A program made the translations under genes and the position numbers. A stretch of 64,000 nucleotides of DNA from Candidatus Dojkabacteria bacterium (GTDB lineage Bacteria; Patescibacteriota; Dojkabacteria; JAOAGR01), in the NCBI GenBank assembly GCA_026415655.1, contig JAOAGR010000002.1, positions 131,237 to 195,236 of the forward strand, read 5' to 3'. The notes under the pieces were generated by a model. That model did not search any database and had not been told where the DNA came from. It saw only the letters and a list, made by a program, of their open reading frames with translations. Of the stretch, positions 1 to 64,000 are shown piece after piece; positions within the stretch are counted from its first letter, which is position 1; every line of letters begins with the position of its first letter.

Positions 1-825
1 TTTTCTAAAATTATAAAATTCATGCCCCAGTATTTTTATACATTCATAAGCTATTTGGTGAGGAGATATACATCCAAATTTCAGATGAGCCGATAACCTC
101 GATGTCCCATCTACAGATAAAAAGTCTCTTTTCGATTTATATTCATAAATTTTATTTTTTAAAAACTCATTCCATATTGTCTGAGCTTGTGTTTCTCCAC
201 CCGTAAAAATATTGCTTTTTTCATTTACATCAATTAGTTTAGATAAGTTATTTATTATTGGTATTCCCAATTTATTTAGTACATCTATGAATTCTTTGAT
301 TTTAGTTGGATTACAGAAATTAGGAATATAGTCCAAATTTAAAATGGATAAGTTGTGAGATAAACTGTTTAACCATTCAATTTTATATCTAGTAAAGACT
401 TTAATTGTTTGATTGTCTTTTGTTTCAATTTTCTCCGTATTTTGATCAAAAATCACATTAGAACAATGAATTTTCAGCTTATTTCCTAACAAATCATTTG
501 TTTTATGATCCCTTTTTTTAGAATAAGGGGAATAGTCACGGGATATATGTACTGAATTCACGTAATCTTTAAAGATTTTAAAGAATTCAATTGGATCATA
601 ATCAATGACTATTAAATCCGAACCAAGAGTACGTAGTTGGTTTTGCATATCAATCAGAGATTCAAATAAGAAATTATTTCTTTTTTTACAACTGTATTTA
701 ACATTTAACAATTTATTATCCAATATGAAAATCGGAATTAGGTTATCATAATGTTTATTTGCTTCAAATATCGTTTTATTGTACTTTAATCTCAAGTCAT
801 TTCTGAACCAAATTATATTAAACAT
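1..825 (-). CDS. Deoxyribodipyrimidine photolyase / cryptochrome family protein. Partial: the C-terminus runs off the window start.
   Basis: Manual minus-strand translation from ATG (complement 823-825) is open to position 1: MFNIIWFRNDLRLKYN... (photolyase N-terminal alpha/beta domain) ... TSRLSAHLKFGCISPHQIA (matches the TSRLSPYLHFGEISP-type FAD-domain motif). Absent from the ORF track, presumably because it is incomplete. Confidence 0.6.
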   Translation of the reverse strand, partial: MFNIIWFRNDLRLKYNKTIFEANKHYDNLIPIFILDNKLLNVKYSCKKRNNFLFESLIDMQNQLRTLGSDLIVIDYDPIEFFKIFKDYVNSVHISRDYSPYSKKRDHKTNDLLGNKLKIHCSNVIFDQNTEKIETKDNQTIKVFTRYKIEWLNSLSHNLSILNLDYIPNFCNPTKIKEFIDVLNKLGIPIINNLSKLIDVNEKSNIFTGGETQAQTIWNEFLKNKIYEYKSKRDFLSVDGTSRLSAHLKFGCISPHQIAYECIKILGHEFYNFRK

Positions 826-863
826 AAATTTTGCATTTTAATGTATAATCATAAAGATTATAT

Positions 864-1868
864 ATGTTTTGGAAAAGATTGATAGGCATTGATTTTGGAA
901 CTTATCACTCAAGGATTATATTACCTGAAGGAGTCATTTACGAAGAACCCACCTTGATCGCAAGGAACAAAAAACTAAATAAAGTTGTTGCAATAGGCTC
1001 CAAAGCAGAAGAATTACTAGGTAAAACTCCTAAGGATATTGAGCTTATCAGGCCAATAGAAAATGGAGTAATTACGAATTTACGTGCGGCAGAGTATCTC
1101 TTGCGTCATATGATTTCTACAGTAAGTGGAAATGTTATTTTTACCAAACCTACTATTGTTATAAATATTCCTACAAATGCTTCATCCGTTGAAATTCGAG
1201 CTTTGGAAGAGGTAGCTTTGGCCGCTGGAGCCGGCGATGTTCTGATATACCCAAATACATATTTAGCGGCTTTAGGATCTGAATTTAATATAGAAGAACC
1301 GTTTGGATTATTGATAGTAGATATTGGCGCTGGGACTACAGAAACTGCAATTATTTCTTATGGTGGCATTGTAATATCAGATACTACAAAAATTGCATCG
1401 CATACAATAAACGAAAACCTAAATAATTTTCTTAAAAAGAATTATGGGATAATCGTGGGTGACCTCATGCTTGATAAAATCAAACATCAGATTGCATCAG
1501 CTAGTGAAAACGTTGAAAATATTGAGGTGGAAATACGTGGTCGTGATATTAGTTCGGGACTTCCTAAAAGTATAAATATACGAACTTATGATATTCTCGA
1601 TGTAGTGACTATAGTATTAGAACAAATAATATTACATATAAAAGGCGTTCTAGAAAAATCTCCACCTGAGTTATCTTCGGATATAGTTGATACTGGTATC
1701 ATATTGACCGGTGGTGGTGCCAAACTTCGTGATATTGAGACAGTGATATTAAAAAGTCTTGGTTTACCTGTTGTTAAATTGGATGACGTCGATAAAGTTG
1801 TCTCAAATGGAATACGAACAATTGTGAAAGATTTGGATAGATATGCTTATAGAAATCGAGTCAATTGA
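864..1868 (+). CDS. mreB: Rod-shape determining actin-like ATPase MreB
   Basis: GIDFGT (phosphate 1), DIGAGTTETAIIS (phosphate 2) and ILTGGGAKLRDIE (adenosine motif). Length 334 aa. Confidence 0.85.
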   Translation: MFWKRLIGIDFGTYHSRIILPEGVIYEEPTLIARNKKLNKVVAIGSKAEELLGKTPKDIELIRPIENGVITNLRAAEYLLRHMISTVSGNVIFTKPTIVINIPTNASSVEIRALEEVALAAGAGDVLIYPNTYLAALGSEFNIEEPFGLLIVDIGAGTTETAIISYGGIVISDTTKIASHTINENLNNFLKKNYGIIVGDLMLDKIKHQIASASENVENIEVEIRGRDISSGLPKSINIRTYDILDVVTIVLEQIILHIKGVLEKSPPELSSDIVDTGIILTGGGAKLRDIETVILKSLGLPVVKLDDVDKVVSNGIRTIVKDLDRYAYRNRVN

Positions 1869-2194
1869 GATATTTTCAAAATATTAATTAAATCGAGAAT
1901 AAACATAGATTTCCAATGTGTTTTTTAATAAATCTACAATGTAATGAACAGTATAAGATGTTCTGTGTCAACGCTATAGTTCGTTAGTAAATCGACAAGA
2001 ATTTATTTAAGAGATTCATTACCTCGGTTTATTAACATCAATTTCAAGAAAAGAACAAAAATAGACACAGTGAGGTATTAACTCGTTAGATATTCAAAGC
2101 AATTGACAGATACTAAACGAATGAAATTTATAACAAAACAACAATATATACTCTCTTACATTTTTATTTGTTTTAACTTAGAGTGAATAGATAA

Positions 2195-2881
2195 TTATGA
2201 TAACTGCATGAATTCTGATTTTGTAATTTTTACAGATGGAGTCATAGTCGTTTTGATATGGATTGAGAATATATCACTAAAAATCCCAGGTGTTGATGTT
2301 TTTATCTCTTCTATAATTTTTAATAAATTTTCTCTAAGTTTATCTTTTCCTTGTGAGACTTTACCGAATACTATATTTATTACTCCTGTTTTATCCTCTT
2401 TAAAATTTTTTCTTCCTTGCTTAAATTCTTTTACTGCATTTGATATATCTTGTGTTACAGTACCATTTTTGGGATTTGGCATGAGCCCCTTGGTGCCTAG
2501 CGCTTTACCAAGTTTGGCGATCTTAGACATCACATTGGGATGCGCTATGACTATGTCAAAATCAAACCAATTATCATTTAAAATTTTATTTATATATTCA
2601 TCCAGCCCAGCATAATCAGCACCAGCTTTTAAAGCTTCTTCTGCTTCCTTAGGCTCAGCAAGCACCAGTATTTTGGTTTCTTTGCCAAAACTATGTGGAA
2701 ATACAACACTTATTTTATACGGTTGTGGATTTTTGTTTGACCTTTTTACTGCGATCTTTAACTCCACCGTTTGATCAAATTTATAATTATTTATTTTATC
2801 AAGTACAGATAGATATTCATCTAAACTTTTAGTTGTAGATATGACTTCGCTATTTAATTTATATTTTTTTGATATTTTCAT
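2195..2881 (-). CDS. rplA: 50S ribosomal protein L1
   Basis: KFDQTVELKIAVK and GKALGTKGLMPNPKNGTVT motifs typical of the L1 family. Directly downstream of L11. Confidence 0.9.
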   Translation of the reverse strand: MKISKKYKLNSEVISTTKSLDEYLSVLDKINNYKFDQTVELKIAVKRSNKNPQPYKISVVFPHSFGKETKILVLAEPKEAEEALKAGADYAGLDEYINKILNDNWFDFDIVIAHPNVMSKIAKLGKALGTKGLMPNPKNGTVTQDISNAVKEFKQGRKNFKEDKTGVINIVFGKVSQGKDKLRENLLKIIEEIKTSTPGIFSDIFSIHIKTTMTPSVKITKSEFMQLS

Positions 2882-2892
2882 AGCATTTTTAA

Positions 2893-3318
2893 TTATTCAA
2901 CGATTTCTATACCCATATTTTTGGCTGTTCCTATGACTGTACGCATAGCAGCTTCTATATCTTTCGTATTTAAATCAGGTAATTTTTGCTCTGCTATTTC
3001 ACGTACCTGCGCCATTGTTAATTTACCTACTTTATTTTTGTTTGGTTTATCTGAACCTTTTTCAGTCTTTAGAACTTTTTTGATAAGAGCAGATACTGGA
3101 GGAGTTTTTAGTTGAATATCAAATGTTCTGTCCTCATATATAGTAACTATTGCAGGTACTACAATGTCACCCATATGAGCAGTTTTATCATTGAACTCTT
3201 TTACAAATTGTCCAATATTAATACCAGTCGCACCTAATGCTGGACCTAATGGCGGTGCTGGAGTTGCTTTACCAGCCGGTGCCTGTATTTTTTTTATCAA
3301 CTTTATTTTTTTAGCCAT
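2893..3318 (-). CDS. rplK: 50S ribosomal protein L11
   Basis: The N-terminus MAKKI...IQAPAGKATPAPPLGPALGATGINIGQFVKEFN is diagnostic for L11. Confidence 0.92.
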   Translation of the reverse strand: MAKKIKLIKKIQAPAGKATPAPPLGPALGATGINIGQFVKEFNDKTAHMGDIVVPAIVTIYEDRTFDIQLKTPPVSALIKKVLKTEKGSDKPNKNKVGKLTMAQVREIAEQKLPDLNTKDIEAAMRTVIGTAKNMGIEIVE

Positions 3319-3716
3319 GATAAGGTTGTTATGCGGAAGTATACTATATTAATTAGATTTTGAAAATGTCATGAGTCATATTTTTATAGTATTTTAAATT
3401 AAATCAAGTTTATAGTAATGTAATCTCAAGTATGATCAACTGTAAATTTAATATTTAATAAACTGAGAACTGAGAATGAATCTTGAATGATCTATTTAAT
3501 TAATTATCAAAAATTTAGATATTTTTGGTTGGTGTATAAAAATGGAACTTTAAATTATTTATGATTGTAAATCTAGTTTGCAATATGAATTTTATAAATC
3601 AATTCTTCTGTATTCGTTTGCTCAGATATATTTGATTCGATATTTTCTATAAATTCATCAAAAAATACCTATTTTATTTTATAAATTTTATTCTTTTTAT
3701 ATTTAGTCCACCCTTC

Positions 3717-4079
3717 TCAATATGGTGTTTTTTTATTTTTCTTGTATTTGTCGAAATAAAATTTCAGTTGACCGACGATTTTATTCTTTTTAGGATGCAT
3801 AAATGTGATAATAAAAAATTCTCTAAATTTTTTTATATTTGAAATTAAAATGTTAATTCTGAACTCATTTCGAAATATGTAAATATATTTTTCAAATATT
3901 CCACCTAAACATCCACTCACAGTATCAAATTTGAGATCTGTAAAATTTGCAATTAATCTACATATGAAGATAAAGTGGATTTCAAATATGTGAATCCAAA
4001 CAATGCCTGTATCATAGTTTTTGTGCTTTTTAATTTTAGTCTTTTTCTTATCCGTAGTATTGGGTAATAATCCAGACAA
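3717..4079 (-). CDS. Low-complexity K/I/F-rich hypothetical ORF. Uses a TTG start and may be a degraded remnant.
   Basis: Six-frame ORF only. No recognisable motif. It lies in the approximately 1 kb gap upstream of rplK where nusG/secE are normally found. Confidence 0.2.
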   Translation of the reverse strand: MSGLLPNTTDKKKTKIKKHKNYDTGIVWIHIFEIHFIFICRLIANFTDLKFDTVSGCLGGIFEKYIYIFRNEFRINILISNIKKFREFFIITFMHPKKNKIVGQLKFYFDKYKKNKKTPY

Positions 4080-4300
4080 TAAATCTAATATAGCGTATGA
4101 TTTATATTTGGGATTTGTCGGTATACCACGTTCATCCTTATAACATATTCCTAGAATCGGATGAATTTCTAAATCTTTATGTTTGAAAGAATCCTGATAT
4201 GCTATATAAAAACTGATCGGACATTACTCTTTGCTTCCTCCGCGGCTTTAAGTATCAAATTCAAAATATTCATTTTATTCGTATTTTATATATTAAATGT

Positions 4301-5023
4301 TCATACCTCGCCGGATACTTGTTGCTTTGAGTTAACAATAATAACAGTACCCGTTGGTAAATCAATCCTACCACATTGCATTAATTCGCTGCCGCTCGTC
4401 CGTAACAATTTCAAAGTAACAGTTATAACATTGTTGGGTACATCTATTTCTATGTCTGCATGAGCAAGTGGATGGGATAGTAGACTTGGCAATATAAGGA
4501 GCTTAGCAATGACACTATCAGGTTTATCATGTGTTCCCATATTAGAAATTGCAAACAAAATCGTAGCTGCGGATGGAATAGATCTTCCTAATACATCAAG
4601 GATGTTTTTTATCCAGATTTTGAATCCTATTTCACCCTCATGGCATGATAATGCTCCGAATACAGAAGCTAATGTACTGACTTCATCTGGAGTTGATAAG
4701 CACATAAAAATAGTTCCTTTACATCTATTAGCTCCTTCATTTGGGTGATTACCGCCTTCTTCATTTTGGCGATTACTACCATTTTCCTGTGCATTAGCGA
4801 CTTTGAAGCCTAGAGGGCTATTCATCTCTCTTCTAAATCTAAGAATGTCCTCTTCACTGGCCGATCTCATTTCCCCAATATATTTATCTCCTTCAAATCC
4901 CAATGGACCTATTTGACGCGGATCGGGGATTCGAACCCCTTCATATAATATATAAGTTTTACCAGTACCACGAAAAGCGTCAAGAATCGCACGTTCAATA
5001 TCTTGACTATATGCATGCGACAT
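4301..5023 (-). CDS. Hypothetical protein from a high-GC, atypical-codon family (a paralog of 38276..38773)
   Basis: 240 aa ORF with GC markedly above the surroundings (CGG/GCC/CCG codons). It shares ordered motifs with the 38276-38773 ORF: AYSQDIERAILDAF / SYAIDEQEIARVL; IPDPRQIGPLGF / VPHPCRIVLGPDGISF; FMCLSTPDEVSTL / FTGCSTEDGRNLL; ISNMGTHDKPDSV / AAFGENDSPLACP. Confidence 0.55.
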   Translation of the reverse strand: MSHAYSQDIERAILDAFRGTGKTYILYEGVRIPDPRQIGPLGFEGDKYIGEMRSASEEDILRFRREMNSPLGFKVANAQENGSNRQNEEGGNHPNEGANRCKGTIFMCLSTPDEVSTLASVFGALSCHEGEIGFKIWIKNILDVLGRSIPSAATILFAISNMGTHDKPDSVIAKLLILPSLLSHPLAHADIEIDVPNNVITVTLKLLRTSGSELMQCGRIDLPTGTVIIVNSKQQVSGEV

Positions 5024-5155
5024 ATAATTATATTATATAGTATTTTTTCTGATTTGTCTAATCCTGATAATAATTGGTATCTGTAACATAGCAATAGTTC
5101 TATTAATTATTCTATAGTATTTACTCGATTACGTGTATGCTAAAGATTATAATAT

Positions 5156-5806
5156 TTAATTAATTAAATTTTTAGTGCATATTTCACTAAGTGGACACTT
5201 GTCACAATTTGGTTTTCTTGGATGACAAAAATTTCGCCCTATAAGTATCAATTGTTTTGATATTTTTGTCCAATATTTCTTCGGAATTTTATTCATTAGA
5301 TCTTTTTCTATTTTTTCTGGATTTTTCTCATTCGTGAATCCTAATCTATAAGATACTCTTTTTACATGTGTATCAACAACTATTCCTACAGGTTTATTGA
5401 AGTAATCACATAGTATGACATTTGCTACTTTGCGTCCTACTCCTTTGAGTTTTAATAAATCTTCTATATTGTTCGGCACCTTACCACCAAAATCGGCCTC
5501 AATTATTTTAGCCGTTTCTATGATATGTTTTGACTTTGTCTTGTAATAGTTAATTTCTTTAATAATATCCATAACTTCGGATAAATCAGCTTTTGCAAGT
5601 GATTTATGATCAGGAAAGCGTGCGAATAATTTTGGTGTGACTTGATTTACTTTATTGTCTGTTGTTTGTGCGGATAAAATAACAGCGATTAAAAATTCAA
5701 AAACATTTTTGTGATGTAGAAAATGTGGTACATCAGGGTATATACAATTCAATATTTTTATTATTTTTTTAATCTTATGGTTACTTAGCACATTATAATC
5801 TAGCAT
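5156..5806 (-). CDS. nth: Endonuclease III (DNA glycosylase/AP lyase)
   Basis: LSAQTTD helix-hairpin-helix region, LKGVGRKVANVIL, and the C-terminal 4Fe-4S cluster CHPRKPNCDKCPLSEIC (C-x6-C-x2-C-x5-C). Confidence 0.88.
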   Translation of the reverse strand: MLDYNVLSNHKIKKIIKILNCIYPDVPHFLHHKNVFEFLIAVILSAQTTDNKVNQVTPKLFARFPDHKSLAKADLSEVMDIIKEINYYKTKSKHIIETAKIIEADFGGKVPNNIEDLLKLKGVGRKVANVILCDYFNKPVGIVVDTHVKRVSYRLGFTNEKNPEKIEKDLMNKIPKKYWTKISKQLILIGRNFCHPRKPNCDKCPLSEICTKNLIN

Positions 5807-7119
5807 TAAGGTGTCAATCTGTTTAAGTCTCTAGGAAAGAGTGTTGCCTCTCTAATATTTTTTAAACCGAGTAGATTTTGTGTAAGTCTTTGTAATCCCA
5901 TTCCAAAACCACCTTCTGTTGGTATTCCATATTTATGCATCATAAGATAACCTTCAAAATCATCAGGATTTAACCCTTTTTCTTTTAATCTTTCTATTTG
6001 ATGTTGGTATCTGTTTACTCTTTGACCACCAGTTACTATTTCAGATCCATTTCCTATAAGATCAAAAGATTCACTAAGTTCCGGATTATCTGGATGTGGA
6101 TAGGTATAAAAAGGACGTTTTGATAATGGATAATGTGTTACAAAAACAAAATTAGAATGATGTTCCTTTGGTCCCCATTCAGTACTAAGCCATTTTTCTG
6201 CTCCGGGTGATAGATCCGGTTCCATAGTTTCGTCTATGCCGGTGTATTCCTTATATATTTCTAGGGCTTGTCTCAGTGTAATTCTAGGGAAAGGCTTATC
6301 TTCTGGTACTATAGGTAATGTTGTGTTGAGGATTTCTAGTTCCTTCACAAATTCCTTTTGTATCTTCATAATTATATGTCTAACGACATTTTCGCAATGG
6401 TACATTAGATCTTCAATATTTTCTATGAAACCTAACTCAAACTCAAACTGATTGAATTCCGTTAGATGCCTTGTAGTCGCTGATTTTTCTGCTCTGAAAC
6501 TATATGAGAGTCCATAAACACCTTCATAGACTCCCATCATGATTTGTTTATAAAGTTGTGCGGATTGAGGTAAAGTTGCCTCTTTGCCAAAGTAATCAAG
6601 TTTAAATAGTTCCGCTCCCCCTTCTGATGATGCTCCAGCAAGTATTGGAAAAATTATCTCAGTGAAACCTTGACTACGCATGTACTCGCGGTAACCTTCT
6701 ACTATACCAGCTTGTATTTTAAAAATGGCTCTTAATTTTTGATGTCTTAGTGTAATAGGACGATAGTCAATTATTGTATCAATATGAGCATCTATTTCAT
6801 CCTTATTAATCTCAACAGGTATCATGTCATACACAGGTGATATAATGTGTATTTCATTAACATCTAATTCTATGCCAGACTCTTGTTTATCTGAAGCTCG
6901 TACTATACCCCTGATTTTTAATACGGATTCGACCTGCAAATCTTTAACCTGATTAATTAATTCTTTATTGCTGAGTACACATTGGATAATTCCAGTACGA
7001 TCTCTAAGGATTACAAATGCTATCTTACCTAGAATACGTATTCTATGCATCCAACCAGCTATTATCACTTCCTGATCTATGTGTTTATTTAAATCTGATA
7101 TTAAAACACGATTTTTCAT
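5806..7119 (-). CDS. aspS: Aspartyl-tRNA synthetase, archaeal/eukaryotic type 2, probably non-discriminating
   Basis: N-terminal OB fold; class II motif 2 FRAEKSATTRHLTEFNQFEFE; motif 3 GGFGMGLQRL; and the C-terminal ...FPRDLNRLTP signature of type-2 AspRS (compare eukaryotic ...FPRDPKRLTP). Shares 1 nt with nth. Confidence 0.82.
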   Translation of the reverse strand: MKNRVLISDLNKHIDQEVIIAGWMHRIRILGKIAFVILRDRTGIIQCVLSNKELINQVKDLQVESVLKIRGIVRASDKQESGIELDVNEIHIISPVYDMIPVEINKDEIDAHIDTIIDYRPITLRHQKLRAIFKIQAGIVEGYREYMRSQGFTEIIFPILAGASSEGGAELFKLDYFGKEATLPQSAQLYKQIMMGVYEGVYGLSYSFRAEKSATTRHLTEFNQFEFELGFIENIEDLMYHCENVVRHIIMKIQKEFVKELEILNTTLPIVPEDKPFPRITLRQALEIYKEYTGIDETMEPDLSPGAEKWLSTEWGPKEHHSNFVFVTHYPLSKRPFYTYPHPDNPELSESFDLIGNGSEIVTGGQRVNRYQHQIERLKEKGLNPDDFEGYLMMHKYGIPTEGGFGMGLQRLTQNLLGLKNIREATLFPRDLNRLTP

Positions 7120-7156
7120 AATTTTGTAATTTTACAATATTAAAAAGTACTTATCA

Positions 7157-7378
7157 CTATGTTGGTGTAATTTGTAGTCTATCTTCTAGTGGATTCCCTA
7201 TGTAACCTTGTTTATCGTTGTCTATTAAAAAATCAGTAGGTTTGTTGTCTTCGGGTCCAGTAAAATACCAAAGTGAAAATAATATGATATATACTACAAC
7301 CATAGTAATTAGCAATACTAATAGTAATAGTTTAGTGTCAATTGTTTTAGGTAAATTTTCATTTTGCTCCTGATTCAT
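7157..7378 (-). CDS. Small single-TM hypothetical protein
   Basis: 73 aa ORF with one hydrophobic helix (LLLLVLLITMVVVYIILFSLWYF). Sits between aspS and ftsH on the same strand. Confidence 0.35.
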   Translation of the reverse strand: MNQEQNENLPKTIDTKLLLLVLLITMVVVYIILFSLWYFTGPEDNKPTDFLIDNDKQGYIGNPLEDRLQITPT

Positions 7379-7390
7379 TAAATAAAGATT

Positions 7391-9337
7391 TTATGATGTC
7401 ATTAGTGACATAAATTCGTCTTGTTCGATAACTTCTTTTTCTAAAAGTGTTTGTGCTATCCTATCTAATTTCTCACGATTTTTGACGATTATTTCCTCTG
7501 CAGTTTTTCTTGCTTTTTCAAGAATTTTCGCTATTTCTTCATCAATTTTTTTTGCTGTTTCCTGAGAATAAGTCAAATGTCCAATATCATCATGACTGTA
7601 TTCGACATATCCTAAGCTACTCATTCCGTATTTTTTCACCATATCGGAGGCTATTTGTGTAGCCCTCTTGATGTCACTACTTGCTCCCGTAGTAAAGGTA
7701 TTAAATACAATTCTCTCAGCTTCACGGCCACCGTATAGACTTGCTAGATCAGCTTCAAACTTTTCTATTGTTCGCAGAGAATATGCCTCTTCATCAGGTA
7801 TAAAAATTGTAGCTCCCCCTGAATCCCCTCTTGGAATTATAGAAATACGATGTACACTATCTGCTTCGGGCAAATAATAGCTTACTAATGCATGTCCGGC
7901 TTCATGATAAGCGACAATTTTTTTATATTTCTCTGATTTTGTACGATTTTTTGCTGGTCCCAAAATAACTTTGTTGATAGCTTCTTCTATATCTTCTTTT
8001 TCTATAGTTTGTCGATCATGTTTTGCTGCTATAATTGCGGCTTCATTTAAAACATTTTCCAAATCAGCACCACTATATCCAATAGTTCTTTTGGCTAGAG
8101 TTTCTAAATCTATCTCAGGATTTAGAGGTTTATTTTTTGCATATGTCTTAAGGATTTCTAATCTTCCATTCATATCTGGAAGATCTAACACAACTCTTCG
8201 ATCAAATCTACCTGGTCTAAGAATTGCAGGATCTAGTACATCTGGTCTATTCGTTGCAGCAATTACTATTACATTAGTGTCTTTCTGAAATCCATCCATC
8301 TCGACCAAAATTTGATTCAAGGTTTGATCAGTATTACCAGAATGAATGATTGTCCCCCTTTTTTTGGCTATAGAATCAATTTCATCAATAAAAATAATGG
8401 CTGGCGCCATTTTTTTTGCTTTTGTAAAAAGGTCTCGAACCCTAGAAGCTCCAGCTCCTACAAGCATTTCTTCAAATTCTGACCCTGATGTAAAAAAGAA
8501 AGGGACGCCTGCTTCACCTGCAATCGCCCTAGCAAGTAATGTTTTTCCCGTACCGGGCGCTCCGACAAGCAATACGCCTTTTGGTATTCGCGCTCCCATT
8601 TTTATAAATTTTTTAGGATTCTTGAGAAATTCGACGATTTCTTTTACTTCGTTTACAGCTTCATCAGCACCTTTTACATCATCAAATTTTACATCTTGCA
8701 TTTTTGGTATAAACAGTTTTGCTTTACTTTCACCAAAAGGTAGGCTAGCAGCAGAATTTGATATGTTTTTTGCTGAATAAATAATATAAATAATGAATCC
8801 TACAATAGCCAGTGTGCTTATCAAGGAGATAATTGAAAATAGATTAAACTCACTTGCAGGTACCGCATAGATATTCTTTTGCGTTGGGTCTATATTTGCG
8901 TTACGTAGGTCTTCAAAAAAGGTGATAGTGTTTGGTATGTTTCCTTCTATTTTTTCATTATTGTTTCTTGTAATTACAACTTTTTCAGGATGCACCTCAA
9001 CCTTTGAATATTCTTCTTTTTTAATAATTTCTATGATTGTACCGTAATCAAGCTTGTTTGAATTGTTAATATTATAAATTTGCAGCCCTATTGTAAAAAC
9101 AAACAAAATTAATACCGTAACTATTATGGGATTTTTATACCAAGGTACATTTTTTTTGAAAGGACGTATTATATTAGATTTATTTATTTTGTGAGATTTT
9201 ACTTCAGGTGATTCCTCTGGATTTGGTTTATTGTTAGATTTTTCATTATTAGGAATGTGAGAAGAGTGTTCATCTATGTTTGTTTTTTCTGATTGATCAA
9301 GATTTGATCGGCGTATGTTTTTATTTTTGAGTTTCAT
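7391..9337 (-). CDS. ftsH: ATP-dependent zinc metalloprotease FtsH
   Basis: N-terminal TM helices, Walker [24 protein letters not shown], second region of homology, and zinc-binding HEAGHAL. Confidence 0.93.
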
Positions 9338-9418
9338 TGCGTTTTGTTATTTTAGCATATGGATTTGCGAGCTTATATATTTTATTGCTACAAATATTGA
9401 CAAATCGTATAATCTGAT

Positions 9419-11548
9419 ATGTATAAACTTGTTACTTTTTCTGTGGCTTTATTTGTTGTTTTTGCTACATTATATTTGAATCTTCCAAAGTTAAAAGTAT
9501 TATCACAAGAAAATAGCAATCTAAAAAGAATCTCTATAATAGAAATCAATTGGGCAGGCAGTAAAAAATCATCAAATGATGAATGGATAGTTCTTAAAAA
9601 TCTTACTGATGAAGATATAGACCTTACAGGATATAAAATTTTTGGAGTACGTCGTGGTGGGGGATATTTTGAATTGACAGGTGTCATAAGGGCGAATGAT
9701 ATATTTGTTGTTAGTAGATTTAATCAGGGTGATCCTAATACTGTAATGAGTGTAAATTCTAATTTCGTCAGCTCTTCTTTTTCTATTTCCAATGCCGCTT
9801 TAAACATAAAATTAGAAGATCCCAACGGCCAGATTGTGGATAGTGTAATAACTACGACAAAACCCAGAGTAGGGGATAATTCTTCTACTCCCGGTACGTA
9901 TTTTGCCATGAGTAGGATTAATCCATCTAACGATGGAGATGATCTAAATAATTGGCGTAATGCTGATAAAGTTTATGTTGTGAATATAGTTGAGGGGGAT
10001 GCTTGTAAAAATTATATTGGCTATTCTGAACTTATTGGCAAAGAATTTATTGATCCAGCCGATTTGTGCGAAGGAAATACTCTAACTCCAAACGAAGTAA
10101 TAAATTTAGAATTTTATACAACAGCTAATAGCCTAGAAATTCAAATCAACGGAAATACGTTGAATCATGATAATATAACAAATTTGCTTAGTGTGACAGT
10201 CAATAGTGTGGTTGGCAGTACGAATATTGCTGATGGTATAGACTATGTGAATGGAAGATATTTATCAGAAAATGCCAATGTCTTTGTATATCGTTTCAAC
10301 GACTATACAGGATCTGCATACTATAAGGTTTCTACTCAAATCAAAAATATCAGTAATTTCGAATATTTAATAGACAAATTGGATTTCTTTGTGGAAACAA
10401 ACGTAATTAATCAAAGACTTATAATAAATAAATTTAATATACATGACAATATCAACTATGTAAATAATCTGTTTAGTTTTGTGGGAAATGACGAATATAT
10501 TGAATCTATAACGCCAATCAACCGACTGATAAAAGATCAAAATTTAATTATTTATATCGACAATCTAAATCTAGAAAACTACAATTCGGGTTTTATAGAA
10601 ATTGGTAATCAAAGGATTCCATTAGTTCGGTTCCTAAATAACAATAGAGTGATATTGAATAACGTCAGTACAAATAAGCTAATTTTAGATATAAAACAGG
10701 ATGAATTAGTAAGTTTTAGTTCTATAAATATTGAATTAGTAGATCCAAATTATATCGGTGATTTACCTCTGGATATAAGTGAATACATAAATTCAGAGGT
10801 CACTACAGAAATTATTAACAACACCATTAAGTTTACGAATGAAAGTTATTCTCATATTTTAACCTTAGAAAAAAATAAAGTTTGTGATAGTTATTTCGTA
10901 AATATTTGTAATATCAGTTTAGTATTTAGGTTGGAAGAGAACACCATATCATCCGATCAAAATGTCCTGAAAATAAAGTATGGTAGAACCGATCATAGGG
11001 TGTTTAATGAAAAAATATTAAAATATAATGATTTTAATCAAAATCAGGTAGAAATCAGATTTTCGTTTACAGAAAATATAGATAAATTGCAAATCTATTC
11101 TTATAAGCCGGTTTATTTAATACAGTATCGTAAATTTTTATCAAATGAACTTAATAACATCTTCGAAACTGATTTGGAATCTGTGGAGATGTTAAACATA
11201 ACGCGTAATTATGAAAATTTTACTAATGAGATGAAATGTCAACCTGTTTATTTTGATATGTTATATTTAGCTCCAAACTCTTCTTATAAAATATCTATGA
11301 ATATAAATGGATTATCAAAATATAGAAATTATAGTTTAGTTAAGTTATATTTATTTGATCATCAAGGTAAAGTAATATTAGATGAAAAAATTACAGAAGG
11401 CGAACTAAGGGAGGGAAAACATGACATAGGACCGGTTCTGATTGATAGTAATTTGAGACCTTATATTTATTTAGCACAAATTTGTGATTATTCTAGTCAA
11501 AACCAACCTTATTGGAATAATATAGAAATTCAGTTTACAAAAAAATGA
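9419..11548 (+). CDS. Large secreted/membrane-anchored protein with an N-terminal lamin-tail-domain (LTD)-like region
   Basis: N-terminal TM helix, then ISIIEINWAGSKKSSNDEWIVLKNLTDEDIDLTGYKI, which resembles the LTD core (EINYNP...EWIELYN...DLSGW). The remaining ~550 aa have no recognisable domain. Confidence 0.55.
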   Translation: MYKLVTFSVALFVVFATLYLNLPKLKVLSQENSNLKRISIIEINWAGSKKSSNDEWIVLKNLTDEDIDLTGYKIFGVRRGGGYFELTGVIRANDIFVVSRFNQGDPNTVMSVNSNFVSSSFSISNAALNIKLEDPNGQIVDSVITTTKPRVGDNSSTPGTYFAMSRINPSNDGDDLNNWRNADKVYVVNIVEGDACKNYIGYSELIGKEFIDPADLCEGNTLTPNEVINLEFYTTANSLEIQINGNTLNHDNITNLLSVTVNSVVGSTNIADGIDYVNGRYLSENANVFVYRFNDYTGSAYYKVSTQIKNISNFEYLIDKLDFFVETNVINQRLIINKFNIHDNINYVNNLFSFVGNDEYIESITPINRLIKDQNLIIYIDNLNLENYNSGFIEIGNQRIPLVRFLNNNRVILNNVSTNKLILDIKQDELVSFSSINIELVDPNYIGDLPLDISEYINSEVTTEIINNTIKFTNESYSHILTLEKNKVCDSYFVNICNISLVFRLEENTISSDQNVLKIKYGRTDHRVFNEKILKYNDFNQNQVEIRFSFTENIDKLQIYSYKPVYLIQYRKFLSNELNNIFETDLESVEMLNITRNYENFTNEMKCQPVYFDMLYLAPNSSYKISMNINGLSKYRNYSLVKLYLFDHQGKVILDEKITEGELREGKHDIGPVLIDSNLRPYIYLAQICDYSSQNQPYWNNIEIQFTKK

Positions 11549-11571
11549 CTTTTATTGTATTATTGTCTTGT

Positions 11572-11647
11572 GCGAGTGTAGTTCAGTTGGTAGAACGTCT
11601 CCTTGCCAAGGAGAAGGCCGGCGGTTCGAGTCCGCTCACTCGCTCCA
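11572..11647 (+). tRNA. tRNA-Gly (GCC), CCA encoded
   Basis: Cloverleaf by eye: acceptor gcgagtg/cactcgc, anticodon stem ctcct/aggag with loop ttGCCaa, T-arm ggcgg-ttcgagt-ccgct, discriminator U + CCA. Confidence 0.85.
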
Positions 11648-11886
11648 TTAAATACTTATCTTTCTCAAAATTTTATTCGTATTAGTATCTGAATTTTTTG
11701 GATTTTGATATCCAAAAGCAATAGCAAGTATTTATAATTTAGATTCAAGTTTTTACTACAATGTCAACCATCTTAGGGTAAATAGTAAATAATAGGTGAA
11801 GATTTTTAATAATCACACAATAAACTTGCAAAAAATTTCCTTTGTCAAAAGATTCTTGCCAGAGTTATAGATTAGTAGATTTGTAT

Positions 11887-12969
11887 TCATAATATACTTT
11901 GGGGCTCTAGATCGTATACAGTATTTTTAATTTTTCTGTATACAGTAATATATGCTTCCTTACCTAGTATTTCTAATTTAAATTTTCTTGTGAGTTGCCA
12001 TCCTGGTATTTTGAGAATTTTGGGATAGAGTAGAGTAATCATTTGTAAATTCGGGATATTATTAATTTTTTCAATAAGTTTTTCTTCAAAGTTCTCTGGT
12101 TGTAGATGCTTATCACCAAATGGTGGATTGGTAATAATTTTTTTTGTATAGCGTTTTGATGAAAAAAAATCTTCTGATCGTATGGATATTTTAGATTTAA
12201 GCTTTTCGTATATATGTATCTGTTTTAAATTACTTTTTGTTTTTTCTATAGCACTTTCATCTATATCACCAATTAACAGCTTCTTAAATTTGAAATGTAA
12301 TAAAATTTCGCAGGGGATCGTACCAGCACCTGCAAATGGATCCCATATTGTGTCTGTAGATCTAATATCACTTACATATGCCATAGCAAACGCAACTGAT
12401 GGACGGACTGAACCTAATATATTTTCGTGTTTATAAAATCTATGTCTCTTAGTCTTGTCAGTAAGTCTAAGAGTGATTATGAGTCTGTTTTTTACTAAAG
12501 TTATCCAAATTTCTTTATTATTTTCATCATCATTTATTTTTATTTTCGGTAATTTAGAATGAAAAAAGTTTTTGAGGCTTTCCTCTAAATCTATACGTCT
12601 AAAGTTATGGGGACTCCTTTTCCTTGTAATTATGCGAAAATTTAGAGATTTATCTGTAAAAATATTTTGGTCTAATATGAATTTTAAGTGACTAGCTATT
12701 TTTTCTTTATCAATTTTCTTAATTACATCTTTTAGTGAAAAATATTTACTAACATCTTTTATGTATTCAAGTACAAAAAATGCATCTTCTATTGAATTTA
12801 ATTCATCCCAGAATTTTTGAAATTTATCCCTCCAATCAATAATCAGAAGACCATTTCTTCTTGGTATATAACCTGATTGATCAAGTGAAAAGGATTTTTT
12901 ATATTTTTCTTCTAATTCTAACTTTGTAATTTTTTCAATTCCAATCTGGGTTTGTAATAAAAATTTCAT
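11887..12969 (-). CDS. THUMP-domain RNA (guanine-N2) methyltransferase, class I SAM-dependent (RlmL/Trm14/TrmN-like)
   Basis: N-terminal THUMP-like region, SAM-binding DPFAGAGTIPCE (motif I) and catalytic NPPFG (motif IV). Confidence 0.7.
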   Translation of the reverse strand: MKFLLQTQIGIEKITKLELEEKYKKSFSLDQSGYIPRRNGLLIIDWRDKFQKFWDELNSIEDAFFVLEYIKDVSKYFSLKDVIKKIDKEKIASHLKFILDQNIFTDKSLNFRIITRKRSPHNFRRIDLEESLKNFFHSKLPKIKINDDENNKEIWITLVKNRLIITLRLTDKTKRHRFYKHENILGSVRPSVAFAMAYVSDIRSTDTIWDPFAGAGTIPCEILLHFKFKKLLIGDIDESAIEKTKSNLKQIHIYEKLKSKISIRSEDFFSSKRYTKKIITNPPFGDKHLQPENFEEKLIEKINNIPNLQMITLLYPKILKIPGWQLTRKFKLEILGKEAYITVYRKIKNTVYDLEPQSIL

Positions 12970-14759
12970 TATAGTTTATTTTCATATTCATGTAGCATAC
13001 GACTAGCTATCTCATCCAATGTCATAAGACCAATATTGAGACCAGATCTAGTGCGAACAGATACTGCTTTACTCTCTGATTCCTTGTCACCAACTATAAA
13101 CATATATGGGATCTTTTGTTCCTGGGCTTTTCTTATTTTATTATTCATTGACTCATTGTCTACGTCTGCTTGTATTCTCAAACCTTTAGATTTTAAATAA
13201 TTTGCTACCTCTAGTGCATATTCGCTATGTTTTTCATTAGATACTGGAATAACCACACCCTGTATATACGAAAGCCATAAAGGAAAGTTTCCACCGACGT
13301 GTTCAATGTATACTGATAAAAATCTTTCTATAGAACCAAGAAGAGCTTTATGTATCATAACGGGAGTTTTTTCTTTTCCATCAGCATCAACATAAGAGAG
13401 TCCAAATCTAGATGGTTGTACAAAATCTAACTGTTGAGTTGCACATTGCCATTCTCGGCCTAAAGAATCTGTAACCATTATATCTATTTTCGGTCCATAA
13501 AACGCGGCTTCGCCAAGTGCAATAAAATAATCTAAACCAAGATTTTTAGCGACATTTTCTATCATCATTTCAGCGTTACGCCATGTTTCTTTATCTCCAA
13601 GATATTTATCTGGATTTTCAGGATCGTGGAATGAAAGCCTTGCTCTAAATGACATTCCCAGAGTCTGATATAATTTTTTTATCATCTGCATAATGTTGTT
13701 TATTTCATACTCGATCTGATCTACTCTACAAAACACGTGTCCGTCATCTTGAGTGAGAGATCTAACTCTTGATAATCCATGTAATTCACCAGCTTTTTCG
13801 TCACGATATACAGTTGTTGTCTCACAGTATCTTATTGGTAGTTCTCTATAACTGCGTATACGTGATGCGTATATCTGAGCATGATGTGGACAGTTCATCG
13901 GCTTTAACGCCATCTCAGTCTCTGTTTCTCTGCTTTGGACTATCATAAGCTCATGGCCAAATTTATCCCAATGTCCAGATGTTTTATAAAGATCTACTTT
14001 TGTAATATGAGGTATCCAAACCATTTCGAATCCCCCCTCCAGTTGTAGTTGTTCAGAATATCTTGCTAATTGATTTCTCAAATAAGTACCGCGTGGGGTA
14101 AAAAGTGGTAATCCCGGCCCAACAAGATCGGAAAAAGTGAATAGATCTAATTGTTTCCCTAATTTTCTATGATCTCGTTTTTTTGCTTCTTCTAATTTAT
14201 TTAGATAATCGTCTAGTTCTTCTTTTGTATCAAACGCTACTCCGTATATTCTTTGTAACATTGGTCTTTTTTCATCACCACGCCAATAAGCGCCTGCTAT
14301 GCTTGTTAGTTTGAATGAATGAGGCTCTATAACAGAAGTATCATCTACATGGGGACCCTTACATAGATCTGTAAATTCTCCTACAGTGTAAAAAGAAACT
14401 TTCTCTGCACCTCCATTAGCTAGGTCATTGACTAGCTCTAATTTAAATTTCTGATCCATTTTTAATAGGTATTCGGTGGCTTCTTCTATTGTCATTTCAG
14501 ATCTCTCAAAAGGATAATTTCGAGCCAGCAATGATCTCATTTCTTCTTCTAGCCTTACTAGATCGTTCTCTGATATGGGCTTATCTAAAAGGAAATCATA
14601 ATAAAATCCATTTTCTATAACAGGCCCAATACCTAGTTTGACATTATCTCGTCCAAATATCCTGATAACTGCATAGGCTAATATATGAGAGAGTGAATGT
14701 CGTTTTTTGTATATAAGATCTTGGTTTGGGGTATTTTGGGGATTTTTGTTTTCTGACAT
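12969..14759 (-). CDS. thrS: Threonyl-tRNA synthetase (lacks the N-terminal TGS domain; editing domain present)
   Basis: Editing-domain HSLSH motif, class II catalytic core (HRKLGKQLDLF..., FRAR-type motif 2) and C-terminal anticodon-binding domain. Length 596 aa. Confidence 0.9.
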   Translation of the reverse strand: MSENKNPQNTPNQDLIYKKRHSLSHILAYAVIRIFGRDNVKLGIGPVIENGFYYDFLLDKPISENDLVRLEEEMRSLLARNYPFERSEMTIEEATEYLLKMDQKFKLELVNDLANGGAEKVSFYTVGEFTDLCKGPHVDDTSVIEPHSFKLTSIAGAYWRGDEKRPMLQRIYGVAFDTKEELDDYLNKLEEAKKRDHRKLGKQLDLFTFSDLVGPGLPLFTPRGTYLRNQLARYSEQLQLEGGFEMVWIPHITKVDLYKTSGHWDKFGHELMIVQSRETETEMALKPMNCPHHAQIYASRIRSYRELPIRYCETTTVYRDEKAGELHGLSRVRSLTQDDGHVFCRVDQIEYEINNIMQMIKKLYQTLGMSFRARLSFHDPENPDKYLGDKETWRNAEMMIENVAKNLGLDYFIALGEAAFYGPKIDIMVTDSLGREWQCATQQLDFVQPSRFGLSYVDADGKEKTPVMIHKALLGSIERFLSVYIEHVGGNFPLWLSYIQGVVIPVSNEKHSEYALEVANYLKSKGLRIQADVDNESMNNKIRKAQEQKIPYMFIVGDKESESKAVSVRTRSGLNIGLMTLDEIASRMLHEYENKL

Positions 14760-14862
14760 AGTTATTAAAAATTGTATATTTACATAAATATATAGTCAAA
14801 TTTATATGTCTTGAAGTTATTCGAAATAAATATATAATTCTGAGGTTAAATTTTAATAACTT

Positions 14863-17800
14863 ATGGAAAATTCTAATTTTAGTAGCAAGCTGGCAAAAAT
14901 TTTTGTTAGCAATTTGCGATTTACATTTATTACTCTCATATTAATTGTTTTATTAGGAGTATATGCACTATTAAATCTTGTACCTACAGGGTTTCCACAG
15001 CCTAGAATTAATTTGATCAGTATAACAGCCACTTATCCAGGTGCTAATACTAATGTTGTATTGAACAATGTTACAATTCCTTTAGAAAGCGTTGTAACCA
15101 AATATTATTCCGATATAGATACATATTCATCAACTATTAACAATGGATTTACAAACATAATAGTAACACCTAAGTTTGGTGTAAATGCTGAAGAATTAAT
15201 TGCTAAGATTGAAAATGATGTGGAACAGCTTAACTTACCAGATGCAGTGGATGTTAGGGTTTCTAAGCCTGAGTTTCCTTCTGTAGATTTTGTGATCGCG
15301 ATTTTTTCTGAGAATAGGGAAGGTCTTTACATAAAATATAAAGAGTTTTTAAGACAAGCTAGATCAATGCCTGAAACTGATTTAGTAACTCCACAGGTGG
15401 ATCTAAAACAAATAGTTGATATTAGATTAGACGAATCAAAATTGAATCAGTATAGGATTAATGCTAATGACATAAAACAAGCAATATCAAATTACAAATT
15501 TAATATTCCTATAGCTCAAAATGTAACTATTGATAATTCTCAAACATCTTTTATTTTAGACAGTTCGGATATAGAAAATTTGGATCAATTGGCGAATGTT
15601 GTCATACGAACACAAAATAATCAGTTAGTAAGATTAAATGAAATCAGTGATATTACATATAAATATGTTTTTACAAATAGTGAATTTGCAAGTCTTGCTT
15701 TTGATGATAATCCAACATATTTTGGCTTTGTTCAAGGTGGCAAAAATTTAACAAAAGAATCAATACTTTTAAATTATTTCGCGGCTGAAGGAAACTCCAT
15801 AGAAGATGTACAAAATAAGATATCAAATTTACTTAAAGATTTAGGTATATCGAAAGTAGATCAAAACGAAGATATTTCTAATCAGAAAATTTATTTTGAA
15901 ATTCCATATTCAGCAAGTACTGTTTCTAAAAAGCAGATTGATGAAGTTGTAAATGGTCTTTTGCAGGGTGCGATTCTGGTTTTTTTGGTGATGTTCGTTT
16001 TTGTTTCTTGGAGAGCGGCAATTATTGCAACTTTTGGTATACCGATAAGCTTGATTTTTGCTTTAATTTACATATTTTTCACAGGTGATGAGTTGAATAC
16101 GTTGGTACTATTCTCTTTAGTATTGGTTGTTGGGTTAGTTGTAGACCCGGCATTGGTTATGTTAGAAGTTTTGCAGAGAAAGTTAGATTCGGGATTGAGC
16201 AAATTACAAGTAGTCATAGAATCAATAAAAGAGGTCGGCGATGGTCTTCTGGCATCAACAATAACGAATATAATAGTTTTTGTTCCATTTGCTGTTGTTT
16301 CTGGTGTGCTTGGTCAGATCTTTGGTTATATTCCTAAAACAATAATACCAGCAATTGTTGGCTCTTATGTTGTTTCAGTAGTATTTCTAGCAATATTTGG
16401 TGGAATGTTTCTTGCTAAACGCAGAAAGAAACAAAATGAACAAGTTGAGGACGAAGAATATGCGGCAATATGGCCAATTTCTAAAAAAATCGAAGCAATA
16501 AATAAATTTATTTTAAATTATCATAACAAAATTAAGAATAAATTTTTGGCAGGTTTGATACAAATTACAATCGTAATAGCTTCTATCATTGTGCCTCTAG
16601 CAATCGTGGGATATCTTTTTGGAACCGGTCAACTTAGATCAACCCAATTTGCTCAAAATAAAACTGGATCAACATTGAATATACTTTTAGAAAAACGTTC
16701 GGATATATCACCTGCAGAAATAAATCAATTCACCAAGCAAACTATAGAATTTATAGTAAGTACTGGTTTATTTGATAATGTAACGCCATTTAGTACACAG
16801 ATGATCGCATCACTCAAAAAAGATTATCAAAATACTGCACTAGAAAAGGCTCAGGATCTGAGAGAACTTCTTGTAAATAAATTTGGTGACAAATATCTTG
16901 ATATAAATGTCGTAGTAGGTGGGGGAGCTAATACAACAAATAGTTATCAAGTTAATCTTGCAATAAGATCAGATGATAATCAAAAGTTAATCGAATCATC
17001 AAGAATATTTGCGGAAAATATAAGGAAAAATCTTTGTCAAGATAATAAAAGCTTATACTGGGATGAAAATTGTGATGAACAAAATAGAGTAATTGAAAAA
17101 GTAGACAATGGGATCGATGGAAGATTACAAAATCAGATAAAGATTACTCTTGATATACAAAAAATATTAGAAAATAATCTAAGTATACCTGGTACTCCAG
17201 TATTTAGTCTTGTATTATCACAGTTACAAAGTCAATTTCCCAAATCTCGAATTACTAGTGTTTCTAATTTAAATAATATTAATGAAACAAAGGTATATAC
17301 GACTATTAATTTGGACGCAGATGTAAATTTGAAAACATTGGATGATGTCAAGAATATAAACATTGTCTCTCCACAAGGTGCTGTTTTAAAGTTAAGTGAT
17401 ATCGCAAATATCGAATTATCACAAATAAATCAGACCATAACTCGTTTTGAGGGCAAAACAGCTAATCGTATTAAAATAAGGCTAAAAGAAGAATTTAGGT
17501 TAGATCAGGCTTATGCATCTAGAGTGGCAAACTTTATTTTTCAGACATATGCAAAAGATAATTATAAATTGACAAAAGAATTGGGACTAGCAAATGAAGC
17601 AATCTACATCGATCGATCCGGTGCTAGCGCAGAATTTGTCAGAGGATTTACCGAACTTTTGACGGCTTTTGCATTAAGTATATTTTTGATATACGCAGTT
17701 TTAGTTGTTCTTTTCAAATCATTTTCTATGCCTGTTGTAGTTATATTTACTATTCCACTTTCATTTATTGGTGCATTTTTAGGAATAAAATATTTTGTTG

Positions 17801-18171
17801 GTCCAGAATTCGGATTTTTGGAAATTATAGGGCTTATTATACTTGTTGGTATAGTTGTAAACGTAGCTATATACATGATTGACCTAGCAAATCAAAAAGT
17901 AAAAGAAAATGGATGGGATGATAAAAAAGCAATTATCTATGCTTCTGCTGTGAGATTTAGACCAATATTTCTTACCACATTTACATCCATTACATCATTG
18001 ATACCTTTGTATATTAATAGTGATTTTTACAAATCTATCTCAGCAGTCATCATTGGAGGCTTATTTACTTCTACTATCATATCTCTTTTTGTTGTACCTG
18101 TGTTATATGTTTTGATCAATAAGTTGCGTAAAAAAATTCACAGGATATTTCATAGGTTTTCTTTAAGTTAA
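14863..18171 (+). CDS. RND-superfamily transporter permease (AcrB-like, 12-TM with two large periplasmic loops)
   Basis: 1102 aa. N-terminal TM followed by ATYPGANTNVV (compare the AcrB ATYPGAS region). Two TM bundles (residues ~365-520 and ~910-1090), each preceded by a ~300 aa periplasmic domain. GLVVD in TM4 (proton-relay Asp). Confidence 0.8.
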   Translation: MENSNFSSKLAKIFVSNLRFTFITLILIVLLGVYALLNLVPTGFPQPRINLISITATYPGANTNVVLNNVTIPLESVVTKYYSDIDTYSSTINNGFTNIIVTPKFGVNAEELIAKIENDVEQLNLPDAVDVRVSKPEFPSVDFVIAIFSENREGLYIKYKEFLRQARSMPETDLVTPQVDLKQIVDIRLDESKLNQYRINANDIKQAISNYKFNIPIAQNVTIDNSQTSFILDSSDIENLDQLANVVIRTQNNQLVRLNEISDITYKYVFTNSEFASLAFDDNPTYFGFVQGGKNLTKESILLNYFAAEGNSIEDVQNKISNLLKDLGISKVDQNEDISNQKIYFEIPYSASTVSKKQIDEVVNGLLQGAILVFLVMFVFVSWRAAIIATFGIPISLIFALIYIFFTGDELNTLVLFSLVLVVGLVVDPALVMLEVLQRKLDSGLSKLQVVIESIKEVGDGLLASTITNIIVFVPFAVVSGVLGQIFGYIPKTIIPAIVGSYVVSVVFLAIFGGMFLAKRRKKQNEQVEDEEYAAIWPISKKIEAINKFILNYHNKIKNKFLAGLIQITIVIASIIVPLAIVGYLFGTGQLRSTQFAQNKTGSTLNILLEKRSDISPAEINQFTKQTIEFIVSTGLFDNVTPFSTQMIASLKKDYQNTALEKAQDLRELLVNKFGDKYLDINVVVGGGANTTNSYQVNLAIRSDDNQKLIESSRIFAENIRKNLCQDNKSLYWDENCDEQNRVIEKVDNGIDGRLQNQIKITLDIQKILENNLSIPGTPVFSLVLSQLQSQFPKSRITSVSNLNNINETKVYTTINLDADVNLKTLDDVKNINIVSPQGAVLKLSDIANIELSQINQTITRFEGKTANRIKIRLKEEFRLDQAYASRVANFIFQTYAKDNYKLTKELGLANEAIYIDRSGASAEFVRGFTELLTAFALSIFLIYAVLVVLFKSFSMPVVVIFTIPLSFIGAFLGIKYFVGPEFGFLEIIGLIILVGIVVNVAIYMIDLANQKVKENGWDDKKAIIYASAVRFRPIFLTTFTSITSLIPLYINSDFYKSISAVIIGGLFTSTIISLFVVPVLYVLINKLRKKIHRIFHRFSLS

Positions 18172-18585
18172 TTTAATTAGACAACGTAATAAAAAGTTTT
18201 TTGTATTTGTATTTTGAGACTTAAGCACAAATAGCGATGTTGTACATTATGTTAGGCAATCAACTCATGATATTATGGTTTACTTATAAATATATTTGCA
18301 TTTCAATTTCTAAAAGTAGACAATAAACTTGCATACGATATCAAAATAAATTAATTGTAATCATCATATTCGATCGTTTGATATTGTATTTGTATTTTTA
18401 TAAAACAGTATTGTGACGGAATTGTGAATAATTAGTAAAAAATGAACATGCTAAATTTAGTTAGAACACGGTAAAAAATGGATTATTATTTTATTACAAC
18501 AAAATACGACATTTTATTTCATTACTTCATAAGTCCGATTCAAGGCAAAAAATTGATTACTGAATTTGACGATTAAAGATCTATA

Positions 18586-19833
18586 TTATTCGTATCTTAA
18601 GGCATCAATCGGATTTAATTTGCTTGCTTTAATTGCTGGTAGCGTCCCGGCTAAAAATCCTATGATCATCATGAATGCATTAATTAGCAAAAGGAGTTGA
18701 ATATCAAAAACAAAAACTTGAAAGCCTTCTAGAGTTGTTTTGAATGTATTTACAAATAAAGAATTTAAACCATTACCTATTAGGATGCCCATAAAAATCC
18801 CCAATATACCACCCCATAATCCCAGTAAAATCGCTTCTATAGCGAATAATAAAAATATTTCAAAACTTGTCATACCAAGAGTTTTTAAGAGACCAATTTC
18901 ACGAGTTCTTTCGTATACACCCATTAGTATTGTATTTATGATGCCTATACTGCCAGCGATAATAACAATGAGAGCAAATGCATTCAAAATTAACTTTAGT
19001 ATATTTAGTACATTTCTAATTTCATTTACTGCTTCATCCCACGTTACTCCATTAAACCCTAGTTTTTTAAGCTCTTCTTTGGTATTTTTCATTGATTCTT
19101 CATCGTTTTTTTCAAGAATTCCAATAAGTTCAAAATTTCTTTTGTTATCACCATATAATTCCTCAGATAATTCTGTTATTTCTTGATAACTTAGTCTTGT
19201 TATACCTCCTGTCAATGAATTTATTAGGACACCTGAGATTTCATATTCTTTCTCAAAAATGTTGTTATCTTGTTTTTTATATCCGATTTTAATTTTTTTA
19301 CCTACAGCTTCTGATGCATTTGTAAAACCTAGAGGTGATAAATAATTGTAAGATAAAAGTATTTTGTCTTTTTCATCAGCTGAGGGAGTTTTGCCTGCAG
19401 CTAGAGGGATCTGTACCTCATCGATGATAGAACCTACAAGCTGTATTTCATATTTTTCGTTTGTGTTTTTATAAATATACTCTGGAAATAAATTATAAAG
19501 TTTATAGACTTTTTTGATATTTTTTATATTCTGAATTTTTTCTATATCTTCATCTAAAGTTTGTGATCTTGTTCTGTTGACTTTATTTTCAGGGTCGTAT
19601 TTTTTAACTTCAAGTGGATTGTTAGTAACCGTGATTGGTGTGATTCGTATTGTATTTTGTGAATTAATAGAATTCACCTGTGCGTTGACATAAGTTTGAA
19701 TCCCATCACTTAAAGCATTTGTTAAAGTCAATGTTAGAGTGCCTATCGATAAAGCCAATATCGTAAGGAAGCTTCGGAGTGGTGCTCTAAGCATGTTTTG
19801 TTGAGAAAGTTTTATTATATCTATTATTTTCAT
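18586..19833 (-). CDS. ABC transporter permease, MacB/FtsX family (periplasmic domain + 4 TM)
   Basis: N-terminal TM, ~230 aa extracytoplasmic domain, C-terminal FtsX-type 3-TM bundle ending ...LPAIKASKLNPIDALRYE. Overlaps the ATPase gene by 4 nt. Confidence 0.82.
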   Translation of the reverse strand: MKIIDIIKLSQQNMLRAPLRSFLTILALSIGTLTLTLTNALSDGIQTYVNAQVNSINSQNTIRITPITVTNNPLEVKKYDPENKVNRTRSQTLDEDIEKIQNIKNIKKVYKLYNLFPEYIYKNTNEKYEIQLVGSIIDEVQIPLAAGKTPSADEKDKILLSYNYLSPLGFTNASEAVGKKIKIGYKKQDNNIFEKEYEISGVLINSLTGGITRLSYQEITELSEELYGDNKRNFELIGILEKNDEESMKNTKEELKKLGFNGVTWDEAVNEIRNVLNILKLILNAFALIVIIAGSIGIINTILMGVYERTREIGLLKTLGMTSFEIFLLFAIEAILLGLWGGILGIFMGILIGNGLNSLFVNTFKTTLEGFQVFVFDIQLLLLINAFMMIIGFLAGTLPAIKASKLNPIDALRYE

Positions 19834-20516
19834 GATCTTTCGATTATTCCGTTTTTTATTTTTAATATAACATCACATTTATTTGCAATATCAAAATCAT
19901 GAGTGACAATAATAAGTATAGTTTTATGTTTTCTATGTAATTCAAAAAGTAGATTAATGATTTTTTCGCCGTTTTCAGAATCAAGGTTGCCTGTTGGTTC
20001 ATCGGCAAATATTATTTCGGGCTCTGTAATGAGCGCGCGAGCTATAGCAACGCGTTGTTTTTGTCCCCCAGACAAATTTATCGCTTTTTGATCCATCTGT
20101 TCTGTCAAATTCACTTCTTTTATTATTTTTCTAGATTTTTTATCAATTTCTTTATAAGATTCCCCCCTAATGATTAAAGGTAGCTCGATGTTTTCTTTTA
20201 CAGTCTTATTTGGCAAAAGAAAAAACTGTTGAAATATGAATCCAATTTTATGATTTCTTAACTGTGCACGTTTATTTTCAGGATATAAACCGATATTTTG
20301 ATTATTGTAAAAAATTTTACCTTCTGTCGGAGTATCTAAACCAGCCATGATATGCATAAGAGTAGATTTTCCAGAACCAGATTTACCGACAATCCCATAG
20401 GATTTACCTTTTTCAAAAGTGTAATTTATGTTTTTTAGTACTTGAATGGAGTTTTTACCATCTTTATAAGATTTATAGATATTAGTTAGTTTTATCATTG
20501 AGACATTATATAGCAT
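19830..20516 (-). CDS. ABC transporter ATP-binding protein (MacB/LolD-like)
   Basis: Walker [13 protein letters not shown] signature [15 protein letters not shown], Walker [14 protein letters not shown]-loop VTHD. Confidence 0.9.
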
Positions 20517-20567
20517 TTATTCCATTCATACATTGACGGAATTTGCTTAAATAAGTAAGATTTTTAT

Positions 20568-22778
20568 ATGTATAAAAATATTAGATTTTTCAAAAAATTT
20601 AAAAATATTTTTAACTCATTAAACCATAAAGCCTTTTTAATTTTTGTTTTATTGATAATTATTGTTTTGACTGCTACAACTGTGATATTTTTTGCTCGAG
20701 GTAAACAGTATACATATCATACAATTCCACCTATGCAAGACAAAGATAAGAATTTATCCGGTAATGACATGGATAACATAGATAACAATCGTAATAGTGA
20801 AGAGAATCAGCTAAAAAAAGAATTAGAAAAAAAGTTTATAGAAAAATTTGAAACTTATACTGGGTTAGATTGGGAGAAATACTATAAATTTTTGTCCAAT
20901 ACATCTTATATGCTTATAAATTCTTATTTATTTACGGGGGCAGGTGTGTTTCAAGATTCCGATTATACTAATGAAATTATTAGATTATTAAATTATCGTG
21001 ATTCTATTCATGATTATTTCGCACTAAAAAAAACTAATTCAAATCAATTTCGTTATACAAGTTGTAAATTGGAAAGTGTTGATAGGTTAACGATATTGGA
21101 TATGCCGGTTAAAGATTATAATTATTTGTTAAATTATGCACATAATGTTCCTTATATTAATGATTTTAAGGAAGGACTCGAAACAGACTATGCATCCTCA
21201 AATAAATTAGAGCAAATTTTAGGTTCTAATGCTAATTTCAAAGTATTGTCTGGAGTTAATAATTCAATTAATTATGCAAAAGCTGTTTTGTATTCTCTAG
21301 ATTCAACTCAAAGATATACTGTTAATTCAATCAATTTTTATGGTTCAACATATGATCCTTTTAGTGTGAATTATACGGTCGATAAGTATGTGGATGGCCA
21401 TTTTGAGGCTGCGGAATTTTTTAGAGGTAATTATTATTTTTGGTTTAATAGTCCAGAATTAAAATTTGAAATTCAGGATAATAATTATGTACTGATTTAC
21501 GATAAGAATGAAGACTTTTTAAAGGTAAATTACATCTTTGATAGTAATTTTGATCTGAAACAAGTGAATTTAATTGTGCAAAATTCAAACGATCGAGATG
21601 AAAGAATAATTATGTCGGTATCCTGTAATCATGATGTAGTCTCGTTTGATGAAATAAAGACAAAATTTAACCAGATATATTCACAGCTGGAAAATCAGAC
21701 CAATTTCAGATCATATAATTTTGATAATCTTGATGAGGTCAAATATTATAATTTGTCTGAGGTAGTATCAGAATTTCCATTTATTTCAATTAATGATAAT
21801 CCGTTTTTATATCAATTTAATAAAAATAATACCAAGTATGATAAATATTTAGGGGACATTTATAATATACAACTTAAAGGATCGAGAATAAGTCCAATAA
21901 AAATTTCAGAGTCTTCTTCTTTGTATATAAATTCAATAGATTATTCCATATCGTACAACCCAAATGGTGTTGGTTTAATGAACAGTTGTGGTACTTATAC
22001 GTTGTTTTTGGAAGGTTTCGGGAATATAGAGTTGGAATGTAACAAGTTGCATATAGAATTAAGTGAAGAATATAAAAATAGATTGATTAGTGAAAATAAA
22101 AGTTTTCATAGTTATAGGATTAAAACTGATATAAGTAAGAGATTTGGATACCAACCTGCCAATATATACATATACCCAAAATCATATGAAGCTCAAAAGA
22201 AATTAGAAGAAAGAAAGATAAGGTTAAAATTATTAAATACAAATGAGGTTAAAAATTTGGATGAAAAATATAGAAATATAATAATTCATCTATACAATGC
22301 AAATAGAAATCTAGTTTTTAATAATATATCTAAGGAAGAATTAAGGACGAATGTAATATTAAAAAATGATTTTAATACATCCTTTAGTAAACTTTTGGAA
22401 CCTAATGATAAACAAAAAAACTGCTATGCATTTTTTGATAATGTAAATAAATTTGATGTAAAATTGTTTAATGTATTAGAAATTCAAGATATTGAAAGAT
22501 ATTTTCTAAAGTGTGCAACGGGTATATCTAATGGTTATCAAATGATATTACAATATAAAGACAATGATGAGGATTTTTTTGATGTATATGTTATTTACTC
22601 AAATGAATACGTAGAAAAAATTGTCAATTTTTATGTAAATTCTGATTTATACAAAAAAGACCAAAAAATAAGGGGAATGCAATATAAGAAACTTGGTGAT
22701 ATGTATATATTTATATACAGCGACAAAGCAAAAGAAAAGGTAACTGAGGTGTTAAATGATATTCAATTAGTAGAATAG
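20568..22778 (+). CDS. Large type-II membrane-anchored hypothetical protein
   Basis: 736 aa with an N-terminal signal-anchor (AFLIFVLLIIIVLTATTVIFFA). C-terminal region carries a Cys-bracketed motif (SCGTYTLFLEGFGNIELECNKLH) also seen in 23301..25949 and 26529..27335. No known catalytic motif. Confidence 0.6.
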   Translation: MYKNIRFFKKFKNIFNSLNHKAFLIFVLLIIIVLTATTVIFFARGKQYTYHTIPPMQDKDKNLSGNDMDNIDNNRNSEENQLKKELEKKFIEKFETYTGLDWEKYYKFLSNTSYMLINSYLFTGAGVFQDSDYTNEIIRLLNYRDSIHDYFALKKTNSNQFRYTSCKLESVDRLTILDMPVKDYNYLLNYAHNVPYINDFKEGLETDYASSNKLEQILGSNANFKVLSGVNNSINYAKAVLYSLDSTQRYTVNSINFYGSTYDPFSVNYTVDKYVDGHFEAAEFFRGNYYFWFNSPELKFEIQDNNYVLIYDKNEDFLKVNYIFDSNFDLKQVNLIVQNSNDRDERIIMSVSCNHDVVSFDEIKTKFNQIYSQLENQTNFRSYNFDNLDEVKYYNLSEVVSEFPFISINDNPFLYQFNKNNTKYDKYLGDIYNIQLKGSRISPIKISESSSLYINSIDYSISYNPNGVGLMNSCGTYTLFLEGFGNIELECNKLHIELSEEYKNRLISENKSFHSYRIKTDISKRFGYQPANIYIYPKSYEAQKKLEERKIRLKLLNTNEVKNLDEKYRNIIIHLYNANRNLVFNNISKEELRTNVILKNDFNTSFSKLLEPNDKQKNCYAFFDNVNKFDVKLFNVLEIQDIERYFLKCATGISNGYQMILQYKDNDEDFFDVYVIYSNEYVEKIVNFYVNSDLYKKDQKIRGMQYKKLGDMYIFIYSDKAKEKVTEVLNDIQLVE

Positions 22779-22807
22779 TATAGTTATGAATGTAATTTGA
22801 TTGGATA

Positions 22808-23326
22808 ATGAATAAATCTTTTGAAAAATTCTACGAAGAAACCTTTAAAGAAGCTTACAGATATCTCTATATGCGAATTAACAACGTGAGTGACGTGGAA
22901 GATATACTGCATGACGCGTATTTAGTAATTTACGAAAGCTATAAAGATAAATTAGATAGTAATGAAAGTAAAAAAATATTGTTTGGTATTCTTCAAAAGA
23001 AATATGTAGATTATATTAGACTAAAATATAGAGAATATGAAAATATAGAGTATATTGACAATTATGCAGGGGAACAAAACAATGTGATTTCGCATTTGGA
23101 CTTAGCCCAATTAGAAGACAAGCTGAGGGATTATATTTATAAATTAGAAAAAAAGTATCCCAAATTGATGATTATCCTTAGAATGAGACTTTTGGATAAA
23201 CTTAGCAGAAGAGAAATCGCAGAAGTCTTAAATATTACTGAAGATCATGTTCATACCTACCAAAAGAGAGCTATAGCAATAATAAAAAAAATTATTACAA
23301 ATGAAAAAGATGATGAAAATAAATAA
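22808..23326 (+). CDS. ECF-type RNA polymerase sigma factor (sigma-70 family, group 4)
   Basis: Region 2 (DVEDILHDAYLVIYESY) and region 4 helix-turn-helix (LSRREIAEVLNITEDHVHTYQKRAIAIIKK). Length 172 aa. Confidence 0.78.
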   Translation: MNKSFEKFYEETFKEAYRYLYMRINNVSDVEDILHDAYLVIYESYKDKLDSNESKKILFGILQKKYVDYIRLKYREYENIEYIDNYAGEQNNVISHLDLAQLEDKLRDYIYKLEKKYPKLMIILRMRLLDKLSRREIAEVLNITEDHVHTYQKRAIAIIKKIITNEKDDENK

Positions 23327-25949
23327 AGATAAAAAATTGTACCCCCAAGACGATATATATAGTGAAATGGATCAAGTTGATCAAAAAATTGAAGAAATTC
23401 TCACATCTGCTTTGGTAACCGTGCCGGCAGATGAGGATATATTATCTGCGCAGATAAGGGTAAAAAATCAGCTTGTCCATTCGATAAATAGAAAAGCTAT
23501 GGATCAAAAAAATTTTGTAGCTCAAGTTTTTCCTGAAGAAGGAGCGGCTACACAAAACGATAATATTCAGACTTCTCAAACAAAGCCCAATGCATTTATG
23601 AATCTTTTTCATAATAAACCATTTGTTATATTTTCTACATTGACATTGATAACTATTGTCACATTATCAGGGATAGGTATTTATTACTTAAACACAACAA
23701 AAAATAATCAAGATACATCTACGGAATTTGTAAATAGAGCAAATAAAAGTGGGGATATTGTTACCCTGGCAAAGGAAAGATTTAAACAATTATATGGAAT
23801 TGAATATGATGACTATGTAAAAGTAGCATCATCAATAGATGCATCATCGAATCCTAAAGAAGGGTTAAAATCAATGCTAGCTTCAACAGGACGAACAAAC
23901 CAAAGAATGATCATGGCACAAGAACGACCAGAGGTACAAAATATCTTGGATAATGTTAATACAACACAAAATAAAGGGGTTTTATATAGGTATACCGTAG
24001 AAATGAACAAGGCAGACTATACGAAGTATACGGATGTGTATATCCCCACAGATACTGCTTATTTTGGTCTACATGATTTTATCCGTTATCCGGAGGCGAA
24101 TTATGAATATTATATGTCTTTGCATTCCACAGGTACTGTTGTCAGGAGAGGTAAAGATATTCTATATGCCACCGTATCAGATGTTTCCGCTCAGGGTAAT
24201 AGCTATCATGTGCGGTCATTAGAATACAGAAATGGCAAACTTGCATTAGAAGGCAACTATATACATCCAAAGGGATTCTATGAAGAACAGAATATTTCGT
24301 ACATCCAATTTACTCCTGATTATATACTGTTACAAAAATTAGAAAGTAAAGATGAAAACATAAAAGATTTAGGAGTAAAAGATATTGATGGAGTACAATA
24401 TAGGATTATTGAAGAAAGTATTAACGTTTTGGGACCAGTATATTCTCCACCTCCACCCGCAGAGAACACGGAACAGGAAGAGTCAATTGTTTATCCAACG
24501 GGACCTGAGATTATCATTAGAAAAACGTATTATATAAATCCAAATAGTCTACAGATAGTAAAAACAGAATTTAGTGAAGATAATGATTTATTATTCTCTA
24601 TAAAATATGAAGAACACAAGATAATCGATAATACTTATATTCAAAATAATTATAATGAAGTAAAAGATTCTATCCGAAAATTAGATAAAGAAATCAAGAC
24701 ATTTGACTTTGGTGCAGTATATGATATTAAAGCTTATCCTAAATTAGCAGATTTTGTGAAAAAATATCCTGTATTCACTATTGATACTGATGGAAGGGAG
24801 AGATTCAATTTCTATGATAACGATAGTGAACAGGCTAGACTTTATAATGAGTACTTTAGATTGTATTCGTCACAAGATTTTGACCCATCTTATGAAAGCT
24901 CCGGCGAGGCCTTGGTTGTAGATGAAGGTTCTCTTGCTCATTTTGGATCGATGCGTCTTGGGATCGAGTATTATAAGTCGGGTCAAAAGAGATCAAACAT
25001 AGTATGTACTGGTAAAAAGTCCACAATCAACATAGATGGTATTGGTCAATTTGAGGCTGAGGTGTGTAAATATTCGTATGATGATGTAATGACAATTCAA
25101 ATGGAAGAAGGTTCTACGTCTCCAAACAATTCCCTGTTACCAGTTGAAAACGCAGATGTAGTATATAAATTATCCCAAAAGATAGGCTCGTATCCACCAT
25201 ACGATATCTACATATCATTTGGTGGATTGCAAAACGATAACTGGACTGTTAATTACATAAATGAGCAAAAGGCAAAACAATATGATGATGAGATTAGACA
25301 AATTATAACTATGGAGACTGTCATGTACGGTGGTCAGATTGACCAGTCAAAAATCTCCGGATTTATAGCAACACCGGTAGAATTTGTAAAAAAAGAAAAT
25401 TATCAGGTATATACTCAAACATTTAGTGCGCCATATTATGGTAAGGAAGAAACATGCGTCATACCGTTGCAAAATGCGAAAAAAAATCCAGATTTGTTGG
25501 AATATCTTTATATGCAACATAAATTTGTACTAGATTGTATCGCACTAATAGCAGATGGTTATATGCTAAGTTATCATGCATCATTGAGCCCAGAGATGTA
25601 TGAAATTCCAACCGTTAATGAGATTGGTGAATCCAGCCCTGTTGCTAAAAACGTTCAAGTAGCACAGTCAAGTTTTGATGTATATATCTTCGAAAAAACA
25701 GATTTTACATATTCGGCTTTGGAGTTTTATATAAATTATTTAAAAAATAAATCTGAAGATGAGACTCTTATTCCGGTTTATAAGGAAGTTAATGGATATA
25801 TTGTAGTGATAGTTAACTCTGTTTTTGGACCATACGATCTAGCTGATGATATCGTTGGAAGTAGAAGGAGACTACTAGAAAATATACGCCTATTAAGCGA
25901 ACAAGAGAAAAAGCAATTCTTTGATATGCTTAATGAGCAATCTAAATAA
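23301..25949 (+). CDS. Putative anti-sigma factor: ~110 aa cytoplasmic N-terminus, single TM, ~750 aa extracytoplasmic domain
   Basis: Overlaps the ECF sigma gene by 26 nt. TM at ~aa 108-130 (FVIFSTLTLITIVTLSGIGIYYL). C-terminal Cys-bracketed motif (VCTGKKSTINIDGIGQFEAEVC) shared with neighbouring proteins. Confidence 0.55.
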   Translation: MKKMMKINKDKKLYPQDDIYSEMDQVDQKIEEILTSALVTVPADEDILSAQIRVKNQLVHSINRKAMDQKNFVAQVFPEEGAATQNDNIQTSQTKPNAFMNLFHNKPFVIFSTLTLITIVTLSGIGIYYLNTTKNNQDTSTEFVNRANKSGDIVTLAKERFKQLYGIEYDDYVKVASSIDASSNPKEGLKSMLASTGRTNQRMIMAQERPEVQNILDNVNTTQNKGVLYRYTVEMNKADYTKYTDVYIPTDTAYFGLHDFIRYPEANYEYYMSLHSTGTVVRRGKDILYATVSDVSAQGNSYHVRSLEYRNGKLALEGNYIHPKGFYEEQNISYIQFTPDYILLQKLESKDENIKDLGVKDIDGVQYRIIEESINVLGPVYSPPPPAENTEQEESIVYPTGPEIIIRKTYYINPNSLQIVKTEFSEDNDLLFSIKYEEHKIIDNTYIQNNYNEVKDSIRKLDKEIKTFDFGAVYDIKAYPKLADFVKKYPVFTIDTDGRERFNFYDNDSEQARLYNEYFRLYSSQDFDPSYESSGEALVVDEGSLAHFGSMRLGIEYYKSGQKRSNIVCTGKKSTINIDGIGQFEAEVCKYSYDDVMTIQMEEGSTSPNNSLLPVENADVVYKLSQKIGSYPPYDIYISFGGLQNDNWTVNYINEQKAKQYDDEIRQIITMETVMYGGQIDQSKISGFIATPVEFVKKENYQVYTQTFSAPYYGKEETCVIPLQNAKKNPDLLEYLYMQHKFVLDCIALIADGYMLSYHASLSPEMYEIPTVNEIGESSPVAKNVQVAQSSFDVYIFEKTDFTYSALEFYINYLKNKSEDETLIPVYKEVNGYIVVIVNSVFGPYDLADDIVGSRRRLLENIRLLSEQEKKQFFDMLNEQSK

Positions 25950-25967
25950 TTAAATTAAAAATTCATT

Positions 25968-26369
25968 ATGGAAAGAATAAAATTAAATCAAATGAACAAA
26001 AAATCAATATTTTTAGCAATTGGATTACTGGCTATTTTGGCTATTGGATCAATTATTCTCTATTTATCTTTTTTACAAAATCAAAGTTCATCAGGGGTAG
26101 TATCCGAAAACACCGAATCTGGCAAAATAGATGAAACGAGTGATTCTATTGATGCCAAGCAGACACCGTTTTCGGAATTAGAGAAAACTGATTTTGAGAT
26201 TGATTCGAATCTACGAACAGTGGAAGGTATAAAAGATAATATCTTAAATTATATTTTCGGTGATGAAGAGTTCAGAAATGAGAATTTTTATAGTCTGATG
26301 TCTGATACGATTAATCTAGCATTAATAAATAAGTATGATATTAATGCTTTTGTCCCTCGTTTTGATTGA
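25968..26369 (+). CDS. Type-II membrane-anchored hypothetical protein. Probably the N-terminal part of a single gene continuing into 26529..27335 across an in-frame TGA.
   Basis: 133 aa with an N-terminal TM (IFLAIGLLAILAIGSIILYLSF). Its TGA stop (26367-26369) is followed by 53 stop-free codons in the same frame leading into the next ORF. Confidence 0.5.
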   Translation: MERIKLNQMNKKSIFLAIGLLAILAIGSIILYLSFLQNQSSSGVVSENTESGKIDETSDSIDAKQTPFSELEKTDFEIDSNLRTVEGIKDNILNYIFGDEEFRNENFYSLMSDTINLALINKYDINAFVPRFD

Positions 26370-26528
26370 GCAAAGAAAATAGATGTAACAAATTATGAAA
26401 GAAATTTCATTGAAATAAATTATACTGTTAAGGAAACTAATAGTACTAATTTCAAGTTTAGATGTACACAAGTTTTAAATGTATATTTAATAGCAAATAT
26501 ATGTAAAGACTCAAATGATCGCATTAAT

Positions 26529-27335
26529 TTGGAGAAAAGTGCCCTTCATTTTGTGAAAAAAGCTTCAGACCAGATTAATTATAAATTTGTACAACGAATA
26601 AATGAAAATAATGATAACTACGGATATAAATATATGATTTATCAGTATCCATATTATAATGTTGCACTTTACAATATTTTTCAAGAATATGCTTATATTT
26701 ATGAAAATATTGATGAAGCACTAATAGATAATACTGGGAACAAATTTGTTGTAATGGTAAATATTGATGATGTGCAAATTGTTTACGATCATCCCAAGTT
26801 ATTTGAAAGCAATAATGAAGAAGCGGAGAGATATTTTGATATGATAATAAATGAAATATCAGAACAACAATCTATTGTAAAGGTTGAGGAAAATTATATT
26901 TTTAATATTGATGAATTTGTAAATATGTATCCTGTTTTGGTTCCACAAGGTAAATTTAAAGAATTTGCGTATTTCAGTAATTATAAAATGGGGGTTGCAA
27001 ATATGAATTATGGAGATTCTACCACTATCAGGATTATTCTTGAATTCTACAAGTACGGTAGTCAAGGAAATGAGAATGTAAATTGTTCAGATGAAAACGG
27101 TACAAAACAAATAATTATCGAAGGAAAATCATTTAACGCCAATGTATGTCGAGGTGATAGAATAGCTGGTAATGTAGTAAAGCTTACCAATGTAAAAGGT
27201 TATGATATTTATGTTCAGGCTGTTGATTATTCAATGAATCCTGAAGATAACTCAGTGGATATCATGCCAAGAGAATTTCGCTTTATGACCGCAGATGAAT
27301 CGCCTAAATATGAAATGAAAGTGCAACAATCATAA
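26529..27335 (+). CDS. Hypothetical secreted-domain protein (TTG start as called; same frame as 25968..26369)
   Basis: 268 aa with no signal peptide of its own. Carries a Cys-bracketed motif (NCSDENGTKQIIIEGKSFNANVC) similar to the two larger neighbours. Confidence 0.5.
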   Translation: MEKSALHFVKKASDQINYKFVQRINENNDNYGYKYMIYQYPYYNVALYNIFQEYAYIYENIDEALIDNTGNKFVVMVNIDDVQIVYDHPKLFESNNEEAERYFDMIINEISEQQSIVKVEENYIFNIDEFVNMYPVLVPQGKFKEFAYFSNYKMGVANMNYGDSTTIRIILEFYKYGSQGNENVNCSDENGTKQIIIEGKSFNANVCRGDRIAGNVVKLTNVKGYDIYVQAVDYSMNPEDNSVDIMPREFRFMTADESPKYEMKVQQS

Positions 27336-27354
27336 AATCAATTTCAAGTACTAA

Positions 27355-27392
27355 AATAAAAAGGCAGGATTTATTCCTGCCTTTTGTTTGTT
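27355..27392. terminator. Bidirectional rho-independent terminator between convergent genes
   Basis: aaaaAGGCAGGatttattCCTGCCTtttgttt: a 7-bp GC-rich stem flanked by A-run and T-run. Sits between the 26529..27335 (+) and ilvE (-) ends. Confidence 0.7.
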
Positions 27393-27402
27393 AAGTTTTA
27401 AC

Positions 27403-28320
27403 TTAATTATAAGTAGATTTTAACCAGTTACTGTATCTGTTGTCATTCCCTCTCACAGCATTAAAGTATTTTTCTTGAATTAATTTTGTTGTATTGCCTA
27501 TTTCACCGTTACCAACTTTGCGGTGATCAATTTCTATAACGGGTGTAACCTCAGCTGCGGTACCAGTCATGAATGCCTCATCGGCTGCATATAGTTCACT
27601 TCGTGCTATTTTACGTTCTTCAAAGACAATTTGTAGGTCATCAGCCAACTGTTTCACCGCATTGCGGGTGATTCCTTCGAGTATATGATCCGAATACTCT
27701 GGTGTTATTATTTTGCCACTTCGTACTATGAATATATTTTCGCCTGATCCCTCGGATACGTATCCTGCAGAATTTAGCATTACAGCCTCATCAAATCCAG
27801 ACAAAATTGCTTCTGTCTTCGCTAATGCGCTATTTACATATCCACCAGCCACTTTCCACCTTGATGGAATAGAGTTATCATCATTTCTAACCCAAGAGGA
27901 TGTCTGCACACGAATACCTTTTGAAGTATCAAGATATTTACCAAATCTGTAAGTATATATAGTGATGGTAGCTTTATATTCTATTAACTTTGGAGTAAGT
28001 GCTAAATCAGAAAAATAAACTAATGGCCTTATGTAAACATCTTCTTTGATGTTGTTTTTTCTTAGTAATTCCAGAGTTATATCGACTAACTCTTCAGGTG
28101 TATATTCAATATTCATAAACATAGATCTTGCATTACGGACTAATCTCGTATAATGTTCTTTCCCAAAAAGTAAAAATAGATCTTTCTTTTCTTCGTTCCA
28201 ATAAGCTCTTATACCTTCGAATATTGCAGTTCCATAATGCAGCGAATTGGTTTTTACGCTTATCATCGCATTTTCGGCTTCAACAAACTGATCGTTGAAA
28301 AATATGTATTCTTTGTTCAT
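27403..28320 (-). CDS. ilvE: Branched-chain amino acid aminotransferase (PLP fold type IV)
   Basis: FEGIRAYW motif near the N-terminus, class IV aminotransferase core, EGSGENIF. Length 305 aa. Confidence 0.8.
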   Translation of the reverse strand: MNKEYIFFNDQFVEAENAMISVKTNSLHYGTAIFEGIRAYWNEEKKDLFLLFGKEHYTRLVRNARSMFMNIEYTPEELVDITLELLRKNNIKEDVYIRPLVYFSDLALTPKLIEYKATITIYTYRFGKYLDTSKGIRVQTSSWVRNDDNSIPSRWKVAGGYVNSALAKTEAILSGFDEAVMLNSAGYVSEGSGENIFIVRSGKIITPEYSDHILEGITRNAVKQLADDLQIVFEERKIARSELYAADEAFMTGTAAEVTPVIEIDHRKVGNGEIGNTTKLIQEKYFNAVRGNDNRYSNWLKSTYN

Positions 28321-28397
28321 AGGATAAAATTGTATGATAAATTTCTTCCTTTGTAAATTTGAAAAGCAATACCGTTATGTATTAAAATACTTTTCGT

Positions 28398-28483
28398 GGA
28401 GAGTTCGCCTAGTGGTCTATGGCGCTGCTCTGGAAAGGCAGTTGGGGAAACCCTCGTGGGTTCGAATCCCACACTCTCCGCCA
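28398..28483 (+). tRNA. tRNA-Ser (GGA), long variable arm, CCA encoded
   Basis: Acceptor ggagagt/actctcc, anticodon stem ctgct/ggcag with loop ctGGAaa, long variable arm, T-arm gtggg-ttcgaat-cccac, discriminator G + CCA. Confidence 0.85.
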
Positions 28484-28619
28484 TTTATTATTTTCACTAG
28501 TTCTCGAAATTCTGAGCATATTTAAAGCCGTATTAATCTAGATTGTATATTTCCAACTATTTAACTATTTAGTTATTGGATCGCACGCGTATATTCAAAC
28601 TCTTGCCAATTTTGGCACG

Positions 28620-29465
28620 CTAAAAAATCACACAATTTATTTATTGGCAAATAATACCGTAAGATGAACACCAAATAATTAATAACACTAGCTATTGCAA
28701 ATATCTTTTCTGTTCTTTTCGGTGGTATGCCAGCTACTGCTGCTTTAGCTTGAATTTCCTTAAATATAAAATCTGATGTTACTTCAAGAGTATCCGGTAT
28801 TATTAATGTTCTTGGAATAATAATTTCAATGTTTTTCCTGAGTTACTTTCGTTTTATACCCATGGCTGTAATAGTATCTATCCTTGTTTATGTATCTGTA
28901 TAGATGATAGAGAAGGAGCATTTTACTAAACTATATAAATATGAAAAAGAAAGTTTCTTATATCCTTGATCGTTGCTTTTTTCGTTATTATCACTGATCC
29001 GATGATTGGTATTTTATTAGGTGTTTATTTGTTATTACTATTACAGATTAATCGTATATCGAAGGGGATATATGAGATAAGAGAAAATGCATTGTGCGAT
29101 GATGGATCATCGAAAACTATGAAAAAAATCCATCTGTACTTCTTTATTCTTTCAAAGGTAAATTAATTTATATCAATGCAAAGGTACACTTATTACGTTT
29201 TGAAGAAAACTTTGCTAAATATAAAGTTATTATATTTCGTTTTCGAGAGGTATACTATATCGATATTGATGGAATAGAGGCTATAGACGAAATGACTAGT
29301 ATATGTAAATCACGAGGACAGCAAGTAATCTTGACAAGTGTGCCGGATCGAATCAAAAGCTTATTAGTGGAATGTTCGCATTATTACGATGAAATTGAGA
29401 AACAAAATCTAATTTTCCCTAAAACTGAGATGGCCTTACGATTCTTAGGCGTACCAATAAAATAG
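28620..29465 (+). pseudogene. Remnant of a SulP/SLC26-family anion permease. C-terminal TM region plus STAS domain, broken by at least 3 stops/frameshifts; N-terminal half missing.
   Basis: Successive frames read ...ITLAIANIFSVLFGGMPATAALA* (SulP GG-P-T motif), ISLNIKSDVTSRVSGIINVLGIIISMFFLSYFRFIPMAVIVSILVYVSV*, MIVAFFVIITDPMIGILLGVYLLLLL... and STAS-like ...VIIFRFREVYYIDIDGIEAIDEMTSICKSRGQQVILTSVPDRIKSLL... Confidence 0.8.
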
Positions 29466-30015
29466 TAGATAGAATTCTTAATTTAAAAGGATTATCTATA
29501 TATTCAATATAATAATTTTAGAATTTTGAAATGATATACTTTTAATAAGATCAGAAAAATGAACTGATATAAGGTTGCTATTTAACTCTAGAGTGAAGTA
29601 TTGAAGGAGAGGGTTGTATCTTACAGAATATTATTGAGAATATTTTTGTTAAACAAGGTGAATTTCGATATTAAAAGGTTAGGTGCTAATGCATCATGGT
29701 AATGGTAAACACCTTATAGTTATTAATTATCCAATTTTCATAAATAGATTATAGACTTAATGTAATTCGACAATGGGGAATAATATGATTTTTATAAGAC
29801 GTTCCAAAATTATGGGTTGCCAATAACGATCTTAATATATAGTTTGCATCCAAAAAAGACTAAATGATTCTGTTTCCTGGTGATAAACGTGGATTATAAT
29901 ACACAAAATTACTTTATGCGTTAATATTTACGAATTTATTAGTACTGATGTGGTTTGAATCAATTAATTGTGGACATTTTAATATTGTAAATTTTATTAA
30001 AAGTGCTAAACTACA

Positions 30016-31399
30016 TTGATGTCGAATGATAACTACGTTAATCAAATAGTTTCACAGCTACAAGCTGGCATTCCAGAGCAACAAATCTACAACAACCTAA
30101 TAGCTAGTGGAATTTCAAATGATGCAGCCATAAATTTGTTGAATAATGCCAAATATTTGATGTCTTCCATCCAAAATTCGTCTCCTCAGGGATCATCGGG
30201 TCAGTTTAATTCTAATTTTCAGAATAGTGTTCCTAATATGCAATATTCTGGACAACCAGGTCCTAGTCCTGTGAATTTTATGTCGCCTAATTTACAACCT
30301 AATAACCACATTCCAAATAACATTAATTATCCATTGGAAAGCATGAGTTCAAATACTGCAGGAGGATTTGGTATGAATATGCTAATAGTTGGACTTTTGA
30401 TTTTTGGAGTTTTGCTGTCTTTTGTCTCATATCTTGGACTGGCGTTTCCAAACCTAGATTTAAATGGATTTGAACTGTCAAAATTTTTTTGGTTGGTTGG
30501 TGTCTTATCATTAGTATTATTTATCATTCCCTCCGCAATTTTGTTATTCGTTAATAAAAATAAAATATCTAATTTTTTAGTTGTGGTAATAAGTGTGTTT
30601 TTGTCGATGTTTTTGGTACTTGCAAATACAGGTGCTGGGGCATTTTTGTCATTTAGAGATTCTTCTGCACAAAATCAAGAGAACAACACTAATTTGTCTA
30701 AGAATGATGATGAAAAGACGCAAAAAGAGAAAAAAGACGATCAAAAGTCTAACCCTTCACCAACAAATACTCCAAAAAAAAACTCCAACATTCACTCCCA
30801 CTCCTACTCCTACAGCGAGACTTACACCTACGAGAACAGCTCCAATACCAACTCAAGGTCCTGACTATCAAGAATATTTAAATTACTTAGAAAACAATAC
30901 TTATCGTTATACTAATACACAAAATAGATTTTCTTTGAGGATTCTCAATACTTTAAGAAAAGTGTTTACAGATAATACCGATCCTAATAATTACTCAGAA
31001 ACATTTGGTTCTTCTGACGGTAATACATCTTTATCAATTATATATGGTAAAAATCAAAATAATTCCAATGATTTTAGAAATGTATATAGTTTATTGAATG
31101 ATATTGAAGATTCAATAAAATCATCAAATAAGAATCTTGGTGTTACTTGTAATGTTCAAGATGTAAAAGTAGAATATGTTGTTTGTCAGTATGTTACGAC
31201 TCTTCCAAATGGAAAGTATGCATATGTGGTTCAAACTGTTATACCAGATCAGAGAGATTATTCAGGTATTGTTGTGTTGACCGGACTTTTTTTGATACAA
31301 AATCCAGAAGCAGCGGAGAATTTGTTCAATGAAGAAAAATTTGCTTTATTTATAATAAGTATAGGGGTTTATTCAGCTTATACCATTGAATTTAATTGA
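30016..31399 (+). CDS. Membrane/surface protein split by a +1 frameshift at an A9 tract (30774-30782). N/Q-rich N-terminus, TM helices, Pro/Thr linker, C-terminal globular domain.
   Basis: Track ORFs 30016..30864 and 30593..31399. The PT-rich linker ...SPTNTPKK continues as TPTFTPTPTPTARLTPTRT... only in the +1 frame after the A9 run. An A8 allele would give one continuous ~465 aa protein. Confidence 0.6.
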
Positions 31400-31424
31400 T
31401 TTACTGTTAAAATAAATAGTAAAT

Positions 31425-32213
31425 ATGGACAATAACTCGCCACAAATACAAAATATACATCAGTCTAACATGCAACAAATTAGTATGCAAGAAAATATAA
31501 ACAATCCCGTAAATGAATTAAGAAAAAAAATAAAACAGGCGTTACTTATTTCTATTCTTGTTGTTTTAATATTGTCGGGAGTAATTGCAGCGGTGTTGGT
31601 TGCTATATCCGTCCAGTCCGCAATTATACTTCGAACTTTTACATTTATATTTAATTTAATTTTCCATCTTGCTATAGCATTAGTATTAATATGGGACGAG
31701 AAGAATAATATATTAAATAGCCGTTTTCAGGTTTTGATGATGACAATATTTTTTAGTGTAATAGTTAATTTCATTAGTTCCTCTATACCGATATTTTGGG
31801 ATGGATATGAGTATTCTAATTCTGTATTTATATCTCTTGTAACTACGATTGGAGTTGTTAGTATATTTGAATACATATATAGAATATTAGGAAGGACGGT
31901 TTATTTAGATGTTGCATTGTATTCTACATTCTTTTTTGTTTTACTTTCATATTTTTTGGTTTTACCCTTATATTTTGAACCAGATATAATATTAAGTGCC
32001 TTTGATAGATATGGTAATATACTGTTATCTATGCTTATTCTTATGTCAGTTTCTGTATTTTCTTCAATTGTCCTTTATAGAATATATCTAAATAAAAACT
32101 TAGAAGCGCAGAAAGAAAAGATAATGACATCTGATATGCAATTACTTTTATCTATTGTTATCATTATATTTGTGGTGGTGTTTTGCTATAGTTTTGGGTT
32201 GTTTGTATCTTAA
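31425..32213 (+). CDS. Polytopic membrane protein with an N/Q-rich N-terminus
   Basis: 262 aa. Q/N-rich first 30 aa, then ~6 hydrophobic helices. Confidence 0.6.
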   Translation: MDNNSPQIQNIHQSNMQQISMQENINNPVNELRKKIKQALLISILVVLILSGVIAAVLVAISVQSAIILRTFTFIFNLIFHLAIALVLIWDEKNNILNSRFQVLMMTIFFSVIVNFISSSIPIFWDGYEYSNSVFISLVTTIGVVSIFEYIYRILGRTVYLDVALYSTFFFVLLSYFLVLPLYFEPDIILSAFDRYGNILLSMLILMSVSVFSSIVLYRIYLNKNLEAQKEKIMTSDMQLLLSIVIIIFVVVFCYSFGLFVS

Positions 32214-32254
32214 TTATAGATCCTTACATTTTTAATATGTATAAAAATTAGTTA

Positions 32255-33331
32255 TTGTTTTGCATTGTGAATAGGCTTTTAATAATAGACATTATTAGGG
32301 GACACTTATTACTTGCTGTAATATGGGATCATCTAGCCTATCTTATAGGACCATCGATCTTTGCTTACTACAATTATTTTGGTCTTTTGTGGGTATCCGC
32401 GGCAGAGGGATTTGTGATTATTTCAGGTTTTTTGTTGGGTTATTTATTTCTATATAAGGGTAGGTATTCAAGCAAAGAGTTTATCAAGATAATTTCAAAA
32501 AGGATAGTGTTATTATACTCAATATCTGTTGTATCAACAATCTTGGTTTCTATCTTTTTTTGGGGCGGAAACAAACTTGAATTAAGTGGAATATGGCGTA
32601 GTAATCGGCCTCGAGAGTTAGATTTTTTTGAATTAGTTTTATATTCGGTGCTTTTTATCCATCACTTTGGTTGGATGGATATTTTTGTGCTTTATGTATG
32701 GTTGTTTTTGATTGCTTTAGCGATACTTCCTATTATGAAAAAGCATAAATTCTCTTATATAATGGTTTTAATTGTCTCTTTTTTGATCTGGTTATTTGAT
32801 AATGTATATCGTTTAGAGTTAAATCTTATACAGGTTAGCTCATTTAGACTTCTATCATGGCAGTTTTTGTTTACTATTAGTTTAGTTTTAGGTATGCATT
32901 TTGAAAGGTTACGAGATATTTTAATCTACTTTTATAAAAAAAATATATTACGCATTTTTGTAATAGTTGCATTTATAATTTTTTTTATTTTGGGAATCAT
33001 ATTTCCATATATGAAGAATGATCTTCTTTTAATTTTATTCTCAAAAGAATTTGTCGGCTTGGGTAGGCTGATTTTATCGTTTTTTTGGTTATATTCTGTT
33101 GGGATAATATTGAAAATTTTGTCTGATAGAATAAATTTCTTGGGTAGTACGTTATCCTACATCGGTAAAGAATCTCTTTATGTTTATGCGGTACATGCCG
33201 TCATTATTACTTTTTTGGATAAAATATTTATTAGTGATTTATTTCTAAATAGTTTATGTGTATTTTTAATAACGATATTTATATATTTCCTTGTTTATTT
33301 AAAACATAAATTTTTGAAAAGATTGGGTTAA
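32255..33331 (+). CDS. Acyltransferase family 3 (Acyl_transf_3/OpgC-like) integral membrane protein
   Basis: N-terminal IDIIRGHLLLAVIWDH matches the acyltransferase-3 motif (LDxLRGxAALxVVxxH). About 10 TM helices, 358 aa. Confidence 0.6.
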   Translation: MFCIVNRLLIIDIIRGHLLLAVIWDHLAYLIGPSIFAYYNYFGLLWVSAAEGFVIISGFLLGYLFLYKGRYSSKEFIKIISKRIVLLYSISVVSTILVSIFFWGGNKLELSGIWRSNRPRELDFFELVLYSVLFIHHFGWMDIFVLYVWLFLIALAILPIMKKHKFSYIMVLIVSFLIWLFDNVYRLELNLIQVSSFRLLSWQFLFTISLVLGMHFERLRDILIYFYKKNILRIFVIVAFIIFFILGIIFPYMKNDLLLILFSKEFVGLGRLILSFFWLYSVGIILKILSDRINFLGSTLSYIGKESLYVYAVHAVIITFLDKIFISDLFLNSLCVFLITIFIYFLVYLKHKFLKRLG

Positions 33332-33395
33332 ATTAATAAATTTTTGGATATTTGGCCATTGACAATTACAGAGGCATATAATACGATTTGATATT

Positions 33396-34037
33396 ATGGA
33401 GAATACCACAAATAGTAATTCAGAAGTTAGTATCAATAACAAAGATAGAAGCAAACTTCCACTTCTAATAACCACAATTATTTCTATTTCTACATTAGTT
33501 ATAATTATATTTTTTAGTTTTTTACCTAATCTTGTAAAGATGCCATTAACAAAATATAAATTAGTATTTGCAGTGATTGTTGAGAAATTTCAAGATGTTG
33601 AGAATGTTCAATATAATTATGTTTATTCTTTAAACAAAGTTAGAATAAGCAAAAATCAATATAAAATAAAAATTTCAAATCAAAGAGGCGAGGATATAAA
33701 TACTGTAAGGCAGTTTTTTTCTACAACTAGGAAATATTATATGTATGACTTTAAATTGGGAAATATGAAAGAAATAAATTTAGATGATGCTTTATCGATG
33801 GCTTATTATATGAATCAAAATTTTGGCTTTACTCATAATGTAAGTGCACTTTGTGATGATTCGCCCGATGGGTATAAGTTGGAAAGTGTGGGTAATTATG
33901 ATTTCCCAGATTATAAAGTCAAACCAGAATTGATGGATTACCAAGATGAGGACAAAGGATTGTACATAAAAAATTTTTTTGTTCGACATAAGTTTTATGA
34001 TGGATATATGTCCGAATGTTTTGGCTGGACACTATAG
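33396..34037 (+). CDS. Type-II membrane-anchored hypothetical protein
   Basis: 213 aa with a signal-anchor (LPLLITTIISISTLVIIIFFSFL) followed by a Cys-containing extracytoplasmic domain. Confidence 0.55.
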   Translation: MENTTNSNSEVSINNKDRSKLPLLITTIISISTLVIIIFFSFLPNLVKMPLTKYKLVFAVIVEKFQDVENVQYNYVYSLNKVRISKNQYKIKISNQRGEDINTVRQFFSTTRKYYMYDFKLGNMKEINLDDALSMAYYMNQNFGFTHNVSALCDDSPDGYKLESVGNYDFPDYKVKPELMDYQDEDKGLYIKNFFVRHKFYDGYMSECFGWTL

Positions 34038-35086
34038 ATAAAATTTATATTTTTATGACAAAAGAAATGCCAAATGCTACACAACGAAAATTATCGATAG
34101 AATTTATAGATATACTCTTTTATGTTTCGTCCTTGATAATATCAATAGGTACTCTGGTATTTATAAATCAATCATTGAATTTTATTTTGAAGTCAATCAT
34201 AGTAACGTTTCTGGCTGTCTTACCTGTATTATTAGTTTTATTTGTCAAATTTAGAAACATACAAATGTTTGAAAAATTGGAGAATCCACTTTTGTTATTG
34301 CATGTATTGGTCAGTACATCGGCTTTTTATGCCTGGTACGAACCCATCGCTGATCTGTTTCTAATGTTGTTTGAGTATAAATTGTTACATGTATATTATA
34401 TTTTGCTGGTTTCTTTGGTATTGGTAGTATGGTTTTGGTTTTTATCTAGAGTTTTAAATGGAAATCAGTTACTTATGTATTTTACTATCATTACTTTGCC
34501 AGTTAGTTATATATCGTTAATACAGTCTTACTTAGAATTATTTCAAGATCTATTTAACATAAAATATCCTTTTGCTGATTGGAGTAGCTATTACCATTTT
34601 TATCAATTTATTGTTATGACAGTTGGTTTAAGTTTATTTTCTATATCAAATTATTTGTATAATTTGGGTAGTAACCATCGTATTTTGATGTATTTTGTAA
34701 GGATAAGTGCACTTATTGCAATATATTTTTCTCTTGTGGCATTTACATCTTATTTCGCTTATAACGATGTCATTCACACATTTTTGTTGTTTTTCAACTA
34801 TGTAATTGTCCTATTCTTCTTTTATTATTTTAATAAAATAAGGGCTGTTGATGGTTATATATTAACTTCTATATTTTTAGTTTCATTAATTAATTATTCG
34901 ATATTTTATTTGCTTAACAAATTTGATTTTCTGGTGGGACGAGAATATATAGGGACCTTGATCTTTATTACATCAGGTATTTCTTTGTTAATTATTTCTG
35001 TGATTGGTTATTATTTTTTGAATAAAAAAAAGCTTGTGAGTGGTACAATTGACAACTTACACAAGGAAGAGAACGCACAAAGCTGA
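34016..35086 (+). CDS. Polytopic membrane protein (~9 TM)
   Basis: 356 aa with multiple hydrophobic helices. Overlaps the preceding ORF by 22 nt in another frame. Confidence 0.55.
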   Translation: MFWLDTIDKIYIFMTKEMPNATQRKLSIEFIDILFYVSSLIISIGTLVFINQSLNFILKSIIVTFLAVLPVLLVLFVKFRNIQMFEKLENPLLLLHVLVSTSAFYAWYEPIADLFLMLFEYKLLHVYYILLVSLVLVVWFWFLSRVLNGNQLLMYFTIITLPVSYISLIQSYLELFQDLFNIKYPFADWSSYYHFYQFIVMTVGLSLFSISNYLYNLGSNHRILMYFVRISALIAIYFSLVAFTSYFAYNDVIHTFLLFFNYVIVLFFFYYFNKIRAVDGYILTSIFLVSLINYSIFYLLNKFDFLVGREYIGTLIFITSGISLLIISVIGYYFLNKKKLVSGTIDNLHKEENAQS

Positions 35087-35331
35087 TAAATCTGGTTTAA
35101 TACTTCTGTTTATATACCTTCTAACTTAGAGCTTTATATTAAAATTAACTTAATATTAACTTTAGTTCATACTTTCTCGTAGATTGAATAAATTTGGATT
35201 TCGTAACAATAGTTCTTCAAATCTTAGAATTTCGTTCTATTATTACGAACTTGTATTTGTGGGAAAGGTATGAATTTGCTCTAACAATAACTCATAAATC
35301 GTTTATTGTGCCGATTATAGGTGAAGGTTTA

Positions 35332-36735
35332 TCATCGATTATTCTGGACTAATGCTTCACATTTAGTATCCAAGTCATCTATCTTTATCCTAATTTGTTC
35401 CATGCTATCTCTGTCTCTTATTGTTACCTTGTTATCTTCTAGTGTTTGATAATCGACAGTGATGCAATATGGAGTACCGATTTCATCTTGTCTTCTGTAT
35501 CTTTTTCCAATAGAACCGGAATCATCATATTCTGCAATATAATATTTTTTGATATGATGATAAATTTCTTTAGCTACATTTTGTAGATCTGGCTTTTTAA
35601 ATAGCGGCAAAACAGCAAATTTGATAGGACTGAGCCTTTTATCCAATTTTAATACAATTCTTGTATCATCATTAACAATTTCTTCTGTATAAGCATTGTC
35701 TATGAACATCATGACAAATCGTCCAAGTCCAGCTGAGGTTTCTAAAATGTGTGGAATGTACCTTTCTTTTATTTCCTGATCATAATAATCTAGTGTCATA
35801 CCACTATATTTGGTATGTTGGGATAAATCCCAATTACCTCTTGCATGTATACCTTCAACCTCAGCAAATTCACCTAAACTTGCAAAGTTATACTTGATAT
35901 CATATGCATCACTTGCATAATGAGCTAGTTTTTCATGTTTATACCACTTTAGAGATGTTTCATTAATGCCATATTCTAAATACCATTTCCATCTATATTC
36001 CTTCCATTCATTATATTTGAATTCCATCTCTGAGGGATGTAAAAAATATTGCATCTCCATTTGCTCAAATTCTCTTGTTCTATAAATAAATTGCCTAGCT
36101 ACTATTTCATTTCTAAATGCTTTACCCACTTGTGCGATACCAAAAGGCAATTTTGCATGTAAAGTGTCTACTACATTCTTAAATTGTAAATATATTCCTC
36201 CACAAGTTTCGGGCCGTAAATAGGTTAGTTCATCATCAGAGATAGAATCAACAGTACATCCAAGATTAGATTTAACCATCAGAGAAAATCTACGAGCTTG
36301 TGTCAAGTTTTTTGATTTACAGTTTGGACAGAATAGTTTGTTATTTGTTCTTAACTCATCTAGTTTTTGATTTATCTCATCCGTTGTTGCTTTATCATCG
36401 ATTTCGACACCAAATTCTGCCAATAGATGATCAGCTCGGTATCTGTGCTTGCAGTCTTTGCAATCTACCATTGGATCGTCAAAGGTAGCTACGTGGCCAG
36501 ATGCCACCCAGGTGGTTGGATGCATGAAAATCGCAGAGTCCAATAAGTAAACGTCGTCCCTCTCATTGATCATATTCCTAATCCAAGCATTTTTTATGTT
36601 TTCCTTGAGTAAATAGCCATAATGTCCATAATCATATATTCCAGAAAGACCACCATATATCTCTGAAGATGGATAGATAAAGCCACGCGTTTTACAAAAA
36701 TTAGCTAATTTTTCTAAAGAAAGAGATTTTGACAT
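35332..36735 (-). CDS. glyQS: Glycyl-tRNA synthetase, homodimeric alpha2 type
   Basis: Class II aaRS core of alpha2 GlyRS type, with an insertion carrying C-x2-C...C-x2-C (CKDCKHRY...FCPNCKS). Length 467 aa. Confidence 0.88.
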   Translation of the reverse strand: MSKSLSLEKLANFCKTRGFIYPSSEIYGGLSGIYDYGHYGYLLKENIKNAWIRNMINERDDVYLLDSAIFMHPTTWVASGHVATFDDPMVDCKDCKHRYRADHLLAEFGVEIDDKATTDEINQKLDELRTNNKLFCPNCKSKNLTQARRFSLMVKSNLGCTVDSISDDELTYLRPETCGGIYLQFKNVVDTLHAKLPFGIAQVGKAFRNEIVARQFIYRTREFEQMEMQYFLHPSEMEFKYNEWKEYRWKWYLEYGINETSLKWYKHEKLAHYASDAYDIKYNFASLGEFAEVEGIHARGNWDLSQHTKYSGMTLDYYDQEIKERYIPHILETSAGLGRFVMMFIDNAYTEEIVNDDTRIVLKLDKRLSPIKFAVLPLFKKPDLQNVAKEIYHHIKKYYIAEYDDSGSIGKRYRRQDEIGTPYCITVDYQTLEDNKVTIRDRDSMEQIRIKIDDLDTKCEALVQNNR

Positions 36736-36780
36736 AATAAATTATACTAAACTTGTCTGATTTTTGGGAAATCAAAAAAA

Positions 36781-38049
36781 TCAATTTTGATATTTTTGAT
36801 TAATAATCTCTTCTATTCTTATCAATTCATTGTATTTTGCTACTCTATCTGTACGCGATGGTGCACCGCTTTTTATCTGACCACAATTTGTGCCAACAGC
36901 TAAATGGACAAGTGTTACATCTTCAGTCTCGCCTGATCTATGACTCACTACATTTTTCCAACCAGCATTTTTTGCCATTTTTATTGCTTCTATTGTTTCA
37001 CTTAGAGTACCAATCTGATTCATTTTGACTAATAGTGTATTACACAAGCTATTTTCAATTGCCATCTTAATTCTTTCAGTATTTGTAACAAGTAAGTCAT
37101 CACCAACTATTTGTAAATTATTACCATACTTTTGATTACAAATACGCCAGGATTCAATATCATCCTCACAAAACCAATCTTCAACGCTGATTATTGGATA
37201 TTTTTCATAAAGATAATTAAACCATTCAATCATTTCATCAGAAGTTTTTTCTACACCATCCCTTTTTAATACATACATACCTTTTTCGGCATCAAAAAAC
37301 TCGCTAGCAGCAGCATCAAGTCCTATTGCAAAGTCTATTTCAGGCTTATATCCAGCTAGTTCTACTGCGTTAATGATTGTTTGGATAGCGTTTTCGTTAG
37401 ATTCAAAGATAGGGGCATAGCCACCTTCATTACCTACATTTGTGCTGTATCCATGACTTTTTAATATTTTACCTAAATGGTGATAGACTTCTGCGCACCT
37501 TCTTAGATTTTCACGCCAACTAGAAATATTTATCGGTATTATCATGTATTCTTGTATATCTGTTGCCCAGTCAGCATGCTTGCCTCCATTCATGATATTC
37601 ATCATGGGACGGGGTAGAGAATAGGTTGTGTTTGCTGATATTTCACCGATATATTCAAATAACTCTAAATTTCTGCTATTTGCACTAGCCCATGCATATG
37701 CCAAACTTACCGCAAGGATTGCATTTGCACCGAAGTTTGACTTGTTTTTTGTCCCATCTAGATCTATCAGTCTTTGGTCAAACAATTCTTGTTTATTTGA
37801 TTCAAATCCAAAAAAGTAGGTATTGAATAAGTTATTTATAATATTTACTGCATTTAATACGCCCTTTCCTAGGAATCTTTTAGGATCATTATCACGTTTT
37901 TCTACCGCTTCATAGGAACCTGTAGATGCGCCAGAAGGTACAGATGCCCTGCCTTTGGATCCATCATCTAATATAACTTCAGCTTCTACTGTGGGATTGC
38001 CACGTGAGTCAAGAATTTCTCTGCCAATTATTTTTATAATCTTTGCCAT
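36781..38049 (-). CDS. eno: Enolase
   Basis: MAKIIKIIGREILDSRGNPTVEAEV N-terminus plus the enolase signature region. Length 422 aa. Confidence 0.95.
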   Translation of the reverse strand: MAKIIKIIGREILDSRGNPTVEAEVILDDGSKGRASVPSGASTGSYEAVEKRDNDPKRFLGKGVLNAVNIINNLFNTYFFGFESNKQELFDQRLIDLDGTKNKSNFGANAILAVSLAYAWASANSRNLELFEYIGEISANTTYSLPRPMMNIMNGGKHADWATDIQEYMIIPINISSWRENLRRCAEVYHHLGKILKSHGYSTNVGNEGGYAPIFESNENAIQTIINAVELAGYKPEIDFAIGLDAAASEFFDAEKGMYVLKRDGVEKTSDEMIEWFNYLYEKYPIISVEDWFCEDDIESWRICNQKYGNNLQIVGDDLLVTNTERIKMAIENSLCNTLLVKMNQIGTLSETIEAIKMAKNAGWKNVVSHRSGETEDVTLVHLAVGTNCGQIKSGAPSRTDRVAKYNELIRIEEIINQKYQN

Positions 38050-38275
38050 ACAATATCATTTTAGTATATTGTATAAACTATTTGCAGAATATATAACTTG
38101 TTTTTATATTAAATATGTAATGTTATATAAAGATAATATAGCCTTTGTGTAATGTTTATAATGATCAAGATGTAATAGAATTGTGTTATATAAAAATATG
38201 TTAGAGTTATAGTTGATGGGAGAGTAAGGTTGGCACAACTGATTAAATGTATTAGAATACTATACTATGTTTAGT

Positions 38276-38773
38276 ATGCGCGAAGACTTTTCCTACGCAA
38301 TCGATGAACAAGAGATTGCACGTGTTCTTTGACGATCTATAGATTACTCTGTTCCTCACCCATGCCGTATTGTATTAGGTCCTGATGGAATAAGTTTCTA
38401 TGATACCAATCCTAAATCTGTTACACCTGATGGAAGTAATGAGAATGGTAAAATAGAGTTTACTGGTTGTAGTACAGAAGATGGACGTAATTTACTGGAA
38501 TTATTTAAAGTTATGGTGCAATCAATAGCGGCGGGTTATATTCAATTACCAGATTTAAAGGAAGTAAAGGTTATTAGCACTATTGAGGTAGTTGAAGGAG
38601 CATATCTATTAGCATGCGCAGTCGCAGCATTTGGAGAGAACGATTCACCATTGGCATGTCCAGTAAGATATACAGACAGAATAGAAACGTTGTATAGAGG
38701 GTATGAAGTACCAAACACTTATGAGGCCAGGGTAGACAACAACGGATTTATTCTTCATTTAAAGTATAAATAA
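38276..38773 (+). pseudogene. High-GC-family hypothetical gene (paralog of 4301..5023) interrupted by an in-frame TGA at 38330-38332. The track calls only 38513..38773.
   Basis: ATG 38276 gives MREDFSYAIDEQEIARVL, then TGA, then 60 stop-free in-frame codons (RSIDYSVPHPCRIVLGPDGISFYDT...) joining the called ORF. Paralog similarity spans both sides of the TGA. Elevated GC. Confidence 0.55.
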
Positions 38774-38787
38774 CCTAAGAATTAAAG

Positions 38788-40179
38788 TTAAGTTATATGA
38801 TCTTCTAACGTACTTACTTTCGTTCTCAATCTATCCGCCTCTTCCCATCTTTTCTCAGCACGTAACTGATTCCATTGGGATTTTAATTTATTTATTTCAT
38901 TTTCATGTGGATTTACTAAGTTTTCTCTAATCTTTAACCCCAGCACCTCATCGAAGCTTAAAATTTGTTTTAATTTTTCATCAACATTAATGTTTTGATC
39001 TTTTAATAACTGAAAAAACACACCCACCGCTTTTGGGACATTGAGATCATCTGCAATCGCATTTTCGAATTCCTGCTGATAAGTATTTTGTAATTTTTCC
39101 GATGGAACATTGTTAGAATCAGAAAATGAGGATAATCTAAATAATTCTCTTATTTGCTTGTATATTTTTCTTAGAGCATTTTGACTAGCGGTCAGAGAAT
39201 CAAATGTAAAGTTTAGTTGATCACGATATTTATTTTGTAAATAAAGCAATCTTAATGCTAATGGATGAAAACCTTTTTCTTGTAAATCACTTAAAAGATA
39301 TGTGTTGCCAAGAGATTTACTCATCTTTTGTCCTTCAACCAAAATATGCTGATGATGTAGCCAATACCTAACAAACTGCTTGCCTGATACACCTTCGCTT
39401 TGGGCAATTTCATTTGTATGATGAATGTTTATGTGCTCAGGACCACCAGTATGTATGTCTATTTGTTCACCCAACAGTGCAAATGCCATAGCACTGCATT
39501 CGATATGCCATCCCGGGAATCCATCTCCCCAAGGGGAATCCCAATGTAATATATGATTTTTGAATCTTCCAATTCTTTTAAACCACAAAGCAAAATCATA
39601 TGGTTTTTTCTTTTGTGGATCAACATTGACTTCATCTCGAGCTGCCTGGATAAGATCTTCTAATTTTTGTTTAGAAAGTCTTGTGTAATTTTCAAATTTA
39701 TCTACTTCAAAATATAACGCTTCATTAGTTTCATAGGCATATCCTTTCTCCTTCAGGATTTTGTTCATTTCAATCATTTTCTGGATGAATTCTGTAGCTC
39801 TTGGTCTATATGTGGGATGAGTAATATTTAGTTTTTCTACATCTTCGAGATATTTTTCAGTAAAAAACTGAGCTATTTCTAAAGGTGACTTACCATATTT
39901 TTTTGCTCCTTTTTCAAGTTTATCTTCGCCTTCATCACTATCACTTGTCAGATGTCCAACGTCGGTAATATTCATGACATTTATAACTTCATAACCTAAA
40001 TATCTAAAAATTCTAGCCAGATAATCCGCAAATACTGCAGAGTAGAGATTACCAATATGTTGATAATCATAAACTGTTGGACCACAACTGTATATTTTTA
40101 CCTTACCATCTTCTATGGGAATAAATTCTTCTATTTTACGAGTTAGAGTGTTAAATAAATAAATTTTTAACATACTCAA
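38788..40179 (-). CDS. cysS: Cysteinyl-tRNA synthetase
   Basis: HIGN (HIGH) motif, KMSKS motif, Zn-binding Cys residues. Length 463 aa. Confidence 0.93.
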   Translation of the reverse strand: MSMLKIYLFNTLTRKIEEFIPIEDGKVKIYSCGPTVYDYQHIGNLYSAVFADYLARIFRYLGYEVINVMNITDVGHLTSDSDEGEDKLEKGAKKYGKSPLEIAQFFTEKYLEDVEKLNITHPTYRPRATEFIQKMIEMNKILKEKGYAYETNEALYFEVDKFENYTRLSKQKLEDLIQAARDEVNVDPQKKKPYDFALWFKRIGRFKNHILHWDSPWGDGFPGWHIECSAMAFALLGEQIDIHTGGPEHINIHHTNEIAQSEGVSGKQFVRYWLHHQHILVEGQKMSKSLGNTYLLSDLQEKGFHPLALRLLYLQNKYRDQLNFTFDSLTASQNALRKIYKQIRELFRLSSFSDSNNVPSEKLQNTYQQEFENAIADDLNVPKAVGVFFQLLKDQNINVDEKLKQILSFDEVLGLKIRENLVNPHENEINKLKSQWNQLRAEKRWEEADRLRTKVSTLEDHIT

Positions 40180-40371
40180 ATTGTATCAGATTTTCACTTT
40201 TGTATTACAGTGATTGATTTTAAGAGTTTATTATTAAATATAACTTAAATATTCCAATTGTCAGTTAAAAAAGCGCCGTTAATTAGTAATTAAATAATAA
40301 AATTTCTACTGATAAGTATTTATTGGATTATGAAATTTTTATTGATTAAATAGTTAGAATTCAGTGTATAT

Positions 40372-40400
40372 AAAAAAGCATGCCTAAAAAAGGCATGCTC
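40372..40400 (-). terminator. Rho-independent terminator downstream of rplL
   Basis: On the minus strand: GCATGCC-tttttta-GGCATGC followed by ttttttata. Positioned 20-50 nt after the rplL stop. Confidence 0.7.
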
Positions 40401-40421
40401 TCGAAAATATATTTAATTAGT

Positions 40422-40802
40422 TTACTTCAACGTTACTTTTGCTCCTGCTTCTTCTAGTTTTTTCTTGATTTCTTCAGCTTGTTCTTTTTTAACACCGGAC
40501 ATTACAATAACTGGTGCTGATTCAACTTTGGCCTTTGCTTCTGCCAATCCTAGGCTTTGATCAATCTCTCTCAGAGCTTTGATTACATTCAGCTTCTGAG
40601 CACCAATTTCGGTTAATTCCACATCAAATTCGGTTTTTTCTTCTGCAGCTTCTGCTGCTTGTGCTGGTCCTGCCGCAACTGCCATAACAGGTGCTGCCGC
40701 AGTGACACCAAACTTCTCCTCCATTGCTTTTTTTAGCTCTGCAGCTTCTAGCAAGGTTAGAGAAGCGATTTCTTCTAGTAATTTTTGAATTTTCTCTGAC
40801 AT
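40422..40802 (-). CDS. rplL: 50S ribosomal protein L7/L12
   Basis: N-terminal dimerisation helix, Ala/Glu-rich hinge ([22 protein letters not shown]), C-terminal domain ending ...GAKVTLK. Confidence 0.93.
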
Positions 40803-40805
40803 GAT

Positions 40806-41318
40806 TTATTGATTTTGTTTTTTAGCTACTTCTTCTACGAGATATGCAATATCTCTCATCACAGCATTTATAGATCCAACAACACCGCTTGCTCCAGAGT
40901 CCAAAAGATAAAGTATTTTTGCCAGAGTTTGTTCTCTGGATTCAACTTTGGATAATTTGTCTATTTCGGAACCATCATGTAATGTTCCTTCTACAAAACA
41001 GAAGAGATATTCACATTTTTCCTCTTTTTTTAATGCCGCCAATTTTTTGGCAATTTCAACAAAATCATCATAACAAAAAAATACAAATATCGGTCCTTTT
41101 AGATCTAATTTCGTGGATAAATTTTCATCCGCTGCTATTCTAAAAAGTGTATTTTTAATTAGTGTAAAGTAGCAATTCTTTTCTTTCGCGTATTGCTTCA
41201 ATTCATTAGCCTCTTGACCGTTGAAATTGCCTCTAATAGCAAAAATTGCATTAGATTTAGATATAGAATCCTTATAAGTATCTAAAATAGCTGATTTTTG
41301 TTGTCTTGTTTTTGCCAC
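40806..41318 (-). CDS. rplJ: 50S ribosomal protein L10
   Basis: 170 aa L10-like N-terminus, immediately upstream of rplL. Confidence 0.85.
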   Translation of the reverse strand: MAKTRQQKSAILDTYKDSISKSNAIFAIRGNFNGQEANELKQYAKEKNCYFTLIKNTLFRIAADENLSTKLDLKGPIFVFFCYDDFVEIAKKLAALKKEEKCEYLFCFVEGTLHDGSEIDKLSKVESREQTLAKILYLLDSGASGVVGSINAVMRDIAYLVEEVAKKQNQ

Positions 41319-41483
41319 AACAAGTTATTCGATTTATACAAAACGTCTTCCCCGTAGACGTGAAGTCAAAGAAACTAGGAAAATAAGACTAAAAACCATT
41401 TAAAGTCTCATTAGGTCTTATTTTTGTGCCTAATTTCTCTGACTTTCTGACGTATTATACACAAGAGATAAGTTTAGTTCAAC
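41319..41483 (-). promoter_or_regulatory. Probable rplJ leader (L10/L12 autoregulatory 5' UTR) and/or rpoD terminator region
   Basis: 165-nt untranslated gap between rpoD and rplJ with stem-loop potential (aagactaaaaaccatttaaagtctcattaggtctt). By analogy with conserved L10 leaders; structure not verified. Confidence 0.3.
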
Positions 41484-42590
41484 TTACTTTAGGTATGCGA
41501 CTAAATTTTGTTCTAATCCTTTTTCTTTTAGTTTTCTTATAGCTTTTGCTTCAATTTGTCTTATACGTTCTCTTGTTACATTAAATTCTGCCCCTACTTC
41601 TTCTAAAGTTCTTTGCACACCATCATTTAGTCCAAATCTTAGTTCTATTACTTTTCGCTCACGATCTGATAGTTCACTAAGTGCTTTTTCTAGTTCGTTT
41701 TTTAAGTTCGTGTACTCAGCATAGTCATGAGGGGTTGTTGTGTTTTTGTCAGCTATTATTTCTGCGAGAGATGATGAATTATCATCACCTATGGCCATTT
41801 GTAAAGATGATGGATTTTGAGAGATAGTTTTTATTTCGATTACCTTTTCAACATCAATTCCCATCTCCTTGGCGATCTCTTCTTCTGTTGGTTGTCTTTG
41901 GAGTTTTACAGCAAGTTGTGAGACAATTTTATTAAAGGTATTAATGGTTTCTATCATATGTACAGGGATACGTATAGTACGAGCTTGATCGGCAATAGCT
42001 CTTGAGATTGCCTGTTTTATCCACCACGATGCATATGTCGAAAATTTGTAACCTTTTTTGTAATTAAATTTTTCTACGGCTCTCATAAGCCCGACATTTC
42101 CCTCTTGGATAAGATCTAAAAGATCTAGTCCTCTTTTGTCATATTTTTTGGCATTACTTACAACTAGCCTCAAGTTTGCTGTTATCAAAAACTGGGCGGC
42201 TTCTTGATCTCCCTCTTCTTTTCTTTTGGCTAGTATCACTTCTTCTTCTGCAGTAAGTAGTGGTATACGTCCTATTTCCTGTAAATAGGCTCTGATAGGA
42301 TCTGTCGCGATATTTGCTTGTATGCTCCTAAAAATCTTAATTTTATCCTCAAGAGTCATTGTATTTTCTGGTACTTCCTCAGGTTTTACACTTTCGTCTA
42401 TTCCTGTGATTTCGATGTGATTATGATAAAACTCGTAGATTATATCCTCGACTAAATCAATATGGGCTTCCGGATCCGGTAAGATTTCTAAAAATTGATT
42501 AACATTTATAAATCCTTGAGTCTTGGCAATATTTAGAATTGTATTATATATTTTTTCCTCTTTTTGTTTCTTGCGTTCCATAGTTATCAA
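41484..42590 (-). CDS. rpoD: RNA polymerase primary sigma factor (sigma-70)
   Basis: Region 2 with the -10 recognition helix ([19 protein letters not shown]), region 3, and region 4.2 HTH ([28 protein letters not shown]). Length 368 aa. Confidence 0.92.
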
Positions 42591-42665
42591 ACTAAAGGTT
42601 TATTATATTTAAAAATGAGAAAATAGTCACCATATATTTAGTAAATATCAGTTATATTTGGATCA

Positions 42666-42742
42666 TGGAGGCACGAGCGGGATTCGAACCCGCGAATAGC
42701 GGTTTTGCAGACCGCCGCCTTGGGCCACTTGGCTATCGTGCC
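42666..42742 (-). tRNA. tRNA-Cys (GCA), CCA encoded
   Basis: Reverse complement gives acceptor ggcacga/tcgtgcc, anticodon stem gcggt/accgc with loop ctGCAaa, T-arm gcggg-ttcgaat-cccgc, discriminator U + CCA. Confidence 0.85.
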
Positions 42743-43050
42743 GGACTCAAATACCTAATTATGCAATATTATACAAATAAAATCTATGTGCAAGATTTGA
42801 GGTTTGCAAGTGTCAGTTTGAGTTTTAACTTAATGATGAGTAATGAGAAAGGAGTATGAATATTTGTACTTTATTTGATTTCTATAAATTTCTTAACGTG
42901 GAGATTGAAATATAAGTTAAGAATGCAAAATTTAAATTAAATTTTTCTTACACAAAATGATGCTAGTGCCATGTTTAAATTTGCATTCATCTTTGGATGG
43001 GTGTCCAATCTCACAGAACGCGTACGATCGATCATATGGTTTATAGCATT

Positions 43051-43614
43051 TCATTGATTTGGGTTGAATGGTAAAAAATTGTAGGCTTTAGATAACTTTT
43101 TTATTGCCTCAGGAGAAACTTGATCTGGAGTAGCCACGTCGATAATTATCAAGTATGGTGGACCATAATCAACTAGTGATTGAGCTATCCTTAATTGATT
43201 GTCTGCTCCATATGTTCGGTTTCTTGTTAAGCCTATTGCTGCGGTAAAGTTATTAGATTCGGCATTGTAATATTGATTCCCAAATACGTTTTTCAATATT
43301 GCAGCAATGCTGATTTTATTATTTTTCAGAAATTTTTGTATAGTTGTTTGTATGGTTGAAACTCTAAATCCACATAAAGGTGAAAATCCAGTAAAGGGAT
43401 TCCTCAGAGTATGTACTTGTTCTTTTATTCTTCTATTAAAATCTTGTTCATCAACAAGTGCTAGACTATAAGTACAGTCTTGTATATCAGGATAATATAA
43501 TACATGAGGTTCTGTTTTAGCGGATATCTCAGCTAGGATTACTGCGTCGCCCCAATATAACAAATCATCTACATCTGGCCCACTACCCAAAACTGCAAAG
43601 TCGTACAACCCCAT
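43051..43614 (-). CDS. Hypothetical protein with moderately elevated GC. Possibly related to the 45429..46037 ORF and the high-GC family.
   Basis: 187 aa. The N-terminal LYDFAVLGSGPD (strand plus Gly-rich loop) resembles LFTIVFAGCGKF of 45429..46037. The C-terminal IIIDVATPDQVSPEAIKKL resembles IEIDVPNNVITVTLKLL of 4301..5023. Adjacent to tRNA-Cys. Confidence 0.45.
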   Translation of the reverse strand: MGLYDFAVLGSGPDVDDLLYWGDAVILAEISAKTEPHVLYYPDIQDCTYSLALVDEQDFNRRIKEQVHTLRNPFTGFSPLCGFRVSTIQTTIQKFLKNNKISIAAILKNVFGNQYYNAESNNFTAAIGLTRNRTYGADNQLRIAQSLVDYGPPYLIIIDVATPDQVSPEAIKKLSKAYNFLPFNPNQ

Positions 43615-43743
43615 ATTTTAAATAACTATTATATGACGAAAGGTAAATCAATATTAAACTTTTAATGATATCTTTGTTATAATCTAATTGCCCATCGACA
43701 TTTAGGTGATTTGTGTTGAGGTTGTCGATGGGTACTCTGCATC

Positions 43744-44745
43744 TTGTACAGATTTCATAATTTTGATAAAATAGGTACTAATATGACAACGACAGATAAA
43801 AATCAAGATAATCAAAATCTAAATCAAAATCCAGAAACACTAGAGTCACAAATTAATAGTGTGCCAGCCACATCTGGACCAATGGCTGAATCAAACAGAC
43901 CGGATGATGAAATTAATCAAATTAAAACTAAAGTTGCGGATGAAGAATCTCAGGTTATAGGTAAAGATATAGAATCTCCTACAAAATCAACGTCTGATGT
44001 TCAATCAGTTCCACAACAGGAAATAAAAGACGATACAAATACGAATTCATCAGAACAGAGTGCTAAAACTAATGTAAATAACACAAATCCTATAGAAAAT
44101 GCCTCAAATCAAATATCTAATTTTGTAAATGAAACTTTGTCAGGTGTGATGCCTAGCAACCAACAAGGTCAGAATAATCAAAATGAAAAAAACAAAAAGA
44201 TAATTTTGTTCGGTATTGTTATTATTGTTATATTATTAGTATGTTGTATATTGTATGTACTTGGTATAACTGTGTTTAAATCAGCTTATGATGGCCTTTT
44301 TGGCCCTTATGGAAATAAACAACAAGATGTAACGCAGCAAAATGCTAACAACAATAATAAATCAGAAGAGAATGATAATAATGATGACACTAAAATTACT
44401 GGAGAAGACAGGAGGGTAAAAAGAGATTTCGTGAAGATATTTAGCGCATCAGGTGATAGTGGCACTAGTTCATCTACAGAAAGCTTCACTGTTAAGGAAA
44501 AAAAGAATCTCAAGTTTGTAGGTACATACAAAAATGTAAGTAGATTTGGATCTTGTGTTATGACTGTCTTAGTTAAAGGAGTTACAGATCAAACTTATTT
44601 CAGTTATGCTCAAACGGTGGAAATACCTAAGGGTGAGGAAAAGACACACGAATCCATGGTTTATAACGTACCCGGTGGTGAATATTATCTAAATGTAAGT
44701 GGTTATGGGTGTGAGTGGAAGGTTGATGTGTATGAAGCAAAATAA
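43744..44745 (+). CDS. Single-TM membrane protein with a long N/Q/S-rich N-terminal region and a small Cys-containing C-terminal domain
   Basis: 333 aa. Low-complexity Q/N-rich aa 1-150, TM (IILFGIVIIVILLVCCILYVLGITVF), and a C-terminal domain with Cys pairs. Confidence 0.55.
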   Translation: MYRFHNFDKIGTNMTTTDKNQDNQNLNQNPETLESQINSVPATSGPMAESNRPDDEINQIKTKVADEESQVIGKDIESPTKSTSDVQSVPQQEIKDDTNTNSSEQSAKTNVNNTNPIENASNQISNFVNETLSGVMPSNQQGQNNQNEKNKKIILFGIVIIVILLVCCILYVLGITVFKSAYDGLFGPYGNKQQDVTQQNANNNNKSEENDNNDDTKITGEDRRVKRDFVKIFSASGDSGTSSSTESFTVKEKKNLKFVGTYKNVSRFGSCVMTVLVKGVTDQTYFSYAQTVEIPKGEEKTHESMVYNVPGGEYYLNVSGYGCEWKVDVYEAK

Positions 44746-45123
44746 GAGTAGTATTGTATTAGTTTATATTTTTGAAATTTTGATGTTTTATGCTGATATG
44801 TTATGAATTTGTTTCTTCTTGCTTGTCTAGTTTATCTAGATTTTATTCTGATTAGTTATCATTGTGTCATAGAATTTGTTTTCTGTCGTACCAAGATAAT
44901 AATCAAAGGTCTAATAAATCAATGAACAACACGACAAAGCACCAGAGTATCTTTTAGTTCAAATATGTTGGGATTAAAATAGCGCTAGATAATTTCAATA
45001 AGAATAAGTTATACCTTGCAATTCTCAGACCCATAATCATCTAGATATTTTATTACAGTGATAATTTACATCTATCCGTGTATTATAAAATAAAAATATT
45101 CAAAATATATTTTAAAATTAACT

Positions 45124-45199
45124 TGGTGAGGCGTACTGGACTCGAACCAGTGACAGGCTGCTTAAGAGGCAGCTGCTCTACCGACTGAGCTAACGCCCC
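45124..45199 (-). tRNA. tRNA-Lys (CTT), CCA encoded
   Basis: Reverse complement gives acceptor ggggcgt/acgcctc, D-arm gctc-agtcggt-agagc, anticodon stem gctgc/gcagc with loop ctCTTaa, T-arm actgg-ttcgagt-ccagt, discriminator A + CCA. Confidence 0.85.
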
Positions 45200-45428
45200 A
45201 AGAAAATCTTATGTATTTTATAACAAGATTAATATATGGTAAATAGATTGTAGAAATTAGATCTATTAATTCATTCAACCTGTAGCCTAAGCCACTATGA
45301 ACTTATGAGAATTCGTGATCCCAATCCGATCCTTATTCCACTGTAAAAACCATCAAATGTGTTATTTCTGTTTAGCAAAAGTCTTTGCTACTAAAGTGGA
45401 GATGAATGTCTCAACGCCTGAATATATT

Positions 45429-46037
45429 CTATCTGGTTCGTCTTGTGAAGGCGCTTACGTAAATACAGCCTTGATATGGTGTATTGGGGATGTTTGGATG
45501 GGGTAGTACCTTAGGTGCGCCAAATGGGTCCTCTTTTCGTATGGCTTCATAGCTTTGTAATACCTCAGGTTTCAATTGTATTTCTTGCATTTGTTCTCTT
45601 AGTTTTTCTAGAGATGCCACGACTACCGGCTTATGGACCTCTTCAGGTGTGTATGAGTCCACAAATAGGGCGCCCTTAATTTGTCTCTGCAAGCCAATAC
45701 TTTCTAATAAGGGTGGAATATTGTCGCTCTGATCACCTGGAAGACAGAGTACATTCCGTGCCACAACGTAAATAGGGCCGGGATGTTGTGAGACTATTTG
45801 TCCAATTGCGTCGGAGAATGGTTGATTTGGATAGTATGTAACTTCCTTTAGTGAAGAATGATTGTCGATGTACAATCTGATAGCATGCAGCGGCATTTGG
45901 TTAATCAATTCCGCGTCATTAAAGGCTATACGGAACGACCCCTCTAATCCAAATATATTTTGCACCACGGCTACATAACCAATGTCAGATGGTGGAAATT
46001 TTCCACAACCTGCAAATACTATGGTAAATAAGTTCAT
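45429..46037 (-). CDS. Hypothetical protein, high-GC atypical-codon ORF, co-oriented with and immediately upstream of tRNA-Lys
   Basis: 202 aa with GC clearly above background. The N-terminal hydrophobic strand plus Gly-rich loop (LFTIVFAGCGKFPPSD) suggests a Rossmann-like fold. No assignable family. Confidence 0.45.
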   Translation of the reverse strand: MNLFTIVFAGCGKFPPSDIGYVAVVQNIFGLEGSFRIAFNDAELINQMPLHAIRLYIDNHSSLKEVTYYPNQPFSDAIGQIVSQHPGPIYVVARNVLCLPGDQSDNIPPLLESIGLQRQIKGALFVDSYTPEEVHKPVVVASLEKLREQMQEIQLKPEVLQSYEAIRKEDPFGAPKVLPHPNIPNTPYQGCIYVSAFTRRTR

Positions 46038-46267
46038 AGTTTTATATTATGCATTTTTATATCGGGGCTGTTAATCTATTAAGTTCATCAGAATAAACGA
46101 ATGCGATGAACTATAGACAAATGACGTCGTAGGCGACGTTGTTATTAACAAAATTAATGCGAGATAAATTTATGTGATAAAAGGCCCAAAAGTCGGTAAA
46201 AATATGATAATCGGTAAAAATATAAAATGTATTACCATTCATTTTTATCTTTGATAAAAATAATCCA

Positions 46268-46915
46268 CTAACGACAATTATCTACCTGCATAGATTGGGT
46301 TTTATCAAATAACCGTGCATGCTTTAGTGGTATAAGTACGGCAAAGATTTTGCCTTTTAATGTATTGACTTCAGGGTTTACAAACATAAAAACTCGTGAG
46401 TCAGAGCTTTCAGCTCGGTTATCACCAAGTACGAATAGATGTTTTTTAGGGACCTCGTATTCGACGCCCTCTTCCATGCGATCATTATTTCTTATTTCAG
46501 TTTTTCTGTCTTTAGGTAGATACCTTTCTTCGATTTCTTGGCCATTTACATAAACTTTTCCGTTTTCGATTTTTATTTTATCTCCTTCCATCGCAATTAT
46601 GCGTTTGATTAGATCTTGACCTTCACGTAATTGAAATACTATCACATCACCTTTTTGATAACCCGTAAAGTTTGGTGATAGCTTGTCAGTGATTACTACA
46701 TCGCCAGAGCAAAAGTTTGGCTGCATGGATACACCTTCAATGGTATGGGGAGAAAAGACAAACATGTTTAGTATTATCATTGTTGCCAAGCCTATAATTA
46801 GTACTTGGGCAAAGTCCATTATCCATGCAATGATAGAAGTCAAAAAACGAATAATGATATTATCACTAGATTGAAGTGTCTCGTAATGCGATTTTACAAA
46901 GTCTTGTGCTTGCAT
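46268..46915 (-). CDS. lepB: Signal peptidase I (S26 family)
   Basis: N-terminal TM, catalytic Ser/Lys regions, and box E GDNRAESSDSR. Length 215 aa. Confidence 0.88.
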   Translation of the reverse strand: MQAQDFVKSHYETLQSSDNIIIRFLTSIIAWIMDFAQVLIIGLATMIILNMFVFSPHTIEGVSMQPNFCSGDVVITDKLSPNFTGYQKGDVIVFQLREGQDLIKRIIAMEGDKIKIENGKVYVNGQEIEERYLPKDRKTEIRNNDRMEEGVEYEVPKKHLFVLGDNRAESSDSRVFMFVNPEVNTLKGKIFAVLIPLKHARLFDKTQSMQVDNCR

Positions 46916-46950
46916 GATATCTTTTTGTATAACTTGTATAATATCACATC

Positions 46951-47556
46951 ATGGTAATATTTTGTCGACATGGAAAGACTGTGTATAATGAACAAGATAA
47001 ATTTCAAGGTTTTTCTGATAGTCCACTCACGTCAGAAGGAATAAATCTAGCTTACAAAATACGACATTTCTTAGAGAAAAATGTCATTGATACAAAAAAA
47101 TTAAAATGTTTCTCTAGTCCGTTACAAAGAGCAAAATGTACAACTGATCTAATATTTAAAAATTTAGATATAAAGGATAAACCTGAAATTACAACAACAA
47201 AATTGCTTACAGAGATTTGTTATGGATCATGGGAAGGTATATCGCGAAGTGCTATTGAACCGAAATTTTTAGAACGTAGAGAGGAAAATAGATATATGTT
47301 TATACATCCGGGCGTTTTTAATGGTCAAAAAGGTGAAAGTTATAAATCTATTTTTCTTAGGACTAAGAAATTTCTACAAAAAGTCCTGTTATTAGCTAAA
47401 GATTATCACGTATTAGTAGTAACTCATCATGGAGTGTTGATAAATGTATTTAAATATTTTGGTCATCTTAACGATAAAGAGATTAATAAGATAAGAATAA
47501 AGAATAATCAGTTATTGATTTTGAATAGAAATAAATTTGACATTTACGAACTTTAA
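46951..47556 (+). CDS. Histidine phosphatase family protein (phosphoglycerate mutase-like)
   Basis: N-terminal catalytic motif FCRHGKTVYN (RHGxT-xN) and the downstream His region (VVTHHGV). Length 201 aa. Confidence 0.75.
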   Translation: MVIFCRHGKTVYNEQDKFQGFSDSPLTSEGINLAYKIRHFLEKNVIDTKKLKCFSSPLQRAKCTTDLIFKNLDIKDKPEITTTKLLTEICYGSWEGISRSAIEPKFLERREENRYMFIHPGVFNGQKGESYKSIFLRTKKFLQKVLLLAKDYHVLVVTHHGVLINVFKYFGHLNDKEINKIRIKNNQLLILNRNKFDIYEL

Positions 47557-47568
47557 TTAGTTGATTAA

Positions 47569-50055
47569 TTGACACTTTTTGATTATTTGATACAATTTAA
47601 GATCATGTCAGCTGGTTATAATCACCAAGAAATTGATTCAAAATGGCGAAAAGCCTGGACGGAGAAGAGCTTTTACGTAGTTGATAATAAATTATCAGAC
47701 AAGAAAAAAATCTATATTTTAGACATGTATCCATACCCTTCAGGATCGGGGTTACATGTAGGGCATGTTGAAGGTTATACTGGTACAGATGTGTTATCTC
47801 GGTTTTATAGAATGAATGGATATGAGGTTTTACATCCTATGGGATGGGATTCTTTCGGGCTTCCAGCTGAAAACTATGCTATAAAAACTGGTATTCATCC
47901 TAAGAAAACAACGGAAGATGCTATTGCTACATTTAAGGAACAATTACAATCTTTAGGATTTTCTTATGATTGGACTAGAGAGATAGCTTGTCATACTACA
48001 GAGTATTATAAATGGACGCAATGGCTATTTAAGTTTTTATATCAAAGAGGATTAGCTTTTAGAAAAAAAGCACCGGTAAATTGGTGTGATAAATGTAAGA
48101 CAGTTATTGCTAATGAACAAGTAATAAATGGACTTTGTGAAAGGTGCGATAGTCAAGTCATACAAAAAGAAATGGATCAGTGGTTTTTCAAAATTACTGA
48201 ATACGCGGATAGATTGATTGAAGATATAAAAAAAGTTGATTGGCCTGAGTCGACTAAACAGAATCAATTGAATTGGATAGGTAGATCAGAAGGTGCAGAA
48301 ATAGATTTTGATATTTTAGGTAAAGATGAGAAAGTTACAGTTTTTACAACTCGTTTAGACACTATTTATGGTGTTACATTCTTGGTGTTGGCACCGGAAC
48401 ATCCATTGGTTCAGCAAATTGTAGATGAAAATTATCGACAACAAGTAGTTGATTATATAGAAAAAACAAAACAAAAAACTGAACTAGATCGTATATCTCA
48501 AAAAGAAAAAACAGGAGTTTTCACCGGAGCTTATGCAATAAATCCATTTAATAACGAAAAAGTACCTATTTGGATTAGTGATTTTGTACTTTATCACTAC
48601 GGTACTGGTGCTGTAATGGGTGTACCAGCACATGATGAACGTGATTTTGAATTTGCAAAAAAATTTGGTTTAGAAATAAAAAAAGTTGTTACCAGAAGTA
48701 TGGGATGTTGTTGTGGTAATTGTTCTTGTGAGGATCTACCGATCGTGGAAGAAGATGGAGCAGTGCTTGTGAATTCAGGAGACTTTGATTATCTATCAAC
48801 TCACGATGCAAGAGTAAAAATGCTTGATTATGCAGTATCAAAAGGCCTCGGTAGGAAGAAGGTAAGTTATAAACTACGAGATTGGTCTATTTCAAGACAA
48901 AGATATTGGGGATGTCCAATACCTGTTGTTTATGAAAAGGATGGAAATATCATTTTAGTTGACGATGCCGATCTACCTGTGATATTGCCTGATGATGTTA
49001 ATTTTGTTCCAACAGGACGTAGTCCATTATTAGATCATGAAGAATTTATTGATGTATCTGATAAATATGGAGAGGGTGCTAGAAGGGAAGCCGATACTAT
49101 GGACACATTTGTAGATTCTAGTTGGTACTTTTTGAGATTTTGTGATCCTAATAATGCTTTTGAATTCGCAAGTCGTGAATCTATGAAAAAATGGGCTCCA
49201 GTAGATATCTACGTTGGTGGAGCAGAACATACTACTTTACATCTTTTGTATGCGAGGTTTTTTACGAAAGTGTTATATGATGCGGGTTATATTGATTTTG
49301 ATGAGCCTTTTTTGATGCTAAGACATCCTGGTATTGTTCTGGGTGAGGATGGTTCCAAAATGAGTAAAAGGCTTGGTAATGTGATTGATCCTTTATCTGT
49401 TGCATCAGAGTATGGCGCTGATGCTTTACGTACTTATGAACTTTTTATGGGGCCTTTCAATAAGATGAAAGCTTGGAGTACATCTGGCGTGCGTGGTATA
49501 AGAAGATTCTTAGATAGAGTCTGGAAGATTTATGATAATGGGCTCTATGAAAATTCTGAATATAATTCAGAGGTCGATGCAAGATTGCATAAAACTATAA
49601 AAAAAGTGACAGAAGATACTCAAAGTTTTGATTTTAACACCGCAATCTCAGCCATGATGGAGTTTATAAATTTTGTAGAAGATAATAATAGTATTACTCT
49701 TGATCAATATAAAAAATTTTTACAACTTTTGGCGCCATATGCACCGTTTTTGACAGAAGAAATTTGGCAAAAGGTGAATAACAATAATGAAGATACTTTT
49801 GATGAAAGTAAATCTATCCATTATTCTGTATGGCCTGAGTATGATGAATCAAAGATAGTGGAGAGTATGGTAACGATTGGAGTGCAGGTGAATGGTACAG
49901 TACGTAGTGAGTTGACAGTAAGAGCAGATGAAAGTTTGGAAGTAGTGAAAGAAAAAGTTTTATCTGATCCGAAGATACAGAAGTGGATTGAGGGAAAAAT
50001 TATTAAGGATATAATCTATAAGCCAGGTAAGATAGTAAATATTATTGTTGAATAA
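47569..50055 (+). CDS. leuS: Leucyl-tRNA synthetase
   Basis: HVGHVEGY (HIGH), CP1 editing domain, KMSKRLGN (KMSKS), C-terminal anticodon-binding domain. Length 828 aa. Unusual Cys-rich insert GCCCGNCSCED. Confidence 0.95.
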   Translation: MTLFDYLIQFKIMSAGYNHQEIDSKWRKAWTEKSFYVVDNKLSDKKKIYILDMYPYPSGSGLHVGHVEGYTGTDVLSRFYRMNGYEVLHPMGWDSFGLPAENYAIKTGIHPKKTTEDAIATFKEQLQSLGFSYDWTREIACHTTEYYKWTQWLFKFLYQRGLAFRKKAPVNWCDKCKTVIANEQVINGLCERCDSQVIQKEMDQWFFKITEYADRLIEDIKKVDWPESTKQNQLNWIGRSEGAEIDFDILGKDEKVTVFTTRLDTIYGVTFLVLAPEHPLVQQIVDENYRQQVVDYIEKTKQKTELDRISQKEKTGVFTGAYAINPFNNEKVPIWISDFVLYHYGTGAVMGVPAHDERDFEFAKKFGLEIKKVVTRSMGCCCGNCSCEDLPIVEEDGAVLVNSGDFDYLSTHDARVKMLDYAVSKGLGRKKVSYKLRDWSISRQRYWGCPIPVVYEKDGNIILVDDADLPVILPDDVNFVPTGRSPLLDHEEFIDVSDKYGEGARREADTMDTFVDSSWYFLRFCDPNNAFEFASRESMKKWAPVDIYVGGAEHTTLHLLYARFFTKVLYDAGYIDFDEPFLMLRHPGIVLGEDGSKMSKRLGNVIDPLSVASEYGADALRTYELFMGPFNKMKAWSTSGVRGIRRFLDRVWKIYDNGLYENSEYNSEVDARLHKTIKKVTEDTQSFDFNTAISAMMEFINFVEDNNSITLDQYKKFLQLLAPYAPFLTEEIWQKVNNNNEDTFDESKSIHYSVWPEYDESKIVESMVTIGVQVNGTVRSELTVRADESLEVVKEKVLSDPKIQKWIEGKIIKDIIYKPGKIVNIIVE

Positions 50056-50185
50056 CTCTTTTTAAATAGGTTAAAAACATCTAGAATTCAAAATTGAAGG
50101 ATTTTTTATTTATTTTTTGTCTAGAAAATTCATTTTGTTAGTAATTTAATTTTATTTAGGTAAAATAGATTAGATTCTGTGTTAT

Positions 50186-53100
50186 TTATATTGTCTCAAT
50201 ATTATTAACTATGTTCTGAAAATCGGTTAGATTTAAATCTGATGGATATTTCTTTTTTAATTTTATCAAATGATCTTTTGTGTGATTTGGAATTTGAATA
50301 TAAATATCTATACCATTATCACAAGCTATACTTTTGAGATACAAACTTAATTTTTCTAAATCTTCTTTTGTAGTACCACGATTGATAATTATTTTAATGG
50401 CTTTATTTTGTATTTTGTCCGGTTCTAATTTTTGAGGAGTGTCTATTGTTCTAGTATTTGTTTTATCTTCATTCTGTTGGTTATTAGAGAGTTGATTTTT
50501 TGTAGAGATAGAAATATTTTGGATTTGTTTTTCTGATAGCTTTTCTCTTGTTTTAACTTCTTCCTGTTTTGAACTGGATTGACCTTTATTGATTTTTAAT
50601 TCATATAGTTTTTTTAGCTGTGTTGTGGTAAAGATCTTAACTTTTTCTGGTACTAACTCTGTTTCGTACTTTTTGTCAATTATACGGGTAATTAGTGTTC
50701 CTTTAATATTTATATAGTCATTTATTTCCGGCTCTTTCTCAAGAGACCCAAATATTTTTGGAAATAAAGTTACTTCTATACTGCCTGTTTGATCGGCGAC
50801 GGTAACAAATGCCATTTTTTCCTGTTTCTTGGTTGTAATAATTTTTAACTTAGTAATTTTTCCAAATATATTTACTAGCTCATTTTTTGTATAACTATCA
50901 TTGCTTTCATTTTCGTCGTCAGCTTCCATTATTTCACTCTGTTCGTTTTCGGCAAGTTCGCTTATTGTATTGTAACCATTAGAGTACAGATATTCAGATA
51001 CTTTCATTCCGATATCTTTTGTAAATTGTAATTTTAAAAATTCAAGTTCCCATGATATTTTTTCTTCGTCTGTGGTATCTTTGTTTGGTACAAGTGTTAC
51101 ATTATTCCAATTTGTATTTTTTGTCGTTTCTTGCCCAAAAAGGTTCGTCATACCTGTATCTACATGATCTTGTAATGAGTGAAATTTTGAATAAATTCTT
51201 TCGTAGATTTCTAACAATCCATTTCTATCACCAAATTCATCAAATGCACCGATTTTTATAAGTATTTCAAGGCATTTTTTAGTAACTGCTCTGTGATCTA
51301 CTCTATAACAAAAGTCATCAAGAGATAAATATTCACCATTTTTTTGGCGTTCCTCTACGATATTTCTTACTGCATTATCACCGACACCTTTGATACTGCC
51401 AAGACCAAAACGAATGTTGTTTTGATTTTCTATCGTAAAGTAGATATCTGATTTATTTATAGATGGGGGAAGTATCTTGATACCGTGTGCAGCGGCATCT
51501 ACAGCAAGCTTTGCTATTTTTTCCAATTTATCCAAATATCCAAACATCATTGCTACATAGTATTCGATAGTGTAGTTTGCCTTTAGGTATGCGGTTATAT
51601 AAGCGATATAACCATAGGCTGCGGAATGTGATTTATTAAAACCATAATCTGCAAATGGTAAAACATATTGCCAGAGCTGATCAGCTATTTCTTTGCCATA
51701 ATGAGGAAATTTTTCTATAAAACCGTTCTTAAATTTTGTTTCCTCTTGAGCAATAAGATCATTTAATTTTTTACCAACGGCTTTTCTTATGTTGTCAGCG
51801 CCACCAACTGTATATCCACATAGTTCACTTGCGATCCTTAACAATTGTTCTTGATATATAGCAAAACCATATGATATTTTGAGTATAGGCTCTAGTTCCG
51901 GAATTATATATTCAACTGGTTCACGTCCATGCTTGCGATTAATATATCTTGGAATATACTCTAACGGACCGGGACGATATAAGGCGCACATAGCGACGAT
52001 TTCTTCTATCTTTGTGGGTTTTAACTCTTTTAAGTATTTTCTCATTCCTGCAGATTCAAGCTGGAACACACCTGTAGTATCACCTTTTTGTAATATTTCG
52101 TATGCTTTTGGGTCATCTTCTGGAATATGAAAAACATCAATTGTAATATTTCGGTATTTTTTAATTAATTCAATTGTCTTGTCAATCGTTGATAAATTTA
52201 TTAAACCTAAAAAATCGAATTTCATCATTCCAAGTCCTTCTAGATAAGCACCTTCGATTTGAGTTATTATACGATTACCTGATTGTCTTTCTTTCTGTAC
52301 AGGACAGTATTCTATAATTGGATTTGGGGTTATTAGATATCCACAAGCGTGTGTTGAAATGTTTCGGGGTGAGTTTTCTAGCCCTTTTACATATTGTATC
52401 AATTTTGCATTTTTGGGGGTGACATCTATGAGATGGGTTAGTTCCTCACCGCATTGACAGTGAGTTTCATGGGTGTCGTAGAATAGTCTTTTTTCTTTAA
52501 TACAGGCTTTTATTTGAACTAGATTCGAACTATCACCCTTTAATATCTCTCGAAATCTTAAAATTTTTTCCCTATTTTTATCTAAGATACCTTTTTCTTT
52601 ATTACTTGCTAATAAATCAGAAATTAATGGATATATTGGCATGACCTTTCCAAATGTTACGGGAACAAGCTTGGAAAGGCTATCAGCTGTTTTTAAATCT
52701 ATATCTAAGACTCGTGCTGCATCTCGTATTGCATTTCTGGTTGTTAGTTTACCTATGGCTCCAACGTTACATACATTCTCTTCACCATAAGTTTTTTTGA
52801 CGAATTCTATTACTTTTTCGCGACCGTGGTCTGCGATATCTAAATCAATATCAGGAAAGGATTTTCTTTCGGGATTAAGAAATCTTTCGAAGATTAATTC
52901 ATATTTGATTGGATCAACTGTAGTGATGCCTATTGCATATGCGACTGCCGATCCAGCAGCCGAACCTCTTGTTGATACGAATATACCATTCTCTCTAGCC
53001 CAGTTAACTATTGACCAGACAACCAAAAAATACCCATCATATCCTTTTTCGTGGATTACTTGAAGTTCATAATTTAGTCTGTCCTCCAACTCTTTGTTAT

Positions 53101-54031
53101 AATAACCGAATCTTTTTTCCGCATTTTCAAATACTAACTTTCTCAAAAACGACTCTTCCGTCTCCCCTTCGGGTATAAATGGATAGACCGGCTGTACTTT
53201 ACCATGACTTATGCTGTATTGTTCGACCTTTTCTGCTATTTCTAGTGTAGCCTGTAATGCTTCTGGAAGATCTTCGAATAACTTTTCCATTTCTTCCGGA
53301 CTTTTGAAATAAGCCTCATGTGTCTCTTGTTTACGACGACTAGGATCTGACATTTTTTTGCCATCATCTATGGCCCACATTACCTCTCTGATCTCAGCAT
53401 CTTCTTCAGTTAGATAATAAACAGGGTTTGTAGCAACAAGTTTTATTCTTTTTTGTTGAGCCAATTTAATTAATTCATCATTGACATAGCTTTCGTACTG
53501 ATAACCTAATCTTTGGATCTCAACATAAAAATCATCACCAAAAATGTTTGTGTACCACTCAATGATCTGATCGGTTTCCTTTTTGTTACCAGTATATATA
53601 GTATTTGCAAGTTGACTTTTTGGACCGCCTATGAGACATATAATCCCTTCTTTGTATTTTTCTAAAAGTTCCTTATCTACCCGAGGTTTGTAATAAAATC
53701 CTTCGATATGTGAATATGAGATTATCTTTATTAAATTTTTATATCCTATGAAGTTTTTTGCCAACAGAGTTATGCTGGATGTTTTTTCATCTATTTTTGC
53801 CACTTTATCAAAACGGCTACGTGGTGCGATGTTAGTATGTACACCGATGATAGGTTTGATTTCCTTTTCTTTGCATTTGTCAAAAAATTTTGGCAGCCCG
53901 TAAAGATTAGAATTATCAGTCAGTGCTATCGCAGGCATGTTGTAAGATTTGGCTTTCGACGGTATAATATCTACGTTGAGGTTGGAATCCAAGATAGAGT
54001 AGTGACTGTGGACTCTGAGGTGAATGTACAT
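50186..54031 (-). CDS. dnaE: DNA polymerase III alpha subunit
   Basis: N-terminal PHP domain MYIHLRVHSHYSILDS, polymerase palm/fingers, and OB-fold near the C-terminus. Length 1281 aa. Confidence 0.95.
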   Translation of the reverse strand: MYIHLRVHSHYSILDSNLNVDIIPSKAKSYNMPAIALTDNSNLYGLPKFFDKCKEKEIKPIIGVHTNIAPRSRFDKVAKIDEKTSSITLLAKNFIGYKNLIKIISYSHIEGFYYKPRVDKELLEKYKEGIICLIGGPKSQLANTIYTGNKKETDQIIEWYTNIFGDDFYVEIQRLGYQYESYVNDELIKLAQQKRIKLVATNPVYYLTEEDAEIREVMWAIDDGKKMSDPSRRKQETHEAYFKSPEEMEKLFEDLPEALQATLEIAEKVEQYSISHGKVQPVYPFIPEGETEESFLRKLVFENAEKRFGYYNKELEDRLNYELQVIHEKGYDGYFLVVWSIVNWARENGIFVSTRGSAAGSAVAYAIGITTVDPIKYELIFERFLNPERKSFPDIDLDIADHGREKVIEFVKKTYGEENVCNVGAIGKLTTRNAIRDAARVLDIDLKTADSLSKLVPVTFGKVMPIYPLISDLLASNKEKGILDKNREKILRFREILKGDSSNLVQIKACIKEKRLFYDTHETHCQCGEELTHLIDVTPKNAKLIQYVKGLENSPRNISTHACGYLITPNPIIEYCPVQKERQSGNRIITQIEGAYLEGLGMMKFDFLGLINLSTIDKTIELIKKYRNITIDVFHIPEDDPKAYEILQKGDTTGVFQLESAGMRKYLKELKPTKIEEIVAMCALYRPGPLEYIPRYINRKHGREPVEYIIPELEPILKISYGFAIYQEQLLRIASELCGYTVGGADNIRKAVGKKLNDLIAQEETKFKNGFIEKFPHYGKEIADQLWQYVLPFADYGFNKSHSAAYGYIAYITAYLKANYTIEYYVAMMFGYLDKLEKIAKLAVDAAAHGIKILPPSINKSDIYFTIENQNNIRFGLGSIKGVGDNAVRNIVEERQKNGEYLSLDDFCYRVDHRAVTKKCLEILIKIGAFDEFGDRNGLLEIYERIYSKFHSLQDHVDTGMTNLFGQETTKNTNWNNVTLVPNKDTTDEEKISWELEFLKLQFTKDIGMKVSEYLYSNGYNTISELAENEQSEIMEADDENESNDSYTKNELVNIFGKITKLKIITTKKQEKMAFVTVADQTGSIEVTLFPKIFGSLEKEPEINDYINIKGTLITRIIDKKYETELVPEKVKIFTTTQLKKLYELKINKGQSSSKQEEVKTREKLSEKQIQNISISTKNQLSNNQQNEDKTNTRTIDTPQKLEPDKIQNKAIKIIINRGTTKEDLEKLSLYLKSIACDNGIDIYIQIPNHTKDHLIKLKKKYPSDLNLTDFQNIVNNIETI

Positions 54032-54097
54032 GGAGTAAGTTTAGCAGATTGGTAAAACCAGTTTGTAGTCTGATAAATATATAATAAAAAACTAAAT

Positions 54098-55078
54098 ATG
54101 TCTCTAACACGCATAACAGAAAATTTGAGAAAAATGTTTCAAGGTTACTCAGTAGTAAATGTTGCCAGTGCAATATTTGAAATGTTTTCAATCTTGATGC
54201 CATTGTGCTCTCAGAGAGACGATTCATCTGACAATAGATTCGCCTGGACGAGCATAGATATTTATTCTTGCCAACATAGAGATCAAGAAATTAAATTTGA
54301 TGGTGTTAAAAGGATGGGACTATTCCAAAGATTACATGCCGCCGGTATTGCAAGGATAGTATATACGTTAGAAGGATATGGTCCTGCTTTTTTTCATCCG
54401 GCCTTCAGCGTTAAGCCTCCACAACCATCATCAGAGGAAAGTGTTCATAATTATTATCTGTTACTCTATTTTAATCTTGGAATAAAAAATTTTGTGCTTA
54501 GATTTCCTATTGGGACTTTGCATATTGATTGTGGACCAATAAAACAGCTAGAGACCGGTAAATTAATAGAATTGAATCAAGATAGATTAAAAGAATTGAA
54601 TCAAGATAGATTAAAAGAATTATCAGATTTACTACAAGATCAAAGATACGCTGTACAATTAGGAAGAGCAGCAATATTACCTGGATTTAGGCGTAGAAAT
54701 GCTGCTTCTAGGAATCATGCAATGAATGTAAATGGTTCAGATACTGGTAATATTTATCAAAAAGTAGGAAGGTTTGTGCAATCATTATTAATTGATATTT
54801 CTTCGTCACAACCACAACAAATATTCATAGTTTCACTTATAAATAAAGGTAATCAAGGTTCTTTGAGTGGATTCAAGAGAGTAGTAAGGGCAGCATTAAA
54901 TCTACAAACTGATGATGGTTTTGATAATTACATATATGCATTGCAATCACCTGAAATACCGTATTCTTATAGACATTTTATGAGATATTTTAGTGATATT
55001 AATATACTTGCTGTTCCCAGTCGTACAGTGAATCCTTCACAACATGAACAAACTAATGTCTCTACCAACATTACATAA
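54098..55078 (+). CDS. Hypothetical protein with elevated GC; contains a 24-bp tandem duplication and may be distantly related to the high-GC family
   Basis: 326 aa. Internal repeat ELNQDRLKELNQDRLK encoded by tandem 24-mers. Weak resemblance (QEI...YTLEGYGPAFFHPAF) to YILYEGVRIPDPRQIG of 4301..5023. Confidence 0.45.
   Translation: MSLTRITENLRKMFQGYSVVNVASAIFEMFSILMPLCSQRDDSSDNRFAWTSIDIYSCQHRDQEIKFDGVKRMGLFQRLHAAGIARIVYTLEGYGPAFFHPAFSVKPPQPSSEESVHNYYLLLYFNLGIKNFVLRFPIGTLHIDCGPIKQLETGKLIELNQDRLKELNQDRLKELSDLLQDQRYAVQLGRAAILPGFRRRNAASRNHAMNVNGSDTGNIYQKVGRFVQSLLIDISSSQPQQIFIVSLINKGNQGSLSGFKRVVRAALNLQTDDGFDNYIYALQSPEIPYSYRHFMRYFSDINILAVPSRTVNPSQHEQTNVSTNIT
54569..54622 (+). repeat. Perfect tandem duplication of a 24-bp unit (gaattgaatcaagatagattaaaa x2, plus a partial third)
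   Basis: Seen directly in the sequence. In-frame (8-aa ELNQDRLK repeat) inside the 54098..55078 ORF. Confidence 0.9.
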
Positions 55079-55094
55079 ATATGATTATAATTGA

Positions 55095-57452
55095 TTGATG
55101 GAAATATTTTTTTTTGTGTTATATGTGTCCATTATATTGTTTGAGGCATTTATTTTATTCATTTTGCGAAACTATGTTGAACGAAAATTTTATAAATTTG
55201 TTTTTTATTTTATATCTTTTCATATATTGTGGATGGCATCTGTTTATCTATTTTTGGCAACACATTTTTTGTCCAATTATTCGGAAGTTATAGACTATAT
55301 AAAAGGAATTCCGCATGCTTTTGGATTGCTTGCTATTTTTTTTGTTTATATTTTCCTATACAATATATCACTAAAAACCATCCACGGAATTAAGTTTTTT
55401 ATAATAACAAATCATTATATAATTATTATATTTACTTTTTTTAATTTTGTTATATGCTTATTCACGGATAATATAATTCAAGAAATTGATATAAACAATA
55501 CAAAACCAATATTTGGTCAACTATATTTTTTTTATATATTAAATGTGATTTATATATTAATTGTAAATATCATTATTGTTATATCTTCTATGGTTTTTAG
55601 TGTAAAAAAAAGTTTTTATACATACATCATATTGGGGTTGTTATTATCAGTTACTTGGGCTGTTATTACTAATTTATTTATACCTGTATTATTTCGGACG
55701 TCGTCTTATTCCTTATTAGGTCCTCTTGGGATTACTTTCTTTCTTTTCTCTGTATACCAAGCATATGTAAAAACGAAACTTTTATCACCAAGTACTATTT
55801 TAAAAAAGATTTTAATATATTCGATTATATCGATTTTTTCATATACAGTGTTTTATCTAGTCGCTTATATGGAAACTGTATTTTTTGGCTCTATATTTAG
55901 TCGAGAGGCGTATTTGTTTGGTATTTTAGTTGCTCCAACATTCGTGATTTTTTACGAACTTATTAATAGATCAATATATAGGTTCCCTTTGATCTTTCCA
56001 AAAGGTGTTACCACGAAAAATTATGTAGATGAATTTGCAATCACTATAAAATTGTCTCAGAATTTTGATAGAATAGAAACCAATCTAGACAATATACTTT
56101 CTATCTTAATTAATACTAATGAATATAGTATTATAATAACAGGACAATATATCTTTAATTCATTAAATACATCTCGTATTAAATTTGATCCAAATTGGGA
56201 CAAGAAACTTATTTTTTTTAAGGCAAAGAAGGAAATTATGAACCAATTATATGTTGTAAAAGATATAGTACAATTGGGCATTAAATATAATACTGATAGT
56301 TTGGCTTATTTGATAGATCACATGAACAAAAATAATTATGTAATATTTGGAATTTTCGGTGATGAATATGTCAAAATATGTATTTTTTTAGGGAGTAAGG
56401 ATAGATTTGACATAAATATTGAAATATTAGATCTATTATCGAAAGTAATGCACAATACTGCGGAAACAATATCGAAGATTGTCTTAAATGAAATTTTCAG
56501 AAAAAGACTGTTACTATTAAAGAACTCTATGTCAATTTTTATAGAAAAAGAAAAAGAACAAATAAAGATCGTACAAGAAAAATATCAGAGAGAAAAAGAT
56601 ATGCTTGGTATCATTGGTCATGAACTTAAAACACCTTTAACTGTTGCCAGGGGCAATATGGAGTTTTTATATGATAAAGTAATGAATGCGAATTCTATTA
56701 TTGAACTGGATCTTGATTATCTAAAAAAGAAAATAGATAAAATATTCAAGTCTATTTCAAAAGAAATTGATTTGGTACAAACTTTACTTAGCTCAGGGCA
56801 TGTAGAAAATGATAAAATCAGTTTTCAGTTTTCTCTTTTCAATTTTCTTGATGTTGTTGATTATTCGTATGAGCTATTTTCAGATGATGGTATAAGAAAA
56901 GGATTATGTGTAAATTATGAGAAGCCAACTGATTATGAAAATTATATTGTATTTTCCGATCAATCACGACTTTTAGAAATTACCAATAATCTCATTTCCA
57001 ATGCAATTAAATATACAGATAAAGGTGGGGTTGATATATTGATATCTCAAGATGGTGAAAGGATAATATTTAAAGTAAAGGATACTGGAAGAGGAATACC
57101 AAGGCATTTGCTTCATAAAATAGGACAAAAGTATTTTAGGATAGATCAGTATGGTAAGGGCAGCGATGACGCTAATGTTGTGCGTTCGGGAGGAACTGGA
57201 CTTGGTATATATGTAATTAAAAACATCTTAGATGCGATGGGTGGTAAATTAAATATAGTAAGCGAATATGGTGTTGGATCAACGTTTACTGCCTATATAC
57301 CAAAAGATGTACCAAACTATATAGCATCAAGAATTAATGATCTTGGATTTATGACTACAAATCCACTGGCAGTAAAGATATTTCAAGAAATCAAAGTATA
57401 TAGTGGAAAGGGTTCAAATATCACACAAACAACCCAGTCTCCGCAAATATAA
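55095..57452 (+). CDS. Sensor histidine kinase with a large polytopic N-terminal membrane domain (orphan; no response regulator in the window)
   Basis: About 10 TM helices in the first ~300 aa, HisKA H-box HELKTPL, and HATPase_c N/G1/G2 boxes (ISNAIKYT, DTGRGIP, GGTGLGIYVIKNILDAMGG). Confidence 0.85.
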   Translation: MMEIFFFVLYVSIILFEAFILFILRNYVERKFYKFVFYFISFHILWMASVYLFLATHFLSNYSEVIDYIKGIPHAFGLLAIFFVYIFLYNISLKTIHGIKFFIITNHYIIIIFTFFNFVICLFTDNIIQEIDINNTKPIFGQLYFFYILNVIYILIVNIIIVISSMVFSVKKSFYTYIILGLLLSVTWAVITNLFIPVLFRTSSYSLLGPLGITFFLFSVYQAYVKTKLLSPSTILKKILIYSIISIFSYTVFYLVAYMETVFFGSIFSREAYLFGILVAPTFVIFYELINRSIYRFPLIFPKGVTTKNYVDEFAITIKLSQNFDRIETNLDNILSILINTNEYSIIITGQYIFNSLNTSRIKFDPNWDKKLIFFKAKKEIMNQLYVVKDIVQLGIKYNTDSLAYLIDHMNKNNYVIFGIFGDEYVKICIFLGSKDRFDINIEILDLLSKVMHNTAETISKIVLNEIFRKRLLLLKNSMSIFIEKEKEQIKIVQEKYQREKDMLGIIGHELKTPLTVARGNMEFLYDKVMNANSIIELDLDYLKKKIDKIFKSISKEIDLVQTLLSSGHVENDKISFQFSLFNFLDVVDYSYELFSDDGIRKGLCVNYEKPTDYENYIVFSDQSRLLEITNNLISNAIKYTDKGGVDILISQDGERIIFKVKDTGRGIPRHLLHKIGQKYFRIDQYGKGSDDANVVRSGGTGLGIYVIKNILDAMGGKLNIVSEYGVGSTFTAYIPKDVPNYIASRINDLGFMTTNPLAVKIFQEIKVYSGKGSNITQTTQSPQI

Positions 57453-57481
57453 TATTGTTATATATGATAAAATAATACATT

Positions 57482-58927
57482 ATGGATAGTGGAAGATTGG
57501 TAGATATATCAAAAAATTCTAACAATATTATCTTTATATTGCCAGAATTTGTCACTATAGACGTAGTTTCTGCTACATTACTTTTGGCAAGATTTTACAA
57601 AAATAATGGTAAAGAAGTCACCTTGGGGCATTCAGGTAAATTGGGCAAATATGCGGAGTATCTGATTGAATATGCTGGATTTAAGGTATCCGATATTAAA
57701 AAATCTATAGATCCAATATCTTATGTGGTGAAGATTAAAGATTTAAATGATCAGGTTTATGTTGGATATAAACAAGTTGATGATATTTTAGAAATATACG
57801 TAACCCCAGAAAATAAGGCTGTGGACTTTTCTAAAATAGTTTACACAAAAACCGGAGGAATATATGATACAAATATTTATTTAGGTTGTTCCGATATATC
57901 TGTTTTGGGAAGTATTTATACAGATTTTGCTGCAAAATATGAAAAATTTAATAATATACCAATAAATAAGAATAATTCTGACATAACATTGGCAGAATTC
58001 GTTTGGGAGTTAATAGTTTCAGAGGGTGCCCATTTTAGCGAAATTGATGCTAAACTGGTTGCTTATGGAATAATTTTCGGCACTAGATTTTTGCAAAATA
58101 TCCGATCAAATAGTACTTATAAATTTATTGAATCCTTACAGTCCATATATAAAATAAACTTAACAGAGATTATCAGTAATATATATGGTGATGATCTGGT
58201 TTATAAACTGAGGAAAAAAGTATATTCAAAAGCTGTGTTAGATAATGTGCGAAAAGCTGTCTATGTTTTAGTAAATACTGATGAACTCGAAAATATGGAT
58301 ATTGATCTTTTATTTTCTTTTTTCGTACTTTCTGATGGAATAAACACGATACTGGTAGAAATTGATGAGAAGTCTCTTTATTTTATCACAAACCGTAGTG
58401 ACCTAATTAATTTTAAATCACAGATAATTATCGATGGAATTAATTATATTTATCGTGAAAAATCGCACGAAGCATTGACCGACGTTATGAATTTTATATC
58501 TTATGGATTTAGTATTGCCCAGAATCAGGTAGTTGAAGACACAAAAAGTGTTGTAGAAGAAAATAAAGTATTTCAACAGTATTCGAGTATAACGCCAAGT
58601 ACATCTCAAACCCAAAACATAACAGATACAAAAACCAATTTTAATTATCACTCAGTTGATCAAACAGCACCACAACATATTTCTGAAAATACTGCGAACA
58701 TATATGATCATAGTTCATTTACGACACAATCGAATTCATTTAATAACCCATCCTATTCTTCAAATAATACCTCTGGATATGGCGCTTCAAATATATCAAA
58801 TAACAATCAGGCTAATGATCAAAGTCCTCCTTTTGTACCATCAAACGAGGTAGTCATAGATCCGAATGCAAAGCCATATTATGTACCAAATAGTTCTACT
58901 GCTTCTCCTTTTCAAAAGGCAAATTAA
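57482..58927 (+). CDS. Hypothetical protein, possibly a degenerate DHH/DHHA1 (NrnA-like) fold, with a Q/N/S-rich C-terminal tail
   Basis: N-terminal IIFILPEFVTIDVVSATLLLARFYKNNGKEVTL parallels the NrnA N-terminus (H-PDGDALGS...LGKEV) but lacks the DHH catalytic residues. About 100 aa low-complexity S/N/Q tail. Confidence 0.4.
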   Translation: MDSGRLVDISKNSNNIIFILPEFVTIDVVSATLLLARFYKNNGKEVTLGHSGKLGKYAEYLIEYAGFKVSDIKKSIDPISYVVKIKDLNDQVYVGYKQVDDILEIYVTPENKAVDFSKIVYTKTGGIYDTNIYLGCSDISVLGSIYTDFAAKYEKFNNIPINKNNSDITLAEFVWELIVSEGAHFSEIDAKLVAYGIIFGTRFLQNIRSNSTYKFIESLQSIYKINLTEIISNIYGDDLVYKLRKKVYSKAVLDNVRKAVYVLVNTDELENMDIDLLFSFFVLSDGINTILVEIDEKSLYFITNRSDLINFKSQIIIDGINYIYREKSHEALTDVMNFISYGFSIAQNQVVEDTKSVVEENKVFQQYSSITPSTSQTQNITDTKTNFNYHSVDQTAPQHISENTANIYDHSSFTTQSNSFNNPSYSSNNTSGYGASNISNNNQANDQSPPFVPSNEVVIDPNAKPYYVPNSSTASPFQKAN

Positions 58928-58981
58928 GAGATATTTACATCTTTGGAAAAAATGTCTATTCTATTATTAGAATAGACGCAT

Positions 58982-59542
58982 ATGAGTCGATCAAAAAATA
59001 ATAATCAAAAAGAGAATCTTATTTATGATTTGGTAGATTTGTCTTTGATTCCAGCCTTTCTTTTGATTCTAGCTAAAGTTGGGGGTATTGCTTTTTTAAA
59101 TTGGATTTTGAATTTGGATTGGAGAATAGTTCAGGATAACGGTTTGTTTATTAGTTTTAAGTTGACCTATCCCACCTTAGAGCAAGTTGTAATTGTTAAT
59201 TCATACTCAAATCTTTTTATGTATATTTGTATACTTGCGGGAGTTATGGTAGTTACTTCAAAGTCGATGCTTTTGAATCATAAAAAGGCTTCGCCATATC
59301 TTGTCTTGAAACTTGCAAAAATGGACTTGCTACATCTTTTGCAGACATCAATCAAAATTTACAAGGAAGTATTTGTATGGATATTATTTTTGATTGTTAC
59401 GACTGTTTATATATTCATATCATTCTTGTTAGAACTTAATTATGCTTGGATAGCTGGATTAACATTAGTAACAACTTTAGTCATTTTGTGGATTATCATA
59501 CAGAATATCGAAGAAGATGTTTTGTATACAAAATACAAGTAA
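58982..59542 (+). CDS. Polytopic membrane protein (4-5 TM)
   Basis: 186 aa, hydrophobic helices throughout. Confidence 0.5.
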   Translation: MSRSKNNNQKENLIYDLVDLSLIPAFLLILAKVGGIAFLNWILNLDWRIVQDNGLFISFKLTYPTLEQVVIVNSYSNLFMYICILAGVMVVTSKSMLLNHKKASPYLVLKLAKMDLLHLLQTSIKIYKEVFVWILFLIVTTVYIFISFLLELNYAWIAGLTLVTTLVILWIIIQNIEEDVLYTKYK

Positions 59543-59581
59543 CTAGAAATTTTTATAAAAATATTCTAAATTAGTGTAGAT

Positions 59582-60292
59582 ATGGAAAATGTAATACAAA
59601 AAATAAATAAAATTGGACATTATTTGAATATTTCATCAGAGTCATTCATGTTATTTGCTCTGGTGTGTATTTTTGCTATCCCTTTTGTAATTGCAAAAAG
59701 TATCGAGCCAGCTGTCCAAACAGATAATAGCTCTAATATTGCTTATATTTACGTACCCGTCAATAACACAAACACAAATCTTGCTGCAAATTCTGGACAA
59801 GGAAACACGACAGAGAATTCACAAAATCAAGAGATCTCTGATAACAATTTAGCTAGCAATGCTATCACACTACCAAATGTACTAGGTTTAATATTAGAAA
59901 ATAATAATGTAATAGCTGATCAGGCTTCACAAAGTTTGTTAAAAGTAAATCTTGTTGATGAACATGAATATATGTTTGATAAATTCGAATATAGCGTTAC
60001 TAGTGAAGAAGAGTATAGACTTAGAATATCTTCCGGTAAACAAATGGATGGTATTGAAATATTGAGAGTAGTAAATAGTTCTACTGAGTCACGTCTGTTT
60101 TCGGTGGATGTACGTAGTTTTTCGGGTGATATACAATTTATAAAATTGAAAGTAGGAGATGTAGCGATAAATATCTCTGATGTAGTTTGGCCTCAGTACT
60201 TTACTATAGAACCTACTCAGGAGGTATCGATATTTTTCTCATATTCATCAGTAAAACCATTTGACATTGACATCCAAATCAAAAACTATTAA
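59582..60292 (+). CDS. Signal-anchored secreted hypothetical protein
   Basis: 236 aa with an N-terminal hydrophobic anchor (FMLFALVCIFAIPFVIA) followed by an extracytoplasmic domain. Confidence 0.5.
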   Translation: MENVIQKINKIGHYLNISSESFMLFALVCIFAIPFVIAKSIEPAVQTDNSSNIAYIYVPVNNTNTNLAANSGQGNTTENSQNQEISDNNLASNAITLPNVLGLILENNNVIADQASQSLLKVNLVDEHEYMFDKFEYSVTSEEEYRLRISSGKQMDGIEILRVVNSSTESRLFSVDVRSFSGDIQFIKLKVGDVAINISDVVWPQYFTIEPTQEVSIFFSYSSVKPFDIDIQIKNY

Positions 60293-60304
60293 TAAATATA
60301 CTGT

Positions 60305-60835
60305 ATGGCAAAAATAAAAATAAATAACCAACTCAAAGGTTTTTCACTCGTAGAAATAATCGTAGTACTAGCAATTATTGGGATTTTGGTTGGTATAGCT
60401 ATACCAGCTATTTTGGCGGCTCAAAGAAGTTCTAGACAGACTGCACAGGAAGCTGTTATGAATACAATAAGAACAGGTTATAGCTCTAATTTTACGAAGA
60501 CATCTTTTAGATCATTTATAATAGCTCCTACTAATAATTTGTGTCCTACCAGTGTTAGCAGTACAGCATATGCACAGACCAGTACTGTGAATCCGAATAG
60601 TAGGTTTTTTATTGTTTCTACCTCAAATGGCAGTAATAGTGGTCCTGGTGTCAGTATAGAATGTTTTTCGGCAGAGAATAGGAGTCAGTTTAATATTCAT
60701 CGTCTTGTTTCCGGGACTTGTTCAGATGCAAATAATCGTAGTGATGCTCAAAATATTAGATTTATAGATAATGGTACTACTCTATTTTATTGTACAGAGG
60801 ATGGATCTTCTAAGGAATTTCCATATAGGTCCTGA
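60305..60835 (+). CDS. Type IV pilin / pseudopilin-like protein (prepilin-type N-terminal cleavage/methylation domain)
   Basis: Class III signal KGFSLVEIIVVLAIIGILVGIAIPAI (G|F cleavage site, Glu at +5), then a Cys-containing globular domain. Confidence 0.8.
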   Translation: MAKIKINNQLKGFSLVEIIVVLAIIGILVGIAIPAILAAQRSSRQTAQEAVMNTIRTGYSSNFTKTSFRSFIIAPTNNLCPTSVSSTAYAQTSTVNPNSRFFIVSTSNGSNSGPGVSIECFSAENRSQFNIHRLVSGTCSDANNRSDAQNIRFIDNGTTLFYCTEDGSSKEFPYRS

Positions 60836-60907
60836 TATAATTTCTACTTTTAGTTATTTTAATCCTTGGTCTTTACCAAGGATTTTTTTTATTTGTATAA
60901 TGCCTTT

Positions 60908-62773
60908 ATGGATATTAGCAAGATTCGTAATTTTTGCATTATTGCTCATATTGATCATGGTAAATCTACTCTTTCGGATAGGCTTATTGAAATAACAAAT
61001 ACAGTGGAAAAAAGGAAATTGGAAGATCAATTTTTGGACAATTTAGATCTTGAGAAAGAACGAGGGATTACAATAAAGCTTCAAACCGTAAGAATGATTT
61101 ATAGATTTAATAATGAGGATTATGTCTTAAATCTTATTGATACCCCAGGACATGTTGATTTTTCTTATGAGGTTTCTAGATCTATGGCTGCATGCGAAGG
61201 CGCAATTCTTTTGATAGATGCAACTCAAGGTATTGAAGCACAAACAATTTCTAACGCCTTTAAGGCAATGGAACATAATCTGAAAATTATTCCAGTTGTC
61301 AACAAAATAGATCTGCCAAATGCAGAACCTGAAAAGCGAGCTATAGAAGTATGTGAAACATTTGGTTTTGATTTGGATGAAATTTTATTTGTATCTGGTA
61401 AAACAGGTGAAGGAGTTGATAGTCTTTTGCATGCTATTGTCAATCGAATACCAGCACCGAAACAACATACTACATTAGATTCTGTACAGGCTCTAATATT
61501 TGATTCCTTTTTTGATGAATACAAAGGTGTTGTTGCATTGGTACGTATCATGGATGGTTTCATCAGCCAAGATGACCTACAGAGAAATCATAGTTTATAT
61601 TTATATAGTACTAATTTAACATTTAATCCTATTGAGGTTGGATATTTGAAACCTAATTTATCTCCTAGTAAATGTCTATATACAGGTGAAGTGGGTTATG
61701 TCGCCACCGGTGAAAAAAATATAAGAAATGTTCAAGTGGGTGATACCATAACATTTGTTGATAACAAACTACCTAAGTTACCTGGTTATAAACGTCCAAA
61801 GTCTATGGTTTATGCTAGTTTATATCCAGTTGATGCAAATCAACAAACTGAATTACGGGAGTCATTGGAAAAACTGGCACTAAATGATTCTTCATTAAAT
61901 TTCGTACCTGAATACTCAAAGGCATTAGGTTCGGGATTTAGGTGTGGCTTTTTGGGCCTTTTGCATATGGATGTTGTTCAAGAAAGGCTCGAGAGAGAAT
62001 ACAGTGTGGATCTAATACTTACTGCACCTTCTGTGGAGTACAAAGTAAAATTAAAATCTATTAAAACAAAAAATAATAATTATAAACCTTCAGATTTTGA
62101 TGAAAATGGTTTACTTACTATTACTACGGCATCTGATTTACCTGATATGAGCATGGTGGACAGTATTTTAGAACCATGGATGAAGGTAGAGATTGTAACT
62201 GCAGCTGAGTATATAGGTGATGTTATGAAACTATGTAGTAGTCGTAGATCAATTTATAAAAATACAGAATATATTGGTAGCACGGCAAATATGTCTCGTG
62301 TAATATTACACTATGAAATGCCATTGATAGAGATAATAAATGACTTTTTCGATAACTTAAAATCAGTTACTCATGGATATGCATCCTTGGATTATTCCTT
62401 CATAGAGTATCGGGTGGGTGATATCGTAAAAGTTGATATTCTAATAAACAACGAAAAAGTTGATGCTCTTTCTTTTTTGATTGATCGTTCTCAAGCTATG
62501 TCGGAGGGAAGGAGAATTGTTGAGAACTTAAAAAAACTTATTCCAAAGCATTTATTCAAAATTCCATTACAAGCTACAATTGGGGGCAAGATCATTGCTA
62601 GGGAAGATATACCAGCGATAAAAAAAGATGTATTAAAAGTGTTATCAGGTGGTGATCATACTCGAAAATTAAAACAATTGGAAAAACAAAAAGAAGGAAA
62701 AAAAAGACTAAAAATGTATGGAAAAGTTTCTATACCACAAGAAGCATTTTTATCTATACTAAAGAAATCTTAG
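60908..62773 (+). CDS. lepA: Elongation factor 4 (LepA)
   Basis: MDISKIRNFCIIAHIDHGKST G1 box, DTPGH, NKID, and LepA-specific C-terminal domain. The track ORF starts at 60866, but the conserved N-terminus supports the ATG at 60908. Confidence 0.92.
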   Translation: MDISKIRNFCIIAHIDHGKSTLSDRLIEITNTVEKRKLEDQFLDNLDLEKERGITIKLQTVRMIYRFNNEDYVLNLIDTPGHVDFSYEVSRSMAACEGAILLIDATQGIEAQTISNAFKAMEHNLKIIPVVNKIDLPNAEPEKRAIEVCETFGFDLDEILFVSGKTGEGVDSLLHAIVNRIPAPKQHTTLDSVQALIFDSFFDEYKGVVALVRIMDGFISQDDLQRNHSLYLYSTNLTFNPIEVGYLKPNLSPSKCLYTGEVGYVATGEKNIRNVQVGDTITFVDNKLPKLPGYKRPKSMVYASLYPVDANQQTELRESLEKLALNDSSLNFVPEYSKALGSGFRCGFLGLLHMDVVQERLEREYSVDLILTAPSVEYKVKLKSIKTKNNNYKPSDFDENGLLTITTASDLPDMSMVDSILEPWMKVEIVTAAEYIGDVMKLCSSRRSIYKNTEYIGSTANMSRVILHYEMPLIEIINDFFDNLKSVTHGYASLDYSFIEYRVGDIVKVDILINNEKVDALSFLIDRSQAMSEGRRIVENLKKLIPKHLFKIPLQATIGGKIIAREDIPAIKKDVLKVLSGGDHTRKLKQLEKQKEGKKRLKMYGKVSIPQEAFLSILKKS

Positions 62774-62858
62774 AGATTTGATTTTATTTTTAGCTATCTT
62801 TCAAATGTTTACTAATTAATTATTAAATTAATGTTCCGAATGTTTCAGTTGGGAAAAA

Positions 62859-64000
62859 TTACAAACTGTGTAATGTATTTATAAATTCATTATTTGTATA
62901 TGTAGATTTTAATCTATCAATAAGTGCAGTACTAGCATCATCACCTAAACTTTTTAACATGCGTCTAATTTTCCAAGAAATCTGTAACCCTTCTGTTCCT
63001 AAAAGCAATTCCTCGTTCCTGGTGCCTGAATGAACTACATCAATTGCGGGAAAAACTCTTTGATTTGCTAATTTACGATCGAGTTTTAGTTCCATGTTTC
63101 CAGTACCCTTAAACTCTTCAAAAATGACGTCATCCATTTTTGATCCTGTATCAACAAGTGCAGTAGCAATGATTGTAAGAGAAGCTCCATTTTCAAAGTT
63201 TCTTGCTGCTCCAAAAAATCTTTTTGAAGGATAAAGAGCATTTGGATCAAGACCGCCAGAAAGTGTACGACCTGAAGCAGGTAATGCTACATTGTATGCA
63301 CGGGCAAGCCTTGTAAGCGAGTCCATGAGTATCACTACATCCTTTCCTGATTCTACAAGTCTTTTTGACCTTTCTAATGCTAATTCAGCAACCAAGACTT
63401 GATGTTTTGGATCTTCATCAAAGTTGGATGCATAGACTATACCATTGACAGATCTTTCGATATCAGTGACCTCTTCGGGTCTTTCACCAATTAATACTAT
63501 TATGAGTTGTATATTAGGATAATTTGTATTGATGCCTTTAGCTATATCTTTTAATAAGTATGTTTTACCAGCTTTTGGGGGAGCCACTATCATCCCTCTT
63601 TGACCAAATCCTACGGGTGATAATATATCAATTATTCGATTAGCAATAGGATATTGACCTATTTCTAATTTAATTTGCTTATTTGGATATATTGGCTTTA
63701 ATTCATCAAAATGAACACGGTTTATATTTATATATTCTTCAACATGTATACCATTTACTTTTGTTACGTTGACAACGGCACGGTAACGTTCGTTATCTTT
63801 GGGAAGTCTAGCTTGCGCTTCTATAAAATCACCCCTTCTAAGTTTTAATTTTTTGATATGAGAAATTGATATATAAACATCCTTATCAGATGGAGATAAT
63901 TTCGGAGTACGCAATATACCATGAGAATTATCTGGCATTATGTCTAAAATTCCATCAACTTCTAGTAGCGGTTCATGAAGTAATATTGTATTAGCGTTAT
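62859..64000 (-). CDS. rho: Transcription termination factor Rho (partial; N-terminus beyond the window end)
   Basis: Walker [18 protein letters not shown]; Q- and R-loops; the N-terminal OB/CSD-like region is open in frame to the window edge (...[23 protein letters not shown]...). Confidence 0.9.

Follow-up and report, generated by a model that had tools for sequence, protein, structure and literature searches.

A singleton orphan gene in a divergent rplK–nth tract of a Candidatus Dojkabacteria genome

Results

A protein-coding orphan between rplK and nth

We analysed a 64,000-nucleotide stretch of DNA (hereafter, the window) from a MAG of Candidatus Dojkabacteria (CPR/Patescibacteria). ORF A (MCX8034851.1, N3A71_00995), a singleton orphan coding sequence annotated as a hypothetical protein, occupies positions 4301–5023 on the minus strand, with 240 codons encoding 240 aa. 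It lies between rplK and nth, as described in an initial annotation of this DNA, and its neighbours rplA (2195–2881), rplK (2893–3318), nth (endonuclease III; 5156–5806) and aspS (5806–7119) are all on the same strand. GC content averages ~31% in the window; measured in 150-bp segments, it is 35–43% across 4275–5024 and 19–30% on either side, a modest but real GC island.

Since the GC islands of an AT-rich genome frequently turn out to be structured RNAs, we first tested whether the island could be a tRNA-like or tmRNA-like RNA, with the open reading frame incidental. An exact tRNA T-arm motif, GGGGTTCGAATCCCC, was present at 4923–4941 (minus strand), and the 11-mer GGTTCGAATCC occurred elsewhere in the window just in two real tRNAs. 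A weak match to mascRNA, a tRNA-like family, was centred on the GGGGTTCGAATCCCC hairpin, but its 23.9 bits fell short of the gathering score of 42.5. At the gathering threshold, Rfam returned only four tRNAs, all elsewhere in the window and in agreement with ARAGORN, and neither the tRNA model nor ARAGORN called anything at the island. The predicted fold of the GC-island segment was no better than that of shuffled sequences (z = −0.45), the chance of a 240-codon open frame at the GC content of ORF A was estimated at ~1e-7, and codon periodicity was strong in one frame alone. A structured RNA at the GC island was rejected on the Rfam, ARAGORN and folding results, and we regard it as scarcely credible.

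Coding status was assessed with a codon model (in-frame codon log-likelihood) for which 40 other ORFs in the window served as the training set. ORF A scored z = −0.14 in its own frame, inside the core range, while all five other frames were negative, and its GC1/GC2/GC3 values were 0.49/0.42/0.26. With an own-frame score typical of core genes, negative scores in the other frames and GC1 > GC2 > GC3, ORF A is a genuine protein-coding sequence.

Between the nth stop codon and the ORF A start lies a 132-bp, AT-rich spacer (5024–5155, minus strand) that has no counterpart in any relative. It includes a sigma-70-like promoter site, TAGACA-17-TATAAT (5032–5060, minus strand), which matches the consensus at 11 of 12 positions, is the best of the region and ends 9 nt upstream of the ORF A ATG; the number of such sites in the region is not enriched compared with shuffles. 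This consensus match suggests that ORF A may have its own promoter, with a leader that would be very short or absent.

Within ORF A, a 24-nt tandem duplication (4732–4779) encodes part of an Asn/Glu/Gly-rich low-complexity linker (NRQNEEGG/NHPNEGAN) that lies centrally in the protein. No signal peptide or transmembrane segment was evident on inspection by eye. A single-sequence AF2 model of ORF A was unusable (pLDDT 38); taken as the low-confidence model that it is, it hints at an N-terminal region with helices and a C-terminal part rich in beta structure. The predicted product would be soluble and Lys-poor, with a low-complexity central linker.

ORF A matched only itself in a word-indexed search of 5.8e9 clustered proteins and in an exhaustive phmmer (HMMER) search of 1.84e9 cluster representatives. 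Searches against PDB sequences, phages, plasmids and IMG/VR gave no match, and Pfam, PHROGs, NCBIfam and PADLOC gave no domain. We found nothing in the Dojkabacteria literature that touches on ORF A or on the four further ORFs, B–E, with which the initial annotation had grouped it. ORF A is thus an ORFan, or taxonomically restricted gene, with no homolog outside a narrow lineage.

Relatives lack ORF A at this site

Relatives were retrieved with exact-sequence anchors (RplA, a 236-aa ORF and FtsH), yielding five conspecific assemblies from different samples (L030–L034; L046 is the L032 contig). All five span the site and read nth–gene X–rplK, across a gap of 1,224 bp that lacks ORF A; their gene X is intact, AT-rich and 235 aa long. 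A contig carrying the exact FtsH allele of the window was also without the ORF A tract.

In the congener L001 (Nth 79% and AspRS 93% identical), the order is aspS–nth–gap–rplK–rplA, with a gap of 1,144 bp and no ORF A. Local alignment with L001 found homology at window positions 5900→5171 and 4297→3200, and the 873 bp between these blocks, comprising ORF A and its 132-bp upstream spacer, had no counterpart in L001. A second congener, L026/27, shows the same arrangement. Both L001 and L026 carry a homologous 156–198-bp spacer at the ORF A position, and tblastn detected no ORF A remnant in either locus. The window, L001 and L026 genomes are roughly equidistant from one another, and a metagenome scan with Nth yielded no close relatives.

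Empty-site alleles, which the initial annotation had proposed to look for, therefore exist for this locus: nth and rplK stand without ORF A in five conspecific assemblies and two congeners. The accompanying view that the ORFs were recently acquired rather than vertically inherited is borne out for ORF A, which has no counterpart in any of these genomes, but not for ORFs C and D (see below).

ORF A lies in a sharply bounded divergent tract

Comparison with L030 by 100-bp identity bins and mismatch positions placed ORF A inside a mosaic tract of species-level divergence at 2923–5363 (2,441 bp). Window positions 1–2922 are 100% identical to L030, with zero mismatches. Identity then falls to 81–91% at 2923–3373, across rplK, the sequence becomes unalignable by megablast at 3374–5168, and identity is 78–86% at 5169–5363, in the 3′ end of nth. 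From 5364 it is 100% again, with zero mismatches in 5364–6816. The tract ends within rplK and within nth, its divergence reaching ~400 bp into the former and ~200 bp into the latter, and inside it the window is equally far (83–89%) from L030, L001 and L026. Identity thus drops abruptly from ~100% to the inter-species level between two ends that lie in conserved genes, as in a mosaic import.

The divergent rplK allele (2893–3318, minus strand), at 81–91% nucleotide identity to its conspecific counterpart, differs from it by 46 synonymous and 4 nonsynonymous codon changes, which marks it as a functional ortholog from another species-level lineage and speaks against sequencing error. The last ~208 bp of nth (5156–5363, within the gene at 5156–5806 on the minus strand) also fall within the tract, and the Nth C-terminus differs from that of conspecifics. 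Gene X is present as a decayed allele (3588–4273, minus strand), in which three-frame translations revealed one frameshift and in-frame TGA and TAG stops; it retains ~40% amino-acid identity to the intact conspecific gene (E = 2e-38 when the window was searched by tblastn with L030 gene X).

Exact-sequence index look-ups found the RplK, ORF A and Nth alleles of the tract on no other contig, and the flanking RplA and MreB alleles on 7–8 contigs; the AspRS of the window had no match in an exact-sequence contig look-up. Other sharp patches with the same pattern occur at ~58.7–59.6 kb and as a micro-patch at 6817–6911. Two origins fit this pattern: an import by homologous recombination, with an unsampled congener as donor, or a jump of the assembly from one co-occurring population to another.

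No signs of a mobile element

The initial annotation had interpreted ORF A and its supposed relatives as genes carried by a small mobile element or as a homing-type gene. Pfam, PHROGs, NCBIfam and PADLOC identified no domain in any of A–E, and specifically no nuclease, transposase or integrase. The gene X remnants, tested as a possible decayed transposase or nuclease, matched nothing in Pfam or PHROGs. No target-site duplication was found at the ORF A boundaries. The short flanking repeats that the initial annotation had thought worth inspecting came down to a single boundary inverted repeat (4283–4301/5151–5169), an AT-rich 19-mer pair with 79% complementarity, and a 10-nt direct repeat near ORF A that lies away from the boundaries. 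As element ends these repeats were rejected, being AT-rich and low-complexity or not at the boundaries.

ORF A is single copy within the window and in all fetched loci, and searches of phage, plasmid and IMG/VR DNA matched no relatives. Nor do the relatives offer a clean empty site, with an insertion alone and unchanged flanks: the ancestral spacer has been replaced and the flanking genes have diverged. With no nuclease, transposase or integrase domain, no target-site duplication and no phage, plasmid or viral copies, the cargo or homing interpretation does not hold.

ORFs A–E share composition, with no sign of common ancestry in sequence

The initial annotation had treated ORF A and ORF B (38276–38773) as paralogs and ORFs C, D and E as weaker relatives, all in gaps between housekeeping genes. 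The placement is correct at all five sites, the gaps other than that of ORF A being eno|cysS, rpoD/tRNA-Cys|next gene, tRNA-Lys|lepB and dnaE|HK. The kinship has no support in sequence: all-vs-all BLASTP gave E = 7.3 for A–B and, for the best pair, E = 0.35 (five-sequence database). No pair reached E < 0.01, the level that the initial annotation itself had taken as decisive. Smith–Waterman comparison with 300 shuffles gave z = 0.18 (p = 0.43) for A–B with standard gaps and z = 1.82 with permissive gap penalties, which let the collinear motifs highlighted in that annotation chain together. Across A–E, the best nominal p in 30 permutation tests was 0.04–0.06 and none survives, so that ORFs C, D and E show no significant resemblance to the supposed family either. 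The single-sequence AF2 model of the intact form of ORF B (pLDDT 36) was, like that of ORF A, unusable for fold comparison. By the BLASTP and permutation comparisons, A–E appear to be unrelated orphan genes, not a multi-copy family.

GC contents were 0.390 (A), 0.376 (B), 0.349 (C), 0.424 (D) and 0.332 (E), compared with 0.317 ± 0.033 for the other ORFs (n = 42). Described initially as high-GC, the group is so in part: ORF A is raised and D is the highest in the window, while C and E are unremarkable. GC3 was 0.261 in A, 0.241 in B and 0.369 in D (core, 0.232 ± 0.033), and it is the first and second codon positions that carry the GC excess of A and B, with GC3 host-like. The CGG, GCC and CCG codons that were said to make ORF A atypical occur once each in its 240 codons, about the number expected from core genes. 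Judged by synonymous-codon z-score (A, −2.2; B, −1.3; C, −0.35; D, −3.9; E, +0.36), D alone is a clear codon-usage outlier.

In-frame codon log-likelihoods for A, B, C, D and E (z = −0.14, 0.01, −0.46, −1.77 and −0.69, respectively) were within the core range and the five alternative frames scored negative for each; all five ORFs are real coding sequence. Their Lys content (0.037–0.048) is about half the core value of 0.079, and Gly, Ala, Pro and Arg are commoner than in core proteins. This amino-acid composition accounts for the raised GC1 and GC2, and it is composition, and probably not ancestry, that A–E have in common.

Five ORFs with five different histories

The orphan status of B–E was assessed by cluster look-ups, at 90% identity and by exact sequence, and by tblastn against the fetched loci. 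B, C and D fall in 90% clusters that hold near-identical sequences only, and A and E are singletons. Window positions 28275–48774 are collinear with, and 99.9% identical to, a conspecific (21 differences), which makes B, C and D stable genes of the species.

ORF B (38276–38773, plus strand), a species-specific orphan unrelated to A, was listed as an open frame in the initial annotation, but in this MAG it is interrupted by a TGA at 38330–38332 (W19*); conspecifics have TGG there and an intact product of 165 aa. It is missing from the congener, where the cysS|eno gap is 219 bp compared with 738 bp here. ORF C (43051–43614, minus strand) is a genus-level orphan, likewise unrelated to A, whose positional ortholog in the congener is 51–66% identical and frameshifted. 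ORF D (45429–46037, minus strand) is a very fast-evolving genus-level orphan; its positional ortholog in the congener has 120 aa and shares 29% identity with it. Given these positional orthologs in a congeneric genome, C and D are vertically inherited and fast-evolving, contrary to the initial denial of vertical inheritance. ORF E (54098–55078, plus strand) is a species-specific, indel-ridden orphan: among conspecifics the copy number of repeats and of poly-Q varies, and there is a split allele as well as one that has lost 349 bp, and the dnaE|HK gap of the congener holds an unrelated 542-aa orphan instead. A–E thus have five different histories.

Discussion

On balance, and with modest confidence, we favour the reading that ORF A is a real singleton orphan accessory gene, and that its tract came from an unsampled donor, a distinct species-level lineage within this Dojkabacteria genus, most likely by homologous recombination. 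Recombination through the rplK and nth flanks, the most likely route, would have replaced a resident segment carrying the intact 235-aa gene X with a donor segment carrying decayed gene X and ORF A. It is the sharply bounded divergent tract, with its ends inside rplK and nth, that argues for exchange through flanking homology and not for transposition or homing. We infer the direction of the exchange from 5-of-6 parsimony only. ORFs B–E would be separate orphans of different ages in permissive gaps between core operons. As for the role of ORF A, our best guess is that it may be a dispensable, fast-turnover accessory protein.

A tract with such ends could also have been stitched in during assembly. 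If the 2.4-kb tract, and the 58.7–59.6 kb patch with it, derive from a co-occurring congeneric population, then the true carrier of ORF A would be that other organism, as one of its ordinary genes, and this strain would not have it. The tract is known from this MAG only, no other contig carries its RplK, ORF A or Nth allele, and the contig that shares the exact FtsH allele does not have it. Its breakpoints fall in conserved genes, where an assembly graph would share k-mers, and the same MAG contains several such patches. Against this, an assembly that left the 100%-identical background and came back exactly to it, two switches in the space of 2.4 kb, would have had to find k-mers in common at either end despite ~85% identity, and patch lengths of 95 bp, 0.9 kb and 2.4 kb also fit natural recombination imports. 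We consider an assembly chimera unlikely, while giving it serious weight. An ancestral ORF A, lost once in the clonal ancestor of the conspecifics and independently in the congeners, with the other assemblies being the recombinants, is improbable. Distances do not polarise the exchange, since within the tract the window, L030, L001 and L026 all differ from one another by about as much, and the five other assemblies could be one clonal bloom. More events are needed on this account, however; L001 and L026 have a homologous spacer with no remnant, and the window is the odd one out at the second patch too.

The model of A–E as selfish multi-copy paralogs, carried by a mobile element or homing on their own, drew on genuine regularities: all five ORFs sit in gaps between core genes, A and B have empty-site alleles in relatives, a Lys-poor, GC1/GC2-rich composition runs through A–E, and ORF A is bounded by the weak AT-rich inverted repeat at 4283–4301/5151–5169. 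What counts against it is that no pair shows significant similarity, that neither nuclease, transposase or integrase domains nor a target-site duplication were found, and that the ancestral spacer was replaced, not interrupted, with both flanking genes diverged. In addition, C and D have positional orthologs in the congener, the stretch with B, C and D matches conspecifics in gene order and at 99.9% identity, and phage, plasmid and viral DNA hold no copies. At the level of sequence the model is already refuted, and we hold it to be highly improbable. Somewhat less remote, yet still quite improbable, is a broader idea in which A–E, gene X and the 542-aa orphan at the E site of the congener would form a coherent fast-evolving CPR class (for example, of host-interaction or conflict factors), or would have arisen de novo or been captured from an unsampled higher-GC partner. 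On this idea, behind the shared Lys-poor, GC1/GC2-rich composition there might be one common origin, or else a fold in common that escapes sequence methods, and ORF A would be a new allele that recombination had passed from one species to another.

Whichever route brought the tract here, this is ordinary accessory and orphan-gene turnover, in which ORF A is recently acquired and strain-specific or else an assembly import. The chief value of the analysis is a correction: an apparent selfish family in an AT-rich CPR genome becomes a set of unrelated orphans with composition-driven GC. It also shows very fast orphan turnover at fixed inter-operon sites within a small Dojkabacteria genus, with orphans ranging from strain-specific to genus-level and several copies decaying. 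The sister-species patches in the MAG point either to inter-species homologous recombination in a CPR bacterium or to a warning about mosaic MAG assemblies. Neither the turnover nor the patches will surprise specialists.

Among known systems, homing endonuclease genes and IS- or MITE-borne cargo resemble A–E in being small genes between housekeeping genes with empty-site alleles in relatives. They differ in that A–E have no LAGLIDADG, GIY-YIG, HNH or transposase domain, and ORF A is a single copy without terminal repeats or target duplication, its indel being a replacement with diverged flanks and not a clean insertion. Homologous-recombination imports, as in naturally transformable bacteria, are closer. 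The tract is known from a MAG contig alone, its donor is unsampled and an assembly artefact gives the same picture, but it shares with such imports a sharply bounded divergent stretch in an identical background, breakpoints in conserved genes, overwhelmingly synonymous differences in the flanking gene and a changed gene content inside. As for ORFans, many are AT-richer than their host, whereas A–E exceed their host in GC at codon positions 1 and 2 with GC3 host-like, and ORF A is unusual in being present in a single MAG of six conspecific assemblies. In other respects A–E resemble ORFans: they are short, have no known domains and no detectable homolog outside a very narrow lineage, occupy variable gaps between conserved operons and undergo rapid gain, loss and decay, as seen in the nonsense codon of B, the frameshifts of the C ortholog and the split and deleted alleles of E.

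The nth–rplK site

The adjacency of nth and rplK is, on the gene orders compared, specific to the genus-level group under study, because in a more distant Dojkabacteria relative (L028 / L029; Nth 65% identical) the genes after nth are a NUDIX gene and YebC, not rplK. Directly upstream of rplK lies gene X (window 3588–4273, (-)), an AT-rich gene of 235 aa without a match in Pfam, PHROGs or PADLOC. All five conspecific assemblies carry it intact (L030 8610–9317, for example), and stops and frameshifts interrupt it in the window and in the two congeners, L001 (10825–11529) and L026 (5884–6571). As these breaks fall at different positions in the three, comparison of the copies suggests a genus-level orphan that has decayed repeatedly and independently.

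The orphan ORF A contains two internal features. In its 5′ part, GGGGTTCGAATCCCC (4923–4941, (-)) is an exact tRNA T-arm motif, coding for EGVRIPD in the ORF A frame, and the 11-mer GGTTCGAATCC was found elsewhere in the window only in tRNA-Ser and tRNA-Cys. No tRNA or tmRNA was called at the motif and its fold was without significance; the motif is perhaps a relic, or there by chance. A 24-nt tandem duplication (4732–4779; copies 79% identical) codes for the low-complexity stretch NRQNEEGG/NHPNEGAN.

Further divergent patches

A second, sharp-edged patch at ~58700–59600, comprising the 3′ end of ORF 57482–58927 and the whole of ORF 58982–59542, was 82–92% identical to five conspecific strains, with identity values equal across all five. 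Within aspS, a 95-bp micro-patch (6817–6911) carried 7 mismatches. Both resemble the ORF A tract in pattern, and represent either recombination imports or mosaic assembly.

Other orphan genes and the dnaE|HK site

ORF B carries an in-frame TGA at 38330–38332 where near-identical strains have TGG (Trp19), and its NCBI annotation covers only an 86-aa downstream remnant (38513–38773); either the gene has recently become a pseudogene here or the TGA is an error in the consensus. In codon usage, only ORF D (45429–46037, (-)) was a true outlier, with a GC3 of 0.369 and a synonymous-codon z of -3.9. It has a positional ortholog in a congener, 29% identical, and appears from these sequences to be old at its locus yet extremely fast-evolving.

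ORF E (54098–55078) differs among strains that are ~100% identical elsewhere (the window and L036–L040). Many of the differences are nonsynonymous; the repeat ELNQDRLK is present twice or once, the poly-Q run varies in length, one allele (L038) is split into 92 + 185 aa, and another strain (L039) has a 349-bp deletion in the region, corresponding to window 54074–54422. In a congener, the dnaE|HK gap holds a 542-aa orphan (L044 917–2545, (-); GC 0.368) that is unrelated to ORF E and has tandem repeats of GSESYPSASAGT in its N-terminal part. Judged from the two loci, the occupant of this site is different in the congener (the 542-aa orphan) and in the window (ORF E).

Follow-up and report, generated by a model that had tools for sequence, protein, structure and literature searches.

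In Firmicutes, systems of the SigW-RsiW type free their sigma factor through regulated proteolysis of the anti-sigma factor, and bacterial genomes commonly have an ECF sigma gene followed by one for an uncharacterised single-pass membrane protein. The clostridial SigI-RsgI systems comprise multiple paralogous membrane anti-sigma factors with large, varied extracellular sensing domains, while CnrY is a protein of roughly 95 amino acids without a large ectodomain. The CPR bacteria (Patescibacteria) have very small genomes with few regulators, and the way they sense partners or attach to them is largely uncharacterised. ECF anti-sigma factors show low sequence similarity, new structural classes are still emerging, and the class II anti-sigma domain is known to form a two-helix clamp around sigma, gripping sigma-2 and sigma-4 (PMC6101532). 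Literature searches on ECF sigma or anti-sigma factors turned up no relevant paper for Saccharibacteria, Dojkabacteria or CPR.

We analysed a stretch of 64,000 nucleotides (the window) of a metagenome-assembled genome that carries the NCBI label Candidatus Dojkabacteria (CPR/Patescibacteria). Positions 20568-27335 probably constitute a single four-gene operon in the order A-sigma-B-C (Table 1). The intergenic distances are 29, -26 and 18 nt, and these short gaps make the genes look like one transcription unit, as do the conserved promoter-like site ahead of them and the lone strong terminator after gene C, in agreement with the co-regulated cassette proposed in the earlier note. Both hexamers of the promoter candidate are kept in a relative at 65% identity (L001), and the gene order of the cassette is kept in relatives at 65-71% identity. 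As the candidate stops 6 nt 5' of the gene A ATG, the mRNA may be leaderless. It is the sole conserved promoter-like element of the operon; no ECF-type promoter (AAC...CGT-like) was seen by eye 5' of A or sigma in the two available sequences, too few for a motif search. The hairpin that separates gene C from the convergent aminotransferase gene is the sole strong terminator of the region and probably marks the operon end.

Table 1. Features of the A-sigma-B-C locus (window coordinates).
Feature	Coordinates	Strand	Basis
Promoter candidate, sigma-70-like, TTGACG-17-TAAGAT	20533..20561	+	consensus scan
Gene A, 736-aa type II membrane protein, six conserved ectodomain Cys	20568..22778	+	ORF
A TM, residues 14-46	20607-20705	+	single hydrophobic segment
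Cys-bracketed hairpin of A, C474...C491 (motif 473-491)	21987..22040	+	direct reading
ECF (group 4) sigma factor, 172 aa	22808..23326	+	TIGR02937, Sigma70_r4, SigW structure alignment
Gene B, 882-aa candidate anti-sigma/sensor	23301..25949	+	ORF; 26-nt overlap with sigma
B cytoplasmic N-terminal domain, residues 1-106	23301-23618	+	hydropathy/ORF
B TM, residues 107-128	23619-23684	+	single hydrophobic segment
Shared ectodomain region of B, residues 466-660	24696..25280	+	hhalign, shuffles, multi-family alignment
Cys hairpin of B, C569-C589 (motif 568-589)	25005-25067	+	direct reading
Gene C, 455-codon type II membrane protein gene, nonsense-interrupted	25968..27335	+	translation; intact orthologues
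C TM, residues 11-38	25998-26081	+	single hydrophobic segment
In-frame TGA in gene C	26367..26369	+	translation; TTA (Leu) in sister strains
Cys hairpin of C, C373-C394 (motif 372-394)	27084-27149	+	direct reading
Intrinsic-terminator-like hairpin, bidirectional, 11 bp stem	27359..27385	.	between gene C and convergent aminotransferase gene

The identification of the second gene as an ECF sigma factor was confirmed. With ECF group 4 defined as sigma-2 and sigma-4 regions only in about 170-200 aa, the product matched the superfamily model TIGR02937 over residues 4-162 of 172 with 46.6 bits, above the curated cutoff of 42.9. Pfam Sigma70_r4 scored 24.9 (cutoff 24.1), and no match to Sigma70_r2 was reported at E<=1. 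The protein aligned over its full length with the SigX and BldN models (E 4e-16 to 4e-14), and the nearest solved chain was B. subtilis SigW (5wuq, E 8.8e-5, residues 15-158), whereas the FecI model, with its cutoff of 260, gave just 23.9 bits.

The B. subtilis pairs SigW-RsiW, SigX-RsiX and SigV-RsiV are among the systems closest to this locus, the sigma factor here aligning best with the SigX and BldN models and the SigW structure. As in the SigW-RsiW type, the B gene lies 3' of the sigma gene and overlaps it, and its product is an N-in single-pass protein whose N-terminal 100 or so residues are cytoplasmic and whose C-terminal domain is extracytoplasmic; the earlier description of B (a 26-nt overlap, a ~110-aa cytoplasmic N-terminus, a single TM and a ~750-aa ectodomain) was thus accurate. 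The overlap is kept in L001 and all sister strains. Taken alone it is weak evidence, because overlaps are frequent in this compact genome (for example at boundaries 5806, 12969, 19830-19833 and 34016-34037). Still, a location directly 3' of an ECF sigma gene, probable co-transcription with it, the N-in single-pass topology and a hydrophilic 106-aa N-terminus together represent the genomic signature of an anti-sigma factor, and the operon holds no further candidate gene for a sigma partner. From this genomic context, B is the probable anti-sigma factor of the ECF sigma.

The cytoplasmic part of B has no sequence match to any known anti-sigma family. It did not match the Pfam anti-sigma models (zf-HC2, RskA, FecR, RsgI_N); the isolated N-termini of the three known B orthologues had no Pfam (E<=10) or NCBIfam match, and neither phmmer nor a profile search retrieved a solved anti-sigma chain at E<=10. 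PDB matches were confined to GCN4 coiled-coil adaptors, with helix 1 resembling the GCN4 pII coiled coil (E 6.5e-5). The HxxxCxxC motif is absent, and residues 1-106 contain no Cys. A very low-confidence model (pLDDT ~25-30) predicts two amphipathic helices, 16-38 and 46-73. With no model or chain match, no HxxxCxxC and two predicted helices, B could not be assigned to the class I anti-sigma domains. Hence, of the classic anti-sigma architecture claimed for B, the topology and gene position stood, while a recognisable anti-sigma domain, RskA/ChrR-like or other, was not found.

Several further differences separate the locus from the described systems. RsiW-type proteins carry a zf-HC2 or class I signal, with HxxxCxxC in the zinc-binding subset, and a three-helix bundle plus a fourth helix, in place of which B would have its two predicted helices; the ~750-aa ectodomain of B is paralogous to the products of the two adjoining genes, and the operon opens with the paralogue A rather than with sigma. 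The two predicted amphipathic helices before the TM would recall class II (CnrY, NepR), at the very low confidence of that model, but no sequence similarity to these proteins was found. Unlike in SigI-RsgI, the sigma factor is of the ECF type, B does not match RsgI_N (PF12791), which places it outside the RsgI anti-SigI family, and the paralogues A and C have neither a cytoplasmic domain nor a sigma factor of their own. The pairing of an ECF sigma with a single-pass membrane regulator recalls FecI-FecR; however, B has no FecR domain (PF04773) and no TonB-dependent transducer gene or receptor was found among the annotated neighbours, so that the cell-surface signalling of the earlier note, if meant in the FecIR sense, was not supported.

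A, B and C are all N-in single-pass proteins with conserved ectodomain Cys, even in number (in B four invariant residues, 569, 589, 719 and 746), and their ectodomains are probably disulfide-bonded. Pfam and NCBIfam searches found no domain in any of them, as had been stated. The Cys-bracketed motif is present at the reported positions in all three, but its literal pattern strictly fits B only, and the 'E/D-G' pair is not kept in the B and C orthologues. In B, residues 466-660 comprise a 'FVKKYPV' block, an 'IEYYKSG' strand, the Cys hairpin and a 'YDIYIS' strand, and this region is homologous to residues ~299-455 of C and ~386-575 of A; in a multi-family alignment the blocks 'FVKKYPV', 'xIxYYxxG' and 'GYxxDIYI' run in the same order across the three proteins. 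Profile-profile comparison of B and C by hhalign gave E 5.7e-5, with a score of 46.3 versus 16.9±2.7 for column shuffles (0/80, about 11 sd above). Between A and B, hhalign returned three collinear matches with a chain score of 73.6 versus 20.1±7.9 (0/60 shuffles for the top match and for the chain). The Smith-Waterman z of this pair was 5.6, compared to at most 3.2 for 21 unrelated window proteins, and their C-terminal halves gave 0/5000 shuffles. Each of the four Cys in B has a collinear counterpart in A, the spacings being 20/130/27 in B and 17/128/30 in A (random expectation 1.6e-4).

It could be argued that the motif is a chance or compositional likeness among three unrelated AT-rich-encoded membrane proteins: pairwise BLASTP among A, B and C, the A-B pair included, was non-significant (E 0.28, 0.02 and 0.06), cross-family hmmsearch found nothing significant, direct A-C comparison stayed within the control range (z 2.6), and A as a single sequence against the B or B+C profiles in hhalign gave P 0.26-0.35. 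Given the profile-profile and shuffle results above, the collinear Cys and the further blocks in shared order, we consider such a coincidence very improbable. The B+C profile against A gave P 0.0016. By these comparisons A, B and C appear to be remote paralogues sharing an ectodomain region with a Cys hairpin, a relationship that is real but remote: well supported for B-C, weaker but consistent for A-B, and for A-C drawn through B only. The HMM-HMM comparison, significant for B-C and A-B, therefore bears out the shared extracellular domain of the earlier note. No further paralogues were detected among window ORFs of at least 150 aa (hhalign, B and B+C profiles). AlphaFold2 models of full-length B (pLDDT 29.7) and of the shared domain (seven-sequence alignment of all three families; pLDDT 53, pTM 0.42) are too poor for a fold test, and when the latter, weak model was searched with Foldseek, no PDB entry matched below E 0.6.

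The protein at 25968-27335 had been taken as intact; in fact, an in-frame TGA splits its ORF. Sister strains carry TTA (Leu) at this codon, which points to a strain-specific nonsense mutation, and since 14 of the 46 long ORFs in the window end with TGA, the codon is a genuine stop rather than a recoded one. An alternative genetic code was rejected, as reading TGA as sense yields just a short read-through. Intact gene C orthologues (435/455 aa) are P0005, P0016 and the copy in L007.

This lesion proved to be one of several. A and C are recurrently inactivated among sister strains while sigma and B are kept: each of four near-identical strain lineages has an independent inactivating mutation in A or C, gene A being broken in L007/L008. 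The more distant L001 also has a broken gene A. Sigma and B are undamaged in each of the six strain or species lineages that show them (the L002 contig does not include the sigma gene), and A or C is broken in five. Among near-identical strains, 13 of the 15 coding differences fall within the operon; only one of these 13 mutational events is synonymous, and ~12.5 kb of flanking housekeeping genes account for the other 2 coding events. Codons 492/493 of A (nt 22041-22046), just past the hairpin, occur as three strain alleles, NK, NE and KE. Between species, the operon is 62-72% identical, compared to 84-92% for its neighbours. Judging from these alignments, the whole cassette changes several times faster than its neighbours and is a hot spot at both strain and species level, which fits exposed proteins contacting a host cell, phage or other outside partner.

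If the lesions of A and C, a stop and frameshifts, were assembly or sequencing errors, the operon would be ordinary and all four genes would be functional everywhere. The comparison sequences are indeed all metagenome assemblies, the L007 contig has just about 3.8x k-mer coverage, and the gene A frameshift is located in an A7 tract. We nevertheless judge this improbable: of the three gene C lesions, one is a T-to-G substitution and the other two each remove a single base that is not in a homopolymer, identical lesions recur in independent runs (L006 and L009; L007 and L008), the remaining 10-11 kb compared per strain show one further indel only, in an A8/A9 tract, and the more distant L001 holds several stops and frameshifts in A. 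A less easily dismissed alternative, though still an unlikely one, concerns B itself, which may be a mere surface protein (e.g. an adhesin) placed 3' of sigma by chance, its N-terminal helices forming a coiled coil for oligomerisation or anchoring, with sigma controlled by transcription, phosphorylation or an unlinked partner. The failure to match known anti-sigma families, the GCN4-like helix 1, the frequency of overlapping neighbour genes in the window and the sigma-70-like operon promoter, with no ECF autoregulation evident, all agree with it. On the other hand, anti-sigma factors diverge strongly (PMC6101532), and the operon offers no alternative partner gene. Among the paralogues, moreover, B alone has a long tail in the cytoplasm (106 aa versus about 13 aa in A and about 10 aa in C). 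Conservation within B is highest in this tail and the TM (orthologue identities of 80/73% and 100/88%, compared to 58/51% for the C-terminus), the tail being its most conserved soluble part, and sigma and B remain jointly intact wherever both are visible as A and C decay.

On balance, we lean toward a lineage-restricted A-sigma-B-C operon in which B is a membrane sensor holding sigma and A and C are accessory surface paralogues. B alone has acquired a conserved cytoplasmic extension, which is about 106 aa long and is predicted to contain two amphipathic helices. This N-terminal domain would hold sigma at the membrane; an outside signal at the ~750-aa ectodomain would then cause B to free sigma, by analogy with known systems probably via regulated proteolysis. 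The co-transcribed A and C would be dispensable accessory surface paralogues, repeatedly lost or altered in nature. In the searches made, the family was confined to a few close genomes. A word-indexed search of 5.8 G proteins found close orthologues only, and the sole addition from an exhaustive HMMER search, which covered 1.84 G representatives, was P0008, a distant homologue that has a 28-aa cytoplasmic tail and lacks a sigma gene within the 164 nt 5' of it. L001/L003 were all that one GTDB genome scan retrieved, and two JGI metagenome scans (sigma alignment; B N-half alignment) gave no match.

We offer a broader proposal only tentatively, with a little less confidence than we grant to B being a mere surface protein: a member of a hypervariable, lineage-specific surface family would have been wired to an ECF sigma via a new two-helix anti-sigma domain, unrelated in sequence to classes I-III, and populations of this CPR bacterium, a probable symbiont, would tune the cassette by switching off A or C, through independent mutations, under pressure from a host, phage or other outside partner. 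If B binds sigma, the anti-sigma domains would gain a further sequence class through the N-terminus of B. That strains lose A or C in parallel is a signal of natural selection, and the cassette, which links an ECF sigma to an outside-facing domain of roughly 750 aa, is a concrete candidate module for interaction or sensing in CPR/Patescibacteria.

The cassette described in the earlier note, an ECF sigma factor gene set among three genes for large type II membrane proteins (A, B and C), stands as far as the layout of the reading frames and the sigma factor are concerned, but the third of these large-protein genes, C, is broken in the window. As TGA is the terminator of 14 of the 46 long ORFs in the window and reading it as sense yields short tails only, the standard code applies and the TGA within C is a real stop. 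A recoded TGA in C was ruled out on the same count.

Features of the A-sigma-B-C region and inactivating lesions in near-identical strains (window positions)
Feature	Position	Strand	Description
Promoter candidate, sigma-70-like	20533-20561	+	TTGACG-17-TAAGAT, in the 51-nt divergent intergenic region before A; ends 6 nt before the ATG of A
Gene A	20568-22778	+	ORF in the bacterial code, 736 aa
ECF sigma gene	22808-23326	+	ORF, 172 aa
Gene B	23301-25949	+	ORF, 882 aa; 26-nt overlap with the preceding sigma ORF
Gene C	25968-27335	+	Reading frame interrupted by an in-frame TGA at 26367-26369
Terminator-like hairpin	27359-27385	bidirectional	11-bp stem, 3' of C; the only strong one
Lesion, window lineage	26368		TTA to TGA in C; A intact
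Lesion, L005	26123		1-nt deletion in C; A intact
Lesion, L006 and L009	26539		1-nt deletion in C; A intact
Lesion, L007 and L008	22414		1-nt deletion in the A7 tract of A; C intact, 455 aa

The four genes keep the order A-sigma-B-C on every contig covering the region, with intergenic gaps of 29, -26 and 18 nt, and are probably co-transcribed as one operon. Both hexamers of the promoter candidate are kept in L001, a relative from another species with 65% identity; no ECF-type promoter was seen. No Shine-Dalgarno sequence is visible at window 20533-20570, where the -10 element closely precedes the start codon of A, and the operon mRNA may be leaderless. Elsewhere in the window are a 709-aa protein with a Lamin Tail Domain (9419-11548), a 785-aa histidine kinase with HisKA and HATPase_c domains (55095-57452) and the housekeeping sigma (41484-42590); no link of any of the three to the operon was found.

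By its sequence matches, the 172-aa protein is an ECF sigma factor: it exceeds the cutoff of TIGR02937 (46.6 bits versus 42.9) and that of Sigma70_r4, aligns over its full length to the SigX and BldN models, and has Bacillus subtilis SigW (5wuq, E 8.8e-5) as its nearest solved chain. No domain was found in A, B or C in Pfam or NCBIfam. Each of them has one strongly hydrophobic segment (residues 14-46 in A, 107-128 in B and 11-38 in C), preceded by basic residues in A and C and by a hydrophilic 106-aa N-terminus in B, and the predicted topology is thus N-in with most of the protein outside the cytoplasm. All cysteines fall in the ectodomains in even numbers (six in A, four each in B and C) and are kept in orthologues, a pattern compatible with disulfide-bonded extracytoplasmic domains.

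A Cys-bracketed motif had been proposed to unite the three proteins. Its three instances are present, but the literal pattern strictly fits B only, and orthologues do not preserve the E/D-G pair; the motif is looser than first written, yet the remote homology behind it is real. Pairwise BLASTP is not significant (E 0.28 for A-B, 0.02 for B-C, and 0.06 for A-C at a different place), and cross-family hmmsearch among the three gave no significant match. Profile-profile comparison with hhalign, however, aligned B 482-590 with C 314-395 (E 5.7e-5) across the 'FVKKYPV' block and the Cys hairpin, and without the TM segment this pair scored 46.3 versus 16.9±2.7 in 80 column shuffles. For A and B, hhalign returned three weak collinear matches, of which the top one scored 29.6 versus 17.8±2.7 and the collinear chain 73.6 versus 20.1±7.9, neither reached in 60 shuffles. 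Permissive Smith-Waterman alignment gave a z of 5.6 for the A and B ectodomains and was not equalled in 5000 shuffles for the C-terminal halves; 21 unrelated window proteins used as a control gave z of at most 3.2. Cysteines 569, 589, 719 and 746 of B are collinear with 474, 491, 619 and 649 of A, with spacings of 20/130/27 versus 17/128/30 that random placement reaches in 1.6e-4 of trials. The direct A-C comparison gave a z of 2.6, a B+C profile matched A at 456-569 with P 0.0016, and the single A sequence against profiles was not significant. In a joint alignment, all three share one block order: a 'FVKKYPV'-like block, 'xIxYYxxG', the Cys hairpin, 'GYxxDIYI' and an acidic helix-like block. 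These alignments argue for A, B and C as remote paralogues, with the B-C relation secure, that of A to B probable, and that of A to C running only through B. Structure modelling brought no further support, with a pLDDT of 29.7 for full-length B and of 53 (pTM 0.42) for the shared domain, in which beta-strands flank both cysteines; Foldseek found no match to the shared-domain model.

With respect to function, the ECF sigma factor and the cassette architecture of the original reading are retained, FecIR-type signalling is not supported, and the anti-sigma role of B is plausible. In favour of that role, the position of the B gene and its overlap with the sigma gene are kept in relatives; against it, gene overlaps are frequent in this genome. 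B would be an N-in single-pass protein and is the sole paralogue with a cytoplasmic domain. Its residues 1-70 are 80 and 73% identical to those of two orthologues, compared with 100 and 88% for the TM and 58 and 51% for the C-terminus, and neither sigma nor B is damaged in any lineage where both can be seen, whereas A and C are. The N-terminus of B, alone or as a profile, matched none of the anti-sigma models and solved anti-sigma chains, and B has no HxxxCxxC motif. Sequence similarity among ECF anti-sigma factors is low, and at least three structural classes are distinguished, of which class II is a two-helix clamp (PMC6101532); the missing match is therefore weak evidence against such a role. 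Two helices, 16-38 and 46-73, are predicted in the N-terminus of B from a very low-confidence model. The sole profile match of this region is that of helix 1 (residues 17-38, window 23349-23414; MDQVDQKIEEILTSAL) to the GCN4 pII coiled-coil adaptor (MKQIEDKIEEILSKI; E 6.5e-5, PDB 7oaa and others), and resemblance to this engineered sequence speaks for an amphipathic helix of the heptad type and not for homology. On balance we lean towards B being an anti-sigma factor.

When the window was set against contigs of 99.85-99.96% identity over 4-18 kb, taken from other sequencing runs, each strain lineage proved to carry its own inactivating lesion, either in A or in C. In L001 both genes are damaged, A by two stops plus two frameshifts and C by one frameshift; the species at 71% identity has an intact C. 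The remaining operon differences among the strains, nearly all of them non-synonymous, include N492K and K493E directly after Cys491 in A, F5S in sigma, and Q418H, S560L (in the 'YYKSG' block), G678V, A788V and an in-frame Val insertion in B; only one difference in the operon is synonymous. In total, 13 events fall in the 6.8 kb operon and two coding events, one of them synonymous, in about 12.5 kb of flanking housekeeping coding DNA (hand-calculated binomial p ~6e-5 for 13 of 15 under an even fall along the DNA). At the species level, identity is 62-72% for the operon proteins and 84-92% for their neighbours. The chief reservation is that all sequences compared are metagenome assemblies; the lesions recur in independent runs, are mostly outside homopolymers and stand in otherwise nearly indel-free sequence, which weighs against an assembly artefact.

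Among the near-identical strains, the sole non-synonymous difference outside surface-protein genes is an F to S change in L007 at window 15779, in an AcrB-like gene (14863-18171). At window 30016-31399, the sister strains have one uninterrupted gene, whose 459-aa membrane protein contains a low-complexity linker and has no Pfam domain; in the window this gene is split into two overlapping ORFs by an A tract (~30766-30774) that is A9 there versus A8 in L005 and L006. L005 has six non-synonymous and no synonymous differences within 380 nt of this gene (30966-31344), and further differences lie immediately ahead of its start, at 30010-30011. This makes it a second hypervariable surface-protein gene, possibly a phase-variable one.

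The A/B/C family is extremely narrow, being confined to a small number of CPR genomes. In a set of 5.8 billion clustered proteins, A has no cluster but its own, B has just two further clusters (71% and 65% identity) and C has three. When the B profile was run exhaustively with HMMER against 1.84 billion representatives, a single further, distant homologue of B came up, P0008 (426 aa, E 6e-7; L004 165-1445); two scans of JGI metagenomes found no relatives. The similarity of P0008 to B covers the TM and the N-terminal half of the ectodomain, with the 'RFxxLxGIxYDxY' and 'FxxKYPV' blocks among the matching parts. P0008 lacks the Cys-hairpin half, its cytoplasmic tail is just 28 aa long, and the 164 nt that its short contig offers upstream contain no sigma gene. 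This partial match suggests that the B ectodomain is modular. Public taxon labels conflict: the identical proteins at NCBI (hypothetical proteins and a sigma-70 family sigma factor; MCX8034862-64, N3A71_01055-65) belong to a Candidatus Dojkabacteria MAG, whereas the sole species-level relative among GTDB representative genomes (L001/L003) is labelled uncultured Candidatus Saccharibacteria. Under either label the chromosome is CPR/Patescibacteria, and core genes (ThrRS, GlyRS, enolase, RpoD, DnaE, LepA and Rho) surround the operon.

By analogy, the cassette would be of the same working type as SigW-RsiW, SigX-RsiX and SigV-RsiV, that is, an ECF sigma factor paired with a single-pass anti-sigma factor. 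It differs from these pairs in the N-terminal domain of B, unclassifiable here, in the very large ectodomain of unassigned fold, in two probably co-transcribed paralogues that lack a cytoplasmic domain, and in its unusually fast, loss-prone evolution and limitation to a few CPR genomes. An ECF sigma factor followed by a single-pass membrane protein is a common architecture; the interest of this one lies in its CPR setting and in the signal of parallel inactivation and diversification.

Follow-up and report, generated by a model that had tools for sequence, protein, structure and literature searches.

Positions 25968-27335 of the window, by which we mean the whole 64-kb stretch of DNA analyzed here, hold a single gene that is cut by an internal stop codon. 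We give a probability of about 0.8 to the reading that this interval is a recent strain-specific pseudogene, one of several independent inactivations in sister populations, and not a case of stop-codon read-through. The plus-strand interval reads in a single frame as 455 sense codons and a terminal TAA (27333-27335), with the TGA at 26367-26369 as its sole internal stop. Mechanical ORF calling divides the frame into a 133-codon ORF that ends at the TGA and a second ORF that runs from a TTG start at 26529 to the TAA that ends at 27335. The 159 nt (53 codons) between the two, 26370-26528, contain no stop and no in-frame start codon. An earlier note on this DNA had pointed to the shared frame and the stop-free 53-codon spacer, and both were confirmed by translating 25968-27335. 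The note had also argued that such a spacer is improbable by chance. Its figures have to be adjusted, because the GC content of the 64-kb window is 31.2% rather than ~28% and base composition predicts a stop in 1 of 13 codons, but the argument itself holds: the probability of a 53-codon open run is 0.014, and that of the 321-codon open stretch that follows TGA 26367-26369 is ~7e-12. Therefore, the continuity of the frame is not due to chance.

Homologs were sought among 5.8e9 proteins, and only three clusters were found: P0001 (99% identity, 371 aa; Logan, SRR34265295), P0002 (70% identity, 435 aa; Logan, SRR24079436) and P0003 (64% identity, 277 aa; NCBI, GCA_964503755.1). P0001 and P0002 are continuous over the TGA position, where they carry Leu and Val, respectively. 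Intact 455-aa proteins were present among the cluster members: P0006 differs from the window's protein solely by Leu134, and P0007 comes from the 70% lineage. Over the whole gene, Nei-Gojobori estimates of dN/dS between the three lineages were 0.24-0.27; the N-terminal part gave 0.29-0.44 and the second ORF 0.18-0.29. The 53-codon spacer gave the lowest values in the gene (0.06-0.17), and we therefore conclude that the spacer is coding sequence. As judged from these alignments, selection has acted to keep the gene over a long time, and the two ORFs are a single gene for a predicted 455-residue membrane-anchored protein, cut by the internal TGA. The earlier note had proposed one ~455-aa membrane-anchored protein and had named orthologs as the place to look. 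The proposal is borne out by the intact 455-aa alleles, by the continuity of P0001, P0002, P0006 and P0007 across the TGA position, by a sense codon at this site in all relatives and by purifying selection on the spacer.

Codons 1-133 (25968-26366, plus strand) are predicted from the sequence, and from alignment with the continuous orthologs, to encode a basic N-terminus, a signal anchor, a linker rich in Ser, Asp and Glu, and the start of the conserved region. The first ORF begins with MERIKLNQMNKKSIFLAIGLLAILAIGSIILYLSF, in which a basic stretch is followed by ~23 hydrophobic residues. This hydrophobic helix, at residues ~13-35, reads as a signal anchor and would give the protein a type-II topology. 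In the ortholog alignment, the linker after the anchor helix is poorly conserved and the C-terminal part of the protein is the most conserved, with cysteines C179, C373 and C394 invariant. Together, the signal anchor and the invariant cysteines suggest that the protein has a domain outside the cytoplasm; alignment and dN/dS place this predicted conserved body in codons 135-455, which together with the TAA span 26370-27335 on the plus strand. The same segment holds the 53-codon spacer and mechanically called ORFs from TTG 26529 and GTG 26553, and the remnant that starts at GTG 26553 is annotated in NCBI as MCX8034866.1 (P0005; locus tag N3A71_01075, 260 aa). AlphaFold2, run on a four-sequence alignment, gave a mean pLDDT of 32 and a pTM of 0.28, and the model is unusable.

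A profile search of 1.84e9 cluster representatives returned the family's own representative alone and nothing more distant. Because neither the protein search nor the profile search gave distant matches, the family is taken to be confined to a small CPR clade. Pfam, NCBIfam, PADLOC and PHROGs had no match for the 455-aa protein, nor for a 165-aa ORFan encoded elsewhere in the window. No relative of the 455-aa protein was found in a peptide-pattern scan of metagenomes, and a metagenome scan with a degenerate DNA motif for AVDYSMNP yielded 26 loci with no real homolog among them. Species-representative genomes contributed only the already known GCA_964503755.1 contig, and we found no paralogy between the 455-aa protein and the neighboring large membrane proteins. 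One further candidate, L040, had a weak tblastn match only and was rejected as an unrelated high-GC ORF. We also observed that the taxonomic labels disagree: the 64% relative (GCA_964503755.1), which shares synteny and 64-85% nucleotide identity with the window, is filed as 'uncultured Candidatus Saccharibacteria', and the window's own proteins are filed as 'Candidatus Dojkabacteria'.

In DNA alignments, the codon at the TGA site is TTA in L001, L003 and L007-L013 and GTG in L002, and a T is present at 26368 in all eight near-identical loci from other samples. Since all relatives have a sense codon at this site, the window carries a derived T-to-G nonsense mutation at 26368, which changes codon 134 (26367-26369, plus strand) from the ancestral TTA (Leu) to TGA in the context TTGATTGAGC. 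We compared four near-clonal strain groups, the window's among them, with 99.8-99.95% identity across 20-30 kb. In the gene itself (1,368 nt), the groups differ solely by three disruptive mutations. The window's group has the TTA-to-TGA change; the SRR34265295 group has a -1 deletion at 26123 (codon 52), where the single C of GGCAAAA is lost; and five SRR277300xx runs have a -1 deletion at 26539 (codon 191), where the single G of AAAAGTGCC is lost. The gene is intact in the ERZ3623746/SRR6344962 group, and this sample originates from the Zavarzin hot spring in the Uzon Caldera, Kamchatka (PMC8468003). The remainder of the window's gene is identical to the intact allele, and thus the nonsense mutation is very recent. 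The TGA allele was seen in the window's own assembly alone, with no independent confirmation: an exact look-up of the 133-aa stub gave no record elsewhere.

Lesions were also found in the more distant lineages, so that most of the other genomes have a broken gene, with breaks at different positions. The 64% lineage (GCA_964503755.1) has a -1 deletion near codon 118 of the gene. Within the 70% lineage, SRR24079437 has an intact gene with a GTG start. In its sibling L002 (SRR24079436; 98% identity), a tandem duplication of TTAAAAATTCATTA has taken the place of the start-codon region, at L002 2690-2730 (compared with L018 40-80), so that the GTG start of SRR24079437 is missing.

The G at 26368 is unique to the window's assembly, and this would fit an error of assembly or consensus calling, or a low-frequency allele, in a strain whose real gene is intact with TTA. 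The same assembly has other private damaging changes within 32 kb, namely the nonsense change at 38332, a +1 in the A9 run at 30774 and a Cys-to-Phe substitution in enolase at 37139, and a sister assembly at 3.8x coverage shows that data quality varies within the set. However, the other three strain groups have similar numbers of private variants and a similar disruptive share, and these changes fall non-randomly in the same accessory genes. The window's housekeeping genes are all intact. A T-to-G change outside a homopolymer would also be an atypical consensus error. Moreover, the -1 deletion at 26539 recurs in five independent runs, which shows that this gene does have genuine loss-of-function alleles. 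We consider an artefact or a minority variant rather improbable as the source of the TGA.

The distribution of the lesions bears on a second alternative, in which the gene has been functionally split into an anchored 133-aa stub and a separately initiated C-terminal protein that starts at TTG 26529 or GTG 26553. The lesions are all confined to the gene's N-terminal 42% (the start codon and codons 52, ~118, 134 and 191), the C-terminal 260 residues are never hit, and this is the part that is conserved best. The probability that five or six lesions would all fall in the first 42% is ~0.01, which is suggestive, but chance or mutational bias could produce the same result. Against a split, none of the 53 codons after the TGA is a start codon, and neither TTG 26529 nor GTG 26553 is preceded by a Shine-Dalgarno-like sequence at a workable spacing (the GTG has a GGAG 18 nt upstream). 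The C-terminal product would be made without the signal anchor, yet the invariant C179, C373 and C394 suggest extracellular work. Because the positions of the breaks differ between strains, there is no consistent two-gene architecture. A functional split is very unlikely.

UGA is read as Gly in some CPR lineages, the Gracilibacteria and Absconditabacteria (code 25), and as Trp in Mollicutes (code 4). The window resembles these cases: the genome is that of a low-GC CPR bacterium, and a UGA lies in frame inside coding sequence. The earlier note had raised read-through of TGA as one of two explanations. Here, TGA behaves as a normal terminator. The window has 38 stop-to-stop ORFs of 200 codons or more; 10 of them end at TGA, 23 at TAA and 5 at TAG, and reading TGA as a sense codon lengthens real genes by a few codons only. 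The genes for enolase, glycyl-tRNA synthetase (GlyRS) and an ABC ATPase, plus two other genes, terminate at TGA. Aside from the two cases flagged by the note, at 26367 and 38330, we found no internal TGA in ~25 genes examined. Trp is always encoded by TGG in the genes examined, with 20 TGG codons in LeuRS. Because TGA ends conserved genes, Trp is TGG and conserved genes have no internal TGA, neither read-through nor recoding is supported.

Programmed decoding of the UGA, whether by read-through, by code 4 or 25 or by selenocysteine insertion, would yield a full-length protein, and it has arguments in its favor: the precedent in other CPR lineages, the presence of two in-frame TGAs within one 64-kb window, and a skew among the nonsense mutations across strains, three of four of which are TGA compared with 22% expected (P ~ 0.04; one of two when the two ascertained cases are left out). 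These arguments are outweighed by several observations. Conserved genes end at TGA at their normal lengths. The residues at the two in-frame TGA sites are Leu or Val (26367) and Trp (38330), never Gly, Cys or Sec, and the TGA at 26367 is not kept even in 99.9%-identical strains. The lesions of the same genes in sister strains are frameshifts. The four tRNAs of the 64-kb window are Gly-GCC, Ser-GGA, Cys-GCA and Lys-CTT, with no UCA-anticodon tRNA and no tRNA-Sec among them, and there is no stable or SECIS-like hairpin 3' of TGA 26367 (MFE -9.5 kcal/mol, z = -1.3; no Rfam match). We rejected reassignment to code 4 or 25 because UGA terminates conserved genes, does not occur inside any other gene examined and aligns to different residues, and we rejected a selenoprotein gene because the aligned position holds Leu or Val rather than Cys or Sec and the SECIS hairpin is missing. 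The resemblance to the known reassignments thus ends with a UGA that aligns to Leu or Val, varies among strains and terminates conserved genes.

The note had also asked whether interruptions by TGA are in excess. Within the window, these two TGAs, and no TAA or TAG, join long coding-strand segments; the remaining joined segments are antisense artefacts or adjacent same-frame genes. In the strain comparison, lesions also include frameshifts and a TAG. Overall, programmed decoding is highly improbable, and the read-through explanation in the note is not supported: TGA is a normal terminator, and the two TGAs replace different residues. Its other explanation, decay of accessory genes, is supported by the independent lesions in sister strains and in neighboring accessory genes.

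The in-frame TGA at 38330 proved to be a real interruption, as the note had stated. It lies at 38330-38332 in a 165-codon ORFan (38276-38773, plus strand) between the enolase and cysS genes, and it arose from a TGG (Trp) codon. This gene has three independent disrupted alleles among the strains, and SRR277300xx alone has it intact (P0009). In addition to the window's TGA, there is a GGA-to-TGA change at 38432 in SRR34265295 and a 4-nt deletion at 38558-38561 in ERZ3623746. The ORFan is missing from the 64% lineage, where the spacer between eno and cysS is 219 nt compared with 738 nt in the window. Its GC content is ~37%, above that of its surroundings.

Other accessory genes are disrupted as well. 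A gene for a 459-aa membrane protein (30016-31399, plus strand) is frameshifted in the window by an extra A: the poly-A tract at 30774-30782 is A9 in the window and A8 in the three other strain groups, and the window's gene is broken into two overlapping frames. Phase variation by slippage could explain the A9, and so could a homopolymer error. In the same gene, SRR34265295 has five clustered non-synonymous substitutions within 245 nt (31100-31344), far above the 0.1% background, and this cluster may be a recombination patch or the result of diversifying selection. ERZ3623746, whose assembly coverage is only ~3.8x, has a -1 in a poly-A tract at 22414 of the gene for a 736-aa membrane protein (20568-22778) and a CAG-to-TAG change at 32861 in an Acyl_transf_3 acyltransferase gene. 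The ortholog of the 736-aa protein in GCA_964503755.1 (L003 4020-6207) is called as three fragments of 97, 105 and 326 aa, and therefore accessory genes are decaying in the 64% lineage too. No disruptive change was found in housekeeping genes in the 32-kb strain comparison. Separately, ERZ3623746 (L005) has a dense tract of changes across the L7/L12-L10 genes (40262-41367), of which five are intergenic, seven are synonymous and one is a 5-nt deletion. From its sequence, this tract looks like recombination import from a diverged relative.

The poly-A changes raise the question of reversible phase variation, in which the 25968-27335 gene would be a contingency locus toggled by slippage. On and off alleles do coexist among near-clonal strains, and two neighboring accessory genes are broken by changes in poly-A length (30774-30782 in the window and 22414 in ERZ3623746). 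However, the lesions of the target gene are a T-to-G substitution, the loss of C in GGCAAAA and the loss of G in AAAAGTGCC, and no lesion of this gene in any lineage falls in a simple repeat. The lesions are therefore not readily reversible, and we see next to no likelihood that the locus is phase variable. The gene resembles an ordinary 'internal stop' pseudogene in its single nonsense substitution, its intact sister allele and the normal terminator codon, and it differs in belonging to a tiny ORFan family within three related lineages (searched against 1.84e9 cluster representatives) and in having several independent lesions.

The target gene would be the last in an operon that also encodes an ECF sigma factor and an 882-aa membrane protein. 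The first gene of this apparent operon (22808-23326, plus strand) encodes an ECF-type sigma factor, with a TIGR02937 sigma70-ECF match at 46.6 bits against a cutoff of 42.9 and a Sigma70_r4 domain. The gene that follows (23301-25949, plus strand) overlaps the sigma factor gene by 26 nt, stops 18 nt upstream of the target start and encodes a single-pass membrane protein of 882 aa without any known domain. The 882-aa protein is encoded at the usual place of an anti-sigma factor, and its single-pass topology also fits this role. The order of ECF sigma factor, overlapping single-pass membrane protein, signal-anchored protein and terminator is that of ECF sigma/anti-sigma operons, from which this one differs in that the 882-aa protein has no detectable anti-sigma domain (zf-HC2 or RskA) and no Pfam or NCBIfam match. 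This partner is full length (870-883 aa) in every fully covered strain and lineage, and one SRR277300xx sample has a +1 at 25802, near the 3' end of the gene. A bidirectional intrinsic terminator hairpin at 27359-27385, recognized by its 11-bp stem and a T-run on both strands, closes the target's operon and a convergent ilvE-like gene. A promoter scan was uninformative, with 57 sites compared with 55 expected. Further downstream, ~1.5 kb after the tRNA-Ser gene (28484-30015) contains no ORF longer than 66 aa, and in the 70% and 64% lineages the equivalent spacer measures only 250-400 nt. Rfam had no match to the ORF-poor stretch 28484-30100 even at E<=1, and this DNA may be further decayed or inserted sequence.

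In the window's strain, a single T-to-G transversion at 26368 turned Leu-134 from TTA to TGA. Because TGA is a normal terminator in this genome, translation would stop after 133 residues and leave a membrane-anchored 133-residue stub. Of the conserved 321-residue body, no more than traces would be made, by near-cognate read-through or by re-initiation, and in the latter case the product would have no anchor. The several independent inactivations indicate that, under present conditions, the cells can do without the gene and may even be better off without it.

As for the reason behind the ongoing gene loss, which we infer from the spectrum of variants, nonsense changes make up ~5.5% of possible substitutions in the compared genes, and indels account for ~8 of ~70 variant events in the 32-kb strain comparison. 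From these two shares, a neutral change is expected to be disruptive ~16% of the time. The observed disruptive fractions are 3/3 in the target gene and 3/5 in the 165-aa gene. The excess in the target gene has P ~ 0.004 (0.026 without the event that first drew attention), and the two genes, with ~13% of the accessory coding sequence between them, took six of the ten disruptive events in 32 kb (P ~ 7e-4; ~0.01 when the two ascertained events are dropped); all of these P values are rough post-hoc estimates on small counts, for a pattern that was noticed before testing. The counts speak for selected loss rather than for simple relaxed constraint, although they are no proof of it.

Clonal populations of pathogens and marine bacteria are known to lose surface or envelope genes in parallel, for example those for phage receptors or antigens. 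The present case is like these in its multiple disruptive alleles with no accompanying neutral changes, in strains only ~0.1% apart, and in a product that is predicted to be surface exposed. Here, however, the counts are small (3/3 and 3/5), and plain relaxed selection may explain them. As a tentative explanation, to which we give less than even odds, the target gene and the 165-aa ORFan have been repeatedly and independently inactivated in natural, near-clonal hot-spring populations of this Dojkabacteria-like CPR bacterium because their loss is advantageous, that is, by parallel adaptive loss. The products might, for instance, be surface proteins that a phage targets or that are of use only when a particular host is present.

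The feature is an ordinary strain-specific pseudogene, and the pattern of parallel loss in a CPR bacterium is its sole mildly unusual aspect. For annotation, 25968-27335 should be recorded as one internal-stop pseudogene rather than as two hypothetical proteins, and MCX8034866.1 (260 aa) in the database is a fragment. The suspicion of UGA recoding in the window's CPR lineage is removed, which is relevant since related phyla do recode UGA. The comparison also illustrates that public assemblies alone can reveal an allele series, here intact, nonsense and two frameshifts, in uncultured CPR bacteria. Such series single out two clade-specific genes, the loss of which is either tolerated or favored; both are candidates for surface functions that involve the host or phage. 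If the adaptive-loss explanation is true, the strains would have caught parallel adaptive gene loss in progress in an uncultured episymbiont lineage.

Follow-up and report, generated by a model that had tools for sequence, protein, structure and literature searches.

The window analysed here, a 64-kb stretch of DNA from a Candidatus Dojkabacteria bacterium with a GC content of about 31%, carries on its plus strand two overlapping reading frames whose relation to one another turns on a single homopolymer. Positions 30770-30789 read CTCC-AAAAAAAAA-CTCCAAC, where a run of nine adenines occupies exactly 30774-30782, and the codon register across the tract is ACT CCA AAA AAA AAC TCC. Only two homopolymers of 9 nt occur in the window, this A9 and a T9 at 55107-55115, and the A9 is the longest A run. 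The reading frames 30016-30864 and 30593-31399 are both present, the second lying in the +1 frame relative to the first; the former opens with TTG, its real start being the ATG at 30019. A preliminary description of this DNA had placed the A9 at the same coordinates, as the sequence confirms, and had reported an overlap of the two frames, which indeed exists, with a length of 272 nt rather than the 270 nt given there. In the NCBI annotation the locus appears as two hypothetical proteins, MCX8034868.1 (N3A71_01090, 281 aa) and MCX8034869.1 (N3A71_01095, 145 aa), the latter called from an internal GTG. The features on which the analysis draws are the following.

25968..27335, plus strand: neighbouring gene for a membrane-anchored protein of 455 aa, function unassigned, with a nonsense substitution private to the window at 26368 (TTA>TGA, L134*)
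30010..30011, plus strand: two adjacent polymorphic bases, 9 and 8 nt 5' of the ATG, for which the assemblies show three alleles; the A at 30010 is private to the window
30019..31399, plus strand: interrupted single gene for a predicted envelope protein of 459 aa, whose intact product is encoded on six sister contigs
30019..30864, plus strand: truncated product of 281 aa (P0005), comprising the predicted three-helix N-terminal domain, an N/Q/P-rich stretch, three transmembrane (TM) helices and part of a charged linker
30774..30782, plus strand: A9 homopolymer, A8 in all sister assemblies
30783..31399, plus strand: continuation in the +1 frame, a Pro/Thr linker followed by the putatively extracytoplasmic C-terminal domain, which in the window allele has neither a start codon nor an export signal of its own
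30966, plus strand: S316F (TCT>TTT), non-synonymous and private to the window, downstream of the frameshift; Ser in P0001, P0002 and P0016

When one A is removed from the tract, the two frames merge into a single frame of 460 codons encoding a 459-aa protein, and the junction reads SPTNTPKKTPTFTPTPTPT, exactly the seamless join that the preliminary description had predicted for A8 (the continuous-frame junction can also be written SPTNTPKKTPTFTPTPT). In this intact form the codons at the tract are CCA AAA AAA ACT, that is Pro-Lys-Lys-Thr, and the eight adenines are nucleotides 756-763 of a 1380-nt gene, about 55% along and hence mid-gene rather than 5'-proximal. With nine adenines the product acquires 27 out-of-frame residues (NSNIHSHSYSYSETYTYENSSNTNSRS) before a TGA ends it.

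The intact form is not hypothetical. Of 5.8 billion proteins searched by a word index, three matched: P0001, P0002 and P0003. P0001 (459 aa) is 100% identical to the repaired window protein by BLASTP rounding, S316F being the sole difference, and is encoded on five contigs, among them Logan SRR27730038 and SRR27730018 and ENA ERZ3623746; a variant with five substitutions, P0006, is found on a contig of SRR34265295. Altogether the intact A8 gene is present on six contigs from at least four samples, with 99.83-99.92% identity to the window; apart from the A run, no indel separates their copies of the gene from that of the window. Over 7.4 kb the window and L001-L003 are 99.92-99.93% identical, with the A8/A9 difference as the single gap. 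The products of the A9 allele itself, P0004 and P0005, are on record for the NCBI metagenome-assembled genome (MAG) only. The claim that one extra A splits a single gene is thereby borne out by the intact 459-aa form in six near-identical contigs.

More distant relatives tell the same story. The orthologues P0002 (461 aa, 62% identity) and P0003 (460 aa, 57%) are unsplit, and dN/dS between the three orthologues, estimated by the Nei-Gojobori method, lies between 0.19 and 0.43 on the 5' side of the tract and between 0.13 and 0.31 on the 3' side. Since both values are low, both halves have been subject to purifying selection and have been kept as coding sequence, as expected for one real gene. 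The tract itself is less constant: the orthologue of 62% identity (L004) has A8 at the corresponding site, while L005 reads CCC AAG AAA ACA there, where a synonymous AAG interrupts the run and the PKK motif is kept. The comparison with related genomes that the preliminary description had called for thus yields intact A8 genes in the six sister contigs and intact genes in the distant orthologues too. A fixed pseudogene, for which it had named split orthologues as the mark, is excluded by these relatives, and an old, decaying pseudogene is likewise ruled out by the single lesion and by the openness of the remainder of both frames. As a separate matter, P0002 and P0003 (L004 and L005) form a mosaic, with dS of 0.03-0.28 in the N-terminal/TM half and about 0.8-1.0 in the linker and ectodomain, a pattern which suggests recombination near the linker that would have swapped ectodomains between lineages.

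By the searches made here the gene family is tiny and lineage-restricted. An exhaustive HMMER profile scan of 1.84 billion representatives gave four matches, two of which were weak and confined to the linker, the others being the query cluster and P0016, a fragment of the C-terminal part. Public genome and metagenome contig collections, searched by protein alignment and for the invariant KYAYVVQTVIPDQRD motif written as degenerate DNA, returned none, species and family being absent from both.

What kind of protein is interrupted? Pfam assigned no family at E ≤ 0.01, the best matches, at about 0.09, being unrelated. The full-length AF2 model has a pLDDT of 43, with low confidence outside an N-terminal three-helix domain (residues 1-52, pLDDT about 70); it continues with a disordered region rich in N, Q and P, followed by three long helices between residues 116 and 221 that correspond to TM segments, and by a disordered charged and Pro/Thr-rich linker. 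Modelled in isolation, the C-terminal 180 residues (30857-31396) reach a pLDDT of 77 and a pTM of 0.75 and form an alpha/beta sandwich that can be superposed on PsbP or Mog1 structures, so that on the evidence of the model the domain has a PsbP/Mog1-like alpha/beta fold. The three TM helices together with a Lys-rich loop between TM2 and TM3 suggest an N-in, C-out topology, from which we infer that the three-helix N-terminal domain is cytoplasmic, that the Pro/Thr-rich stalk follows the three TM segments outside the cell, and that the PsbP/Mog1-fold domain is extracytoplasmic. The surface or membrane protein of the preliminary description is thus upheld in its predicted TM helices, its Pro/Thr linker and its globular C-terminal domain.

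We compared this domain with other extracytoplasmic proteins of the PsbP/Mog1 fold, namely CyanoP (2xb3), M. tuberculosis LpqN (6e5d), MTC28 (4pws), Salmonella DcrB (6e8a) and BT_1490 (3hlz), many of which are membrane-tethered or secreted envelope proteins. Sequence identity to them is 5-14%, and the anchoring differs: in place of a lipobox there is a three-TM module, with a helical domain predicted on its cytoplasmic side. Judging from the modelled fold, the ectodomain probably binds something.

Is the ninth adenine real? The organism could truly be A8 and intact, the extra A having entered the consensus by mistake where the region has its longest A run. The A9 is seen in one consensus assembly, and the longest A run is the likeliest site for an indel error, homopolymers being the classic place for them. 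Moreover, every other assembly of the species carries A8, the products of A9 are recorded for the NCBI MAG alone, and the gene has no other disabling lesion apart from the tract. Against this stands the general quality of the assembly, for which the sister assemblies, whose alignments span essentially the whole 64-kb window, served as a control. The other 20 A/T runs of at least 8 nt, including the T9 at 55107, show no difference in length from any sister assembly spanning them, outside a few recombinant or repeat-variable patches. Since all 20 are invariant, the MAG assembly is not prone to homopolymer error. Apart from the A9, a one-base indel specific to the window occurs only once, within a pair of adenines (AA) at 43759 that precedes the start of a gene.

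Furthermore, the MAG is a genetically distinct lineage with SNPs of its own. Nine variants are private to the window within 21423-42213 (20.8 kb), and three of them fall in the interrupted gene, namely 30010, which lies 9 nt before the ATG, the frameshift, and S316F. Finding at least three of nine in 6.7% of the region has a p of about 0.02 by a binomial estimate, a rough one resting on few events. The gene thus carries two private changes besides the frameshift, and the stop codon that a private substitution has created in the neighbouring envelope gene is a kind of change that assemblers do not typically introduce. Private 1-bp indels also occur in the sister lineages at roughly one per 20 kb in each, one of them reproduced on six separate contigs, and at this rate a single private indel in the window matches real divergence. 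In the light of these controls we regard consensus error as rather unlikely, though a substantial alternative, and we consider it probable that A9 is a real allele of one kind or another, whether through loss of function, as a switch or by recoding. In a low-coverage ENA assembly (about 3.8x) a change from A7 to A6 at position 22414 splits a 736-aa gene (20568-22778, plus strand) into 625 and 104 aa, and this A6 may either be a genuine allele or stem from the low coverage.

The explanation that we favour, and hold to be somewhat better than an even bet, is that A9 is a real, recent and strain-specific loss-of-function allele, generated by slippage in one normally intact gene. Replication slippage would have added one A to an ordinary A8 tract of codon-bias origin (CCA AAA AAA ACT) in the lineage of the MAG. 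Translation would then stop 27 codons past the tract, and the entire extracellular domain would be lost. The gene is unusually variable among near-identical strains, and it would seem to be dispensable or under changing selection. Reversion from A9 to A8 would be possible in principle.

Loss of function need not be complete. On runs of nine A or T, slippage by bacterial RNA polymerase is efficient (PMC5009743), and transcripts with one A fewer or two A more would restore the frame, the latter at the cost of one additional Lys, so the A9 allele would be expected to leak and may be hypomorphic rather than null. There is a close parallel in Blochmannia and Buchnera, where poly(A) frameshifts are rescued in about 30% of transcripts (PMC3017870); there, as here, a low-GC reduced genome carries a single poly(A) indel in an otherwise intact gene (PMC3017870; PMC5009743). 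The two cases differ in that some of the frameshifts of Blochmannia and Buchnera are conserved across populations or species and their rescue was shown on cDNA, whereas the present one is private to one assembly.

Genes in decay do exist in this genome. Between tRNA-Ser and the interrupted gene, at about 28660-29465 on the plus strand, lies the decayed remnant of a SulP-family transporter, common to the sister strains. It has several frame breaks, and an ORF of 57 aa is the only one called in the region; when three frames are stitched together, the C-terminus of Sulfate_transp is matched at E = 7.7e-11 and STAS at E = 1.2e-5.

We now turn to the variation in which the frameshift is embedded. 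Tallying variants over 20.8 kb in six assemblies, with one recombinant patch excluded, gave about 36 events, 9 of which fall in the 1.4 kb of the interrupted gene compared with about 2.4 expected (p about 1e-3 by a Poisson estimate, again rough with so few events). The interval of the gene had been set by the preliminary description before the variant data existed. All six coding SNPs in the gene are non-synonymous and none is synonymous, which is not significant taken alone, about 78% of random changes being non-synonymous; an excess of non-synonymous changes is also expected at such short divergence. Five of the six are private to one assembly, L010, and are clustered within 245 bp of the ectodomain, and these five variant events could reflect a single episode. 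Mutagenesis of the DGR type can be rejected for this cluster, the changes (G>T, A>T, A>T, C>T, C>T) not being adenine-specific. Import by recombination is also unlikely, all five being non-synonymous, in contrast to the entirely synonymous import seen in L009 (ERZ3623746), where a recombinant patch at 40262-40926 over the L7/L12 and L10 genes contains seven coding changes.

The neighbouring envelope genes vary as well. The 455-aa gene, which is no paralogue of the interrupted one, has lost one base at 26539 in the SRR277300xx lineage and one at 26123 in SRR34265295, each loss disrupting it, and is intact only in ERZ3623746; together with the nonsense substitution in the window this makes three independent knock-outs in three lineages. 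The deletion at 26539 is a real allele, since its 195-aa product is found on six separate Logan contigs. An OpgC/acyltransferase-3 gene (32255-33331, plus strand) is intact in the window and carries V145M and Q203* (32861 C>T) in ERZ3623746 (L009) and SRR6344962 (L012). By contrast, several housekeeping genes of the same interval, those for IlvE, CysRS and sigma-70, are free of variants.

These observations invite a broader interpretation, in which the frameshift belongs to a hotspot where envelope genes change in parallel among near-clonal strains. The cause would be strong and fluctuating selection at the cell surface of this CPR bacterium, for example from phage receptors or from host attachment, and the A8 tract would act in practice as an OFF switch, reversible and transcriptionally leaky, for the exposed PsbP-like domain. 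We offer this with considerable reserve and think it unlikely as a whole: the variation in the envelope genes, drawn from few events, fits fluctuating surface selection and relaxed constraint alike.

Other parts of the window vary between strains in ways of their own. A hypervariable gene of 326 aa (54098-55078, plus strand) is dense in SNPs and is split into 92 and 185 aa in SRR34265295; it contains a 24-bp tandem repeat (54562-54621, 2.5 copies) whose copy number differs between assemblies, and a (CAA)n tract near 54813 that varies by 0-15 nt between assemblies, mostly in multiples of 3. Between rplK/rplA and the gene for an HhH-GPD glycosylase lies a strain-variable cassette (2923-5363), the core of which (3368-5168) cannot be aligned with L006 and L007 and is flanked by SNP-dense segments at 2923-3367 and 5169-5363. 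A patch at 58338-59539, directly upstream of pilin-like (N_methyl/GspH) genes and covering the 3' end of a 481-aa gene and the whole of a 186-aa gene, is about 10% divergent from all five sister assemblies and, from this divergence, looks like the import of a different allele by recombination. Between the enolase and CysRS genes, a 165-aa ORF (38274-38771, plus strand) has two non-synonymous changes private to the window, a nonsense mutation and a 4-bp deletion in ERZ3623746, and M53I (ATG>ATT, 38432) in SRR34265295, where it is called as 52 and 86 aa; it may not be a real gene. A scan of the window for promoters and terminators gave 41 promoter-like sites, with 51.5 expected, and Rfam found tRNAs only.

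Could the tract be more than a site of accident, namely a selected, hypermutable switch that is ON with A8 and OFF with A7 or A9 and thereby controls a surface protein? Several features speak for a contingency locus of this kind. As in such loci, a repeat tract inside the ORF sets the frame, in with A8 and out with A9; the product is an envelope protein with a predicted exposed domain (three TM helices, a Pro/Thr linker and a PsbP-like domain, in the topology inferred above), encoded by a variant-rich gene, and the surrounding locus is rich in variation of an ON/OFF type across strains. The A8 at the homologous position in L004 points in the same direction. A close precedent is available in vaa of Mycoplasma hominis, which is ON with A8 and OFF with A7 or A9 and switches at a rate of 1e-3 to 1e-4 (Zhang & Wise 1997, summarised in PMC524362). 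The likeness extends to an AT-rich reduced genome, a surface gene and a poly-A tract inside the ORF that is in frame with A8 and out with A9. The vaa tract, however, is described there as lying near the 5' end, with switching measured, whereas the present tract is mid-gene, predicted by codon bias and not found in all orthologues, and the proteins are unrelated (PMC524362). A second precedent is inlA of L. monocytogenes, whose hypermutable poly(A) tracts mutate at about 1000 times the rate of point mutation (PMC2831843). Here too natural strains carry a one-base change in poly(A) that truncates a surface protein and is reversible in principle; but the inlA frameshifts arose independently in different lineages, with documented recurrence and a 5'-proximal tract, as against one occurrence in one MAG in our case (PMC2831843).

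The evidence from the tract itself weighs against a dedicated switch. Among seven assemblies there is a single length change, one A9 against six A8 contigs, which amounts to one event on the strain tree. Sense-strand A runs of at least 8 nt number 14 in 53.7 kb of coding sequence, no more than the 16.1 ± 2.7 obtained after synonymous-codon shuffling. Lys is encoded by AAA in 80% of cases and Pro most often by CCA, and with these preferences Pro-Lys-Lys-Thr is written with A8 by default. Neither enrichment nor conservation of the tract is thus observed, its frequency being that of shuffled codons and the run being broken in L005 while PKK stays. Being at 55% of the gene, moreover, the tract would in its OFF form still yield a 281-aa membrane protein. 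Finally, the knock-outs in the neighbouring genes are nonsense substitutions and deletions outside repeats, which argues for general selection or relaxation rather than for a dedicated repeat switch. The contingency locus of the preliminary description is, in view of the codon-bias origin of the tract, its interruption in L005, its position at 55% and the one length change, unsupported, and we consider it improbable. A literature search on frameshifts in Dojkabacteria returned nothing relevant.

Programmed recoding, by which the gene would be read through the A run through +1 ribosomal frameshifting or obligatory transcriptional slippage to give both truncated and full-length products, has in its favour that A9 is slippage-prone (PMC5009743) and that the two frames join seamlessly, but it is extremely improbable, and programmed frameshifting is rejected, given that a single frame encodes the protein both in the orthologues P0002 and P0003 and in the six sister contigs with their in-frame A8 alleles, that the 88 nt 3' of the tract hold no RNA structure (MFE -5.5 kcal/mol, z = +0.45 relative to shuffles), and that the shift needed is +1 or -2 and not the usual -1 on A AAA AAA.

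Returning to strain-specific loss of function as the preferred explanation of the A9 allele, a practical consequence is that N3A71_01090 and N3A71_01095 should be annotated as a single gene, frameshifted or mis-assembled. In its intact form this gene represents a small, lineage-restricted envelope family with a PsbP/Mog1-like ectodomain. The frameshift is ordinary in kind; modest interest is added by its setting, a cluster of knocked-out envelope genes in nearly clonal CPR strains. More generally, these near-identical CPR strains, which come from different samples, differ mainly in that a few envelope genes are knocked out or altered in amino-acid sequence, the signature that would be expected if contact with phage or host drives surface variation in episymbiont-like bacteria.

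Follow-up and report, generated by a model that had tools for sequence, protein, structure and literature searches.

The stretch of DNA analysed here (64,000 nucleotides from a Candidatus Dojkabacteria bacterium, hereafter the window) contains, between the genes for enolase and cysteine-tRNA ligase, a reading frame of 165 codons that we call ORF165 (38276..38773, + strand). Judged by its translation and codon usage, it would be an orphan gene that has become a pseudogene in this strain. The frame opens with ATG 38276 (an alternative in-frame ATG lies at 38267, + strand), continues through 18 sense codons (MREDFSYAIDEQEIARVL) and then encounters a TGA at 38330-38332. The 146 codons that follow are free of stops, and run through ATG 38513 to the TAA at 38771-38773. 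These coordinates agree exactly with the original prediction, which had described the ATG, the in-frame TGA and the open frame leading into 38513-38773. Only the C-terminal remnant of 86 codons (38513..38773, + strand) is annotated in the source MAG, as a hypothetical protein (MCX8034876.1, N3A71_01130). The enolase gene on the left (36781..38049, - strand) is divergently transcribed. On the right, the gene for cysteine-tRNA ligase (38788..40179, - strand) is convergent, its stop codon being located 14 bp from that of ORF165. The product of the repaired frame is acidic (18.5 kDa, pI 4.7) and has no clear predicted membrane span. A single-sequence AlphaFold model of it reached a pLDDT of 39 and is unusable.

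ORF165 is a real coding frame on either side of the TGA. A codon-usage log-odds score was trained on 40 long window genes, which themselves obtain between 0.14 and 0.37 per codon (median 0.29); the repaired frame obtains 0.32. The two off-frames obtain -0.57 and -0.84, and the three reverse frames -0.09 to -0.58. The segments before and after the lesion score alike: 0.35 for codons 1-18, 0.37 for codons 20-79 and 0.30 for codons 80-165. It could be objected that ORF165 is only a chance ORF in an intergenic spacer, so that its TGA would be meaningless. Indeed, it has neither a homologue outside the species nor a domain, no Shine-Dalgarno sequence precedes its predicted start, and its standing as a gene is read from sequence. 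We consider this extremely unlikely. In frame, ORF165 scores above the median real gene and none of the five other frames reaches a positive value, the GC content by codon position (0.51/0.38/0.25) is gene-like, and a stop-free run of 146 codons stands out within a genome of 31% GC.

The signals found upstream also argue against a chance ORF. Promoter-like signals are present at 38230..38265 (+ strand), namely TTGGCA-17-TAGAAT (38230-38258) and TATACT (38260-38265), the latter ending about 10 nt before ATG 38276; these are consensus matches only. The internal ATG 38513 has no -10-like or Shine-Dalgarno signal of its own. Among the gene starts of the window, a Shine-Dalgarno-like motif is found for 1 of 40 genes, and a -10-like hexamer (TATAAT box) whose end lies 4-16 nt upstream of the start codon for 22 of 38 genes, versus 11.3 +/- 2.8 in shuffles. 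Both counts together suggest that mRNAs are mostly leaderless or have very short leaders in this Dojkabacteria genome. ORF165 would carry the expression signals typical of such a genome that makes little use of Shine-Dalgarno sequences.

Codon 19 is TGG in all other sampled populations

Contigs of the same species from other metagenomes, with 99.6-99.9% DNA identity to the window, were found by exact look-ups of two proteins: CysRS and P0001, a protein of 95 aa (98% identical) that is the only relative of ORF165 in the word-indexed search. Eight aligned copies of ORF165 represent four alleles. Codon 19 is TGG (Trp) in all seven other contigs that cover the site; these come from six samples (ERZ3623746, SRR6344962, SRR34265295, SRR27730022, SRR27730038 and SRR27730049). 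The intact allele of 165 codons, with TGG at codon 19, is present in SRR27730038, SRR27730049 and SRR27730022, and the intact protein of 165 aa (P0130) is recorded on 5 same-species contigs.

The window allele (codon 19, 38330..38332, + strand) differs from these copies by the TGA and by two private substitutions. The first, at 38241 in the promoter spacer, is a G where all other copies have T, and creates an upstream in-frame TGA without consequence. The second, at 38578, is synonymous (codon 101, AGC here and AGT in all seven other samples). Two further alleles are disrupted at other sites. In ERZ3623746 and SRR6344962, the AAGG of codons 95-96 (38558..38561, + strand, present here) is deleted; this 4-bp deletion is a frameshift that stops ORF165 after Lys95, the 95-aa product being P0001. 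In the SRR34265295 population, codon 53 (38432..38434, + strand, GGA for Gly and intact here) is TGA. As read from these alleles, ORF165 appears to have been inactivated three separate times, by TGA at codon 19, by the 4-bp frameshift and by Gly53>TGA. It can be noted that an exact 10-nt direct repeat, CCTGATGGAA, is located inside ORF165 at 38381-38390 and 38426-38435 and encodes a Pro-Asp-Gly motif twice, 15 codons apart. Its second copy is the site hit by Gly53>TGA.

One of the runs, SRR6344962, originates from Zavarzin hot spring in the Uzon Caldera, Kamchatka (PMC8468003), and we are thus dealing with a hot-spring organism. Apart from this Kamchatka run, the wide geographic separation of the sampled populations is deduced from their accessions.

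Since codon 19 is TGG in all other copies, the change is a third-position transition from TGG to TGA (G>A at 38332, followed by C). The original prediction had proposed a CGA>TGA transition from an ancestral Arg, after alignment with a supposed paralog, ORF 4301-5023, whose similarity was said to extend on both sides of the TGA. It had also asked for a comparison with other copies and strains, in which the TGA at 38330-38332 is found nowhere else. The alignment that had suggested Arg does not exceed chance. BLASTP of ORF165 against ORF 4301-5023 gives no alignment in the claimed register; the best match (E 0.21) pairs residues 131-147 with residues 18-34, in a different register. When either protein is searched against the window with tblastn, it returns itself only. 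The Smith-Waterman score over the full length is equalled or beaten by 793 of 2000 shuffles, and 1011 of 2000 score as well when the N-terminal 60 residues are compared, i.e. 40-50% of shuffles match. A relative of ORF 4301-5023 is also absent from the exhaustive phmmer results for ORF165. Paralogy of the two was therefore rejected, and there is no such family in the window. ORF 4301-5023 itself (- strand) is an unannotated-looking frame of 240 codons with a coding score of 0.28 and a TATAAT box 8 nt before its ATG; it has no family match in PHROGs, PADLOC or NCBIfam. The exact products of ORF 4301-5023 and Nth are both absent from the assembly collection.

ORF165 had also been described as a high-GC member of that family. 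While the family is not supported, GC is indeed raised (37.6% versus 31.2%). The excess resides in codon positions 1 and 2, and GC3 is host-like (0.25 versus 0.23 for window genes), which indicates that the excess reflects amino-acid content and not a foreign origin.

UGA is a normal stop codon in this genome

The 42 long ORFs of the window comprise 17,668 codons, with 121 TGG and not a single in-frame TGA. Eleven of these ORFs end in TGA, including those for MreB, enolase and GlyRS, which have normal lengths; the MreB match extends to the end of the Pfam model. The orthologous genes of the sister species stop at TAG (enolase) and TAA (GlyRS), where the window has TGA in both cases. UGA is thus a normal stop in this Dojkabacteria genome, which uses the standard code, and the exclusion of a global TGA reassignment in the original prediction was correct. 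In CPR bacteria, UGA recoding is restricted to the Gracilibacteria/JAEDAM01 lineage according to a review (PMC13293708). We also scanned the window for TGA codons with good coding frames on both sides. The ORF165 site came first, with one other convincing case at 26367; both are private mutations. Because the three TGA nonsense mutations known in the species replace Trp, Leu and Gly, no single reassignment fits.

A programmed recoding of the TGA in ORF165, either as selenocysteine or, throughout the lineage, as Trp (code 4) or Gly (code 25), was nevertheless considered. Under code 4, a TGA would indeed be expected to take the place of a Trp codon, and code 25 is in use in one lineage of the CPR, the group to which the organism belongs (PMC13293708). 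Set against this are the codon counts given above and the conserved genes that end at TGA. Moreover, the TGA of ORF165 is private to one assembly and hence cannot be a programmed signal, and the homologous residue is Trp, not Cys. A SECIS-like hairpin just 3' of the TGA, for which the original prediction had advised to look, is not present: the 71 nt from the TGA onward have a minimum free energy of -12.8 kcal/mol (z = -0.73 versus shuffles), and Rfam detected neither a SECIS element nor tRNA-Sec in the window. No sel gene was found by Pfam scan among 28 window ORFs plus two strain-restored genes, and tRNA-Sec, selA, selB and selD were not found within the 64-kb window. The window contains neither tRNA-Trp nor prfB. 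As a programmed event, the recoding listed among the options of the original prediction is effectively refuted.

Readthrough could also be unprogrammed. If tRNA-Trp read the UGA-C at codon 19 often enough, useful amounts of wild-type ORF165 would be made and the allele would be hypomorphic, not null. Poole et al. are said to have described UGA-C in 1995 as a weak termination context in E. coli, but background readthrough in bacteria is generally low. Since the ancestral residue is Trp, the residue that near-cognate tRNA-Trp would insert at UGA, a little full-length wild-type ORF165 could still arise. Background UGA readthrough by near-cognate tRNA-Trp(CCA) has been reported in E. coli (PMC13092985), and UGA followed by C is a weak termination signal in eukaryotic systems (PMC9841425). 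TGA also accounts for three of the four nonsense mutations of the species versus about 30% expected, although this is not significant. On the other hand, there is no stimulatory structure after the TGA (z value given above) and the TGA is not conserved. The other alleles, a frameshift and a Gly>TGA change, could not be restored by insertion of Trp. A functionally relevant leak at this UGA is unlikely, and a hypomorphic allele that still provides enough ORF165 to be useful appears very unlikely to us. Two genes of the window (35332-36735, - strand, and 34016-35086, + strand) have a TGA stop with a second stop codon directly after it. Such tandem stops would be in keeping with a slight leakiness of UGA as a terminator in this organism, and suggest that leakage is guarded against rather than exploited.

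Private changes are concentrated in disrupted genes

The TGA allele is known from one MAG assembly only, and cells might in fact have TGG at codon 19, the TGA being a consensus artefact. Another private change of the same MAG, an additional A within the A-run at 30774, is of a classic error type and splits a gene of 459 aa. However, the lesion in ORF165 is a substitution and not a homopolymer indel, and the same 340 bp hold the two further private substitutions at 38241 and 38578. The other private nonsense mutation of this MAG (at 26368) also falls in a gene that is independently knocked out elsewhere, as would not be the case for random errors. Furthermore, loss of ORF165 is certainly real in other populations, the 4-bp deletion being present in two independent metagenomes. 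An assembly or sequencing error is therefore unlikely, and the TGA would be real in the cells of this strain.

Private changes were also compared more broadly, between the window and at least three other populations over 16.3 kb. Six of the eight window-private changes fall within, or directly upstream of, three genes: ORF165, a gene of 455 codons described below and the gene of 459 codons. All three are disrupted here, and together they represent 20% of the compared length (P = 0.0013). When the three lesions themselves are left out, 3 of 5 private changes remain in or near disrupted genes (P = 0.06). Genes that had already been inactive for some time in the lineage would be expected to show such a concentration. 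The 459-aa gene (30016-31399, + strand) is split into two overlapping ORFs by the extra A at 30774, either a real frameshift or an error in assembling the homopolymer. It is intact in three other populations, and window-private substitutions are also found at 30010 and 30966.

ORF165 appears to be restricted to one species

An exhaustive phmmer/HMMER search with residues 20-165 of ORF165 against 1.84 billion representative proteins retrieved the same-species cluster and eight tandem-repeat proteins (E 3e-11 to 7e-4). The latter are long proteins matching different parts of the query. As their scores are sums of weak repeat matches, these candidate distant homologues were judged spurious. ORF165 has no family in Pfam, PHROGs, PADLOC, NCBIfam or the PDB sequences, and no copy was found in GTDB genomes or JGI metagenomes. 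A scan of GTDB with the enolase gave a best identity of 57%, so that GTDB contains no close genome. In a sister species whose CysRS is 87% identical, two contigs show eno adjoining cysS with a gap of 219-251 bp, in which no trace of ORF165 was detected by alignment or tblastn. Among relatives with about 60% CysRS identity the eno-cysS synteny is lost, so that ORF165 may either have been gained in this species or lost from the sister species. From these searches, ORF165 appears to be an orphan confined to one hot-spring species of Dojkabacteria.

In one of its options, the original prediction had called ORF165 a selfish gene, but nothing marks it as selfish or mobile. Its flanks contain only weak AT-rich repeats and no noteworthy flanking repeats, and ORF165 has no tblastn match in phage or plasmid records and no PHROG or PADLOC match. 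A phase-variable contingency locus was likewise rejected: there is no tandem repeat in 38000-38900 and no simple-sequence repeat in ORF165, and the three disrupted alleles were broken at separate sites, two by point mutations and one by the 4-bp deletion.

A probable recent pseudogene and possible parallel loss of genes

Taken together, ORF165 most probably represents here a fresh pseudogene of a dispensable, species-specific orphan gene, generated by TGG>TGA. A gene of 165 codons specific to the species would sit between eno and cysS, and a G>A transition would have turned the Trp codon 19 into TGA in the window strain. Since UGA is a normal stop in this organism, translation would end after 18 residues, without a useful product being made, and the annotated tail of 86 codons would be a remnant of a recently inactivated gene. 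The other populations, at 99.6-99.9% DNA identity, would either keep ORF165 or have destroyed it independently. A fresh pseudogenisation had been one of the options in the original prediction, and is the one favoured by the TGG of the other copies, the coding frame on both sides of the lesion, the functional TGA stop and the existence of an intact 165-aa allele. For annotation, this means that N3A71_01130, the hypothetical protein of 86 aa, should be marked as a pseudogene tail, and that this Dojkabacteria genome can be read without recourse to recoding or to another genetic code. ORF165 may possibly be disadvantageous, beyond being dispensable.

The second private TGA (26367-26369) is codon 134 of a gene of 455 codons (25968-27335, + strand), whose product has a membrane anchor at its N-terminus and lacks Pfam domains. 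All other strains have TTA (Leu) at this codon. Over 1,396 aligned bases of this gene in five strains, there are three variable sites, all of them knock-outs: the TTA>TGA of the window, a 1-bp deletion in SRR34265295, and a different 1-bp deletion common to four SRR277300xx samples. The gene is intact in ERZ3623746. When the two lesions that led to the discovery are left out, 4 of the 6 remaining events in ORF165 and the 455-codon gene are loss-of-function. The neutral expectation is 7-21%, which gives P values from 0.0004 to 0.02 according to the proportion of indels that is assumed, for a sample that is small and a comparison that is post hoc. This excess suggests that loss of ORF165 and of the 455-codon gene has been favoured and not merely tolerated. 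In its strongest form, ORF165 and at least one other lineage-specific gene (25968-27335) would be knocked out in parallel in separate hot-spring populations faster than by neutral decay, i.e. under positive selection for loss. We put this forward as a tentative reading, possible rather than probable. Under selection for loss, the causes would be, for example, escape from phage or host recognition or the shedding of a costly product, and UGA alleles may be favoured for their leakiness.

If true, genes would be undergoing adaptive loss in parallel in an uncultivated CPR episymbiont, and public metagenomes alone would be enough to reveal it. More broadly, the near-identical genomes, apparently from separate hot springs, differ for the most part in independent knock-outs that affect a few genes lacking annotation. 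If the same holds genome-wide, it would show gene-content turnover in CPR bacteria, and tolerated or favoured losses would provide a way to rank hypothetical proteins for study.

Two other differences between these populations are worth mentioning. The gene for an OpgC-like acyltransferase-3 (32255-33331, + strand, 358 aa) is intact here and has a CAG>TAG change at codon 203 in ERZ3623746 (L001 4586). In addition, 12 of the 26 substitutions between the window and ERZ3623746 fall in 665 bp at 40262-40926, a segment that includes the genes for L7/L12 and L10 as well as the spacer upstream of cysS. The twelve are either synonymous or intergenic, and a 5-bp indel is located nearby (41363-41367). 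From its sequence, this cluster resembles a tract acquired by recombination from a strain that is more divergent.

Comparison with known systems

An in-frame TGA where relatives have TGG is also what is seen in lineages with UGA reassignment, i.e. code 4 (UGA for Trp, in Mollicutes and some endosymbionts) and code 25 (UGA for Gly, in Gracilibacteria/Absconditabacteria), and this Dojkabacteria genome resembles those lineages in being AT-rich, small and of the CPR. In contrast to them, TGA ends 11 of 42 long genes here and is never internal, it exchanges with TAG or TAA at orthologous stops, and the mutations to TGA replace Trp, Leu and Gly alike. With bacterial selenoprotein genes, in which the UGA is accompanied by a SECIS hairpin directly downstream, ORF165 shares only the in-frame UGA. 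It differs from these genes by having no SECIS-like structure, by Trp instead of Cys in the other copies, by the UGA not being conserved and by the lack of selenocysteine machinery in the window.

Like contingency (phase-variable) loci, ORF165 is "on" in some populations and "off" in others, but it has no simple-sequence repeat, and its lesions are at different, non-repetitive sites and not readily reversible. It is more like taxonomically restricted (orphan) genes: short, found in one species, absent from the corresponding gap in the sister species, and polymorphic in presence and function. Unlike in a young de novo orphan, its codon usage is fully host-like and its GC1 and GC2 are high, so that ORF165 is not obviously a young de novo ORF; it may have arisen by transfer, de novo birth or divergence.

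The closest parallel is with bacterial pseudogenes created by nonsense mutation. The same type of single-base change from sense to stop is found, with an intact allele in the same species and a similar build-up of private substitutions in the dead copy, and nothing essential differs. What sets ORF165 apart from the usual nonsense pseudogene is the occurrence of three apparently independent null alleles among genomes that are only 0.1-0.4% apart.
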